Assembly: GCA_963924565.1 (NCBI GenBank) | Contig: OZ004610.1 | Location: 5,952,001 to 6,016,000 of the forward strand | Length of the DNA stretch: 64,000 bases | Direction of reading: 5' to 3' | Source: Ascidiella aspersa | Lineage: Eukaryota | In this document: positions 1-64,000 of the stretch, piece after piece | How positions within the stretch are numbered: position 1 is the stretch's first letter | How the letters are laid out: each line of letters starts with the position of its first letter | Notes under the pieces: generated by a model | What the model was told of the DNA's origin: nothing | The model's database searches: none | Seen by the model: only the letters and a program-made list of their open reading frames with translations | Made by a program: the position numbers and the translations under genes

Positions 1-179
1 TATTTAAATATATTTAATTTATTTTTTTTTATTATGGCTAAAATATTACGTTGTAGAAATAAATAAATCTGCAATCATTTGTAATTGCATTATTAACAAA
101 ATGGCTCCAAATTCTTTTGCTTAATTACTATATAAAAAAACATTTTTTTTTTACTTTGTAATTATTCCTTATAGGCCTA

Positions 180-665
180 GTAATAAACTACTTTAATCAT
201 TTATGTTAGTATTGTTAAGATGTTGACATTGATTAACATAGCCCAGTGTTCGTTAACAAGGCCTGATTTTAACACCTAATAAAACTATTGAAAAAGTAGG
301 CCTATTTGGAATAAGGTATTTTTTTCCGTTTTTAGACAACTTGCAAATTTTGCGTTGCTAGGGCAGCAGATTACATTTGTGTGTCTTAAGATCTAAACAT
401 TCATTTATTTATTTACTTTAACTGGTTAAAATATTCCGTAAAAATGCAATCGATTTTAAATGTTGATTGACAAAGTTGCTGCAAATTCTGTTTAATCACT
501 ATTTAGACAAAAATCATTTATTATACGTTGTAATAAATTGAAATAAACTACTTTTAACTATGTTTGCTATTACTACCAAGATGTTGACATTGATTAACAT
601 AGGCCATTGTTGGTTAACAAAGCCGGTTTAAACCAGCTGATAAATATATTTTAAAAGTAGGCCTA
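180..665. repeat. Degenerate direct repeat (~125 bp, spacing ~360 bp)
   Basis: AATAAACTACTTT...AAGATGTTGACATTGATTAACATAG...AAAAGTAGGCCTA at about 182-304 and 542-665. Confidence 0.75.
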
Positions 666-1834
666 CTAATATAAATAACCTATTTATCACTCCATGTATA
701 TTTACATTACATGTGAATCCAGTGATTTAGTTTTTCAGCAACAAAAAAAAAATGTAAATTAAGTTGTTTTTTATAATGATTTTTTCGTCACTAAACACTA
801 TACTTCCCATTTAACTTGAATCCACTTAAGTAACTGTTTTCAAATGACTCGATTTGGACTGCCATTTTATCAAATAAATTGGGTTAAAATTAAGTGTTTT
901 TATTACATATTTGTTCAAAAACAAAATTGGTTCATTTATTTTAATTTTTTACCATGTAATAAGTTGCTTACTGCATAGCCTATTGGCTGAATATTCTATG
1001 GTATTGCTCATAACCCGACTAGTTTAACGTTTAACTATTATATCAATGACTTGACTTGGAGTTGGCTTGTTGTAATAATTGCTTGACTCCCAATCGGAGT
1101 CGAGACTTGACTTAAGTAACTGATAGTTTTCAAGTTTTAGTTTCTACCCATTCAGTTTAGTGTTCGTAGAGTCGAAAAGTATGGTGGTAAAGGTCTTACT
1201 TGTCGAAATTTCTAACTATAGATTTTTTTATTTATAACCGCGTAAACACCTTCAATTAAACCGAACCATACCTGAAGCCTGGACTGCTGTTTCGCTTTGT
1301 CTGGTTTATTTTTACCCGCGAAACGCTGAAACCTGAAACCTTAAACTTAAAGCGCGGGTGTAATAGTTAAACTAATTACGTCTGACACGTTATTTTGCGG
1401 TCATTCCCGAGCAAAACGTTGCCGGAAAACCACGGACTCCGACGTGGTGCAATTGCACGATTTTTTTTGTAAAGCGCCAACATTTTGATACGTTTAGAGC
1501 TTGCAGTCAGCCAGAAAATGAAAAAAGACCTCGGCACACCTTCTAAAAAGATTTTATATCTTAAAAATCGTAAACCACAAGAAAGTTTATAAATAGACTG
1601 ATATATGTTTTAATGGATAGTACGAATCTAGGTATTTCTGCATGTTTCGCGGCACACGGCACACGGATATTTCGAGCCACACTTTTATGCGGGCCACACA
1701 CACTTTGATAATCTCTGCTTGAAGGGTAATTTACAACATGTTTAACGCCACTGCTCTAAAAAAATTCACTGTACTTTGTACCCTAATTTTTTGTCAAAAC
1801 AACAGCATTGAACAGTATTTTTTAATGTTTATGT

Positions 1835-2047
1835 CAGGGGTTCCCTCTTTCTACCACTAAACAGCAATTAAGACATTATCAGAGCAAAATCAAGGTCAAT
1901 CGTCACACAAACTGAATATGTAAATAACTAATGTTTATTGTGTGTTGTATTTAGGTTACTGTATATTTGAAAGGTTGAAACAAATAGGAGGCCAATAATC
2001 AAAATTTTCAAAGGGGGCAACGGTTTAAAAAAGGTTGGGAATCCCTG
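1835..2047. mobile_element. hAT-type MITE
   Basis: Termini CAGGGGTTCCC / GGGAATCCCTG; 8-bp flanks GTTTATGT / GTTTATAT. Confidence 0.65.
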
Positions 2048-2303
2048 GTTTATATGGTATTTTTTAAAAGGTAACTTTCAGAGGAAGTCTGTGGTAGTTC
2101 AGGTTTTTACCTAAATACTTTTAGACAGACCGTAATGCATTTCTGAGTGAGCATAAACGCGATTCGCGGCGTTAGGAATAAGTCTCCAGTACCGCAGATT
2201 CACAGCAATCCTTAAGGTATTTATTAACGGTTTTGCGCTAAATCAAAAAATCTACAAATTTAGTTAACAGAAAAAACAGTGCTTTGGTTTAAATTTTATT
2301 TGT

Positions 2304-5043
2304 TTAGGTTGAAGCCAATTTCTTCCTAATTTGGCTAAAAGTGACAAAGAAAGAAGAACCAACAACCAATGCAGAACCGACCACGCTGGTCCATTCTACT
2401 TTGTACGGACGAAAAATCATTTCAAACGCAAACGAGAAGAAGACGCTGGTCGACATTATCAAAACCGCTTTTCCGGCCTTTTCATTTTGCAAGGCAAGAG
2501 TGAACATAACGGACGCGGACATCGAAATAATCGCTGCAGCCGCCATGACAAGCACATCGTGCAGGCAAGGCAGATATAATGTATTTCTGGCAATGGAAAG
2601 CAGCGACATGGTCAGTACGCCTGCCCAGGCGTAGTGGAACATTGAAAGGCTGAAGTGTATGTCTGTTCCCAGTTTGCGGATAAGGACAAACGTCACAGCG
2701 GATCCGAAGGCCGCAGAAAACGCTAAGACGCTTCCAAATGTCCTATCCGACTGGCTTGTCGAATCCGAACTCTCACCGAATATCACACTCGGTCGAGCTA
2801 TAAGAACAAGCCCGGCGACTGTGACGAAAGAAAGGATGCACTGAACAACACCATAGCGTTCTGAAAGACAAGAAGGAATTGATTGCCATATCAGCTTGTA
2901 TGGCATTTTAAGGGTTTTTCTAAGGACATTTTTTTTGATAATCGGTTTGTCAAGGGCTGTCTCTATTCAGTGTCATGAGTTAAGTAAAGCACTTAAGTCA
3001 CTCTTTTCAAATGACTTGTGTTGATTTGACTTGAGTCTTTCCGGCAAAATGACTTGACCTGAGATTTGTTTATGTTTACGCATATGAATTGACCTAAACT
3101 TAAGTGTTTTAATTGAAAAAATAGGTTATATGCAATAAATACTAAATAATAAATGTAAAAATCTTAACTTGTTTTTGTTTCGTTTTTGATGTCTGCTATT
3201 CGAAAACTGACCAGAAAAGTGGGTTTCCCCATTTTGTGAGTTTTAGACTAATTTTCAATGCCAATAATAATAATTAATGTGACTTGTATAAAACATGTTA
3301 TGGCAATGGCGCGGACTAAAATTGAGTTGGCGGAAGCGTTTCCTTCAAAGTGAATTGTTTAAGATAATTACAAAACGTGGTCTATATCTTAGTGTAAGTA
3401 AGACTATAAGAACTGTCCCTATTCTGGCATTGATAACAAAAAATCTTCTAATATATACTAGTGTGCATTAAAAGCATTAAAGAAAAAAAGGTTGTTTAAA
3501 GGCAACGCGTGTTTTTAAACAAAAGCACACATTATTGCCGCATTGATATTTATCGAAGAACGCAAAATTAGACAAATATTTGCTAATATTTTTATTGCTG
3601 ACAAATATATTTGTTAATTAGGATATTAACATTTTGTAGTATCCGGAAACTGAATATACCCGGATATTTGTACTTTTAACCGGATAATAAAAATCAATTA
3701 TCAGACTATCAGTCTTTTGTAATTTACGTTAATAGATTAATAGATCTAACAGTAAAACAGTTCAATGCTAGTAAAAATGCATTCCCCTACACAATAATTA
3801 AACCACCCATTTTGAATATTTACTTTATTACCAGTACTATTTTACTTTATTACCAGTACAACCATCAATCGATAAAATTGTGTAAACGCGGCCTTTTGTG
3901 TTTCTTTGTGAGTCACAATGACATAGGATTTAGGGGCTTGGTTTAATGATTGATTTAAGTAGGCTGCTTAACAGTAGATCAGTCAGTAATCACTAACAAC
4001 ACTAGAGATTGACTGCCAAATTTTAGTAGACCTAAGCCTCCAGTAGCTGACAGGAAGCGATACTTGTTAACTGCATTCTAGAAACGGTCTCCGTCGGCCC
4101 TGGTGGGTTTTGAGCAAACATTTACCTTCAGAACTTTTGGCGAAAACGGGCTGAAATAGTGTGAAAATGAACCGAAAACTTTTCGTATGATATCCAGTTA
4201 ACCGGAAAAAGTATACCCGGATATCAAATGGCAAAAAAACCCTCGGTTAATCGGTTAACCGCTATCCGGATAGCTCAACCCTACTAAACTTTGTATGGGT
4301 TTTAACTCGCAACAAACATATTGTGTTTACTTTGTCGGATATGCTGAGAGTAGTCCGGCACATAGGTTACACCCGCATTCAGGAACTTATGAGGCCTATT
4401 GTTTCCTGGTGTAACCGTTTCTTCAGCAGGGAAATTACACAGATTGAGTGTTCTACCTTATCCCACAAATTTACCATTCTGTAATATTACTTCTTAGGTT
4501 TCAATTCACCAGAAAAATGAAAATTTACCAGAGTAACAACTATGAAAAAATTGTGCGAGTAGGGTATTGGGACATGACCAACATTTTGGTTGGAAGCCAG
4601 TTTTATCCCATCGGTTTTAGATATATATTTATATACAAGCTGCGTAACTTACCTTTTAAGAAACATCTGGCAAATATGCCTGTTAAGATAACATTGCAAC
4701 TTATTATTGCCGACGCATCGCCGACCGGAATATAAATGATCGAATACAACCAGAACCAGTTGGCGAAGCATCCACAGAAAGCGCGACACAGCAAAATAAT
4801 GTTTACTTTGACTTGAGGTCGAAAAAAGCTGTCCCTTCTATAGCTAAGAATGGGCAGCATAAAACTGAACTGTACAACGCTTCTCGCTAGCTGCAGTTGT
4901 TCCGATTCTGGTTCATCTACGTACTTGACCAACACTCCTGATAAGGCGGCCAAAACAGCTGCGATAAGTGCAAATAAACAGCCCAACAATGACCGAAAGT
5001 TTTCTGAGCATGTTCCGGTCTTTACATCTTTCTCCTCTATCAT
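2304..5043 (-). CDS. SLC35G-like / EamA (DMT superfamily) multi-pass membrane transporter, 2 exons, ~315 aa
   Basis: Exon 1 5043-4653 (ATG at 5043, GT donor at 4652) joins exon 2 2860-2304 (AG at 2862-2861) in phase 1, giving ...CFLKE-RYGVVQ...; total 948 nt. Many hydrophobic helices and SLC35G-type motifs (ARSVVQF, IPVGDASAI, LIARPSVIFG, LIRKLG, ALQNEKAG). An additional upstream exon is possible. Confidence 0.85.
2968..3105. repeat. Dispersed GACTTGACTT / AAGTCAAGTC repeat family (MITE subterminal remnants)
   Basis: Similar clusters at about 1045-1120, 18360-18440, 46835-46945, 47140-47205 and 61315-61410. Confidence 0.55.
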
Positions 5044-8000
5044 AGTCTTTTTTAAACGGCAAATCACAGTTGTTGGCTAAAGAGTTGACAAACCTTAAAA
5101 CTACTGGCCTCCGGTCGCGTAGCTTTCATGTTTCTTTCAATGATTAACCACAGCCGTTCATGGTGCTTCTGCTGAATGAAATGTGCATTCTTGACGGATC
5201 ATCGCATTCGGTCATTGTCATTTCCTCAAATAATTTATTTAAAATTTTCATAATATTTTTATTGCTGTTTATTATAAAGCTAGCAATAACAGTTTCAAAA
5301 GTTAAAACAAAATTTAAACTTGTTCATCGAGTTCTTGCGGCTACATCGCCACATTTAACATTAATAAACATATTCACAGTAGCCTAACTCTGTACCTTAA
5401 CCTTAACCCATTGCTGATTTTCAAGCAAAAATCAAATTTTCAAGACAGCTTTTGCGAAAATCGTAGTAAAAATGTAAACAAAGGTAAGATCGATTTAATA
5501 ATTTTCTTCACCGGATTTTTTTAAATCTATTCATTGCATTTTTAAAGATTACCAAAAGTACTATCTTTTTGCTCTAGCGATTGTGTTCAACTAGGTTTTT
5601 GCACTAAATTAACTTTCCGAAAAGTTATTTAGATGAAAAGCAGCTGATAGGAAGAAATTTAAACTATCTTTATGTTGTTCAAAAATGTTTAAATGTGTAA
5701 TGGAGAGATATTAAAAAGAATTGTCCATGAGGAAAATGATTGTAACCGACCTTACGATCTACGTATTAGCTGTTTGAAAAAAAAAGGTAATTTTGCGAGA
5801 AAACCAGCGATGGTTTAATATTACTATCATTATGTTTACTAATGTTAGGTTTTGCAATGTGTATTTTCAGCCAAGAATTCGGTGAGAAACATGGTTAAAT
5901 TTTGTTAAACTATCAGAACAATGATTGCTAGCTTTATGGTAAACGGCATTAAAAAATTCTGAAAATGTCAAAAAGATATTTCACCAAGATGAAAATTGTG
6001 GTATTGCCTTTTGAAAGCAACGAAAAAGTGGCCAGACGGGGTGTTCCCGTTGGGTAATCGTCCGTAAGCTTGTCAGATTTGCATGACAGCTAACGGTAAT
6101 GACTTGCTATAGGTCATTTAATACTATTTAACGCATCTAAAGACGCTCGGTAGCAATTTTTGAATATTAATTATCAGTAATTCTAGCTGTATAATTCGAA
6201 GAATCAGAACAATAATCCTGCTAAATCGAATATAACTCATGGATTACGTCTGTGTTTTAATTTGATATAATTTTATAAACAAATGCCAAGGGTGTTTGAA
6301 CTTCAAGTTGTTCCGAATTTGGTCATCTACATCTTTAGGAAACTGAATTAACAAATAGCAAACATTTGATTTTGTCTCGCGTTTTATGGCCCGCGTGCTG
6401 CATTCAGCTTTTCATGTATGATAGTCAAGTCGGCGCCAAATAGATTTCAATGTTTACTACAGCGCAGTGGTTCTCAGATTTATATGCACTGCCGCCCCTA
6501 TACAGCAATTTATACATCATCCTCGCCCCCTACCATGTCAAACGACAAAAATTACGATATTTAATGTAGGCTATATACTATAAACAAGTACACCAATCAC
6601 AGAAAATTGCTCTTTCCCTGAGAAGTGTAAATCGTGAAAACCCCCGTTTGCTTTGGAAAGGCGATTTATTTTATATTTGATAGCAGTAGTGTCACGGATG
6701 AAAATCTTCTGGGACGACAATTTTCTTTGCAAATTGTACGCCGCGGCCACACACAGCATGCAGGCGGATCAAGGATTTTGTGTGACCTAGAAAAAAAAAC
6801 ATTTTTGTATTTGGGAAAAATACATTTGTTATATTTAGGACTTGAGTTCCTCTAAAACTATGGACTAAAGCACATTCGAAAGACAAGCAAGATTTGCGCC
6901 TCGTTCTAAATTTACCTATATTAAATTTGTTGTGGGCATGACCTACTCCACCCTGACGCTATTCGGGTGCAATGTAAAAGTAAGCCGATCTTAACAGTTT
7001 ATCAATAAATATTTGCTATTTCGTAATTACTTAGCCTTGTTTATTTTAAATGAAACGCAAACCAAAAAGTTTGGAACATACTTTATTGCTCCGAGGGTCA
7101 CAACTCACAAATGATCATGCTTGTTTTGGACCACACTAATTTAGTGTATCGCCCCTCCAAAGTTTTTGCATCTGAATAAAATGCGTGTCTAACCAGCAGG
7201 GTTTGCGGAGTCGTTTATATAGCTTGAGTCAGACTCGAGACTCTACTTTATTTTCTATAGGTTGAATTGGGACTCGAGTTTTAAACTGACTAACAGTGTA
7301 GGAATATACTAAATAGCGGAGCCTGTTGACGGCATTAGTCGAGCATATTGTATTGTAACAGATATCGCACATATAGGTGGGTTACAAAAAAAAATGTTTT
7401 GATACTAGATCCACTATACACAAGGTGTCCGATATTCGATACTTTATAGGCTACCGGTACGTTTGTCGCACTGGCCTTGCCTTACGACATTTTATTGAAT
7501 AGTGTACCATGGTATACCAAAGCAGGGTTGTGTTTTGTGCATATATGTATGTAGTAGTCTGTATAATGTTTTTTATTGTACGCAACCACCGAAGGCTTGA
7601 TGTTATGTAACTTGATATTTTTTGGTTGTTAGCTACAGCGTCCTCGTAGTTTGGGTTGTAATATGTAATATTATCAAAGTTAATGTGTCTCCGGTCAACA
7701 TATTTGTTATATCAGCTAAGCTCGCCAGAGAAATCATTTCGCTTTGATTCAAATATAATTTTTAAGCGGTTCGTGCAACGTGAGTTGCGTTTGATGTCAT
7801 TGTTATCTGCTGCGTAATTATAGAAGTTATTTAACTCCTTTTATACTCGAAATTCGAAAAAAAGAGTAGGCGGAGTCCCGCGTTGTAAACTTTAATTGGT
7901 AACAAGCTATTGCTGTCAGCCATAATGTATAAACGAGTGTTGCTCACTGTGAGCAACTCTCGGTTATAATTTGGTAACTTTAAGGTTTAGTATTGTTTCA

Positions 8001-8591
8001 TAGTTTGTAGTTGTGTCGTCATAAAATTACAATGGCGGTCAACTATAGAAACAAAATATTCTACTGTTGACTGGTTACAGGTGTACAGCATGTGTAGGGC
8101 CTACCGGAATCGTGTCATTGTGTTTTGGAGATAGAATTGCAGGTTAAACGTGTATTCAGATCAGCAGGCGCCAAAATTAGCTTAACTGCCAGTAGTGGAT
8201 TTTATACATAGAGTACAGTAGCTCTGCCAAGGAATAATATTTTAGAAAGTTAAGTTATATTGGTTGTTTTTCTGTTATACTATCAATATACAAATTTGCC
8301 AAAATGTCGGCACTGGTCTAGAATCCTACCACATTTTAGCCCGAAGATTATATTGCTAACAATATTTGGGGTTAGGATGCGAGTTAGCGTTTGGGTTTGG
8401 GTGGGTCAAGTAATAATGTTACGGTGTAGGCCCTATTTATTCTCACATATTCATACCCTCCCAACTTTGACAACTCGTTTCTTGAATGTTAAAATAAATG
8501 TGTTAGATTGAATCGGTTGTGTAAACTGTAATACGTGTTCAGGTTGCTGCCAAAACTTAATTAACTTTTTTGCCAATGCATCACTACACAA

Positions 8592-9298
8592 CAGGGCTCT
8601 TACAAATGAAAACGAGAAAATCCCTAAAGCTATGTCAAAAAATCCCTAGATGGCATCAAAAATCCCTAAACCTTAATTAGCGCGTTATAATATTATATAA
8701 TCACATTAGTCAAAATATGGCTAGTAGGGGTTCATATATATATATATATACAAATTAACCATATTTACATGCTAAAACTGAACTTTAGATATTCCCATAT
8801 TTTTTGAATAACTATACATTGTGCAGCTGTAGCCTATAGGTCTAGCCTACTATTGTTCATTATGTCTAGCTACTCATTTGAGCAGCAATGTGTCGACTTA
8901 CTTCACCTGATGCCATTTTAATTAAAATTACATCTTTAACCTAATCACATTAGGAAAAATTGACTAAGTTAGTAGCCTACAATGTATAATGCACAATAAC
9001 GCAACAATTAACAAATTCATGCCAGGTATTAAATAGGCTGAGCAGTTTCAGTTACTTTTAAAATTTTAAATAATTTTCCAAATGAACAGAAACAAGTAGG
9101 CTGGCATATCTTGAACCTGTTTTTTTTTAAATTGCTATTCAGTTAACATTTACTAATTAACAAATCATACAATACGATTTGCAAAAAAAGGACAAAATAA
9201 CCCCAAAAAATCCCTAGATCATCAAAATTCCCAGATTTGTCTCTAAAAGGGGCTAAAAGTTCCAATTTGGAACTAAATCCCTAAAAGTGATAGCACTG
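8592..9298. mobile_element. Non-autonomous hAT-type element with subterminal AATCCCTA repeats
   Basis: Perfect 8-bp TSD CTACACAA on both sides; short TIR CAGGGCT / AGCACTG; AATCCCTA(A/G) repeated near both ends. Confidence 0.7.
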
Positions 9299-9585
9299 CT
9301 ACACAATGAACTATTTTATTAGGCCTTCTTTGCATAGGAAAGATGGTATGACGTCATAAGATATCGCATCAGACCGCAAAAGTTTTTGTTCAAAACTTCC
9401 GTATGAATAAAATGTTAAGCACCAGACAATATTGGTAAAAAGTAGTAAAAAGCACTACATTTTATTCAACCGTATTTTTTTCATTAAACAGCATGTGGTA
9501 TTGGAGGTTTAAACTGAAAAATGTGTAACTGTGACCTAAACAGCAAAACTCCTTAAGTTGCTATAGCGTCGGCCAGAAGAAACTC

Positions 9586-12500
9586 ATGGGAGCCGGGAGT
9601 TCGGCCCAACATGCGGCTTCAGGCGGCGCAGCTGAAGCTGTCGGCTTTCATTCGGCTGTTTTCACTTTCTTGGCAGCCAACGGAAAGATGATAGCAGCGT
9701 TGGCCGTAGCGTCTGTAGTTATCGTGGCCTCTGTTGCCATTCCTACAGTGATATTAACTCAATCGGGCAACAACGAGACCACAGATGCGACAGAGATATA
9801 TTCTGGCGACATAGTTGATGGTGAGTTCTATATTTTTTATTTTGCTCGTCATATATATCCTCACGTCCGACGACTTTTCATTGAGTGACATCTGAGCCCT
9901 ATAGCGATTGATGTGAAGTAACAAGTAACGCCAGATGCAATATGAAGAGCAGTCTTGACCGAGTACGTTTCCGTTACACACCTGATTTGTTTCCTCTTTT
10001 TAAATTTGTTATTTATCTTGCACGGTGGCGTGTAGCCCACCCCATGTGCCACCAAGCATATCAGAAAGACTAATACAGCGGTCTGAAAAATAGCTTTAGT
10101 GATGTCAAATATAAATGTGTAAACAGTATATAAAGTAAGGTCAAACAGCATTCTAGTTGCCATAATTTCCTAAGTCTTGCGTAAATACTTAGGCCAGAGT
10201 GTTTTCAAACTGTGGTTGTGAAGTGTTATTTAAAACATTGACTAACAATTGTGTTAGGTGAGGCACATTGTATCATTGTTTTGTTGACAATATTATAATA
10301 GTTTGTAGATAGTAAACAGTATGTAGTATAGTAATAATTTAAAAGTTAGACCAATTCTCTACCATGTGTTACCTGTTTAAGAAATTGATAGGATCCGCAT
10401 GTCAAAAAAAGTTAGATAACAGTTGGTTTAAAATAAAAAAATGTGCTCGCAGTAAACGCATACGGTTGAATTATGGACACAGCAATAATTTCTGGTGGCC
10501 AAAAGGTTTTCCTTAATTGAGGTCTACAAGTTTCGATGGGTCTTTGTAAGAAAAAATCAGCTTTGCAAACAAGGTTATTAAACTGTTTATCCATTTTTAC
10601 TCCCATCAACAAGGGTTTATCAACTCAGCTTTTATTTAGATTTCTTAGTGTATTAGATGCAGATTTTAAATTTCATATGAAAAGTCGGATGTCGTGTTCA
10701 GTTATGAGCCTAATCAGATTATACCAACTTTATGAATAAAAGGCAGACCTATATTTTAGCATATTGCAAACAAGGAAGGGTGCTCTAATTGTTGGCAAGA
10801 AAGCGAGTTAATGAAGTCCAAAGTGTCCCGCTTAATTTTGGCCGCCTCGTTAAATGTATTTATATATTTCACAAAAGACGGACTGTCCACTGCAGACGTT
10901 TGGCAATTCCCATAACTTCGGCAGAAACGTCGCCGGACACAGTAGCAACAGCAGCAGCAGATGAGGTTTTAACCAGCAAAGGCGCACAACCTTCAACTAC
11001 AACGACAATCGCGCCGACGAAAGCGACGAGCGCGACAGAAGCGACAACCCTACAAGCTGCCAGTTCAGCAGCGGCGACCACCACGACTGTTGTCATAACG
11101 ACAGCAACGACTACTACTGAAAGGCCGACATTCCGTGAGCAGTTGTTTTTCTTTTTGTATAGGAATGCCCGATATGTACCTCATTGGCTATACCTGGGAA
11201 GACCAACTTTTAGCAGAATGAGCCGCATTGCAACTCTAAGAATATCAAAGGGCCACAAAACCTATTATTAAAAATCGAGTTTACATGCCGCATCATGCCA
11301 TGGTACGACACCTTTGGGCTGATATATCTCCATAAAACGGTCCGCAAAAACACACATGTAGAAAAACACACATTGCACAATGATGGGTCCACAAGTGTTC
11401 GATGGATGTTGAAACGCGACATTAGACTCCATTATAGTCTTAAAAAAATATAAGATTAGGCCTACATCAAATACTGCGCCTTCTACACGTTTTGATGATA
11501 GTCGAAACAATTGTTTTAAATAAAGGCTTCTGAAAGTGAGAATAAGTGTTACATGGCCGCACGTAAACATGGCCGCCTCGGGTTGAACATCCCTGGGCCA
11601 TATTGTTCTAGTGTAGGCTTATATACATTTGGAAATTGTCAGTTATATAGTTAACGACCAAATGACTAGGGTTGTTTTAACACTCGTTATAAATGGGTTT
11701 TTCGGAGATGACGCATTCAAAGCTAACGGCCACATAGTATCACGACATCTTTTATCCCTAAAATAATACCTGATACAAAACGAACATTATGTCTTTGGTA
11801 TAGTATTAGTGAAACATAAATAGAACCGGTTATTCTTAAAATACCATAAATGACTCTGTGAAGGTTCAACTTGGACGCCGGGTTTAATTACACTCTTTGT
11901 TTGCAAAATTTTTGTGAGCAACAAGTCCCTTGTCTTGTATGTTGCTTGCTTATTGTTATCGCACGAACTTTCGTAATTCTAAGAATTAGAAATTATGCTA
12001 TCATTAAGTTCGCCTTTCGATTCATTAAAAACATTATGAAAGCATCAATCGATAGTTTACCGATTTACAATTTATTTTTATTTTTTTATTTACATACATT
12101 GATGCCTGTATATCCGTAAATAGAACAAGCAGCAATGCAGATTTATGACACCCGGCTGTATTATGAAAGCATCAATTGATAGTTTACCGATTTACAATTT
12201 ATTTTTATTTTTTTATTTACATATATCGATGCCTGTATATCCGTAAATAGAACAAGCAGCGATGCAGATTTATGGCACCCGGCTGTATGGTTAATTCGCA
12301 ATTATAAGTTGTCATTTATTCGCTCTTTAGCGACTCGAGTGTCGGACGCGGTGCATTACGACTACGAGTGGACCAACTTGACTTGGTCAGTAGCGAAGGA
12401 CTTTTGCGAGCAGCGTGGCCGCAGTCTTTGTACAGCTGCCGAGATATGCGTTGACTCTGTACCGGTTCTTACTGGCGTCTTCTGGGACGAGAATCGCTGG

Positions 12501-15500
12501 GCACCGACCAAGTAAGTCTTTCAACCAATATGTGGCCTGAAGAAACCTGTTTTGGTCAGTGCCAATTTGCTTTGTGCTTCAAATGACCTTTTCTATGCCA
12601 TTCTAGCGCTTTAGGTTATAATTTTTAATATAACCTACCACACCATAAATATGTATTACCGTACTATATGTTATGCCTTTGGTTGCCCAAAACAGTTGTG
12701 TGTCCAGGTCTATTTAAGTTTTTTCGCCAAACAATTTCTGGGGTAAACCAAAACTGACGTATCTGCGTTTGTCGTATAGGTGTATATTATTCTGTTTATA
12801 ATGTAATCTTAGATCAATAGTTTATTTTGTATTTTGACCGAAATTTATTTGTATTTTGACCTCAATTTATGACGTTATCTGTGAAAATGTCGTGCCTACC
12901 GTGGTCCACGCGAAGCAAAAAATTGAATTAGGGGTCCGCGGTAAAAACGTTTAAGAACCCCTGGTTTAAACCCTTTTATGTGGTTGCCCTTGTAACAGCA
13001 ATTACCAATTTGCCCCTAATCAAAGCTCACAATACGTCACGGAACATTACAAGGCAGGTCTCCCAAGTTAGCATGTGAAGCACAAATTTAAATTAAACCG
13101 GTGAATACTTACTGTAAAACCTTCAACGTTTAATGTCAGAACAAGCATACATCCCAAAACAAACAATACAATCTTAAACAGTGGTAAATATAAAACTTTT
13201 GTTTTTTTCGTCCAGCGACATCGCAAACAGTTGGGTGCAGGTGGGTCAGGATGTGTACACCCTCGCCTGTTGGGAGCACACCTACGCAAAAGGGACTTTC
13301 CCCAGCTGGGGTGAGAACACAGACAGTCCCGAGCTCAAGAAGGACATTTATTGCTGCACTGCAGGTCAGTGGTCGATAAAATGACCGATAATATCGGATC
13401 GGGGTAATCTCAGTCGTCGTTGGGTTCCAATTAGAGATATCGGTTTACCGATAATATCGGCCGATATTTGAATTCTACCGATATATCGGTATCGGTAATA
13501 GTAGGCCTAGGCCGATACTTTGGCCGATATTTTAGTATGAAAATATTATATATTTTTTCCTGTACAAGCAACTTACCCATTTTTGATAAAAAAAAATTGG
13601 GTTTTAGCATCACGCCAAGTTAATATGCAAAATAATAGTTCAATATTTAATAAAGGTAAATAAAATAAAACTTTATTAAGATGTTATTTTCAATTAGTTG
13701 AAGTTTTGAACATTTCCCAAGTATATAAAAATCGGTATCGGGTATCGGTTGACAAAAAAAAAATTATATCGGTCAACCTCTATAGTTCCAATCATATATA
13801 AACATGCTGTTGCTACCAGGCATAGCATCAACTGAAAATAAGCTTCTGGTATTTATTTGTCCGTCCAACATTTCGGCTAATTATCCAGGTCCCGATGTGA
13901 ATTTTCTGAAAAAAAAACAGCCTGAGACCTTTCGCCCAGTGAAACACGCTCCCAAGTTTCTCCGAACGACAAACCGCCGAATAACACTCTTGGACGTCCG
14001 CACGCCGAAAATTCCCCGATTATGGCCACCAACTTGCCCCCCGCAGCCGCATCCAGACACCTACCCACGTCATCACTGACCTCGAACCAGACCTAAAGTT
14101 TGACAGTTATTTTGTCTGGCGGTATTGTTTCGCGTAATGGCGTAACTGTGGTTTAATTTATAAAACGCTTTCATGTCCCAAATTTAGCCCCAACCTAATT
14201 TTCGTCTCTAAACGAAAAGTCTGCTTTTCAGGTTTTATCAGTTTTTTTATTAAAATCTATAATAACCAGCAATTTAGGCGAGCAAAACATGTCAAGTTTA
14301 CTCGCATTTGAGATTTCCTTTTGAATGAGAATAGTTTTCCATTTTATTTCAATTGGTTTTCGATTTATAAAAAGGTGAAAAAATTGTGGTTTTAGACTTC
14401 CTGTTCTGTATTAAAGTTTAATCGCTGTTTATCTCAAAAAAAATAAAAAGAAAAATTTTGTCTGAAAATAATTCCCTCTGGTATTTATTTGTTTGTCCGA
14501 CGTTTCGGCTAACTATCCACGAAGCCTTCATCATGGAACTTTCCAGATGAAGGCTTTCATGACTGATAGCAAAAGCATTTTTATATCATTTTTCAACAGA
14601 AATAATATTTAGAGATGTAAATAATGTCGATAATAATATCGGATCGGAGCCGATTTTCGATGCCAATTGTTGTCGGTTCTCGTCCGATACCGACCTGGTA
14701 TCTGTACCGATACGATTATAAATTAATTTAAATTGATTAACGTAATTGATTGACACCTGGAGATAAGTAACCTTCGATGCTAAAGGAAATTTTGGCCTAT
14801 TAACCTACAAAAATACCTCTGAATGTTTTTATTTAATCTATTTTACTTGTTTGCGCATAGTAATGATATAATTTAATATAAAATAACGGGTGTCAGTTAC
14901 GCAACAAAGTCTCTCTAATATCATTTATAAAAGTTCTACGACTTCGTGAACACGCGCAACAATCGTTTTTCAACTATGTGTGTTACATATATAACTTAAT
15001 TCTAACAACATTCTTTCGCAGAAACACACAGCTTCACCTACTGCAAGCAAGTGTCGCGCGTATTCCTCATTCAGGTTGACTTCCCACACCGAACAGACCG
15101 ATACTTTCCGGGGGAGAGGTGGACCCTACCTTCCGGCATGTGGTGTCGATGCGCCGATGACGGTTACTCTGAGTGCACCAACCCCGATAACTGCTTTGGA
15201 GGTTTCACGCCGGTGTGTCTTGTTCATTTCGATATTATACTTTGCGGGTAATCATTCGCCTGGAGTTCGACGAAATCCGACGGTCGCTTCGGACACCGTG
15301 TTTAAATACCGGCGTTTAATGGAATTTAATCGATCTATTTGATTGTCCGAACGTTTCAAATTACAATTAAAGTGACGTTAAAAGGTTTAGGAAAGACAAA
15401 GCACCAAGTCTAAAAAAATCGTTAATTAAAAAAAAACAACAACTGGTGACTAAATATCGGCCGAAAATTTGCTTGAAATAAAAAAGGAGAATAATAAGGT

Positions 15501-18500
15501 ACTATACGTAACGCTAACCAATTACCAATTTGTTTGTTTATACAATACACATTTTCAACTAAATACGTTATGATTTTAAGCGAAAGTTTACCATTTATTT
15601 TCCTAAAAAAGATTCTATACTCGTATTGTTTAGGCAAATTTTGTATCGACTGTAGAAATAACAAATAGCAGATTTTATGCGCACGCGATAATATTTTGAT
15701 TTTGTGGTTTCAATGGAAATATTTTGTTTTTGTGGGTTTATTGCCCAAAACAATCTTCAAATGTTTTTGTTCTTGCTGTCTTGATATGGTGGCCACTGAA
15801 CAATTTTGTTTATACTTTTTGAGGTTTTCTGCCAGACACAAGCTAAAGTTTTCGACGAACCTTTGAAAAGTGCGTGCTGTTGTGGTGTGAGAGGTGTTAA
15901 AATATCAGAACACAATGGCGTAAGACGTATAGGACGTGGGTATATGACATCAGTCGAACAGAACAAATATTGTATAGAAGGGCGTATCTTTATGGAATCC
16001 AAAACCATTGGCAGCAGGTTTCTGCTTGTTGATCACTGTTCCGCTGACGCGTATATAAACAAGAAAACTCAAAGTTTAAAAAATTGAACAAATATTGTGT
16101 TGCTCCCGCATACTTAAATTTGCTAATATTGAAACCAGGGATGTTTGCCAAATATGCTATTCCGCCTTTACAATTTATAGTTGGCGGCAATGTCGGTTTT
16201 AAAATTTGGTACTGCGCATGCGCAAGTCGGACTCGGGTAGTTTTACGTGATCTTACTCGGGTCCCGAGTCCGACTCCAGCAAAATAAACTGACTCAGTCG
16301 ATTCCTGATTCCGACTCTGCAACCCTGATTTAAACTGCTTGTTTTTTCACGGAAATATGCTGATGGCGATTCTAGAAACGTTGAATGGTATGTTCTATAT
16401 AAATTAACTGCAATTGTATACAAATGGAACAGAAACAACGCTAAAAATGTATACGGAAAAGGCAACGAAACTGAAAACAAATGTCTTGGTTTTCCAACAA
16501 CAAAATAATAGAATAATGCTGTTAATCGCGAAAAAAGGTTTTTACGATACTGTAGATATGATTTTGGCAGAACCTTTCATGTTTCGTTTTTAGACCGTTT
16601 TAGGTAAAAAAAAAGTTTGTCAAAAAAGCGTCCTAAACCGAAGTGATTTTCTTAAAAGTATGTCCGGCCAATCATATTTATCCTAAAGGCGCCTGCGCTT
16701 CATTTTTTAATGAAAATAAAAGTCTAACCCCAAAACGATAACATTTGTTCCTTGCGCTTTTCCAGGGTCAGGTGTTTTGCAGTGGTCGGAACGAGCCGTT
16801 CGCCCAGCAGTGTACCTTTCCTGTTGAAGAGGACCGACAACCGCCCGGCAAGTATGTGAGCCTGGGCGACGTTTATACCCATTACAACGAGGAATGCGCC
16901 GTCTGCGTCGAAACGGGATGCAGTAGGTGTTAGTTTGTATTTACTTTAATACGTTGGTGCCTGTTACGGATTTGTAACATAATACTTGGTTATTTGGTCG
17001 TCATATTTAGAATCTTTCCATATCAAATATTATCGAGACTTAATTTAGGTCTCGGTTCGTGGGAAACTTACAGGCTTTGACATTTGAAATTGTGTACAAA
17101 GTTACTGTTCAGTTTTGTTTTCAATTAATTGGATAAAGAGCTGCTAATTTTATTTACTAATTCCTTAATCAATTCATGATCATTACGTACTCTTATATAT
17201 CCAAAAAGAACTTCAAATCTTAAAAAAATAAACTGCACACTAACGCCAAATACGGCACGATCAGCAGTTCTGCTGAAAAACTTAATTTAAAAGAAATCAC
17301 TTGACGCCCTTCTAGGATAACTATAGTATTCTTTGTTTTCAAAAAAGTTGTTTTAAATCCTTTTAACATTTTTTGGTTCTTTTTGGGTTTTGCGATATTG
17401 AACAGGCCTAGATCCTTATATAAACTATACTATTATTGTTTTTGTAATACGCTTTTATACAACTCATTACCTATTACACAGACGCGATAAGAAAATCGCA
17501 TTTTTGCGTTTTCTTGTTCGACTTTGTGAAATTTTGCCTAAAAACCTATCAATACCAAAATAGTGAATTAAAAATCATCCCGTAACAGTAGTGACTGCCT
17601 CCTAGCTTATAGATAACGTTTTGCGGCTATAATTTGAAAACTATATCTCGGCGTAAATGGTTCTCTGTTTTCGTCAGAAATTTGGGTGGCCCAGTGGGGT
17701 GAATGGGGCGAGTGGGGCGCCTGCTCGGCCGAATGTGGAACCGGGATGCAGCGTCGATTCCGCACATGTGAGGACGGGAACCTGTGTTTTGGCGATGACC
17801 ACGGGAGACAGTCGTGCACCATCCAACCTTGTCCGGGTGAGTATATGTATATAGGGCAGTTTTGCCCAAGTAAAGTAAAGTATCTACAGCAACTAGACAA
17901 ACAACTTTTATGCAAAGTTTGTATCAAAATCGAAAGAAATCTGTAAGCTCTGTATCAAAATCGAAATAAATTTTGTCCTGGTGGGGTATATGTACTTAGA
18001 GCAGCTTTTCCAAGTAAAGTGCAGTATCTAAAAACAACTAGATAAACAACTTTTGCGAAAAGTTTGGTTTTAAAATCGAAATAAATCTTGTCCTGGTGAG
18101 TATATGTATAGGGCAGCGTTTCGTTAATCCTGAGTCCGTGGGCTCATTTGAGTCACTGCAACGTCCTGGGCGAGTTGGCAAGCACATTAACTGTGCAGTG
18201 TTTGTTCAATTATCTATATTCCATAATGTGTCGCACATTACTGGCTGTTAGAACTAGGGATGTCCATCACTTGATTTTTTTACCCGATACCGATGCACGA
18301 TATTTTAGAAAAATAGTATCCCGATCCGATTCGATGCGTTAAAGTACTGATCATAAAAGAAGCCAAGTCAAGTCATTAAAAAAAAAAAAATTGAAGTGCA
18401 CTTAAGTGAAGTCCTTGACTTAAGCCATTACAACACTGGGTATTTGACCAATTTACCCACACACCTGAAGGATCCTTCATTTATTACATGCAAAGTGTGT

Positions 18501-21500
18501 AAATCGAAATTAATTTTCGCTAATTTGACTTTAACAGATCAGGACGTGCCTCCCAACACTTGGTCGGAAGGGATGCTGAACAATCACAATTACTACAGGC
18601 GAGGTCACGGCGCCGATCAGCTGACCTGGGATTCGGCGCTTGCAGCCACGGCTCAGAAATACGTCGATTATTTGGTGTCCATCAACGCAACCACAGTCGT
18701 GCATTCAAGCCAAGGCGAGATTTTCATTTTCGTAAAAACTGCATAGACCAGGGTCCGCAAACAGTTGGCCGCGAGACCATTCACTTTGGGTGGCAAAAGA
18801 CTCAAAATGTATTATTAGCAGCTTATCTTTGGTAAGTTATTTTATGATTTGCATAACTAGGCTATACTCAAAATCATATACAAGAGAGCCGGACATCTTA
18901 CTTTTAGCACGGCTGGCATTGTCATACAACATATACACTAAGCCTAGTAAAAAAGGGGACCTTACACACTATTTTTGGCCGACTTATACTGCCGAGATAC
19001 CAAACTCTATTGCGTAACCAGAATTTGGGTTTGCTTTCTAGTGTTGTTACTTGAGAAACTATTTTGTGTATTTCCTGTAGCTGTATCCAAATCTATACCA
19101 CCTGGTATTGGATATCGGCGCAAAACCGATAATATTCGACAAACGGAGTTACGAATGTCGCGCGTTATCATAAATGCCTCGACCCGGCCTTTTATATAAA
19201 ACGATGGCCAACTAGCACAAAAATTGCATGAAACCAAAACTTTAGATATTTGTATTAATTTAGGTTGGTATCCGGACGGTGAAGTTTACCGATTGTACGG
19301 AGTGTCTGAGATGATGGCCTACACAACCAAACCAAACAAAGTTGAACCAGAGGTTTATCTCCCAGGTAGTATCTCAAATTTTCGACATTGTGTACATGTG
19401 AAATAATCGAGATCTCCAATAGCATACTAGAAGCATAACATAGGTTCTGCACTATTTCAACAAAATTAAGTGCCAAAATTAAATTATAAACTGACATTTT
19501 CAATTAATGCAGAACGCGTTTAAATATTTACGGTTAAATATTCTTAGTGTGAACTAAGTCGTTTTTACTAATAATAAACACAATAATGTTGCAGAAATAT
19601 ACAAAACATAATATCTAATTTAGAAAAAAAAACACCAATAAAAGCCTATTTATTTTTTTTGGATTCAAGCAAAACCACAAAGGTTGTAAAAGAGATCCAA
19701 AAACAACTTTATTCAAGAAAAGCAGAATACTATAGTTACGCAAAAAGCATCGTCAGTTCTGCTAATATACTACAAACACAACGAAACACCAAAATTATAT
19801 ATAAATAAAATAAAATAAAACTATTCAAAAGTTTAAAAAGCCAATAACAGAATTACAATACAGTTCAGTAGAGCTGTTAACCAATACTGACGTTAAAATG
19901 GCAAAATAAAGAGCTACTATAATAAACGGAATCACAATGCCTGAAGCAAAACAACGCCAAGAAAACGCAAAGAAATTCTGAGGTCGCGCAAAAGTAGGTC
20001 AAGAAAAGAGAAAAAAACGTAAGGTGCAAGGATTATTTAATAGTGGGTGTTATAATATTCTGAATATTGATGGTAGCTCCTATTTTATTTAACCAAATGT
20101 CCTCATGAAAGTCCAGCTGGACCATTTCGGGTTGTGCAACAAATGTTACATTGTAACACTCGTGTATTGGGGGTTTTCTTTCTAGTTCATTAATGTGATG
20201 TGTGGCGTAGTGTCGTAAGAGGGCAGATTGGTCATTATTGTCTGAAATGTCAAACTTTTTCCAATGGTTTCTATGTGCGGTCCATCTTGTAGAGAATTTA
20301 TTTTTTGTTTGGCCGACATACTGATTTTTACATAATTTACATGTCGCGACATAAATCCCGTAGTTAGAACACGTTAGATTGCGTTTGAGTTTGATATAAC
20401 CTTGTGGAGTGTAGAGCTGTTTAGAACAGTTAACCATAGAAGTTTTATATTTTCCATAATTGCCACACAAAGCACACTTTCCACATGGGCCCGACTTGCC
20501 TTCATCAATATTTTGACTGTTGAAAGCTAAACGGCGATAATTTGTAAGGATTACTCCGAGTGTTTGCGGGTTTTTATACGTTATAGTTGTTGTAGGTGCT
20601 AACTTCCTTTCTTTAATCGTCATCCTTAGTATCTTGGGAAACTGGGAGGGCCAAACTGTTATATCCTCTGCTTTTCTTTTTTCTTTTTTTGGAGGGCCGA
20701 AACGTTCTTTCCAGGAACTAGCCTTCTGGATGATGTCATTTACCATGTTTTTAGGGAAACCCGAGTTGTCTGCTTTTTATTTATTTTGCCATTTTAACGT
20801 CAGTATTGGTTAACAGCTCTACTGAACTGTATTGTAATTCTGTTATTGGCTTTTTAAACTTTTGAATAGTTTTATTTTATTTTATTTATATATAATTTTG
20901 GTGTTTCGTTGTGTTTGTAGTATATTAGCAGAACTGACGATGCTTTTTGCGTAACTATAGTATTCTGCTTTTCTTGAATAAAGTTGTTTTTGGATCTCTT
21001 TTACAACCTTTGTGGTTTTGCTTGAATCTTACGATATGGAGAAGAGATCAACAACTAGCAATGTTGGAGCAGGCTTAGATCCCAAAATTAACAAAAATAG
21101 TAATAATATTATTATTATTTCATCAATCAATTATTTTTTTTTTGGCTTTTACAATTTTTTCTTTAGCGCATTGCAACTGAATACTTTTATATTTAACCAA
21201 ATCCAGCTTATCGTGGTGCCAGGGGATATTACAGCGAGGTTGCGTATTACGACTGGGACAACCCTGGACAACCACTGCCTGCCTACTCGTCCAATGTGAT
21301 CGGTAAGTTTAGCCCAGCGGTTCCCAAACTTTTATAAAAAAAAATTGCCTGGCGGACCCTTTGCAATTCTTTTGATATTTCGCGGCCCTATAAAAATTCA
21401 AGGGTCAGTTGACCCATGTTTTTTTGTAGTACACTAGTGCAGTCACGATTCTTTCTAATGTAACTTTCTTACTAATGCGAACGATTCGCTGATAGCAGTT

Positions 21501-23327
21501 AGTTCAGCCTAATAGATGATTTATGATGTCACAAGAGACATCAACAAACACGCTATATTATCGAATAATAAAGCACAACTAAAGACTAAAAATGTTTTTA
21601 ACATAGTCTAATGCTAATGTTAAAAAACATTCGCTAATGAGTGATGTTTAAAAAATTAAAGACTAATTCTCCTTGCGGACCCAGAAACTGTTGTACGGAC
21701 CCCAGTTGGTCCGCGTACCCCAGTTTAGGAACCGCTGGTTTAGCCTACAACAGTGCCTGAAAACCCGAAACGGTCCGAAACGGTCCGAAATGGTGTCCCC
21801 GTAAAAGAATTGCTACCGAGACGGCATTTTGGTAAAATACTTTTCGCAGGTACGCCTTGCTTTGAAAATGTCAATTTTACCAGGCCACCCCCCTCTTCTT
21901 GAATGTATTTAATTTAATATTTGAGTGGAAAATATGACTACAGTGCACCACATCGAACGACAAACTCCGGTTTCCCATAATACCTTGTTTTAGACGTGCC
22001 GTTATGACGTAACTGTGTGACGACATCCCTAAAAATCTTCAAGCGTATCGGTAGAAAGTTTGTCATCGTTTTCTTTACGTGATGGAGTAATCTGCTTGAC
22101 AATTCGATTTGAATTGCATTTTTTCCCCAAGGGTAAACGAGTATCTGTATCCTTTTTTGTTCAGTCGAGATAACTTTTTTTTTGATAGGATGACCATTTT
22201 TCTTATCGATAACTGAAAAATCGACAGGTCACTTCACACAACTGCTGTGGAATTCGACGCAGAAGATGGGATGCGGACTGGCAAGGTCCGAGCTCCCGGT
22301 TTCAGACGGCAAGTACGTGTACATGTCAGCGTGCCACTATTTCCCCGGTGGCAATGTGGCATTCGCCAGCTGGCAGTGGCAAGCCGAAGTGCCGCATTAC
22401 GTTGAAGGTGAAAGCTTGTTGCAGAAGCGAATTAAAAACTTTTTGTTAGACTAAGTAAAATGGTCATTTAATGGTGGTCCAGCGGTATATACTAAACTTA
22501 AGATGTTTTTATAAATGTATTTTTATATAATGTATTTCGTCAAAAAAGGGCAAAAAATGTATTTTCCAAATACAAGGTGCATATTTCAGATTCAGATTCA
22601 ATTTATTTTTGTGTATGTTTCCAATCATCGAAAAACTAAAAAAACAAAAAAGAATAACACAAGGACAGCGAAAGGACCTTTCGGTCATCGAGTCGAGCTG
22701 CCCATATGTTTTTTAATATTAAATAAAGTGACTTTGTCGACAAGAATATTGCGAGAACCGTCGATTAAAAACGACCTACATATTTACTCGAATACATAAC
22801 TTTTTTTCTTCTCTATTTTAAACACAGGGAAAACAAATTATTAAAGATAAGCTCCCAGGCAACTAACGACCATTTACTTTTGTGTATCGCCATATACTTC
22901 CTCTTTTTAAAGCCGACTTCTTTTTGGAAATTCGATCAGAAGATAACATCGCGAAAAAGCGTAACATGATCGGCACACTTTCGGCATATTCACACTGATA
23001 AATGATAAATGACATACAATTCAGAACAGTTTTGCACGGTTCGTCTTTGTGCACAGGTTTCTAAGTATACTCGAATACGTAACTCGCTCAGGTCTGATCT
23101 GTGAAGTCGAGTGCGGCGCCAACAAGTGCTGGTCGTTCACCGGGCTGGATACCGACGGTGTGACGTCATCAGCATGCCAGTGTGATGACGCAATCAGTCC
23201 AAGTTGCACCACCCCCTGCTTTGTCTTCTGCCCGGGCGTGGAATGGGCCGAGTCCTGTCACGGGCATACAGAGTGTCATTGCACTTCCAAATCGGCGGTT
23301 TGCGACGGTTTTCCTATTGTGACTTGA
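9586..23327 (+). CDS. Mosaic membrane-anchored protein: TM + Thr-rich stalk + C-type-lectin-like module + Cys-rich (VWC/FN1-like) modules + TSP1 + CAP/SCP(PR-1) domain + Cys-rich tail; 12 exons, ~690 aa
   Basis: Phase-consistent exons: 9586-9820, 10925-11134, 12331-12511, 13216-13364, 15022-15212, 16766-16922, 17678-17836, 18538-18714, 19264-19365, 21207-21302, 22228-22407, 23092-23327 (2073 nt). TSP1: WGEWGEWGACSAECGTGMQRRFRTC. CAP: HNYYRRGHGADQLTWDSALAATAQ...VVHS...GHFTQLLWNSTQKMGCG...CHYFPGGN. Confidence 0.8.
12034..12287. repeat. Tandem duplication, two ~127-bp units
   Basis: ATTATGAAAGCATCAAT.GATAGTTTACCG...CACCCGGCTGTA repeated with few mismatches. Confidence 0.9.
13432..13782. mobile_element. 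hAT-type MITE with TATCGG/CCGATA subterminal repeats
   Basis: TAGAG...CTCTA termini, many TATCGG motifs, GTTCCAAT near both flanks. Related fragments at about 14610-14720, 18255-18340 and 62540-62640. Confidence 0.55.
14493..14540 (-). ncRNA. Degenerate hammerhead-like motif (PLE pseudo-LTR remnant)
   Basis: Minus strand TCC-ATGATGA-AGGC...GCC-GAAAC-GTC-GGA followed by AATAAA; C3 is replaced by A. A partial second copy lies at about 13846-13890. Confidence 0.45.
17200..17415. mobile_element. Degenerate fold-back remnant of the same Penelope pseudo-LTR family
   Basis: CAGTTCTGCT (minus arm) and TAACTATAGTATTCT...AAAGTTGTTTTAAATCC...CAGGCCTAGATCC (plus arm) match segments of 20927-21082. Confidence 0.55.
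17829..18120. repeat. Degenerate tandem repeat (two full ~120-140-bp units plus a partial third) containing the exon 7 splice donor
   Basis: TTGTCC(G/T)GGTG(A/G)GTATATGTA at about 17829, 17973 and 18088. Confidence 0.8.
19721..19763 (-). ncRNA. Minimal type I hammerhead ribozyme (identical copy, sense to the PLE ORF)
   Basis: Exact reverse complement of 20927-20969, downstream of the GIY-YIG stop codon and upstream of AATAAA. Confidence 0.7.
20033..20746 (-). CDS. Penelope-like element C-terminal fragment: Cys-rich linker + GIY-YIG endonuclease (RT missing)
   Basis: PCGKCALCG...LTCSNYGIYVATCKLCKNQYVGQTKNKFSTRWTAH...SALLRH...HEDIWL...INIQ. GIY / YVG / R / H / E / N pattern typical of PLE endonucleases. 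Confidence 0.9.
   Translation of the reverse strand: MVNDIIQKASSWKERFGPPKKEKRKAEDITVWPSQFPKILRMTIKERKLAPTTTITYKNPQTLGVILTNYRRLAFNSQNIDEGKSGPCGKCALCGNYGKYKTSMVNCSKQLYTPQGYIKLKRNLTCSNYGIYVATCKLCKNQYVGQTKNKFSTRWTAHRNHWKKFDISDNNDQSALLRHYATHHINELERKPPIHECYNVTFVAQPEMVQLDFHEDIWLNKIGATINIQNIITPTIK
20927..20969 (+). ncRNA. Minimal type I hammerhead ribozyme (variant core GUAA) in the inverted pseudo-LTR
   Basis: AGCAGAA-CTGACGA-TGC-TTTTT-GC-GTAA-CTATAG-TA-TTCTGCT: 7-bp stem I, CUGANGA box, 2-bp stem II, palindromic stem III (ACTATAGT), GUA cleavage triplet. Confidence 0.7.
21315..21737. mobile_element. hAT-type MITE
   Basis: TIR CAGCGGTTCC / GGAACCGCTG; perfect 8-bp TSD GTTTAGCC. Confidence 0.85.
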
Positions 23328-24662
23328 GTTGCTTCTTGCTGATTAACAATCCTGATTATATCTACAAATAGCTTGGTATAAAATCAGTTTTGTTTTTCAT
23401 GTTTATTTGCCAATTTGCGAATGTAGGGTAGCTAGTGTATGTTGTGCTTTTCGTATTTTTATGCTTGTCGATTTTTGTGTGGCAAATTTATTTAGATGCT
23501 TGTGCACCAGAATCATCAGCATATCCCAATAGTGCGCATAAGAGCGTCTCTTTTGAAGATTGAGATTTGTGTAGCAATAGGTTTTTGCCACTTTGGCATA
23601 GGCATATGATTTACCGATTTCAATCCTTTAGAATCAATTCTTTGTAGAAACGTAGTTTTGTTTTGTGATCAACATACTTGATAAATAAAGAAGCGCAAAA
23701 ATGTTACAAAACCTTACGTACAACAAGTGGAACACACTGGCCCCTAAACTATTTTGAGTGCAGTGCACCATAATTCCAGTGTTGGTTAATTTTATATTGA
23801 TTCACATACATTCGATACACTTTTTGGCCTGTCAGTCTTCCAGTGAATGTCATACCTGTAAGACACGATAGCTTAATGCAAACATCAGCTTTTTTATGTA
23901 TTGTATTTTCACCATTTTATCACCAATGAATGCTTTTTGTTCTTTTATAAAATCCAATGCATATATCGAATGATTCTTATATTGACCCACAATACTCATA
24001 TTTCCTACACTTGCTGGCGCGTGATTTCATGCTTATTTGTAATCCTGAATATTTACAGTATATCTTTGTAAAGAAAACGTAAAGCTATAAATCTGAAATC
24101 TCACAAAGCTTTATCTTCCATATCTCCCGAAACAAGAATCAAGTTTTCCACTACCGCGAAAAGTGTGGCAGCCATTTTCCCGTAAACTAAATTCAAGTCT
24201 ACCCTTGACGGCTTCCTCGAAGAGCGCCGCCTTTTCTAATAAACTTAGTTCGGTGAAAGTTGAAGGACAAATCACGCAGATATGCGCTGTTTGCTTTCGG
24301 GGGCTAAGAGTTCCAGCTGCGTTTCTACACGAGTAAGTTGAGAGAAAAGTTGCGACAACAACCTATGACAGTGGTTCTCAACCTTTTTTCTTTCGTGGCC
24401 TATTACAAACAAATTCTGTGGCCTAATACATTTTTATGAAAGAAAAAACTGTAAGATGGCTTTAGAACAAAACACAGCAGAACATATTTCAAAACAGATT
24501 ATTTTTTCAACGCGTAAATTAGCGAGTTACTTGCGGCTGAACAATAAATTTGCATTCCTTTTTAATTCCTCCCCAAACCATTATTCCTGTAAAATGAAAT
24601 ATAGTGACACAAATTAAACTAAATCTAGCTTTTTTTTTTAACCGCTGACCTATGACCTAACA

Positions 24663-25023
24663 CAGGGGTGGTCAATTGTTTTCTAAATCGGGATGCATGA
24701 GAAACAGAAAATGTCTTGGCGGGCCGTGGTAAAAGTGGGATCTCGAATACACATATTGCAACTTGTCATGCCTTTTAAAATAACCGTTTAATATCCCTGT
24801 TTTGCTGGTAAGAGTAGGATTATACAAGCTGGTAAGATTAGGATTATAGGTGAGGATGCCTTACAATAGTAGGCTAATGTATTCATTAAAATATTCTGAA
24901 ATAAAGGAAAAAAATCTTAAGGCTTACTTGTGCCTAAAACGTTATATTATAAATGACCTGCGGGCCGGATTATATTTCTTGGGTGCCGGATCCGGCCCGT
25001 GGGTTGTAGTTTGCCCAGGTATG
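24663..25023. mobile_element. hAT (Charlie-like) MITE
   Basis: CAGGGGTGGTCAA start; GCGGGCCGGAT...CCGGCCCG...GTTTGCCCAGG end; degenerate TSD ACCTAACA / GCCTAGCA. Confidence 0.55.
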
Positions 25024-26406
25024 GCCTAGCAGTAAATGCAAGGACAGCACATTAGTAGACTAATGTCATTTTATACATTTTACCGGATAAAAATAATGTT
25101 ATCTCCTACAAAACTACCAAAGTAAAAAGTATCCTCAGGTCCACTACTCACGGATCTGTAATGTAGCTCGATAATAACTTGTATCAGCACCAGCCACCAT
25201 AATGTGATTAAATATAATCCTACCTCACTTAAAGTGTAACGCATTCCTGAATTAGTGCGTATCAAAACATCTTCAATACCATGTCGATTAACTCGACCAT
25301 TTGAGCTTTGAAATTCATTAAAAATTCTCCTGAAATGTTATTCGTGGCTATGTCTGGTGTCCGCTCATATATTTTCTGTTGTTTCACGTTTCAGTTTTGC
25401 TCTTTGTACAAGCGATAGTTTCATCACAGGGTGTCTGCGTTTTTGCCGGACGTACAGATACGCGTTAGTTATACTTCGGCAGGATAAAAGTGTTTCACTC
25501 TGCAAAAGCAGACCAACTTTATTTTATTGTGGCATATTGGATGTTAAACGGGCCGTTGGATGTCAACGGCTTAAACTTTAAAAAGTGCTTGACTTTGTAA
25601 ACGGCTGCATTAACTTTGCGCAGTACGCTGAACTTAAGTAATGATTAAAATTTTTAATCGAGTAAAGAAGTTGTTCAACGAATCCGCGACGGGCGTGTGC
25701 GTTTATTACAGGCAAGTATGCTACCGCACACTAATGGATTGGGTAGGCCCTATAACTGATTCATGAGTATTGGTATCGTGATCAGGTTTGAGTTAATCAG
25801 ATTAGTTTGCTTTCTGTTAAACAACATTTACTCGCATGGTAAAATAAGCATACCAGCATAGTAAGAAAAAAGCGTTATCAAAGCAAACTGTTGGGCTTTA
25901 TTGTACAACATTATAGCAACACCGGTAGATGATTGACCAATATAACTTATGCGCTGCGCAGAGCAAACAAAATTCGCTTGTGTTTAACATTTTTTATGTC
26001 AACGTCAATAAAGCTGTAGCTAGTATACCAGTATAGGATTTGTGTCAAAATTTAAAATATGTATAGTCCAAAGGTATGTATGGCTTTGCTTGCTCACGGT
26101 GGAATGCTTTCACCAACTGAACTTGCTTTCTTTGACTGCACAAGAATATGCTATAGTCCGTAATAAAGTTGCTACAAATGCTTTAAATTAGGTTTTTAGA
26201 AGCCATACGTCAGGGAAATAAGTGTTTATGAGTAATGTTTTTGCGTTGCACAGGGGAAAATTAATACCAGGTCTTTCCTAGATTAAAGAATTGATTTGGT
26301 AAGGGATTAACTTAACAAACGACTCTTTGAGGGACTGTTTAACACTGCTTGGATATACACTATCCCTCTATTCGCCACCAGAGAAAGCCTGTTTCTTTTA
26401 TCGAAC

Positions 26407-27638
26407 ATGTTGTTTAATATGAATGGCTGGAATTATGTTGCTCTATTCGCCGGACTTTTCGTCTGGTGGAAAATCAGGCAAAGAAAGCGCGTTAAAGGAA
26501 TAAGTGGCAGACATGTGTTCGTCACAGGCAAGTTATGTTTACATGTGGTAAAATGTGATATACATATGTTGTATATATATATATGAATTTATACATTTAT
26601 ACGATGATTATTTGGAAAATCCTTATACTGTAGTGCTTAACCATTTACTACCGTTCTGCAGGTTGTGACACCGGATTTGGAAGAAATCTGGCTGAGAGTC
26701 TTGACAAAATGGTGAGAACCTGACAACGCATTCCACTTTATATGTATTTATAGTTCACCCGTGCTTAAATCAAACGTAAATTACGGCTTCGCTGGATCGT
26801 ATACGCAATTATATTCGTGTATATTATGTTAAAGCTGTATGTATGCACATATCTGTCTGAGAAAGTATGAAGTGACGTAAATAGTGTCAGTAAAACTGAC
26901 TAGCCTAATTGTTCTTTAAAATCGCTCCATAAGTTTATCAATTGGTTTACACCCGGGTGCTTTTTGTGTGTATAAGAAATATTTTTGGTTCTTTAAAGCA
27001 AGGGTATTGAATAAATGTTGCCATGACAAAATGATCGTCCCCCATAGGGTAAGATTTTAAACGGTCGTTGTTGTAAATAATTTTTTCTATGTGTCGCCGA
27101 CTGATCGGGACAAGGTCCCTAAAGTAGCTGCAAAGTGCAAACGATAACGATTGACTTTACGGTTCCGAGCAAGACCTTTATTTGAACAGTACGACAATCA
27201 GTGTAAGTCAAACACACATGCCAAAGTGCTCGCATTAGGCCACAGCTTGTCTCTAACAAGAAGATTACAAACTGTCTTAAAATGCGTGTGATTCTCCTGG
27301 TATTCACCCGACAATTAAAGACAAAGTTACCACACAATACAAAACCATTAAAATCGCACACAAAGGTATCACACAGCGCTGAGAAAGCCGAGGCTGCAAA
27401 AGCCACACAAGTCTTATCCTCACGGAAACCGAGTACGCGGTTAACCGATCGGAACGGCTATTTCCGCGGACAAACGCTCTAGTTCGGCACAAAAGGGCTA
27501 GAATGATAATTGAATTTGAGACACTCTGTGTATTTTTTCATGCCAATCTTTGTCAAAATGAATTATGTTTCACTATGTAGGCGATCTATACTTTCTTGTT
27601 TATTTAAAAAAAAACTCTTTTGTTTTTTACTGATTTTT

Positions 27639-27686
<48 letters not shown>

Positions 27687-30600
27687 TTCGGCAATGTAAT
27701 AAAAACATGCAAATAATTTAAAGAAATACCGGTATACCCCCCAAAAAAAATCGCTCGCTTCGATCGCCAGGTGCGCCTTGACTTAAAAAGGGTTAACAAA
27801 CACTGAGCTATAAATTTAAATGTTATCGCGTTCTCTCAAAGTAGTTTTATTATACTTTTCATTAGTAGTATGGATGACGAACGTGTGAAGTCAAATTTCA
27901 AACCAAACAAACGTTTTATTTTCACGCTTTGCGTTGACACTTTACTGCCTCTGTAAATTAAATTAAACACGTTTGCAAAAAATATCCGAGCTCATTCGAA
28001 ATTATTATCATTTTGTGCGGCCCGCAAGACCTTTCTGAGTTTGGTTTTGGCCCGCGACTAAAAAAAGGTTGCCGACCCCTGTTTTAGACTTTGTAAATCA
28101 TGTTGAGGAACACTACATCTCATATGTTTTTATTACATAATACTCTGTATACGCTTTTACTTTTGTAAAAGGGGTTCTTAAACTGGGGAACTTCGCGCAT
28201 AGGCTAGCTTTTGGTGGTGCACAAAGGTCAAACTAAAACATTTGTGTAAAATTTGAATTGTTGAATGAATTTTTTGGAGAAAGGCAATTAGCATAAAACA
28301 CCATCAGCAATTTCTCCTTGGATGTATTTCGAATGGATTTATGTTTTATCTTTGCGCAAGAGTTCGCTCTAAAACAGCTAGTTTAAGTCTACTTTTTTTG
28401 TGACGTCCTCTCCGAACAATTTCCCGCCTACCCTGGCCCAAGCAAACCAAATTTTTTAGCGCTCTGCTGTAAATAATGCTTAAGATTCCTGCTTTACCAG
28501 GGTGTCTTCGTATATGCGGGATGCTTAAAGAAAGAATCTGTGGAAGAGCTGGAAAGAAATTGCAGCACCAAGTTAAAAGCAATTCAGGTTGACATCACCA
28601 AAACGGAAGATGTAATCAGAGCGGTCGCCATCGTTCAAAAGGACCTTGCCGAGAAATCTGATACTGGTATAATTCAATAAGAAAATTAAAGATTGATTGG
28701 ATAAATAAAATTACGTGAAAGCCTTTTTACCACGCCGCTTTGCTATAGATTGTTTAAATATCCTTAGTGGACAGTGGCTTTGCTATTTGCAATATAGCTC
28801 GATTATAGTTTCAAGAGGCGATAGCGCTATTTATAATATAGCGCCAATTACCAAGTTAATATTTGCCTGCTACCCAATTCTTAACCGCACCTGATTCTCC
28901 TTCTGGATGTTTCTTTATAAACTGTTTGCTAACGTCGTTAGTATTTTAGTTTTACGGGTCGCTCAAAAAAAAACATTTTAGACTATAATTTTCTGCAAGT
29001 GTTCCGATCACTTCCGTTTTTTGCAAAGGTGACCGTCACCTCCGGAATTTTTTGCAAAAGTGTTCCGATCACTTCAATTCATATATAACTTAATTATAAC
29101 ATTAATCATACGATAAGTAGCATTACTGCTATCATTGTCAAACATAAAACTGCACAACCACACGGTCTGATGCGTTATTTATTTACAAAATAATTATGCA
29201 TTGTTTCACAGAAAAATGCTTACATTTACAAGTGGAAACCTGCATTTTTAAACTTCGTTAAAATAAACGAGCAATTGAATTTCGTTTAATTCTACTTTTC
29301 GTTAAAATGCTTTATCATTCAGTAGTGCAGTAGTGATATTATGGACGTTCTTTCATTTAGAGCTGTGGGCTATCGTCAACAACGCCGGCATTACCGCTCC
29401 TCTTTATGCGTTCGAATGGCACAATAAGCAAGATTACCGGCAAGTGTTTGAAGTCAACCTGTTCGGGACTGTTGACGTCACTCTTAAGTTTTTACCCCTT
29501 CTAAAGAAAGGCGGCGAAGGTGATTAAGCAATACGATTTTTATTAAACATCTATACAATTCTCGATACGATTCGTCATTAAACTTCTATACGATTCTCCA
29601 TACGATTCTTGATTAAACTTACCCCTTTATTTCGACTTTTGAAAATTTGCAGTCGTTGTTTGTATTGACAGGTCGAATCGTGAACGTTGGAAGCATAACT
29701 GGAAGATTCGCTGCACTCGGTGTTCCGTACATTGCATCCAAATTTGCAGTCGAAGGATTTTCCGACGGCCTGATGTACGATAAGAAACAAGAACTGCCAT
29801 TAGACACGAACCCGCGTAAAATATAGTAGCCAAAACATTACACCTGGAACAAGTTTGACCAATGCTTTTTAGCATATAAAACGCACAAGACGCAACGTTT
29901 TACAATATATGTGCTTGTTGACTGTCGAACAAGCACAAATGTTCGACGTTTACTTTGAGTATATCCAAAATAACCACAAATGGTAAAAAAGATCTAAAAC
30001 AACTTCATTAAAAGACCGAATACTGTAGTTACGCCCAAAAACGGTATCGTCAGTTATGCGAAAATTTACAAACACAAACAAAAAACAAAAAAGCTTTACA
30101 TATTAAAATACAAATATTCAAAACCAAAATGTTTCTACATTTAGCTTTTTTGTATGTTTTGGTGTTTGCAGTTTTTAGCAGACTTTATGATGCGGTTTTT
30201 GGCGGAACTGCAGTGTTCTTTCATTGAATAAAGTTGTTTTAGATCTTTTTCGATCCTTTGGGTTCTATGACATGGATAAAAGATGGCAATGTTGGAAGAC
30301 CAATATTAGCGTTATTATTTCTTCACCTTTATTCTGAGTAGTTTGATTCAAATGATTACAGATTTAACCGCATCGACTCGTTATTCCGATTATTTCGTTC
30401 AAGCAAAACCGAACTTTGATTGAAGCTCATTAATGTTTTTTTGCTGTTTAAGGTTCGAACTCCGTCCGTTCAACATCTCTACTCACGTGATCGAGCCATC
30501 ATTCTTTAGAACAGGTTTAACAAACGTGACGCAACAAATCGAAGGCATTAAGAAGCGCTTTAAGGAACAAAGTGACGAAATTAAGAAAAGCTACGGAGAG

Positions 30601-32016
30601 AGCTACTTGACGGCCAGTAAGGTGTAATGATAAACACACGGACGACCAATAATGTGTGCCCGAGATTTTGGCTTTGTTTGGAGTGAAGTTAGGTCAAGTG
30701 TAAATTTTTTTATTGCAAACTAAAACGGTGCTTATAATCCAATAAAATATTGCTGTGAAACTGTAAAAAACGCGATAAAACCGTAAGAAAGGCAACTATT
30801 TATTTGTAAAGCATTTTTAAAATAAAAATCGAAATATACAATTTAGATATTATTTTGTAAGTTTTAAAATAGATCCCTTCTTCAAATATTAACAGTTATA
30901 CACTTTTTTCTAAGGCAATGTGATCTGAAATTATTCTAATGGCTATAAATATTGTTTTTATTAGTATTTTTGAGTTTGCTTGTTGCGGCTAGATTTCCGT
31001 TATTTTCCAAAAGCATTCCGCTTTGTTTTATTGAAGTTACTTTCAAGTCATAAATGACGTTAAAACTTAAAAAAAGCATTTTTTTAGAGTAATTTTTTTG
31101 GCTACAACTACTGCTTAAAACGTACAGCAAGATATATATTAAGTTGTTTTGGTATAACAATTAAAATATAAATATTTTTTACCATTTTTTTTTAAATATA
31201 AATCGCATTATGTGTAAGTTGTAACCCATTATTCGTATATATGAATGACGTAAAACTATAGAAGTCATTTGGTCCGCCAAACGTTGGTAAAATCAAATAA
31301 TTTAAAAATATTAAACTATTAGAACTATAAGTCAAAATGACTCTAGAAGCCCGCCAAGAAAAATGAGCAAGAAACCCTTTTAAAAGCACTGTATTTTTGG
31401 TAGAATGTCAAGGTATCGAAAAATCGATGGGTGAATTGGCTTCACCCGATCTCCAACAAGTGACGGACGCTATCGTCCATGCTTTATTTTCTGCTCAGCC
31501 TAATGATCGCTATGTAGTTGGAGTCGACGCGAGATTTATTCTTCGCCCACTTTCGTTCTTTCCCACGAGTTTTCAGGTTATTTGCATTGTTAAAATACGT
31601 TTTATAATCACTTAAATTACACTAACTATAACAAAAGGTTGAATAAAGATCAAAACACAAAGGGTATCCTTACACAGGTGTTAACAGATATGCATATTTG
31701 AAAATACGTAGCCTATACTATCTGGTAGCTAAAACTAAAGTTGTATACAAAGAATTTATGAACAAAAAAGCGTATATTGTGATACAACCAAATATGTACA
31801 CATGTAAGGAATAGCGTCCTGTACAAATTACAGTAATGTTTAACTAGAATAGTTAGCAGTCCATATGTGATACAAGCGATTAACTTACTTTATAATATAC
31901 GCAAAAAGACTCATTGTCAAATTACTTTTTTACAGGAATGGGGAATGCGCCAATTTCGCAAGTTAACGAAACTGCCAATGCCGCATCCAGAGCAAGCAGT
32001 GCGTTCTCCCAACTGA
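26407..32016 (+). CDS. SDR9C-family short-chain dehydrogenase (retinol dehydrogenase / 17beta-HSD6 / DHRS9-like), paralog 1, 8 exons, ~338 aa
   Basis: Exons 26407-26527 (GC donor), 26662-26711, 28501-28666, 29361-29519, 29672-29774, 30453-30616, 31404-31576, 31936-32016. Motifs: VTGCDTGFG, LWAIVNNAG, GRIVNVGS, YIASK (YxxxK), VIEPSFFRT, RYVVGVDA. Confidence 0.92.
27336..27483 (+). mobile_element. Short Helitron-like element (3' end)
   Basis: Ends CGG-CTATTT-CCG hairpin, ~12 nt, CTAG|T. Homologous to the inverted copy at 32798-32912. Confidence 0.55.
27641..27688. repeat. (TA)n microsatellite abutting a poly-T tract
   Basis: About 14 TA units followed by about 20 T. Confidence 0.95.
29960..30300. 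mobile_element. ORF-less fold-back derivative of the same Penelope pseudo-LTR family (two degenerate inverted arms)
   Basis: Minus arm carries CTGACGA...GTAA-CTACAG-TA-TTC (30018-30059). Plus arm carries a degenerate hammerhead (30177-30220), GAATAAAGTTGTTTTAGATC and a tail ATGGATAAAAGAT..GCAATGTTGGA resembling 21036-21068. Confidence 0.7.
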
Positions 32017-32797
32017 TTGAAAAAGTTCAAAGTCAAAATTGTTTCGAATATTTTCTCGTATTTTAAAATCAGATACATTTTTATAATTGTGGAATGACAT
32101 GTATTGGCCTTACTTATGGAAATATATTTAAACATTATTTGGTTATGTTTTAAGTTGGTGTTTTATAAAAAAATACACCTCTAATATTTTTTGTTGAATA
32201 TTATAGTTTTTTTGTGTTGGGATTTGCTCCCGAACTTCTGTTTGTTAAATAAAAAAGCATTTCTAAATTGGCCATCGAGCTTGAGTATGAAATTTAGGAC
32301 GTTTTAAACTGCATTTTGCGCTTTATTAAACAGCGAAGTGATAAAAGCCAATACTGTACTTCGCATGGAATCTAAGTCATCGGGTCGTATATTAAATCGG
32401 GCGCAACACATATTTGTTAAATTTCCTGTCCCCAAATGTTCACCACGGAAATATCGCGGGCTTTATGCATAGCAATTTTCAGTTCGTTGTTTTACGCATT
32501 CAAGAGTGCCCATTTGTAAAATATGACATACTTCATCTTTGATTATGGATTTTTTAATAACATTTGAAAACTCTAGTGAGCATTTTATACCAGCGAGTGA
32601 CGCACGCGATAACAATGTAAGACAGTTATCCCAAACTTTATACGCTACGGCATTCAAGTATGATTCGAAAGCTTTTAAAGTGTGTTTTGTTTATTTGAAC
32701 GGAATGATATGTGGTCTTGAGGCTATATAAAATACGAGAGGAAATACCAGGTTACACTTTTTTTCACCAAGTAAACTATTGTTGCCCTGTTTTGTCG

Positions 32798-32912
32798 ACT
32801 AGTGCGTTTGGCCGCGGGAATAACCGCTCGGATCGTCTTCCCTTTGTGTGAATTTTCCAGCCTTCGATTTCTCAGCGCTGCGTGATACCTTTGTGCGAGA
32901 TTTTGTTTGTAT
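32798..32912 (-). mobile_element. Short Helitron-like element (3' end), second copy
   Basis: Minus strand ends GCGG-TTATTC-CCGC hairpin, 11 nt, CTAG|T. Shares CACAAAGGTATCAC.CAGCGCTGAGAAA with about 27359-27386. Confidence 0.55.
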
Positions 32913-33754
32913 TGCGTTATATTGCGTCGCCATTAGTGGATGGATACCGAGTGGATCGAATGTATTTTGAGCAGAGCTTGCAATATAATAGTTTAGAGAA
33001 ATATATAATCTAATATTACACAATTTAAAGTTTTAATCATATATATTTTTTAAGACAAATAGATTTTGCAGATATTTAGCTAAGCGAGAGTAGCTAACGC
33101 CATAACTTACGCTAACCAAAAATAACGTTCAAAAGTATAATATTAAAACGTAATCGTGGCTTGGGATGACTGAACAATTCTCCACAATAGCCGACCAGTA
33201 AAACCTTAAGACAAAAAAAAAATGATCAGTGTAAATCGTCGACTTGCTTCAAAGCGGCAATTGAGCGACGGGCGTGGTATTCAACCAAATACGTAATCCT
33301 GGTCGAATTGTTTACAGAACCATTAAAAATGTCGGCAATCATGGTTATAGAGTTTTTACAAAATATTGGCGATTTAGTATTTTTGGTTTTGTTTAAGCGT
33401 TCTCTCAAATGGGTTGCAGTTTTAGAATTACTCCAGCCTAGGCCTAGCATTTGCTTTTCCACTAGTAGTTTTCATTGTTATAAATGCTAAAGATTCCTTT
33501 TTATTATTAATTTAAATCCCACTTAGCCTAATATTGCTAATTTATGCTGCAAACAAATATGCGCATCTTGCTCTAATGCTTTCTGTAAAAAAAACAAGCT
33601 GTTAATTTCAGCGTAATTTAAAGGAAAGAATACCAACAAAATTCTAGCCTATACCTGCAGCCATAAATGCGTGTAAAAAACGACTGAAACAAAAATTTCC
33701 AAGGATATAGAACTATAGAGATTTCGGATAATTTATGAAAGGGGTTGATAGCCG

Positions 33755-34970
33755 ATGTCGCATAATACGGTCGTTTATGTCTCATATACGGGCGCGGGCG
33801 GCTGTAGATCGCATATTATACGGACGGTGATGTCGCACATACGGGCGTTCGCACAATGTCGCATATACGGACGAATTTGTCTAACGAACATACTGTGTGG
33901 TGTAAGACGTCCGAATGGCGTTCGAACATATTTGAGTGGTAATCATAAAGCATTTGTGTTGCCTGATAGTTATGACGTCATTTTATGATTTCATCATGAC
34001 GTAATACTGTGTAGCAAATCTCCCCTATTTGGCTGACTAGCTATTGGCAGTAGTAGGTATCATACAGGGTTGCCATTGGCTCTTTTGACGCCAGATTCTT
34101 CAAATTTGGCTCTTTTTGAACATGGTTGGTGTCAAAAAATTCTGTTGGCTTTTTGTTTTTTTCTGGCTTTTTTGTACTAGTAAAAATTGCATAAACAGGT
34201 CTCATTTTTTGTTCTAAAATATTCGTTTTAAGATCTGCCCTACCTTGCCTGATTTTTAAAATCATAAATCGTTCTGAAAGGTCTCCACTCTCCAGGCCAC
34301 AGTGTTTCTTAATCAATGCCAGTCGGTCGCCGACGCCAACCCGTTGGATTTGGTTGGTTCGGGTTTAGATTTTGAAAAGAAATTACAAGCAATACAAACC
34401 ATATTGCTAATACTTTAAGCCTAAATTTGAATTGTTACGTAAAGTATTGGTCGCTTAAACAGTTCATAAATATTATATTTACACCCTAAAGATCGTAGAA
34501 TAACTTTTCCGAAAAAAAAAAACGAAAAAACATTTTGGTTGGTATGTTGTGAACATGTTATGATTGTCATGTTGCTATATCACACAAGGTTGAACCTTAA
34601 AGGTTATTTGTCATCATACAATTCAACTTATAGTATTATTTATAGCCTTTGATGTGTTTTAAATTTGTAGTATTAATGTTTGGCCTTTTCTGGCTTTTTT
34701 TCATTTGCGGTTTGGCTTTTTTTTCCAAAATTTAATCTGGCAACCCTGACCTCATATATACGGGCGTTCGCATATTGTCACATATGCGGGCGAATTTGTC
34801 TCACTAGTATACGAAAGAGGTCCATGGTTTCATAATGGAACTGGTACAAATGTTAGTGGACCAGTATATTGTATTATTTTGTGTTGTATGACAGTTATGA
34901 CGCCCTACCATGTCATCATCGTGACATCACACTAATCAAGTGGTGTAGTAAATTACCCATATTTGACCAT
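33755..34970. repeat. Region of GTCGCATATACGG-like motifs, with two degenerate direct copies separated by a MITE
   Basis: ATACGGGCGTTCGCA.A.TGTC.CATAT.CGG.CGAATTTGTCT at about 33839-33882 and 34757-34801, each followed by TTATGACG...TCATCA...TGTAG.AAAT..CCC.TATTTG. Confidence 0.7.
34065..34748. mobile_element. MITE with CAGGGTTGCCA terminal inverted repeats
   Basis: CAGGGTTGCCA at 34065 and TGGCAACCCTG ending at 34748; internal TGGCTTTTT repeats. Confidence 0.75.
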
Positions 34971-35487
34971 GCACAGTGAAGAGGCTGAATGTGGAAACCG
35001 ATATGATTGGTGTTTGAACTTTCAAAGCAATCGTATTGGAATCATAAACAGCTGCATAAAACCCCCGTTGTTTTTGCAGACAGAAACTGAGCGAAAATTG
35101 GAATATTTATTAACGTCATAATCTCTTACGCCTTTTTTTTAAAAACACCAATGCGAAAAGTCAAATAACGTCGTCCGGATTCCCGGGAATTTTTTTTTTT
35201 AATCTCGTTTCTCGGGAGTGAAAAATCCAGGAAAAAGAGGAACCCTAGTTAGGGTGCTGGTTAGGTGTTGGCTAGGTTAAGCAATAAATTTATAAAAATA
35301 ATATTTTACCCAACCCAAATAATATTAGAGCTATAGAAACCTCGGACGAAAGTGTGGTAGGATTCTAGACCAGCGCCGGAATACATTAACATTATAACTG
35401 AATTGTACATAAAAAATAATAACTTTGCAGGGACCTTATTGGTTTACCACAAATTTTGTGAAATATAACGAAAGGATCTTTGTCACA

Positions 35488-38400
35488 ATGGATGACATGG
35501 AACAATACTTATTAATATCATCATCTGATGTCAGTGAAGAATCTGAATCTTCATCAATAGTTTCAAATAGTTCCTCATCTAGTTCAACCAGCGAGTATAA
35601 CAAAAGGTTGTAATACCAGGTTAATGATACAAAGGGAAGTTGCTTAACAATAATATGCTATGTTTTCAGGTTGAACTTTGTTAGTGTGACCTTTGGCCTT
35701 GTTTGTTATCCTAAGCAAACACAATTTCTATCTAAAAACGTTATTATCCCCCCCAAGAGGAAATACATTTAAAATTGTTTTATAGAAGGCTTATGTAATA
35801 GTTACAAGATAAATATTTGTTGTTTATTAACCCTTTGTTTAGAATTACATTTACTCACACAGGTTTGAAATACCACAATTTTTTTGATTTTTTTAGTCTT
35901 TGGAATTAGTTACCCAGGAATTAATGGAGGCAGGCTTTAATAGGAATTCCACTACCAGTTATACTCTAAATTACATTAATGGAAATCTAATTAGAAATAC
36001 ATCCTGCTCAGTGCTTTATAACCTTAACCACCAGCTTTTCTATCTTAAAAACGATGGTTAAAAAACCCTGATAAAAATGTGCGCCTAAATGTTTTGAATC
36101 CCAGTGTACCTAAATTTGGGCAGAAATAAACAAATATTAACTTAATATTCCTTTTTTGTTTAAGTGTATTAAAGAAATGTGTATTTTACAGATTCTCAAA
36201 ACTTCTTACAGGTTTTGCTTTGATCTGCTCTTCTAATTTTAAAATATATTGTGTCCATTGATTAAAAAGAATATTACATATAATTTAGATACATGCTTTT
36301 TATTGCTATAGTAAATTTCCCATCTCATGGTAATTATTGCAAATGCCAAGAAAGTAAAATAATACTTTTTGAACTTACTTTTTTATTGATAATCTTTTAA
36401 AATTGAAAAGGCACTTTTATTGAATATCAATATGCTATCAGTAACTACCACATATGGAAAGAAAAAACCTTCTTTTATCAACTATACGAGAAACGTTTTA
36501 AAAGTTCTAGCAACTTAGTTTTGTTTCTCAGTTTTAATTGCCATTTGGTAGTGAAGTAATCATTTCAGCCTTAAAAACTTAAAATATAGTTGAGTAAAGA
36601 AAAAAGTTATAATGATATTTTCACATCAAAACAGAAAAAGGTTCTTTTCACATCAAAACAGAAAAAAGTTAATGAAGAAAAGAAAGCATCATGATTCCAC
36701 CAGTCGATCTATGGAAAGGTAGTTTTTATCGTTATAGAATATGTTGAACAAAACATTGTAATAGGTATTAATTAAGTTTAAACAAATTTCAATGTAAATT
36801 AAATATTTCAAATATATTGTTAAAATGAATAACAATACTTTTTTATTTTTAAAACTTAAAATTCATTTTTTTCAGAAAACTACTCAGAAACTAACTATGC
36901 TTATTTTAACAATGTTTTTCAGAAAAAAAATTAATGAAAAGATTGAATATGAAAGGTATAATACTTTGCTTTTTAAACAAGTTCTCCATTTATAGCTTGT
37001 ATTGTTTATTGACACTTTTTAGGCATTGCTGCCTAACAACAAATATGAGTTTATTTTTTAGCTAAATTATATTTCTTATGGTTTTTGTTCAGTGTAGTTT
37101 ATAAATTAAACCGTATTAATTCTCAATGGTTTCTAACAGGCACTGCCATTGCTGGGAATGTCAAAACAGGTAAAAAACATAGTATATTTATTTAAGAAAA
37201 TGTTTGGCTTTAATCTTAGTTATATTGCTTTTGGTTTAATGGTTTGTATTTTTTAAATTTAACTGATTTTATTATATTTTGTATTCCTTATTTTATGGTC
37301 ATATTTATCTTCAAGATGCTTTCAATGCTGCAAGTGCAAAAAACGGTAGGAAATTAATTAATTAAAATGTATATTTACTAAGGGTAATGATTAGAAAATT
37401 ACACATTATCAGTACTATTAAATTGAACTGTTGTTGAAAAATAAAAGAACATATGAAGCAGAAAGTGAAATGTATGAGACTAGTTTTAATTTTATTTGAA
37501 ATTTAGAATGCCTAATCCTAAATCTTGTATCAGTTTCTGAAATATTGTATCAGTATTAATGTTGTATCAGAACGAAATTATTTGGTTTATGTGAACTTTG
37601 CAATACTACATTTCTTTAAAGAAAATGTTTAATGCTGTGTATAGTAGCTTTCATGTTTTTTTTGTAGTTCATCAAGCGAGCATAAAATCACCAACAGACA
37701 AAAGAAGTAGGTGTTTATTTGTTTTAGCTTAACTTACTAGCACGTGTAAACATATCATTTTTTTGAAATGCAGAAATTGTTTTGGAGTTAATTATTATTT
37801 TTTTCATTTTTGAAGCGTAACATATAACAAAAACATTTAGTATTTACTGTCCGATAAATTTTACATTTAAGGGTTTATCGCTGTGCCCTTTTCTTGTAAA
37901 ATTTGTTCTTAAATAGTAAAAGAAAACTTTGTTGGGTGTCTAGTTCCAGACGTAATGTAAGGATTTGTCCTCTTCCGGAATGTGGAAAGTCTTTTGTGAA
38001 TGTCACCAACCACCGCCGTCACCACCCTGATGTTCCAAAGGAAGTATTTATGTATGATAACATGGCAAAGGAAAAAGGGTTGGGCAAGTACAGATCATAT
38101 CGTGGATACAAATGTTGCTATTGTGGAATTGTAGTAAAGTTTATAGTTGAACATTGTAAATTGAAACATGGCAAGGAAGCTGATGTTATCAATTGCAGAT
38201 TTTCTTATTTAAAGAAAAGGTGTAATTTGAAATCTAAAAAATTAAAACAAATGATTCAAAAGTGGCACAGAAGATTACAACCAGCAAAAGAAAAGCAGAA
38301 CTATTTTGTAAACGAAAAAAATAGGCGAAACCTTAAAAATCTACCAAAACCACACAGAGCGATAATCGAATACGAAGACAAATACGGTACTGACATCAGT

Positions 38401-41400
38401 TTCATACGAAAAAAGAGCATGGGTGCAATTGAAAAAAAGGAATTGGAGACTTTGTATGGTAACATTTTTGTCCGAATCATTTTTCGCCTGGGTTGCAGAG
38501 ATGGCGTTTTACTTGGCATGAAAAGAAATGAATACAGGTCGGCAGAACTAACTGAACAGGGAAATTATTCCATTTTGGTCGGTGAGCATACGGAGATGAA
38601 TCTACATGGATGCATTGTGGTGTCGAAAACGGAATATAAAGATATAGGGGCAACCTCGGACCACGCTTATGCGTTTAACAATCATAAACCTGGAGAAAGC
38701 TCCTACATGTTCCCTTCACTTTCTCGTGATGACGCAAAGCTGGAGGACTCAACGTTTTGTAAGTATTTTAAGAAAGAGGCACGGAAAGCGATGGGAATGG
38801 AAGTTTCCCCAACAGAGGTCCGAAAATTGATAACCACAAAAGTGTGCAAACTACCTGTTGAACTTCAAAATGCTATAACAACAGCTGATGGACACTCTAT
38901 TGAAACAGCACTCAAAGTTTGCAATGTAACACACCCCATGAAAGCTGTTGAAGCAGATAGGTTCGCCCCTACGAAAGCTGCTGGTGAGTAAAAGTGTTGT
39001 TTGTTTTGTTTCTTGATCGTTTTGGTTCTAAACCTGTGGTGCTTTCTATTTAGAGGCTGAAAGAGAATCTGACAAAGACAGACCAATTGATACTACAGGT
39101 GAAAAATCCAGAAGTAAGTTGTTAGTTTATTTCAGTTTTCTGGTGTGAAAATTTTAAGATGTGGTTTAAAGGTTAAAATAATGTTTCTTGTAGGCACATT
39201 TTGAATATAAATGTTTTTTGTGTTGTACTTTGCTCTGCTTTATATTTTGTGTAAGAATTAGTTTTCTGATTTTTTGATTTAGATGCTGAATTGCTGCAAC
39301 AATCGTTGAGTCCACCTTTACTGTCAGATTCAGAGGGTAAGTGTCATTTACGCTTAACTAATATTTTATCTTTTTAAATGTATATGGTGTTAAACAAATT
39401 TAAAAGCTTCTCAGGTTTGACCATGTCTAATACTCTTTTATTTTATAAAAAAATATTATAAATTATTGCAAAACAGGGGTTTTGCATGGAGCTTATTTCA
39501 AAATAGTTTTTGTTTTAATAGTTAATTTACGGTTTCTGACAATGATGGGGCAACAACAGTAGATGTTCTTTTGTGACTTTTTTTTGTCTTGCCTTACATG
39601 TTTGCATTTCTACTGCAATTTATGTTCTACTTTGTAAATAGTTTTCCTTATAAAGGTATATTTTTTGACCATATATTTCAGCATCAAATGACGAAGATGA
39701 TACATCCATGGACATTAGCTTCACTCGAGGTATATATTATTTTATCATTTTACCGTTTCTTGTAATGCAAATTCTAGCATTGGGTTTAATGTACTAATAC
39801 ATTGAACCTAATTTTATGTGACAGTCTTGACCAGGGGCATGTCCATTGTCCATATACCTAAAAATTGGGTTCCCGAATTTTTGTCTGACAGAAGTTCAGA
39901 GAAAATTCTACCGTTGAAGCAGGGCCAAACAAAAAACGAAAGAAAGCATTTTGCTTTTGGTTTCGCATTATTTTAAATGCTTGTCAATTTCATAGGTGTC
40001 GAACTTTCAAAATTCTAGGGCGTTATTTTCAACGTGCTCAATTATTAATTACAAAATGTGAGCCGAAGTTTTTAACACTTTTGGTGAACTAAAACTGTGC
40101 TACAGGAAATAATTTTGCACATTTATTGATAACTTGGGTTAAATTCCAGGCATTTCGACGCCTTGTTAGAAATTCAGTGCGTCTAAAAACGCATGGCACA
40201 CCCACGTTCGGCGCCTATGCTCAATTTCATAAAAACATTGTCATTTTGGACAGTGAATTGAACACTGACAAAAAAAACGGTGAATTGAACACTGACAAAA
40301 GAAATATAAAACGGACACCAAAACCCTTGGATACACTACTGCTCTTGACTGACACATTTTTGGTCATGACATTTTTATTTCGATACATACCATTGAATCT
40401 ATGTCTGTTAACATCTGAGTTTTTAGCAGGAAATACCTCAACAATAATAGAAGCTAAGAAGTTAAAGAAAGCAGAGCAGGAAATACCTCAACAATAATAG
40501 AAGCTAAGAAGTTAAAGAAAGCAGGAGGTAACACAACATTATTAATCCTTAAGGTTTTGTTTTAGAATAAAATAACATAATTTAGAAGTTGCTCTCAGTG
40601 TGTATGCTGTCAAATTATTATAGTTAACTAGTTAACAACGATTTATTTTAACTGCTTTTGGCATACATAGTAAGGGGGAATGTGTTACTTATTATCATCA
40701 ATTTTTTCTGACGTTGAAACCTTGTAGTCTATTTAGATATCATTATGATTTTGATTTTTGACATACAATTTTTTTTTTATAATTTATAAACCAGATCATT
40801 TCGTAAAAGTCAAGTTTGCGGAAGATGATCTAGAAAAATTGATTTTCAACCCGCAATCAATTAAACTTAATGATATCACTTGTACCTCCTTCTCTGACCT
40901 ATTTGTTGGAGATATCATCAAAGCAGAATGTAACGACAACTTTTATCAGGCTCAAATCATTGACCCAGGTGTGAGAGTAGTTTTGCAAGGAAATTAAAAT
41001 AATGACTTTTGGTAAAAACAGCATTCTGTGTCCTGGTAATAAATTGCTTAATTGTAAGCTTTGCCGCGCGAGCCTATCGGTGTTTCCGAATTTTTTTTCA
41101 TGTAGTCAGGCCTATAAAATGGCCCTTGTTTCCCCCGTGCAACCACTGTTTCACTATTGTTGTGCACTTAGCCATCAAAAAAAATAATAAAACGATTTGC
41201 GCCCCAAGCAAAAGCCCACAAGTCACAGCCGTTTCCTCAAAGAAACCCTTTTTTAACAAATAACTTAAAATGTTGTTAGCACTGATAAAAAACAATCGTC
41301 ATATTTGTAAAGTCATTTTTGGAAGCTTATGTGCACTTAGTCATCAAAAAAATAATAATAAAACCCATTACCCCCTGAGAGTAAGACCACAAGTCACAGC

Positions 41401-42259
41401 CGTTTTTCAAAGCCACCAATTTTTAACACATAACTCAAAATGTTGTCAGGACGGATAAAAAACAATCGTGATATTTGTGAAAGCGATAATTTAATCAGCG
41501 GATGTTGTCGTTAATTGACGTCTCCGGCATTAAGCGATGTACATCTAAAATGCGCTTCGGAAAACTTAATCGCCTTCGCTAATGCACAAATTTACATGTT
41601 CTCAGTTTTCTACCTTTATTTTACTCGGTAATAATATCTCCCTGTTACGCCAATCTACTACCAGATAAGGCAGCGGTTTCCCAACTTTTTCAAAAATTTT
41701 GCCTGGTTAACCCGTTGCAATTATTTTGATATTTCGCGGCCCTATAAAAATCCAAGGGTACCCATATTTCTTGTGGTGCACTAGTGCAGTCGCAATTCTT
41801 TCTAATGTAACAACTTTCAATCGATTAATGCGAACGATTTGCTGATAGCGGGTGGTACAGCATAACAGATGCTTTATGATGTCCCAAGATACACCATGAC
41901 ACATATATAAGGTTTAAAAACATTGGCTCTATCCTAATGTTAAAATCTTACAGGCTAATTCTCCTTGCGGCCCCTCTGAAACTACTCTGCGGACCCCAGT
42001 TTTGGAACCGCTGAGATAAGTCATACGAGGACTGCTATACCTTACATCGCCAAATAAATGGCGCAAAATGTTTTCATGCCAAGTTTTACGCACTAAATGT
42101 ATGTGGGCAAATATTTCGTGGAAGTATAGTTCAGATTAAATTAAGTTTTTTTTTGATAAACCAAAATCGTTGGTAGAAAATAAACCTTTTATTTACACCG
42201 TTTGTTCGCTTAATTTACTTTTTATTTATTGTATATCTACAGACACAAAAGTACGGTAG
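35488..42259 (+). CDS. Multi-exon tyrosine-recombinase-domain gene (C2H2 zinc fingers + YR + Tudor-like module), ~580 aa; Crypton-like element gene, probably inactive or decaying
   Basis: Exons 35488-35606, 36662-36718, 36923-36955, 37140-37169, 37316-37345, 37668-37706, 37944-38983, 39054-39113, 39283-39336, 39682-39729, 40480-40527, 40795-40968, 42243-42259 join in one open frame. Internal microexons all have lengths divisible by 3 and AG/GT borders. Confidence 0.6.
37944..38983 (+). mobile_element. Tyrosine recombinase (phage-integrase fold) exon with two N-terminal C2H2-like fingers
   Basis: CPLPECGKSFVNVTNHRRHH and CCYCGIVVKFIVEHCKLKH. YR-like order: GCRDGVLLGM (R), ILVGEH, YMFPS, SPTEVRK, ADGHSIETALKVC (Cys at the expected Tyr position). 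Confidence 0.75.
40425..40524. repeat. Perfect 50-bp tandem duplication
   Basis: AGCAGGAAATACCTCAACAATAATAGAAGCTAAGAAGTTAAAGAAAGCAG twice. Confidence 0.95.
41161..41480. repeat. Degenerate tandem duplication (~170-bp unit)
   Basis: TGTGCACTTAG.CATCAAAAAAA...CCACAAGTCACAGCCGTTT...GATAAAAAACAATCGT.ATATTTGT twice. Confidence 0.8.
41671..42013. mobile_element. hAT-type MITE, same family as 21315-21737
   Basis: TIR CAGCGGTT / AACCGCTG; TSD AGATAAGG / AGATAAGT; shared internal sequence (TTTGATATTTCGCGGCCCTATAAAAA, CACTAGTGCAGTC). Confidence 0.85.
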
Positions 42260-43414
42260 CTCACCATTCTGATACGAAATTAGCTACTCCCCTTACACCC
42301 AAACCCAAGAAGAAGCTGTTCTAACATTTTTTTGTTCTTGTTTGTATGCCTATTATGCTTTCATGTTCTACGAAATTTCAAATGTATCTTTTTGTCCTTT
42401 TTCATAATAAATTTCTTCAGACCCATGACGTATTATTTACGAATTGTTTTCAAAAAACGGCAATGTGCTTTTTTAAAAAAAAATAAAGCTATGATGCTTT
42501 GCTTTGATTGGCTACAAAAACATGTGGACAGTTATCGAATCAGAGATCGATGAATTTTAATATTCGGAGCACACAGTGCAATTAAAAGATCAAAACAAAC
42601 ATGCCCGCCTATCCTGTTTCGACGTCCTTCATATATTTAACACTAAAAAATAAAACTACTCGCAAAGGAAAAACGCAAGCACACAAGACAGATTTTACAA
42701 GGGTCAACATTAAGGTGATTGTCGCTATACTGACAGTTCTTTCTACTTGACTTTATTTATTCGTTCTTTACTAACTTGTATGGATAGTTTTAGGTAAAAA
42801 AAAATGATTCGGTTGTGCTTTTAGTACGTATAACCATTTAATAGAACTGTTTTATACCGTGACTGGATCTGTAGTACTATCAGCCTTACAAAAGTTAACC
42901 TTAAAAAAATCGGTCTTTTTGACCGTAAAGCAAATTCCAACTCCCCCCGATTAAAACTGCCTTAAACGATAGCCTTCTGTTGTGCTATAGTTTTAAGAAC
43001 AATTGCTGCAGTGACTGGTAACAGTTAGTTACTAGCTAGTTCATAATTTTTCAACAATTCATTAAATTCGATGACTGACAACTTGACGGAAGCAGAAAGC
43101 GGAAATAATTCCAAACGACTGTTAACTATCAACAAAACAAAACTGCAAAAATGTGTTGTGGATGCTGTGCAATAGGTTGCGGAAAGTGTACAATTTGTGT
43201 GAAAGTTGAATATGTGGATTGCGCTATGAGCGCTGCAAATATTTTTTTGTTGTATGCGTTTGGATAGCTGCTTGTGGTCAATGTTACAAGCAGCATAATA
43301 AAAAGGCTGTTTGATCTTTAAGTTATTTGAAAATAAAAGTTTTTCAAATCAATTTCAATGTTCAGTAGAAAGAGAGTGGCCCAAATAATAGATAAAAGAT
43401 TCATTCTTTTATTA

Positions 43415-43453
43415 GCAAACGTTTCGGCAATTTCTTTTGCCATCATCAGTGCA
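43415..43453 (-). ncRNA. Canonical-core minimal hammerhead ribozyme (solo Penelope-type pseudo-LTR fragment)
   Basis: Minus strand reads GCA-CTGATGA-T-GGCAA-AAGAAA-TTGCC-GAAAC-GTT-TGC, then immediately TAATAAAA. Confidence 0.75.
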
Positions 43454-44141
43454 GTAAGTGAGGCTAAGATAAAAACGAGTCACTATATATACGCTCGGAC
43501 GTTTTAGAACGTTATATAAACAGAAAAGGAAGTCGCAAAGTAACGGAGATAAGAACTGCAACGCAAAATTACATCAGTAAGGCTCAATGTTCATGCTTTC
43601 AATGTTCATGCTAGTTGTAAAAAACAAGAAAACAAATTCCGTTTAGGCCGTTAAAAAGGAGGTTGGGGGTAACACTGCAAACACTGCAATTCGTCGATGC
43701 TGATGTATGGCCTATATGAAGTATACACAAGAACATGATATTATAGTAGAGTCTACCACGTTTTTAAGCCTCTCAATAGTTTAAAGAAACTTATAATGAA
43801 ATGAAATCTAAATTATTTTGCAATTTATTCTTTATTTGGCTTTTTATTCTTTGTTTTTGACCGCTCGCGGTAATTATCTGTTATCCTGAAATGAAACGAA
43901 ATCACTGTTATATTGAAATGGTATTATATTATGTAGCAAACTATTAAATCTTTCAGCCGTAATATTACAGGAATTTGACAGAAAAAGGTTCTTTAATTAG
44001 ATACTAGACGAAATACCCGTCGTTGCCCAGGTTAAATAGGGTAGCCTGGTACGACATTTAAATTCCCTGATCACGTTCGGTAAAATAAATTTCATATTAT
44101 GTGTTTTTTCGTGTTTCGTAATGATCGGATAGCTTATAGCC

Positions 44142-44480
44142 CAGGGGTTCTTAAACTTTTTTGACCGCGGACCCCTAAATTTTTTTTTGGCTTCGCGTGG
44201 ACCACGATAGGCAAAAAATTTCAAAAAATGACGTCAAAAATTGACGTCACATTACAAATAAACTTCATAAATCTGTTGATTTCGTTCTAAAAACTGATAA
44301 AGTGAAATGAAGTTTTAATACAGTCAGTGCAAAACCGTTTGGTTTTTAACTAAACTGCTTTCTTTGAAAAATGATTACTTTTTAAATATACACTAATGTT
44401 TCAATTTGTCTTTCATGGACCCCCTAAAACTAATTCACGGACCCCCAAGGGTTCCATGGACCCCAGTTTAAGAACCCCTG
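44142..44480. mobile_element. hAT-type MITE
   Basis: 16-bp TIR CAGGGGTTCTTAAACT; perfect TSD TTATAGCC. A one-ended copy in opposite orientation lies at about 12855-12963. Confidence 0.88.
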
Positions 44481-47400
44481 TTATAGCCTAATAGTAAAAC
44501 AACAATAGCATTGGCAGCTGGTCTTCAATATGCTTTTAGCCTCTAATGAAAAAATGTTTTTCGACAATGCCTGCCAATAAAACCTTATGAGGAAACCACC
44601 TGTGTGAATGCGGCAATGAATCGATTAGCGTCATATTTGAAACAAATATGTAATCCTGGTGCTAAATCGTTCTCTTGTGGTCATCGATTACTTGATTTTT
44701 ACGGTCATGCAGGTTATGGTCTTTTAAATGTCGAAAAATCGTTTTAGTCTTTTGCGTCTTAAGAGGTTTTGTGAAAAGTCGCACGCGCGCCCATTGGAGT
44801 TAACTTGCAACCAATGTTGTGTGAGGTTTTTGAAATGCTACGACAAAATATTCAAATCCACTATAGCACACAACACTTGGCTAAGCATGTCACACATCTT
44901 TTTAAGTAATTGTTGTATAGCCCTGATTCTGGCCATTTAGGTCTTATTCCAACGGGTTTAGTCATTACATTGATTTTTTGTATTACGACTATTGTATTAG
45001 TGCTATTTTGGTCTTATTCCGACGTTGATATTGTTGTCACTTTGGTCTTATGGATGAAGTCCTTTACAATATTGAAAACGATATTTTCTAATACCAAAAA
45101 TTTTTTTAATTTTTGTACTGTTTAATAAATAGCTCAAATATTCACAGAGAGTAACTCGCGATTGCAAATACTACTCATTGTTTGTAAATACTGTTCATTG
45201 TTTGCAACTACGGTTCATTGTTTCTTCACACGCTACCAGGCTGTTTAATCATTTTGTTTACGCTTTTGAAAATAGTTTTTGCGTTCTAGTTTAGTAAGTT
45301 AGAGACTTTTACCCAGCATATTTTTTCATTTTTGTACTGCAAGTTAAATGATGGCAAACTCTAAACAAGCAAGATTCTATAATTTTTTATCAAATATGGC
45401 GTTGCAGGTAAACATCATTTGCCTACCGCTAAACCTACTGTGAAAACACACTTGTCTTAAGTTGTTTAAAGTCTAATTATTTGACTATACACAATTTATT
45501 TTTTGATCTGGCCAATGCTGCTGTTCATTAGACGAACCGGTATAATAAGCATTATCTCTTTTAAATATTTGAGCTGAGTTTTTTTAAATTTAAAATTTAT
45601 TTCTAATAGAAAATGTAAATTCACGAGTGAAATACAAGTAAAATATCCATGCTTCCGAAATTTTAGAATTTGAATAGGAAGCATAATGTTTAGTTTGCAA
45701 CCCAGGCACATATATCTCAGTTTCATACAAAGGTAGCGCGGATTTAAAATTGTACATCAGTTCTGCTAAAAACATAGTAAAAAATGTGTAAAGGAATAAA
45801 ATCTGTGTCTAGCCCGTTTTTGCTGAAAACAGATTAGCCAGAATGCGCCGTGCGTCTCATCGCACTATCGAGAATAAAAAATTGGGCAAGTTAAACATAT
45901 ACAAAGGTATTTTTTCACGTAGCACGCCATTGTTTTCCATCTTTTACTATAAAAAAAATCACGTTTTAACAAAAAAATTTAACGTCTTTATTGAGGTTTA
46001 TTTTAGATCTTTGACCTTGACTTGGCCAATGCAATCGCGCGCGTGTATAGTCTCCTTTTCCGCTTTGGTATATTCGTTCAACCATTATTATATGTTTTGA
46101 ACCCGCAAGTCGCCTGGTGGTAAAATGGTAACTAATTCGAAATATGGCTTTGGGCAATAAAACGTAACGTTATAGGTTAAAAAAATTAAATATTAAGTAA
46201 AGTTCATAAAGTTACACCATGGTTATTAACCTATTGCATAAGATCATAATGCGTAAGTAAATTTATGAACCATTACAAAAAAATGAACCTTTATAAAAAA
46301 GAACCTCTGGCAATTCCGCGATATATAGCCTATACCTGGTATAGTCTCACGGCACAAATAAATCACGCCGTTACTTTGGACATCTCACCGCAGTTTTAAA
46401 AGAAGTCGTCTAGTCTGCCACCGAAGTTCAGGGTCATATTTACTTTACTTGAGTAGGCGACGGGAATGTGTTTTTTTACTGGAAGCCCGTCATAAGGTTA
46501 CTATAAAAGCCCTTTTAGTAAATGATTGTTTCTTACTTTGCGTCTGGCTTTTCGTTGTAACCTTGACTTTGAGCATAAAAACAAAATCGGTTAAAGTTTA
46601 ACATAAAGTACACTGATAGCTATATATGAGCATTACAACGGAAATCCTTTGAATTCCCCTAAAGTCGTTTCCATGTTTTGCGATAGCACAGTTTATTCCA
46701 CTGTTCGCCTGCCAGCGAGCAGTAAGGTATATATAGTTTAATTTATTTGTTTGTAGTCATTTGCTTACGATTGCAAAATGTCATCAGGATTTGGAGTATA
46801 CGCAGTAAGCAGTTTTGTCAACAAGACATTTTGAATTGACTCAAGTCCCAGTAAAGTCATTTGTAGAATAACTTAAGTTAAGTATTTTTAAAACTTAAAA
46901 GTCAGGTCCCAGTCCAAGTCGTCAGTTGACAAAGTCAAGTTATTGTTAAAACAATTCATTTGTAATGTCACTAACAGTTGGTAAACCGTCCAATTTTCGG
47001 TAATTTTTTCCGATTATGAACAGTAACGCAACTAAAAAATACCAAAAATCCCACATGCAGCAAGCTGATGTTTACGTGCCAAAATTAAGATGAATAACCT
47101 AACTTTATCTTAAATGATTTTGTTTTTATACCTTCTGCCCAAGTCGTTTGACTGATCAACTTAAGTCCAAGTCTACTCATTTGTCTGAAAGACTTAAGTA
47201 AAGTCCATATACAGCCCGCGGCACGCCAATCACTTTAATCCGGCCCTCGTTTTTTTTTTAAATACATAAGCTAAGCAATGGCGAGTTTCTACTAGACTTG
47301 GACAACTAAATAATTCTAGTTTTCTAATCCATTTTGGGTCTTTTACAGAACAGAAGTCGCCCTCTGCACTGTAGCACTCTCTCCAACGAAAGTTTAAGGA

Positions 47401-48088
47401 CCTTAGCCCAATATTTATACATTTTCGCGCTTTAGTCAAATGTATTCATTGATTAAATGATGAACAAAATACTGGCCTATTTCTGAAAAATGAAACTTAG
47501 TCATTCACATTTTGTCAACTTTTAGTTAATACCATGTTGTGTGTTTCTCAATCCTTAAAAGCAAAATTTATTCTACCCTAATTTTTAAATTAACGCGCCC
47601 CATAACTTGATAAGCGCCAGTATATCAAGCAATGTACATTTTTTTATCTGTGCTCAATGTGCCCCGCCCCTTTCAGTCTACATTAAAGTTTGCTTCTTAA
47701 AACGTATTAAACTATTTATTTATTTAAATTCGACTTAAATTGCACATTTGCGCACAATTCGAAACGTAATAACAAGTTCGTAAACTTATTTGTTTTAGCG
47801 CCAGCGCATGACGTCATATTGCGTGTATTTGAGATCCTATTTAGACCCGGCCGGTCACAACATTTTAAATTTTTCATGCGGCCCGCTGTTAAAAATAATT
47901 CCATATGTATTGTTTTTTTTGGTTTGTTTACAGCAAGAAATTTGGGTGTTAGTAGAACAGGAAGTTTGTGATAACATAAAAGGCGGTCTCAAAAACTTTC
48001 ACGACTTCTTGCATCTTTATTTTACTGAACCGTTTTTTCGGCAAATATAGAAAGTAAGGCATTTTTAGAAAAAACAAGCAAATTTACC

Positions 48089-51000
48089 ATGTTAGTCTGG
48101 TCTTTTGTTGTGTTGTTCGTCGGATTCATTTCTTGGTGGAAACTTCGATCAAGAAAACACATTCAAAATGTTACTGAAAGGCATGTTTTTATAACAGGCA
48201 AGTGCAGCAATTTTTCTAAACCGTACAACGAAATTTTTGATTCTTGGCTTACTTCCAAACTGGATGGCAGCGCGGCGTCATCGTGATTTCTGGTTAAACA
48301 GAATTTACTTTCAAATAAATAGTTAAACTTTAAATGCAAATTATTATTTTTTCTCAATTATGCTTTTTGTATTTTGAACACATATTCCATATAGCCTTCG
48401 TGACATCCCTGTAATGGTGCTACAAAAACCCTAAATGTATTTTATATTGTTTGGTCGTGTTTATCTTCTAATCGTGACCCACATTCACTTAACACGGGTT
48501 AAATACCCAAACCATTTTAATTGAAAAACGTTTCAAAACAATAACGTTAAGGAAAAGAAAAAAATATAGTTTAAAGTCAAAAGTTGTGATGTGACAAAAA
48601 ATTATTTGTTATAGGTTTTGGAAATTACATTTTTACTAATTTTGCTGCATAATAAGGATTTTTAGGTTTAAAACAGCTTCTCTAAAATTTTGTTTTGAAG
48701 CATTGTGAACATAAGTGGCAAAAGCTATACTTCACAATGCGTCTTTATAGCCTGTTATAAGAAATCGTGTCAACATAAATGCACCCCGTCTCTTAAAGCA
48801 ATTTGTTGACATAAAAGGGGCGAATATGGGTGCCGTTCAAAAAAAAATAAATAAAACGCCCCATAGACGAAGGCCTTTGTTGCCCGACCAAATATTTTTA
48901 TGTTTTTTATCCCTTAAACAAAGTTACGGAAAATATTACTGCTCAGATCCTATTATGTCTGAATAAAATTTTGTTTAATTTGTAAATAAAAGCCCGCCTA
49001 ATCCATATTTCACGGCCTGGTTAGTTTATGTCCTTTATACTTAGACCTTAATGATAAATAATTACTAGGTATTTTTGGTAGGATGTGATACCGGGTTTGG
49101 AAGATTGCTGGCAAAACGACTGGACGAAATGGTACGAAAATAATTACGCTTACCAAATAATTCTGTTGTATAGAACTATTTTTGTAAATCAAGAAATCTA
49201 TTTTTGTTTTGAACGTTTAGAACAAAATCTTTATTCATTTTTAACATCGTTCAAAATGATACCTACTTCTGTATGGGTTTTGATATTCTTATCACGTCTT
49301 ACAACAACCTGCAACCATTATGCTCCAAAGTATTTTCGTTACATTTTTATTTTTATCAATCCGAAATATTTACAAATTAACATAATTTTCAAAGAATTAT
49401 CACAATATTTATTTACCAAAAATGCACCTTTAAAATGACATACATGCATTCACGTGAAATAAAACATAGTAATGAACAATATTGTCTCAATAGGGAGTGT
49501 TCGTATACGCCGGGTGTTACAGTAAGAATTCAGTAGAAGAACTACAAGAGAGTTGCAGCACAAGGTTAAAAGCCATTCAGCTTGACATCACTGACACAGA
49601 AGACATAATCAGAGCGGCGAACTTCGTTGAAAATGACCTCGCTGAAAAATCGAAGAATGGTGAGTCAATAAAATGTTTTTATTAAAATTAAATTAACTCG
49701 CAGGTCATTTATTGAAAGTTTATGTGCAAAGTGTTCTATAAAAGTATTTCAATAAACCATTACGAATTATACAAAAACTGTTTTATACAAAACTCAAATT
49801 TATTAGCAAATTTACACATGATAGTTTCTAGAAGACCATTGCAACTTACATCCTTAATTTGAACTTTACGGGACGTTTTTTTGTTTATTTATTTTCTATC
49901 CTAATTTAAAATTACAAAAAAAAAATATTTTTATCGTGAATAAAACATTAGTAAATGAGACCAACTATTAGGTTGTAAGTACCGATTAAAATTACTTTAT
50001 TTCACGTTAATGAGTTTCAACGCTCTTGGCGAATCGAGTCATTTTGCGTTCGCTATTCAAACGTTTACCCTTTTTTCGGAGTTTTTCTGCACGTTTATTT
50101 TTTATTTAGCGGCTCTGTGGGCAATCGTTAACAACGCCGGTATCGCAATCCCCGCATACCCGTTCGAGTGGCACAATAAACAGGACTACCAGAAAGTTTT
50201 CGAAGTCAACCTGTTTGGAACTGTCGACGTCACTCTAAAGTTTGTACCTCTGCTCAAAAGAGGCCGCGAAGGTTTGTGACGAAAATCGAAGAATTTCTAA
50301 GATTTTGCGGGCGCTAAACCAGTCATATACTGAATATATTTCGCCAGCAAAGGCAACGTCAGTATATCGTATTCAAAGTAGCCTATATCTTGATTCTATT
50401 TGAACAAAATATACCTGAATTGCTAGCTTTGCTGGACTCCTCTGCTGTTACTGATCAGGAATTAAGGTCGACATTTATCTTGCAAGGGTCGAGGTGATTT
50501 CTAATACCACATATTCAGTACAATTCTAAAACAGTACTTTAAACTTTTGACACTTGCGTATCTGAAAATACAAAAAATATATATTACGCACCAATAAACG
50601 AGTAGCCAGAATTTCGAAGGCACTATTCGTTGTTGAAACAACTGGAGTTACTGAAACAACTGAACAGCTTGTCCTGTAAGGACCTTAACCTACTAAAGCA
50701 TGAGGTTAAGTTCGCGCGAAACGCGAACTCTAAGCATTTAAAAGTGGTAAAATAATATAGTGTTTAACTGACAACTAAAAATACCTTTTTGGTGAACCGA
50801 CAGAACTGCATTGTATTAGTCGCTTTGTGTGTCTAGTCAATAAGTACCTACCTGATAACTACAGTTTATTGGGGACATTATGGCCATCCGAAACAAGTTG
50901 GTGAAATTAAAAGAAAAATAGTCCTACCTTTTTTTGCTAGAAAAGACTCGTTGTGACGATTTTATGAAGCCAACATTTCCTTTCGCTATTCTGAAGTATA

Positions 51001-54000
51001 GGAATTGTTGCACAGGCATAAATACAGCTGCTTTAATATCATTCCAGTTTCAGTTTGATTTAATCACTAATATTTTCCAGGACGAATCGTAAACCTTAGT
51101 AGCATCAGCGGACGAATCGCAGCTCTAGGCATCCCATACATGGCGTCCAAGTTTGCCGTCGAGGGGTTTGCTGACGGACTAACGTAATACAGCAAACATT
51201 TTTACTATTACGAATTATGCTTACGTTAGATTTAACTTTTTGCAAATCTATAACAGGTTCGAACTTCGTCCGTTTAACATCACAACGCACGTTATCGAAC
51301 CGTCGTTCTTCAAAACAAATCTCACCAACATTAACCAACAAATCGCAGGTATCAAGAAGCGATTTGAGGAACAAAACGACGAGATGAAACAAAGCTACGG
51401 GGAAAGCTACTTGGTTACAAGTGAGATTTATAACATTTCTCTAAACAGGTAATACTAATTTACGGAATAATGAATGGTCGGAACGCTCACTAATTTAAGT
51501 GTTACCCCGTTAAAACAATTATTAAACCAACGCACAATATTTGGGTTAGGGTGGGGGTTAGCGTTTGGGTGAAGGTGGGTCAAGTGTTATTATATTTAAT
51601 AATAATACTGTGAGCGTTCCGACCGTTCCGACCATTCATCATTCCGTAAATTAGTGTTACCCCTCTAAACCAGTGTTTCTCAACTTTTGGTCGCGGCGAC
51701 CCAAAAATTATAGCGTAAGTATTTCCTTCAGTGAACTTTTTTTTATCCATCAAAATATTAAACATTGTCACTTAATTATTACAAATTTAATTCTTATGGG
51801 CCTTTTCTTTGTATTGCTTGCGGAATATTGTCAATTTCAGGAAATGTAGAACTAATCTCAACGAATCTTAGCATGTGAACTATTAATCGGCAAACCAATT
51901 TTGGGTCGACACCCATAGGCTGAAAAATACTGCTCTAACCAAAAACGAAAATGCAACATCATAACTTAACAGTAAAATATTTAGGGTATATACCGCATTG
52001 GTCAAAATAAGCACAAATGTCGTACCTTTCTTATGACTGAAGTCAAGACTCGAAAATCTACACTATTTTTCAAGGTGTGCCGCATCACATTGGCGCGACT
52101 CGATAGGTTCTCAATGGTTAACGAAATGACTTTCGGGTTTCCAAAATAGACATACCAGTATGCGTATATACAATAGCCATGAGGAAACACATGTATAGTA
52201 ACTATTGCCTTACTGTATTGAAACAGTTTTTAAAGTAAAGAACAAAAAACTTAAATTAGTTTTTTGTAAACAATTTGTCCATTTTTTTACTATGCTGCAA
52301 GCTAAAAAAAATAATTTTTTTTTTAAAAACACTGCTTAAACCGATTAATGTTTTCGTGTAAATTTAAATGTTAAGTTCGTTTAAATAAAGTTTACTTGTC
52401 TTGATGACATTGGCCATCATTAAGTTTTCGAACAAACACATGTTTTTTTTCCTTTTTCTTCATCCCAATATGCTTCATTTGGTGCAGAAATAAAAGGAGT
52501 CAAAACAATGTTGAGTGATATGGCGTCACCGAATCTCCAGCAGGTTGTGGACGCCATTGTTCATGCTCTATTTGCTGTTCACCCTAAGGAGCGCTATGCA
52601 GTTGGCGCGGATGCAAAATTTCTGTTGCTGCCGTTGTCGTTTTTGCCTACAGGTTATCAGGTTCGTGTGGTACTTTGCTAAACTAACTTGAAACATATAT
52701 AAACTTGTATTCGTTTGTACCTATAGTATAGCGTCCAGTACTATATAGGTAAATTATTCCGATACTGATTCCTGGTATGTTGGGCAGAAACTACCGCAAT
52801 CCGATTCGAAGCCAAATGATGCCATCAATATGATCAAATAAGCAAATTTAATCACATTGGTACATGAAAAACATGCTTTTTTATTTATTTTCGATTTTTA
52901 ATCTAATATTTTTTGCTAAATTTACCTCAATGTAGATAAATGTACTTTGGAACACAAAGCATAGCTAAAATGCAAAACTTAATTTAGTATCGGGCTGCAC
53001 CGATATACTACCACCGGGTATCTGCCACGATCCAACATAAACAAACATCCCTTTTGTTAGCTGAGATTAGTCTCTTGAAGTGGCGCTGTTAAACGATAAC
53101 GGACCCGTATGACTAGAAGGACTGTTCTACGGACAAAAATAAACTTAATACAGCTGTTTCCTTTTTTCAAGTCTTTTAGTTTGTCTGGACTTAAACAAAT
53201 TCAAATTTCCTGATTTTACGATGTGATACACAGTTTACCTAAAAATACAAACTAAGAGCGGAATGCGCCCTGGACGAGTTGCGATAATGCTATTTTCTAC
53301 TAGTCATTCGAGTCGTACCAGCATGTGTATAGCCTATAAGCAAAGCATTCCTGTCTATAAGTTCTCTACATAAGAGCTTTCCAAACTGAGGGTCGCTATC
53401 CTTATGTGTGTCGCGCAACTAGTTTTACGTAGCGAGTATATACGGGTCTCCAGCCATAAGACCGAAATAAAAACACCATCAACGTCGGAATAAAACACAG
53501 TTCGGAATAATAGGACTAATACATAATAGTAAACAACACTTTGCCTAACCCCAAACGGCACCCCTGCATACACTACTTATTCCCCTAATAATTTTAATCC
53601 TAACCCATTTTCTAACCCAACCCATTAACCAGCACCATTAACCCCAAACAGAAAAAATCTGGTGCCACAACAGCGGCGCCCTAGCGGCGTCGGACAAACT
53701 AGGGCGACCACGCAAACGTCGTCACCATAAACGGCCGAAGCCAGACCTACTTCCTCCAAACGAAAGTAGTTTTTACCTGTTTTTCTGCTTTAGGTATTGT
53801 TGCTTTTTAGGTCCTTATTGTGCATTCCCATTGATAACATTACACGGCGAGTGCAATACCCCAAATTCACAAATAACAAAATTTGGCACAGTGTTTTTGT
53901 AGGCCAAATCTCTTTTAATATTTTGGCTCTGTGATTTGTTTCATATTAACCTTACTTTCAGGAATGGATAATGCGCAAACTTCGGAGATTAATCAAAGCG

Positions 54001-54039
54001 CCCAACCCTCACCCCGAACAAGCCGTTCTACCTGCATAA
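48089..54039 (+). CDS. SDR9C-family short-chain dehydrogenase, paralog 2, 8 exons, ~334 aa
   Basis: Exons 48089-48197 (GC donor), 49082-49131, 49494-49659, 50110-50271, 51081-51183, 51257-51420, 52488-52660, 53962-54039. Motifs: ITGCDTGFG, LWAIVNNAG, YMASK. Same intron positions as paralog 1. Confidence 0.92.
51448..51662. mobile_element. Fold-back MITE with long TIRs and internal GGGTTAG-like repeats
   Basis: GGTAATACTAATTTACGGAATAATGAATGGTCGGAACG at the left end; its complement at about 51622-51662. The core TTGGGTTAGGG...GTTAGCGTTTGGGT is also seen at about 8365-8415. Confidence 0.7.
51671..51932. mobile_element. hAT-type MITE
   Basis: CAGTGTTTCTCAAC / GCTGAAAAATACTG termini; TSD CTCTAAAC / CTCTAACC. 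Confidence 0.65.
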
Positions 54040-55660
54040 CCATGGAGACCAAAATGTGTCGTTCATAATGACTGGGGTAATGACGTTTTTTTACAAAAAA
54101 ACTCATTTCCATTTTTAATTGAAAAACATTATGTTGCTTTAATAGAAGGTTTAATAAAAATCGAATCTGAATGATACATTTACTTTTTACATTTCCGAAA
54201 ATAATATAGTTATTTCTTTTAAAAGCGCATCCATTTTTTAAGAGTTTTAATTCGCAAAGCTGCCGATCACATAATATTTCAATTGCAATAAGTACGTTAT
54301 GCTTATTAATGTCATTTATCCCCTAATTAGGAAACACGCCACATGATTATTTCCTGGTCAAAAACGCTACTTTTAAACACACTTCAACTATGTGTTAACG
54401 CAATAATTTTGCCTTTTGTTGCCTTATTTTGATATATATGTGAAATAAAAACTGTAGAAATTGTAGCCTTATTTCAATATATGTGAAATATAGAATCCTA
54501 GAAACACTTTTTTTTTAATAATTCTTCAGTTTTATTAAATAGTTATGGCAGTCTCTGTGTACGGATTTTGTTTAGGCGAAGGCGACCCCAAACAATTAAA
54601 AAGCGATCGGGAAATACATACAGGAAGCGCACATTTTTAAATTGTATTGCAATCGGTAGCAATAAGAGCGCAAGTCGGCAATTTCGCACGTCAAGCTAGG
54701 TCGCCCGCTGTTGTATAGCTCTATAGCTCACTGCCACAACCACACTGGCGGTTGTACAGAAGTTATGGCTGTAGGGCGGGGAAAAACGTTTGCGGATTGG
54801 GTTTTCTTTGAAGTGTAGCCTTTCTCGGCCTTGACACGAACATGGGTGTATTGAGAGAATCGGGTAGGAAGTTGTTCGGTCATCAAGGATACAAAAAATA
54901 CACGCGCCGAAGGAAATTGTTCGACAATCCAACAGACGCGGTTTTTGCGAGAAAAATGGGGGTGTGATTGAATTGAAGCTACTGATGTGACCTATTCCAT
55001 CGCTGCCAGGATTCGCTCTTACAAGTGAACTAACACACATCACATAAAATTAGAGCTGGCTCCCCAGGAAACATATCAATATATGGAAATCGCTCTTCTG
55101 ATTCAAATCGTTAAGGGTTTTCGGAAGCATATACCGGCCGACCTCAACACGGTTCATATAGTTAAAATTATAATGCGTTAGCCAGCTTTTATGTAAAAAG
55201 TATAAATAAGAAGACGTTAGATTAAAAAAAGTGCTGGCAAACCGGATTTCGTAGGTTGCCTACCCCGGTTTTATACCATGTCGTGATTTCGGGGCATAAG
55301 TTTTTCTAACTCAACTCGTATAAAAGTGTATTTGAACAACATTTAAAAGTATATTTAAACGACTTTTTGCAATATGCCTCAAATGCTATTAATTTACGCA
55401 ACAAACTCGTAATATACAAGACGTGAGTGCGTAACTGTAAACATACATTGTCGATCAATTTACAGTCTGTAGGCGTGGTCAACGGTATTACAGCATTTAA
55501 CTTTGTAACATGATGTTATCTAACTTTACACAACGAACCATAGATTAAGTCCGATTCAATATAACCATACTGTAATAAACCTATAAGCAGCCATTCCGCA
55601 ATAAACCCTACTGTAATAAACTTATACGCAGTGTCAGTGACACACTGTATCACCTATAAC

Positions 55661-55887
55661 CAGGGAGTCGAACCGTTTGACTTTTCCGGTTCGGTTCGGG
55701 TTCAAGGATTTTTTCGGAATCCGGTTCAGGTGCATTTTCGGAGTCCGGTTCCGGTTCATAAACTTCCCGCTCGGATACAATATAAGTTACGCTAAATCTA
55801 AAAATGTGGGTCAATAAATGTAGAGAGTAATCTTTGAATTGTAAGTCATTTAATCTGAGTTACGGCTCGGTTCCGGTTCGAACCCCT
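55661..55887. mobile_element. hAT-type MITE with CGGTTC repeats
   Basis: CAGGGAGTCGAACCG / CGGTTCGAACCCCTG; TSD CCTATAAC / CTTATAAC. Confidence 0.75.
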
Positions 55888-58800
55888 GCTTATAACGCCA
55901 AAACTCCACTAAGGCAAAAAATTAAAAAATTAGTTTGCGAAGCCTATATCCTCTTGAATAAGATGCAGCAGTTAGTCAGCAGTTGAACTGTAGAGGACTA
56001 GGAATTTGTACATCCCTTGTAATGTTTATGTGGAAGCTTCTCGCTGCTACATAATCACAGTGTTTATCACATCGCAGAAAAAACGAGAACTATTTTCAGT
56101 ATGCCGGTTCTTCTTCTTCATGTCCACCATTCTAAAAATGAAACTGGTTAATATCTCTTTAACTTCCGGCTAATAAGATACCTGAAACTTGTATGAAAAT
56201 GTGGCGGAGTCTAAAACACATTTCGTTAGAAAACATTTCGTCAGAAAACAAGCGAAAAAACATAAATATACCAAATATATGTACTTACGAAAGTTTTTCA
56301 GCGTACTTTAATTTACAATTTTAAATTTTTTTTTAAACGTAGGGGCCTATAGTACTACAAAAAGTAATGCTTCGTCGTTATGTATGCTCCTAAACTGAAA
56401 ATCGGTTCACATAAGCGTGTACAATTAAAGAGTAGGTACAACCAAAGCTAAAACGTTCGCAATATTGGTTTTGGGTGTAACATAGTAAGGTACAGGCTTT
56501 TCTAAAGCGATTCGTGGTCGTAATGGATACAACAAACCACTTTTAACATTCCGCTGATTAAATTTGATCTTAATAGTCTCTGTCTGTACGACTGAGCAAT
56601 TAAATAAAAAAAATACTTACATTTGTTCCCGAATCGTACGACTGAAAAGAAACAGTACGTTTTTTAGTTTTAATGTTATAAAAGTCACGTCAAAAGTATT
56701 AAGACAAGTAGCATAAAACAGTTAATCCGATATATGTACTTATAAGAAGTTTTTCAGCGTACTATAATTTACAATTTGTACTTTTGCCAGCACTTTTATT
56801 GCGCTTTCCTAAAAATTTGAAAAAAATTAAAAAACGACAACTTTTTCCTAAACATTTTTTGAGAAGTTTTTTCTAATTTTTTTTGCTGCATGGTTATTTA
56901 TGCTATACATTCTGATACCCCTTTGAAACGTTAAGTGTTTGGTGATGTTACTAACGTATACATATTATTTATGTATGTCTATCCTTGAGTTCGTATGGGA
57001 AAAAAGCAATTAGATTGTTAGGATTTGGCAATCCAATTGAAAATAGGTTCAAATGGCTGAATTATAAGTTACAAGTTTCATATACTTTTATATATTACAA
57101 GTTTCATAGAAATCGTTCATCATTGGTATAATACTCACAGATTGGTCTTCTTTTAACTGTAAAAACAAAAATGCGTGTCAATAAGAGTTAGTGAAATAAA
57201 AAAATCTTTTAATTTCCTATGGAAGAAATGCCTATGCAGGGTTCACTCGGCTTGAGTTATATTTGTAGGTGTGGATGTATATTGTCTGACAGAGCCAGCG
57301 ACATCGCATATCTGAAACCTGTTAAAAAGGGCTAGCAGTCATAATCAGTGTAAATAACCGGTTTAACTAATCAAGCCGCACTTTCAAGTAGCTTCAGTTT
57401 TAGCTCATTGTGACAAACCGTGCAAACTGCAGCTTCGCAACAAAGCAAACCTAAGCGCGCGATACTTCATGTATAATTATGAAACTTTATATCAATGAAC
57501 GAATTTTCAGAATGCTGTGCTGGCTTCCGCCACGTCATACACCTATTGTTAACTATTCTTTGTTATACGCCGAAGAGTAAAGCTATGTGGATACCCAAGA
57601 AGAACGGCAACTGATGTCGCCGAGTGCATTTTTTTGCAAAAGATTCGCAAATGCCGTGTGAGTGAGAAAAGGCATAAATCTCTGCAGCGGGAAACCGCAA
57701 AGAACACGCAATTAGCGGACGCAATAAATCGAAGTAACCAGCGTTGATAATGCCACTGAGCACAGCGCCTCGTTTGACATTTCGTTACAAAGAATTCCTT
57801 GCTCCAATAAAAGCAGTATTCTTATCAAACATATAATTTCAAAGATAAAGAGGGACATTTCTCCAAAAAGGCCGTTTATATTTAAGGCATAGTACAACAA
57901 TAGGTATTGTCTAAAGCACAGCTTTTGATTTGTTGTTTGCAAGCAGTGGTCGGACTTAATCAAGTGTTAGCAAATGGAGTCAACGAACCAATATGGGTCC
58001 GTTCTTGCAGCAGTTTTAGGGGATCCGCCAATGAAAAGTTATAGTAGATTTAGTTTAGCCCAACCCAGAGTATAGGAAAATTGAATACAGCGAATTGCAT
58101 AAACCCTGCCTAATAAACGTTGCCAAAGTTTAATAATGATATTTGGTGTTATTTCATTAATATTTTTAAGCATTATGTAGTGATTTTTTTTCTTTGTCAA
58201 GTTATCTTCTTTAGGAGGGTCACGAATCACTAAAGACATTGCAGGGAACTACCTCATAAAATTCTTTCAAAAGTTTAAAACTATATGTATTTTGCACTCC
58301 CTAATAATAAAAACAAACCCTTAAAGGTTTTTTCTCTATGTCTCTTACAACCCTGGAAGCGATTTCCTCACTGCGGTAATGCAAGGAGCGCTGGTCCTAC
58401 AATCGCTTCCTGGGTTGCGGTCAGAAACCTTGGAAGCAAGAGGCGATGGCCTATTGAGATTGCCAATCAATTCGCCCTTTTCACTATGCTTTGGATTTGC
58501 AGGACTGCCGCTACGCGTGCCCCACTGTGTTTCAATGCGTAATAATAAGCTGACGACCGTGTTTGTTGGTTTTTGGCAACAACAGCAAATACAGCTGTTG
58601 CGGCCGGCGCGAAAGAGCTTGTTCGCCTAATTTATTGAGCAATTTTATCGCCTTGGCAATGAATCGAACATGCACTTTGGACCGTTCGTTTGTCGGTCGA
58701 TCGAGATTTGAAAACCCGTTGCAACCCATTTAACAGGACTAAAACTGCAAGGCAGGTTACAGCCATTTGTTCCGATGGTTTGATGAAAATTGATGATCGC

Positions 58801-59068
58801 TAAAAGATGTGCGCTACACGATTAACGCAAATTTATTGTAACCTTAGTTGGAAAGATCAATAGATTTTCATTTTAGTTGCGTACGCTATGAACGGATATG
58901 TAATGTAGCTTGATAAAACAATGCAAAGCCAAAAAGGTCAAGTATATGGACATCATCTTAATAAATACGTTTCGATACGCGCTGATGTGACATTTTTTCA
59001 TTTTTATTTACTTTAAAACGATATTTGGCCACATTTTGTTTTCCAAAACGCCCAGTTGTATTTCTCAC

Positions 59069-62000
59069 CGTTTCTAAAGTGCTGACATCCACTTTCAGCT
59101 GGGCTATCTCCTGTTCAAAGCTCGCAAACTTTGCAGGAAGCGATTTGAAGTTATTCTGTATCATTGGAAAAAATAATTAGGCTTTAATTGTCATAGCTTG
59201 AAAAATGAATCCCGACTTGTGATTATAAGATGGTACATATAGGAGTACGATTACTGCTTTAATTTGTGTGAAACACACTTACCGTAAAAGCGGTGTCAAA
59301 GCTGCTCAGGTTGCTTTTGACGATCGATAGTTCCGGAACAATTCGTGTAGACAAGTCCTGAGGAAGACAAAGAAATTCGTCAGCATTATATGCGTGTCGT
59401 CCTTACCTGGAAACTGCATTAAAATACCCTCTGCACTAATTCCAGCTCCCGCCGAGAGGCCGTTACGTCATCAGACAGTGACGCAAGTGTGACGTTTGTC
59501 GTACCTACCAAGTCCTGAAAAATTTAGATGAGGTTTGAGTCGTAATTCAAGTTAGTCTTAGGCAGGGATGACAAACCGTTTAATGGCGTTAATTACGAAC
59601 GAAACCTTAAGACATGTGAAAAACGCACAAGTGGTTCCTAGATTAAATTCTTTGCTTATAATATTGCGAAATGTGCTGCTGCATCTTCTCTACAAATAAT
59701 AGGATTCTTTCTGCAGGTTTACTTAGAGTTTAGATTTTAGACGATTTAATTCCAGTCACAAAAATAGGTTCACGTGTTAAAAACAAATAAAGCTCACAAA
59801 GCTACAGCAAAATATGTAATTGTAATTTGTAAACATCATTCAACATTTTTCATTTTTACAAATGCTTGGTAAAACATTTTGTTTTTCTATAATATTTGGT
59901 GATATTTCGTTATTTTTTTTCACTAAAAGTCTGTTGTACAACACATGCTAGGAAAGCGACCATAGGCATTTTTGTAAACCACAAAAGAGCCTTATGCTTT
60001 TCAATTGATACTCACCTGTAGAGTTTTTATGGCGCTTTGAGAAGAATCCAGTTTCTTGGACAGAGCTGCAAGTTGCTGGGACGCGTTAGCAAATTGCTGG
60101 AACAGACGTGTATAAATACGTTAAACAAATAAAGCAGTATACAGCATATTGTTAGGCCCCAGCATTAATAAAAAAAAATGATCAAAGCAAGATGAGCAAA
60201 TAATTGGTTACATTGTGCGAATGGTTACGTAGAAAATATTTTCAATAATTTAATGCTTTTTCATTTCAACCGAAACGCTTGCTCGTTTACTCGGAATATG
60301 AAACATGGATTTTTGTAGCAATTTCAGTGAACAACAATTTTTATTTTTTTTGGAATCTTAGCCACTCCAGCTGTTGCAAACGAAATAAAGGCACCAATGT
60401 GGTCTCGATAACTGAATTCTGCGTGTTTAAACCAACAGAAATTTCCAAATGAACAAGAGGTGCCCGCCCTATTAAGTTCCTGCGCTTTTTACGTTAACAA
60501 AAAAGTTAAGCGCCTTAAGATGATTACTGATCTTATTAGACTGCTCCGCTTAACATATAATATGTTCTCTCTTTTTACACATTAAGTTTACTGAAGACGC
60601 AGGACACCGCAGTTTGACGATTAATCTTGAACAGAATCGCGCGAAAAACACCATTCAATCATTCTAATCCGTGGTAAATTACCTTCACGTTGCCTAGAAC
60701 GGCTTGGGAAGTCGCCGTCAAAGCGCCGATCTGTTCGTCTGTGCCGATTGCAAGTTCCTGCAAGAAATATGAAGCCAATCGATTAATGATTATAACGTAA
60801 AAGAACAACTTGTTCAAACGTGTTTAAGGCTGACCGAAGTTTGTGATATATTAGATTGTCCTTATTAGGATCTAATATACCATAACGACATTTTAAAATT
60901 CCGCCTTAAAACCATGAAGAAAGCTTCGCCCAGCGTCTAAAGCTTATTGAAAAATAGAATGACTTCTTTAAAGAAAGGCATTTTGTTTGTGGCGATTTAC
61001 CTCACAATACGCTTAGAACACAAAGGTAGGCTATACGATATTTTATGACATTTTCATATACGTTGTTATGAATATGTTATGAGTTAGGCTTAAAAATTTG
61101 TTTGAACCTGTAATGTGTCCAAGGAGTTTTCTACCGTCTTCATCTTTTCAGACACCGCCACTAATTCCTTTTTGGAGCTGTTGATGGCGTTCTAAATCAC
61201 ACCAAGAGAATATTAAACCCACAACTGTACGTGGTTACGTCGTTCTATCGGTGTATTTATTATACAAAGTTGAACTCACGTAAGTCTATTTAATTCCACT
61301 TTAATCGCTTTATCAAATGACTTGACTTGACTAAAGCCTTTCGGGGGAAATGACTTCACTTAACTTAAATAAATTGGATTAAGAAACTGACTTGAACTTA
61401 AGTCATTTATGCAAATCAGTCAAGTTTTATTTAACTTTTTTTATTTGAATGTATTGTGGAAAAAAATACTTATTTTTGGCAAATATGAAATTAAAAATCT
61501 TAACCAGCCATTTTGTTTCGTTTTTTTTTTATGTTTTCTATGCGAAATATTGCACAAAAAGACCGTGTTCAACGATTTGTAAGAATAAAGACTTGACCCT
61601 GGTCATAAATTGGGTTGAATTTGGATTTAATCCGATATGTAGTTTCTTACGCTTTCCAAAATCTCTTTTCAATTAGTTTTTACCAATGGCTTTCTTCCTC
61701 TGAGAAGTTATATCATCTCAGCACAATGCTACACAATTTTACAAGAAATGTGTATTTTACGATTTCGTGATCAGAAAAGAAGTCGTAAAATTTAGACAAA
61801 CTTACGGATATGTTTTCGGCCAAATCTTCACGTAACCTTGACACGTAGTGCTGAAATCCTTCCGTCAGGTTTGTCAATGTATTAGTCAAAGAAGCCTGCC
61901 GAAAAACAAATTGCGGTACAAGGATTGCAAAAACTTGTCAGTATTTTGTAAAACAGCTAAAACACTTTCATATATAAGGAATCGTATGCAGACAATCACT

Positions 62001-63980
62001 TGGTATTTCGACAGCATAAAGAATAAAAATTAGAATAACAGGTATAGAGCTATAGTTACATATATATTTGAGGGATTCCTGTTTTTATACGGCAATATAT
62101 ATTTCTAAAAATTGAAAAAAAAATGTGCTTTATACCTGTTTTACTAAATGGTTTAAATATACTGTTACATCTTACTATTTCGCTCACTATCCTTATTACT
62201 ATTATTAATTTATTAATATTTGAACACAGTGGATACCGTCATGTTGCGGTGTCGTTTCTTCACCATTTTGGAAAGTTCGTTCATTGTGATGTTGATGTTG
62301 TTCTCCAGGTTCGCAAGTTCAGTCTAATACAAATTGCAAATTATATATGTCATTACCATGCCCGAACAATTAACATAGATAGAATTAAACAGTTAAAGGC
62401 AATTTGTTTAGGATTATTAGGCCAAACTTTGCCCTCGAGTTTAGAAGTGTGGTTACCTCCAGTTAACTTACTATGTTTTGATAAATTAAACATTCAAAGT
62501 AGAATTGCAAATCAAGACTAAAACGCACAAATTTTTTTTATTGGATCGGCACCGATAACGCCCTCAGTATCGGACGAGTACCGATACTTCCACTTGGCAT
62601 CGGGTATCGGCTCCCATCCAATATTATTTTGACATCCTTATATTTGTTAATATTAGTTGCCGAAACCTAATTTTAACTGTTTTTTTTACACTTATAAAAA
62701 TTATACACCTATAATTTTAGTTCTTTTTTACAGTTAGCTTTAAATTAAATTAAATAATAGTAATTCGTTAGTATATATTTATTGGTTTTCAACCTTAATA
62801 GACATCTAATGTGACTATAAAAACTCAAACTCAACTGTAATCGTCTAAGTAAACACGAGTATTGCACTCTCGCGAACTTTAAAAAAATGCGATAAGATTT
62901 AAAAAATAAAATAAACGCATGAATATAATAGCTTATTGTTTTTAATCACGAAACAGCAACTGCAAATATGTCATAATCAAACCTGAAGTGTGGCCAAGGA
63001 GCTTTGTGAAGACTCTACATCTTTAGAAACTTTTGCAAACTTGGTATTGGTGTTGTTGATAACGTTCTAAATAACATCAGTTCTTTAATGTCCCATCAAG
63101 AGTTACAACAGGTTTTATCAGTTTTTGCTTTCATAAAAAGGGTTAATAGTACACAAAATAATGAACTGCTCTCTACCAATGTCAAAAATGTGACCTGAAA
63201 AAATCTCGATAAAAAACCCACAAAAATACAACTGATTTATTTACGGGAAATTGTAAATTCAATATAATTAAATGTTGCACGACAACAGTTTGATAGTTAC
63301 AAAACTTTATTTACGGCCACTAAACGAAATGTATCTATTACGATTCGCCTTATTAATAACTGTGTGGCCCTAGACCTATATACTTCTCAGATATACCAGC
63401 ATTCAGTTTATCTCCTTTGGTCACGTAGTTTAAAACATTTCATTACAACATTACAACCAACGACTTGGATCACATAATACGTAAAGTCAGTGTACATATC
63501 GTTACGCAACGTTTCAGCGAAAAGTTTCTATACTAAGAATGAACCGTTCATGCAACATAACACATGCTTACGGAAATATTGGCGGCCGCCTCTTCACGAA
63601 ACTGAGACACGCCCTGCTTAAAATCTTCTAGGCTTCTTACGGCATTCTTCAAGGAAGCCTGTTAAAGTATTGGCTGTGTAAGGCGTTGGTGAAATATTTG
63701 AGGAAAAAATGGAGAATCGGACCGATGTAGAATATACGACAATACGTTTAATATAACATGCAACACCGGATGGCCTCGAAATAGCTTTCGGAAAGGTCAG
63801 AAGGGCGTTTTACAGAATACACGTTGACTAATATACGTGCAGTTACGTAAATGTAATAAAATATTTTCCAGAAAGCATTATGAATAGTATTACTGTGTTG
63901 TTGCGATGTCGTTGCTCCTGTACTTCGGACATGTCGCTCAGCGTGATGTTCGTGTTGTTTCCCAGCTCTTCGATTTTAGT
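59069..63980 (-). CDS. Partial gene (5' end outside window): N-glycosylated coiled-coil stalk protein built from phase-0 exons
   Basis: Exons 63980-63894, 63066-62983, 62323-62237, 61191-61108, 60757-60683, 60096-60016, 59514-59428, 59357-59283, 59155-59069 (75-87 nt, all AG/GT, all phase 0, open frame). Heptad-like sequence with many NxS/T sites. The 3' end is unresolved. Confidence 0.75.
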
Positions 63981-64000
63981 CTAATGCAGAAAGAACGAAA

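Follow-up and report, generated by a model that had tools for sequence, protein, structure and literature searches.

A spliced, single-copy ascidian gene of tyrosine recombinase descent without the predicted catalytic tyrosine, catalytic lysine and core-binding domain

Results

Gene structure and expression

The window (the whole stretch of 64,000 nt that was analysed) carries a 13-exon gene related to tyrosine recombinases (YRs). As had been proposed in a preliminary description, the gene sits between two short-chain dehydrogenase (SDR) paralogues, and both flanking genes are real. The features are listed below; RNA joints are given as donor>acceptor.

26428..32001, + strand: upstream neighbour, SDR paralogue A (context, outside the gene)
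35488..35606, + strand: exon 1, coding part, acidic Ser-rich start with a phase-2 donor; open frame, RNA read cover, donor probably marked by an X3 contig break at 35577/35607
36635..36718 (or from 36662), + strand: exon 2, basic, NLS-like; donor in 14 RNA reads (36718>36923), acceptor probable
36923..36955, + strand: exon 3, 33 nt, phase 2; both joints, 14 reads and 16 reads (36955>37140)
37140..37169, + strand: exon 4, 30 nt, Cys/His-rich; 16 reads and 18 reads (37169>37316)
37316..37345, + strand: exon 5, 30 nt, Cys-rich; 18 reads and 4+14 reads (37345>37668); detectable in the dead C9 paralogue (82% over 56 nt)
37668..37706, + strand: exon 6, 39 nt; reads at both sides, 6 of them at 37706>37944
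37944..38983, + strand: exon 7, 1040 nt, two zinc-finger-like motifs, linker helices and a predicted YR catalytic-domain fold; 39-42% identity to intact relatives, model of a relative, 22 variants
37966..38169, + strand: two C-x2/4-C-x9-H-x3/4-H zinc-finger-like motifs; ligands conserved in the family, zinc binding predicted
38226..38245, + strand: in-frame loss of the core-binding domain (~93 codons), which relatives and the C9 paralogue retain; no insertion in 4/4 runs
38590..38592, + strand: Thr for the predicted catalytic Lys of the beta hairpin; Lys in 15/15 non-redundant relatives covering the column
38920..38922, + strand: Cys codon for the predicted catalytic Tyr nucleophile; Tyr in 28/28 rows, 17/17 non-redundant
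39054..39113, + strand: exon 8, 60 nt, phase 1, charged linker; 6 reads (38983>39054), then 2 reads and a contig (39113>39283)
39283..39336, + strand: exon 9, 54 nt; joints, 6 reads at 39336>39682
39682..39729, + strand: exon 10, 48 nt, acidic; joints, 2 reads and a contig at 39729>40477
40477..40527, + strand: exon 11, 51 nt, with a 50-nt tandem duplication in the assembled haplotype; joints and repeat analysis
40795..40968, + strand: exon 12, 174 nt, Tudor-like, alternatively spliced; included in a contig of run X3 only (40527>40795), skipped in 4 RNA reads and one contig (40527>42243)
42243..42259, + strand: exon 13, coding part and stop codon; acceptor in the same 4 RNA reads and contig
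48098..54027, + strand: downstream neighbour, SDR paralogue B (context)

In the window sequence each of the 13 exons is bounded by AG/GT, and together they form a single open frame; the introns are in phase 2 before exon 7 and in phase 1 after it. The chain had been predicted around a 362-amino-acid (aa) ORF, with a product of about 580 aa (582-583 aa in the first exon model), and this prediction holds: for 10 of 12 introns the joint is seen in RNA reads or contigs, RNA cover of the gene lies on one strand, and none of the 10 joints is present in DNA run X6. The joints of introns 1 and 12 were absent among the best 15 of 52 joints. All of the small internal exons (10/10) are divisible by 3, with P ~2e-5 under random lengths; the exons had been picked to fit, so the reads, and not this value, are the test of splicing.

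The upstream exon sizes first given (57, 33, 30, 30, and 39 nt) stand except for exon 2. Its acceptor region is a 27-nt tandem duplication (36618-36670), and the upstream acceptor at 36635 (84 nt, in frame) is probably used rather than 36662 (57 nt), because the X3 contig end at 36662 fits the acceptor 36635 under a k-mer rule for contig ends, a rule that places the ends of three confirmed introns without error. With exon 2 at 84 nt the protein would have 592 aa including exon 12 and 534 aa without it. Downstream, the sizes of 60, 54, 48, and 174 nt are correct, but exon 11 has 51 nt and not 48. The duplication at exon 11 (40425-40524) is perfect, and splicing to the first acceptor, 40427, would shift the frame; three DNA reads of X6 lack it.

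Recombinase ancestry and the parent family

A single-sequence model of the protein itself was unusable (pLDDT 35), and the YR-fold check was made through P0002, an intact relative from a 12-member cluster that shares 39% identity with exon 7 (predicted model with pLDDT 80). The P0002 model matches Xer, Cre, and lambda integrases, and all top PDB and viral rows are YRs; the best fold match is XerH (Z 12.2 over 277 residues, rmsd 5.8). Foldseek gave 0 PDB rows at E<=0.001, and the YR call rests on the uniform top rows and on fold matches of Z 9-12. As modelled on the fold of this relative, the protein descends from a YR family with a core-binding and a catalytic fold, in agreement with the ancestry first proposed. 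No YR family was found in a Pfam scan of the ORF, and PF12012 gave no match at E<=1; one relative shows weak integrase SAM-like Pfam matches (E 0.0075).

The family combines two zinc-finger-like motifs, a core-binding domain, a catalytic domain, small symmetric exons, and a Tudor-like end, and all named relatives are ascidian proteins. The small symmetric exons had been taken for a special mode of assembly of this gene; they are a trait of the parent family. The two C2H2 fingers of the preliminary description were recovered as motifs with conserved ligands, but with a 9-residue spacer instead of the canonical 12. The Tudor-like end was confirmed by a match of the family profile to the SMN Tudor domain in the exon 12 region (E 0.004); exon 12 of this gene lacks the Trp that 6/6 aligned relatives keep. 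In the HxxR motif Thr replaces His family-wide (26/28 rows).

Wider searches added little. A word-index protein search with exon 7 confirmed 0/920 candidates, and a search for longer family forms confirmed 0/5628, the latter being weak evidence. Scans with alignment A4 confirmed 0/600 candidate stretches in viral contigs and 0/588 in metagenome contigs, and a profile search of PDB sequences with the family alignment returned an expression-tag artefact only. A distant relative, P0043, occurs at four metagenome loci, where the breaks in homology sit in introns at other insertions and not at element ends. No description of the family was found in the open full-text literature searched.

Loss of predicted catalytic features

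Catalytic positions were assigned by motif order and by the fold of the relative. On this basis the predicted nucleophile Tyr is replaced by Cys and the predicted catalytic Lys by Thr, and these changes and the core-binding deletion are fixed in 4/4 runs; no variant was listed at the Cys codon in the four runs covering it, nor at the Thr codon in four runs. The deleted part corresponds to residues 80-172 of P0002, and the integrase N-terminal domain 3nrw matches P0002 79-186. With the core-binding domain, the main DNA-recognition module is gone. Two Arg and the second His (R288, R396, and H420 in the 583-aa numbering) are kept. Among 46 family-conserved positions 37 are kept; the Tyr, the Gln-Lys hairpin, and four positions in a basic helix belong to the nine that are not. 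The TA observed/expected ratio is 0.63 in exon 7 vs 0.84 in the window; TA-directed hypermutation was rejected as the cause of the Tyr>Cys change, since exon 7 keeps 16 Tyr in 346 residues. Judged from these residues, the copy is a predicted catalytically dead YR and not an active element.

Copy number, paralogues, and element ends

DNA depth over exon 7 was 4-9, where a single copy should give ~6.3 (1,936 Mb of reads, 308.6 Mb genome). In three protein searches the genome yielded only this locus, a wrecked paralogue on C9, and short remnants on C2, C3, and C7; the searches score best candidates only and the copy counts are lower bounds. The remnants are 65-78% identical to the gene, and one locus is intact. 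The C9 paralogue (65-69% identical) has nine in-register stops and nine frameshifting gaps where the gene has none, and still shows the core-binding domain; its identity to the gene by codon position is 72/76/53%.

The search for further copies suggested in the preliminary description gave these decayed relatives, and no element ends were found: no flanks are shared among the gene and the C9, C2, C3, and C7 remnants, and no empty-site joint occurs among the best 15 of 52 joints. No convincing terminal repeats and no flanking microsatellite were found at the gene. Repeats upstream of it are unrelated dispersed elements and were rejected as part of an element. No other ORF of at least 100 aa with a Pfam match lies within or beside the gene, and the transcript structure leaves no room for a reverse transcriptase (RT)/RNase H ORF.

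Selection and variation

Exon 7 contains 22 variants, 14 silent and 8 replacement, where ~6 silent would be expected (P<0.001); none is a stop or an indel. The pN/pS ratio is 0.15-0.21 (P 3e-4 to 7e-4 given the observed mutation types), for 22 unpolarised sites from contigs and partial reads of four runs of two studies. The listed coding variants checked in exons 1, 3, and 8 are replacements (5/5). The gene forms the longest end branch of its clade (1.35 vs 0.38-1.16) in a tree of 17 of 41 rows (24 covering <170 residues were dropped), which has no outgroup and is read for branch length only; its join with P0001 is unstarred. The long branch indicates that constraint is weaker or altered. No orthologue was found in a second species, the best relative being 42% identical; the short, near-identical pieces obtained from run X5 (organism B) contained introns as well, and they were not treated as an orthologue. 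Single copy, expression, an intact frame, and a signal of purifying selection, as expected of a domesticated transposon gene, were all observed here.

Discussion

The preliminary description left a choice between an intron-rich YR element and a domesticated derivative. The element does not stand, with Tyr and Lys replaced, the core-binding domain deleted, a single copy, and no ends found; the pattern of polymorphism supports the derivative. We consider it likely that the locus is a spliced single-copy gene under purifying selection, which came from an ascidian YR family, has lost the core-binding domain along with the Tyr and Lys predicted to be catalytic, and acts as a non-cutting nuclear DNA- or chromatin-binding regulator, a predicted role. 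The parent family may be a low-copy, intron-carrying DNA transposon of Crypton-like type, of which one copy would have settled between the two SDR genes and then lost catalysis. The zinc fingers and the kept Arg-Arg-His surface of the dead catalytic domain could serve to contact DNA or partner proteins, a role that has been proposed for DUF3504 proteins. The small symmetric exons may encode relaxed linkers, in which gain, duplication, or skipping would keep the frame.

Only tentatively do we suggest a more specific history. The parent family would represent uncatalogued intron-rich animal DNA transposons whose recombinase has two zinc fingers together with a circularly permuted Tudor-like reader; it would stand closer to Starship captains than to Cryptons and would remain active in some ascidians. 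The locus would be a young lineage-specific domestication, seen at a stage when catalysis and the core-binding domain had already been lost. Pfam does not detect the parent family, which may represent a source of eukaryotic site-specific recombinases that is missing from current lists.

It is unlikely that the gene is a recently inactivated transposon copy, still transcribed and spliced and without host function, in which the silent excess is a leftover or sampling effect. The long end branch, the loss of the Tudor Trp, the RNA reads that cover introns, and the decayed relatives in the same genome would fit such a copy, as would the replacement variants in linker exons and the frame-threatening duplication of exon 11. 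However, variants at a single-copy locus feel host selection only, and those seen here favour silent changes 14:8 and include neither a stop nor an indel. The deletion preserves the frame, and three separate inactivating changes have been fixed, yet the frame is open over 13 exons.

We doubt more strongly that the gene is a host-kept inhibitor of its own element family, whose dead catalytic domain would join recombinase complexes or block element ends and thus suppress transposition. YRs work as oligomers, the Arg-Arg-His surface is kept while the nucleophile is lost, and the assembly lacks an intact family member, as expected from successful suppression. The same absence leaves nothing to select an inhibitor, although it is a lower bound of the search, and the core-binding domain that would recognise the ends is gone. 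An active or mobilisable YR element, either autonomous or with Tyr supplied in trans by a partner as in Flp, is highly improbable: the gene is expressed, keeps three predicted active-site residues, and has relatives with the full residue set, but Tyr, Lys, and the core-binding domain are all missing, the copy is single, no flanks are shared with the remnants, no empty-site joint was seen among the best 15 of 52, and no intact partner was found.

Comparison with known systems

A DIRS/Ngaro/PAT retrotransposon was rejected, with no RT/RNase H ORFs at the locus and 12 spliceosomal introns, and so was a viral YR (VLF-1, Polinton-like), given the SDR neighbours and the negative viral-contig search; VLF-1 is one of many equal fold matches (15% identity). 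Cre, XerA/D/H, lambda Int, and the YR-fold phage repressors MrpR/YopR and SroF share the core-binding and catalytic fold with P0002 (Z 9-12), but are 10-14% identical, prokaryotic, and without introns, zinc fingers, or a Tudor-like domain.

By language-model features, the Pfam-named YR clusters that come closest are Starship captains (DUF3435), with 0.87 for the window and 0.90-0.91 for the relative P0037; the likeness consists only of 134-135/256 shared features, with no PF11917 (DUF3435) HMM match. According to PMC11162782, captains can carry zinc-finger and chromo domains and an altered HxxR. They are fungal; no cargo or ends were seen at this locus, and no ends at the four P0043 metagenome loci. 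Unnamed animal clusters that scored 0.92-0.95 might be CryptonV.

Crypton DNA transposons (A, F, I, and S in PMC3212892, V in PMC8869645) resemble the family in having a YR gene without reverse transcriptase, low copy number, and decayed copies at dispersed sites. In animal Cryptons terminal repeats are often absent (PMC3212892). According to the same paper animal CryptonA/I lack a C-terminal domain, whereas this family has zinc fingers, the chain of small symmetric exons, and the Tudor-like end; its HxxR motif has Thr in place of His. CryptonV, described in Repbase Reports, is defined by a sequence clade and a microsatellite target, and no microsatellite flanks the gene. Assignment of the gene to Crypton is not established.

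A close parallel is with the DUF3504 genes (ZMYM2/3/4, WOC, QRICH1, KCTD1, KIAA1958, and the tunicate BAB40645 group; PMC3212892), which are likewise expressed, intron-containing host genes with zinc fingers, presumed regulators, and carry a transposon-type YR without the catalytic Tyr. Crypton-derived genes lose the Tyr yet persist, and DUF3504 genes have partly lost the Arg or second His that this gene keeps (PMC3212892). Membership of CryptonA/DUF3504 was rejected: the ORF has no PF12012 match, PF12012 is absent among the best 25 of 44 Pfam families for 41 members (the rest being single weak matches), and the parent family has a C-terminal Tudor-like domain; also unlike DUF3504, the gene has no orthologue found outside this species. 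The phage repressors MrpR/YopR and SroF, which have a YR fold, offer a functional analogy for a possible non-cutting YR. These proteins are not known to catalyse recombination.

To our knowledge, the ancient DUF3504 genes, in which the steps are lost, are almost the only known cases of recombinase domestication in animals. Domestication of a recombinase is a known kind of event, here likely in a new family and a non-DUF3504 lineage. The dead gene can be set beside a decayed sister copy that retains the ancestral domains and beside intact relatives at ~40% identity, which makes it possible to test, in a tractable group of animals, in what order the features were lost and what the new function is.

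Exon structure and transcripts

All 13 exons proposed in the preliminary description of the plus-strand gene at 35488..42259 are present with AG/GT ends in one open frame of 582-583 aa, in an animal genome of 308.6 Mb (window at C4:5952001-6016000). About 6% of RNA run X7, together with contigs of run X3, was compared with window 34800-43200. The predicted junctions were recovered as GT..AG joints for 10 of 12 introns (2-18 reads each), the RNA joints all on one strand, and no joint of the gene was found in DNA run X6. The intron 11 joint was seen in one X3 contig only, and no joint for introns 1 and 12 appeared among the 15 of 52 rows listed. Exon 12 was also skipped (4 reads and one contig). 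Exon 11 is real, with a length of 51 nt rather than the 48 nt first given. X3 contig ends agree to the base with those expected for three confirmed introns and place the intron 1 donor at 35606 and its acceptor at 36635; exon 2 is therefore probably 84 nt long, giving products of 592 or 534 aa. The sequence is tandemly duplicated across two of the gene's splice acceptors, by 27 nt and in frame at 36618-36670 and by 50 nt and out of frame at 40425-40524; small exons might grow or duplicate in this way. Exon 3 is similar to exon 2 read in another frame.

Protein family and fold

A Pfam scan of the ORF gave no match, and a full HMMER scan found 25 relatives. Names exist for five of ten relatives looked up, in each case an uncharacterised protein from Ciona intestinalis or Clavelina lepadiformis; one further Ciona protein is among the relatives, which makes an ascidian host probable. 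The family plan comprises a low-complexity start, two zinc-finger-like motifs, a core-binding domain, a catalytic domain with R-K-T-R-H-Y at the places expected, a linker and a Tudor-like domain. The proposed tyrosine recombinase (YR) ancestry was upheld by structure, through a model of the intact relative P0002 and not of the window's own protein. In Foldseek this alignment-based model (pLDDT 80) matched XerD, XerA, Cre, XerH and lambda Int with E values no better than 3e-3 and a probability close to 1, and viral integrases with E down to 2e-4. The best structural match had Z 12.2 over 277 residues (rmsd 5.8), and an isolated integrase N-terminal domain aligned to residues 79-186.

The family's C-terminal domain corresponds to exon 12 here (E 9e-13 to P0001) and matches SMN Tudor (E 0.004), in agreement with the Tudor-like end described before. 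The SMN match is limited to the second half of the domain and equals the first strands of Tudor; the domain's first half is similar to the other strands, an order suggesting, at the sequence level, a circularly permuted Tudor. The domain set is:

window 40795-40968 (plus): Tudor-like exon 12
P0001, P0003, P0005, P0017, P0021: protein relatives
L018:13383-13559: metagenome locus

In a relative from another lineage (metagenome loci L017/L018) the YR exon ends at the same phase-1 donor. Predicted downstream of it are candidate symmetric exons (42, 39 and 54 nt), then a Tudor-like exon and a further exon of 54 nt; the symmetric-exon style, judged from these predictions, is therefore ancestral. Frameshifts interrupt the YR frame in each of L017, L018 and L019. 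Upstream of its YR exon L018 carries a near-perfect palindrome of 208 bp (L018:9194-9401) that L019, although 99% identical, lacks.

Losses in the window copy

The window was compared with 40 aligned rows; catalytic roles follow from motif order and fold rather than from a residue-level superposition. The predicted catalytic Tyr is Cys in the window (Tyr in 28/28 covering rows, 17/17 without near-duplicates), and the predicted catalytic Lys is Thr (Lys in 26 of 27 rows, Arg in one; 15/15 Lys without near-duplicates). The core-binding domain (P0002 residues 80-172) is missing in frame; both Arg and the second His are kept. Exon 12 is without the Trp retained in 6/6 relatives. Four runs covering exon 7 list neither variants at the Cys and Thr codons nor indels in the exon. 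The product is probably a domesticated, non-cutting protein; by analogy with DUF3504 genes (PMC3212892), its zinc fingers and dead catalytic domain would let it bind nuclear DNA or chromatin, and its Tudor-like tail would be optional.

Selection

Exon 7 carries 22 substitutions, a small sample, of which 14 are silent and 8 replacements, with 0 stops (pN/pS 0.15-0.21); about 6-6.6 silent changes would be expected with the observed mutation types (P 3e-4 to 7e-4). Contrary to constraint, all five variants checked in small exons are replacements, and the gene's branch is the longest in its clade (tree of 17 of 41 rows, without outgroup). A 50-nt duplication at exon 11 of the assembled haplotype would also cut off the Tudor form; it is missing from three DNA reads, and may be an allele or an assembly error. 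These contrary points would suit an expressed relic without function, a reading that the silent changes in exon 7 oppose and that we consider unlikely.

Copy number and paralogues

By DNA depth the gene is single copy. Genome searches, which give lower bounds, found one paralogue (C9:7648464-7655299, approximate span), further remnants (Tudor-exon pieces on C2 and C3, a catalytic fragment on C7), and no flank common to copies, terminal repeat or empty site. The C9 paralogue is collinear with the gene over several small exons and retains the core-binding stretch and the Lys and Tyr codons, but its reading frame is interrupted by in-register stops and by frameshifting gaps, 9 of each. A diverged paralogue with a Tyr codon (C9 about 7651200-7651290) occurs in X2 and X3 contigs placed at window 38923-38960; the X3 contig has low depth and is apparently spliced at the same donor as the gene, a sign that transcription of the broken C9-type copy may persist. 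The dispersed intron-bearing remnants, several Ciona paralogues and the 12-member near-identical cluster holding P0002 (possibly made up of alleles taken from more than one assembly) suggest that the parent family may be mobile. The same lower-bound searches found no intact family member in the genome; that the protein inhibits its own family is less likely still than a relic. Of the two forms proposed earlier, a YR element or a domesticated derivative, the derivative is favoured; with Tyr, Lys and the core-binding domain gone and a single copy, an active element is very improbable.

Genomic surroundings

As described before, the gene lies between two short-chain dehydrogenase paralogues, both on its strand. 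Other features of the window are:

2304-5076, minus: EamA transporter exons
17638-18746, plus: thrombospondin-1 and CAP domain exons
19662-19910 / 20780-21028: perfect 249-bp inverted repeat enclosing the next ORF (whole 19662-21028)
20033-20776, minus: GIY-YIG endonuclease ORF (Pfam E 1e-4)
34878-35250, 35308-35378, 40130-40220, 41671-42001, 44142-44480: high-copy dispersed (MITE-like) repeats
59900-64000: duplicated coiled-coil-like exons, near the right end

The GIY-YIG ORF with its repeat resembles a young Penelope-like retroelement fragment. The MITE-like repeats lie around and inside the gene and have no relation to it.

Comparison with known systems

Membership of DUF3504 was rejected (no match), as was DIRS; viral YR membership was not demonstrable. 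The language-model neighbours, as leads only, are animal clusters without a name (0.92-0.95), Starship DUF3435 (0.87-0.91) and a Myb-bearing cluster from cnidarians (0.87-0.93). No description of the family was found in the limited library searched, and family and locus are probably new. As a domesticated, non-cutting protein, the window gene would work in a manner like that of the ZMYM/KCTD1-type domesticates.
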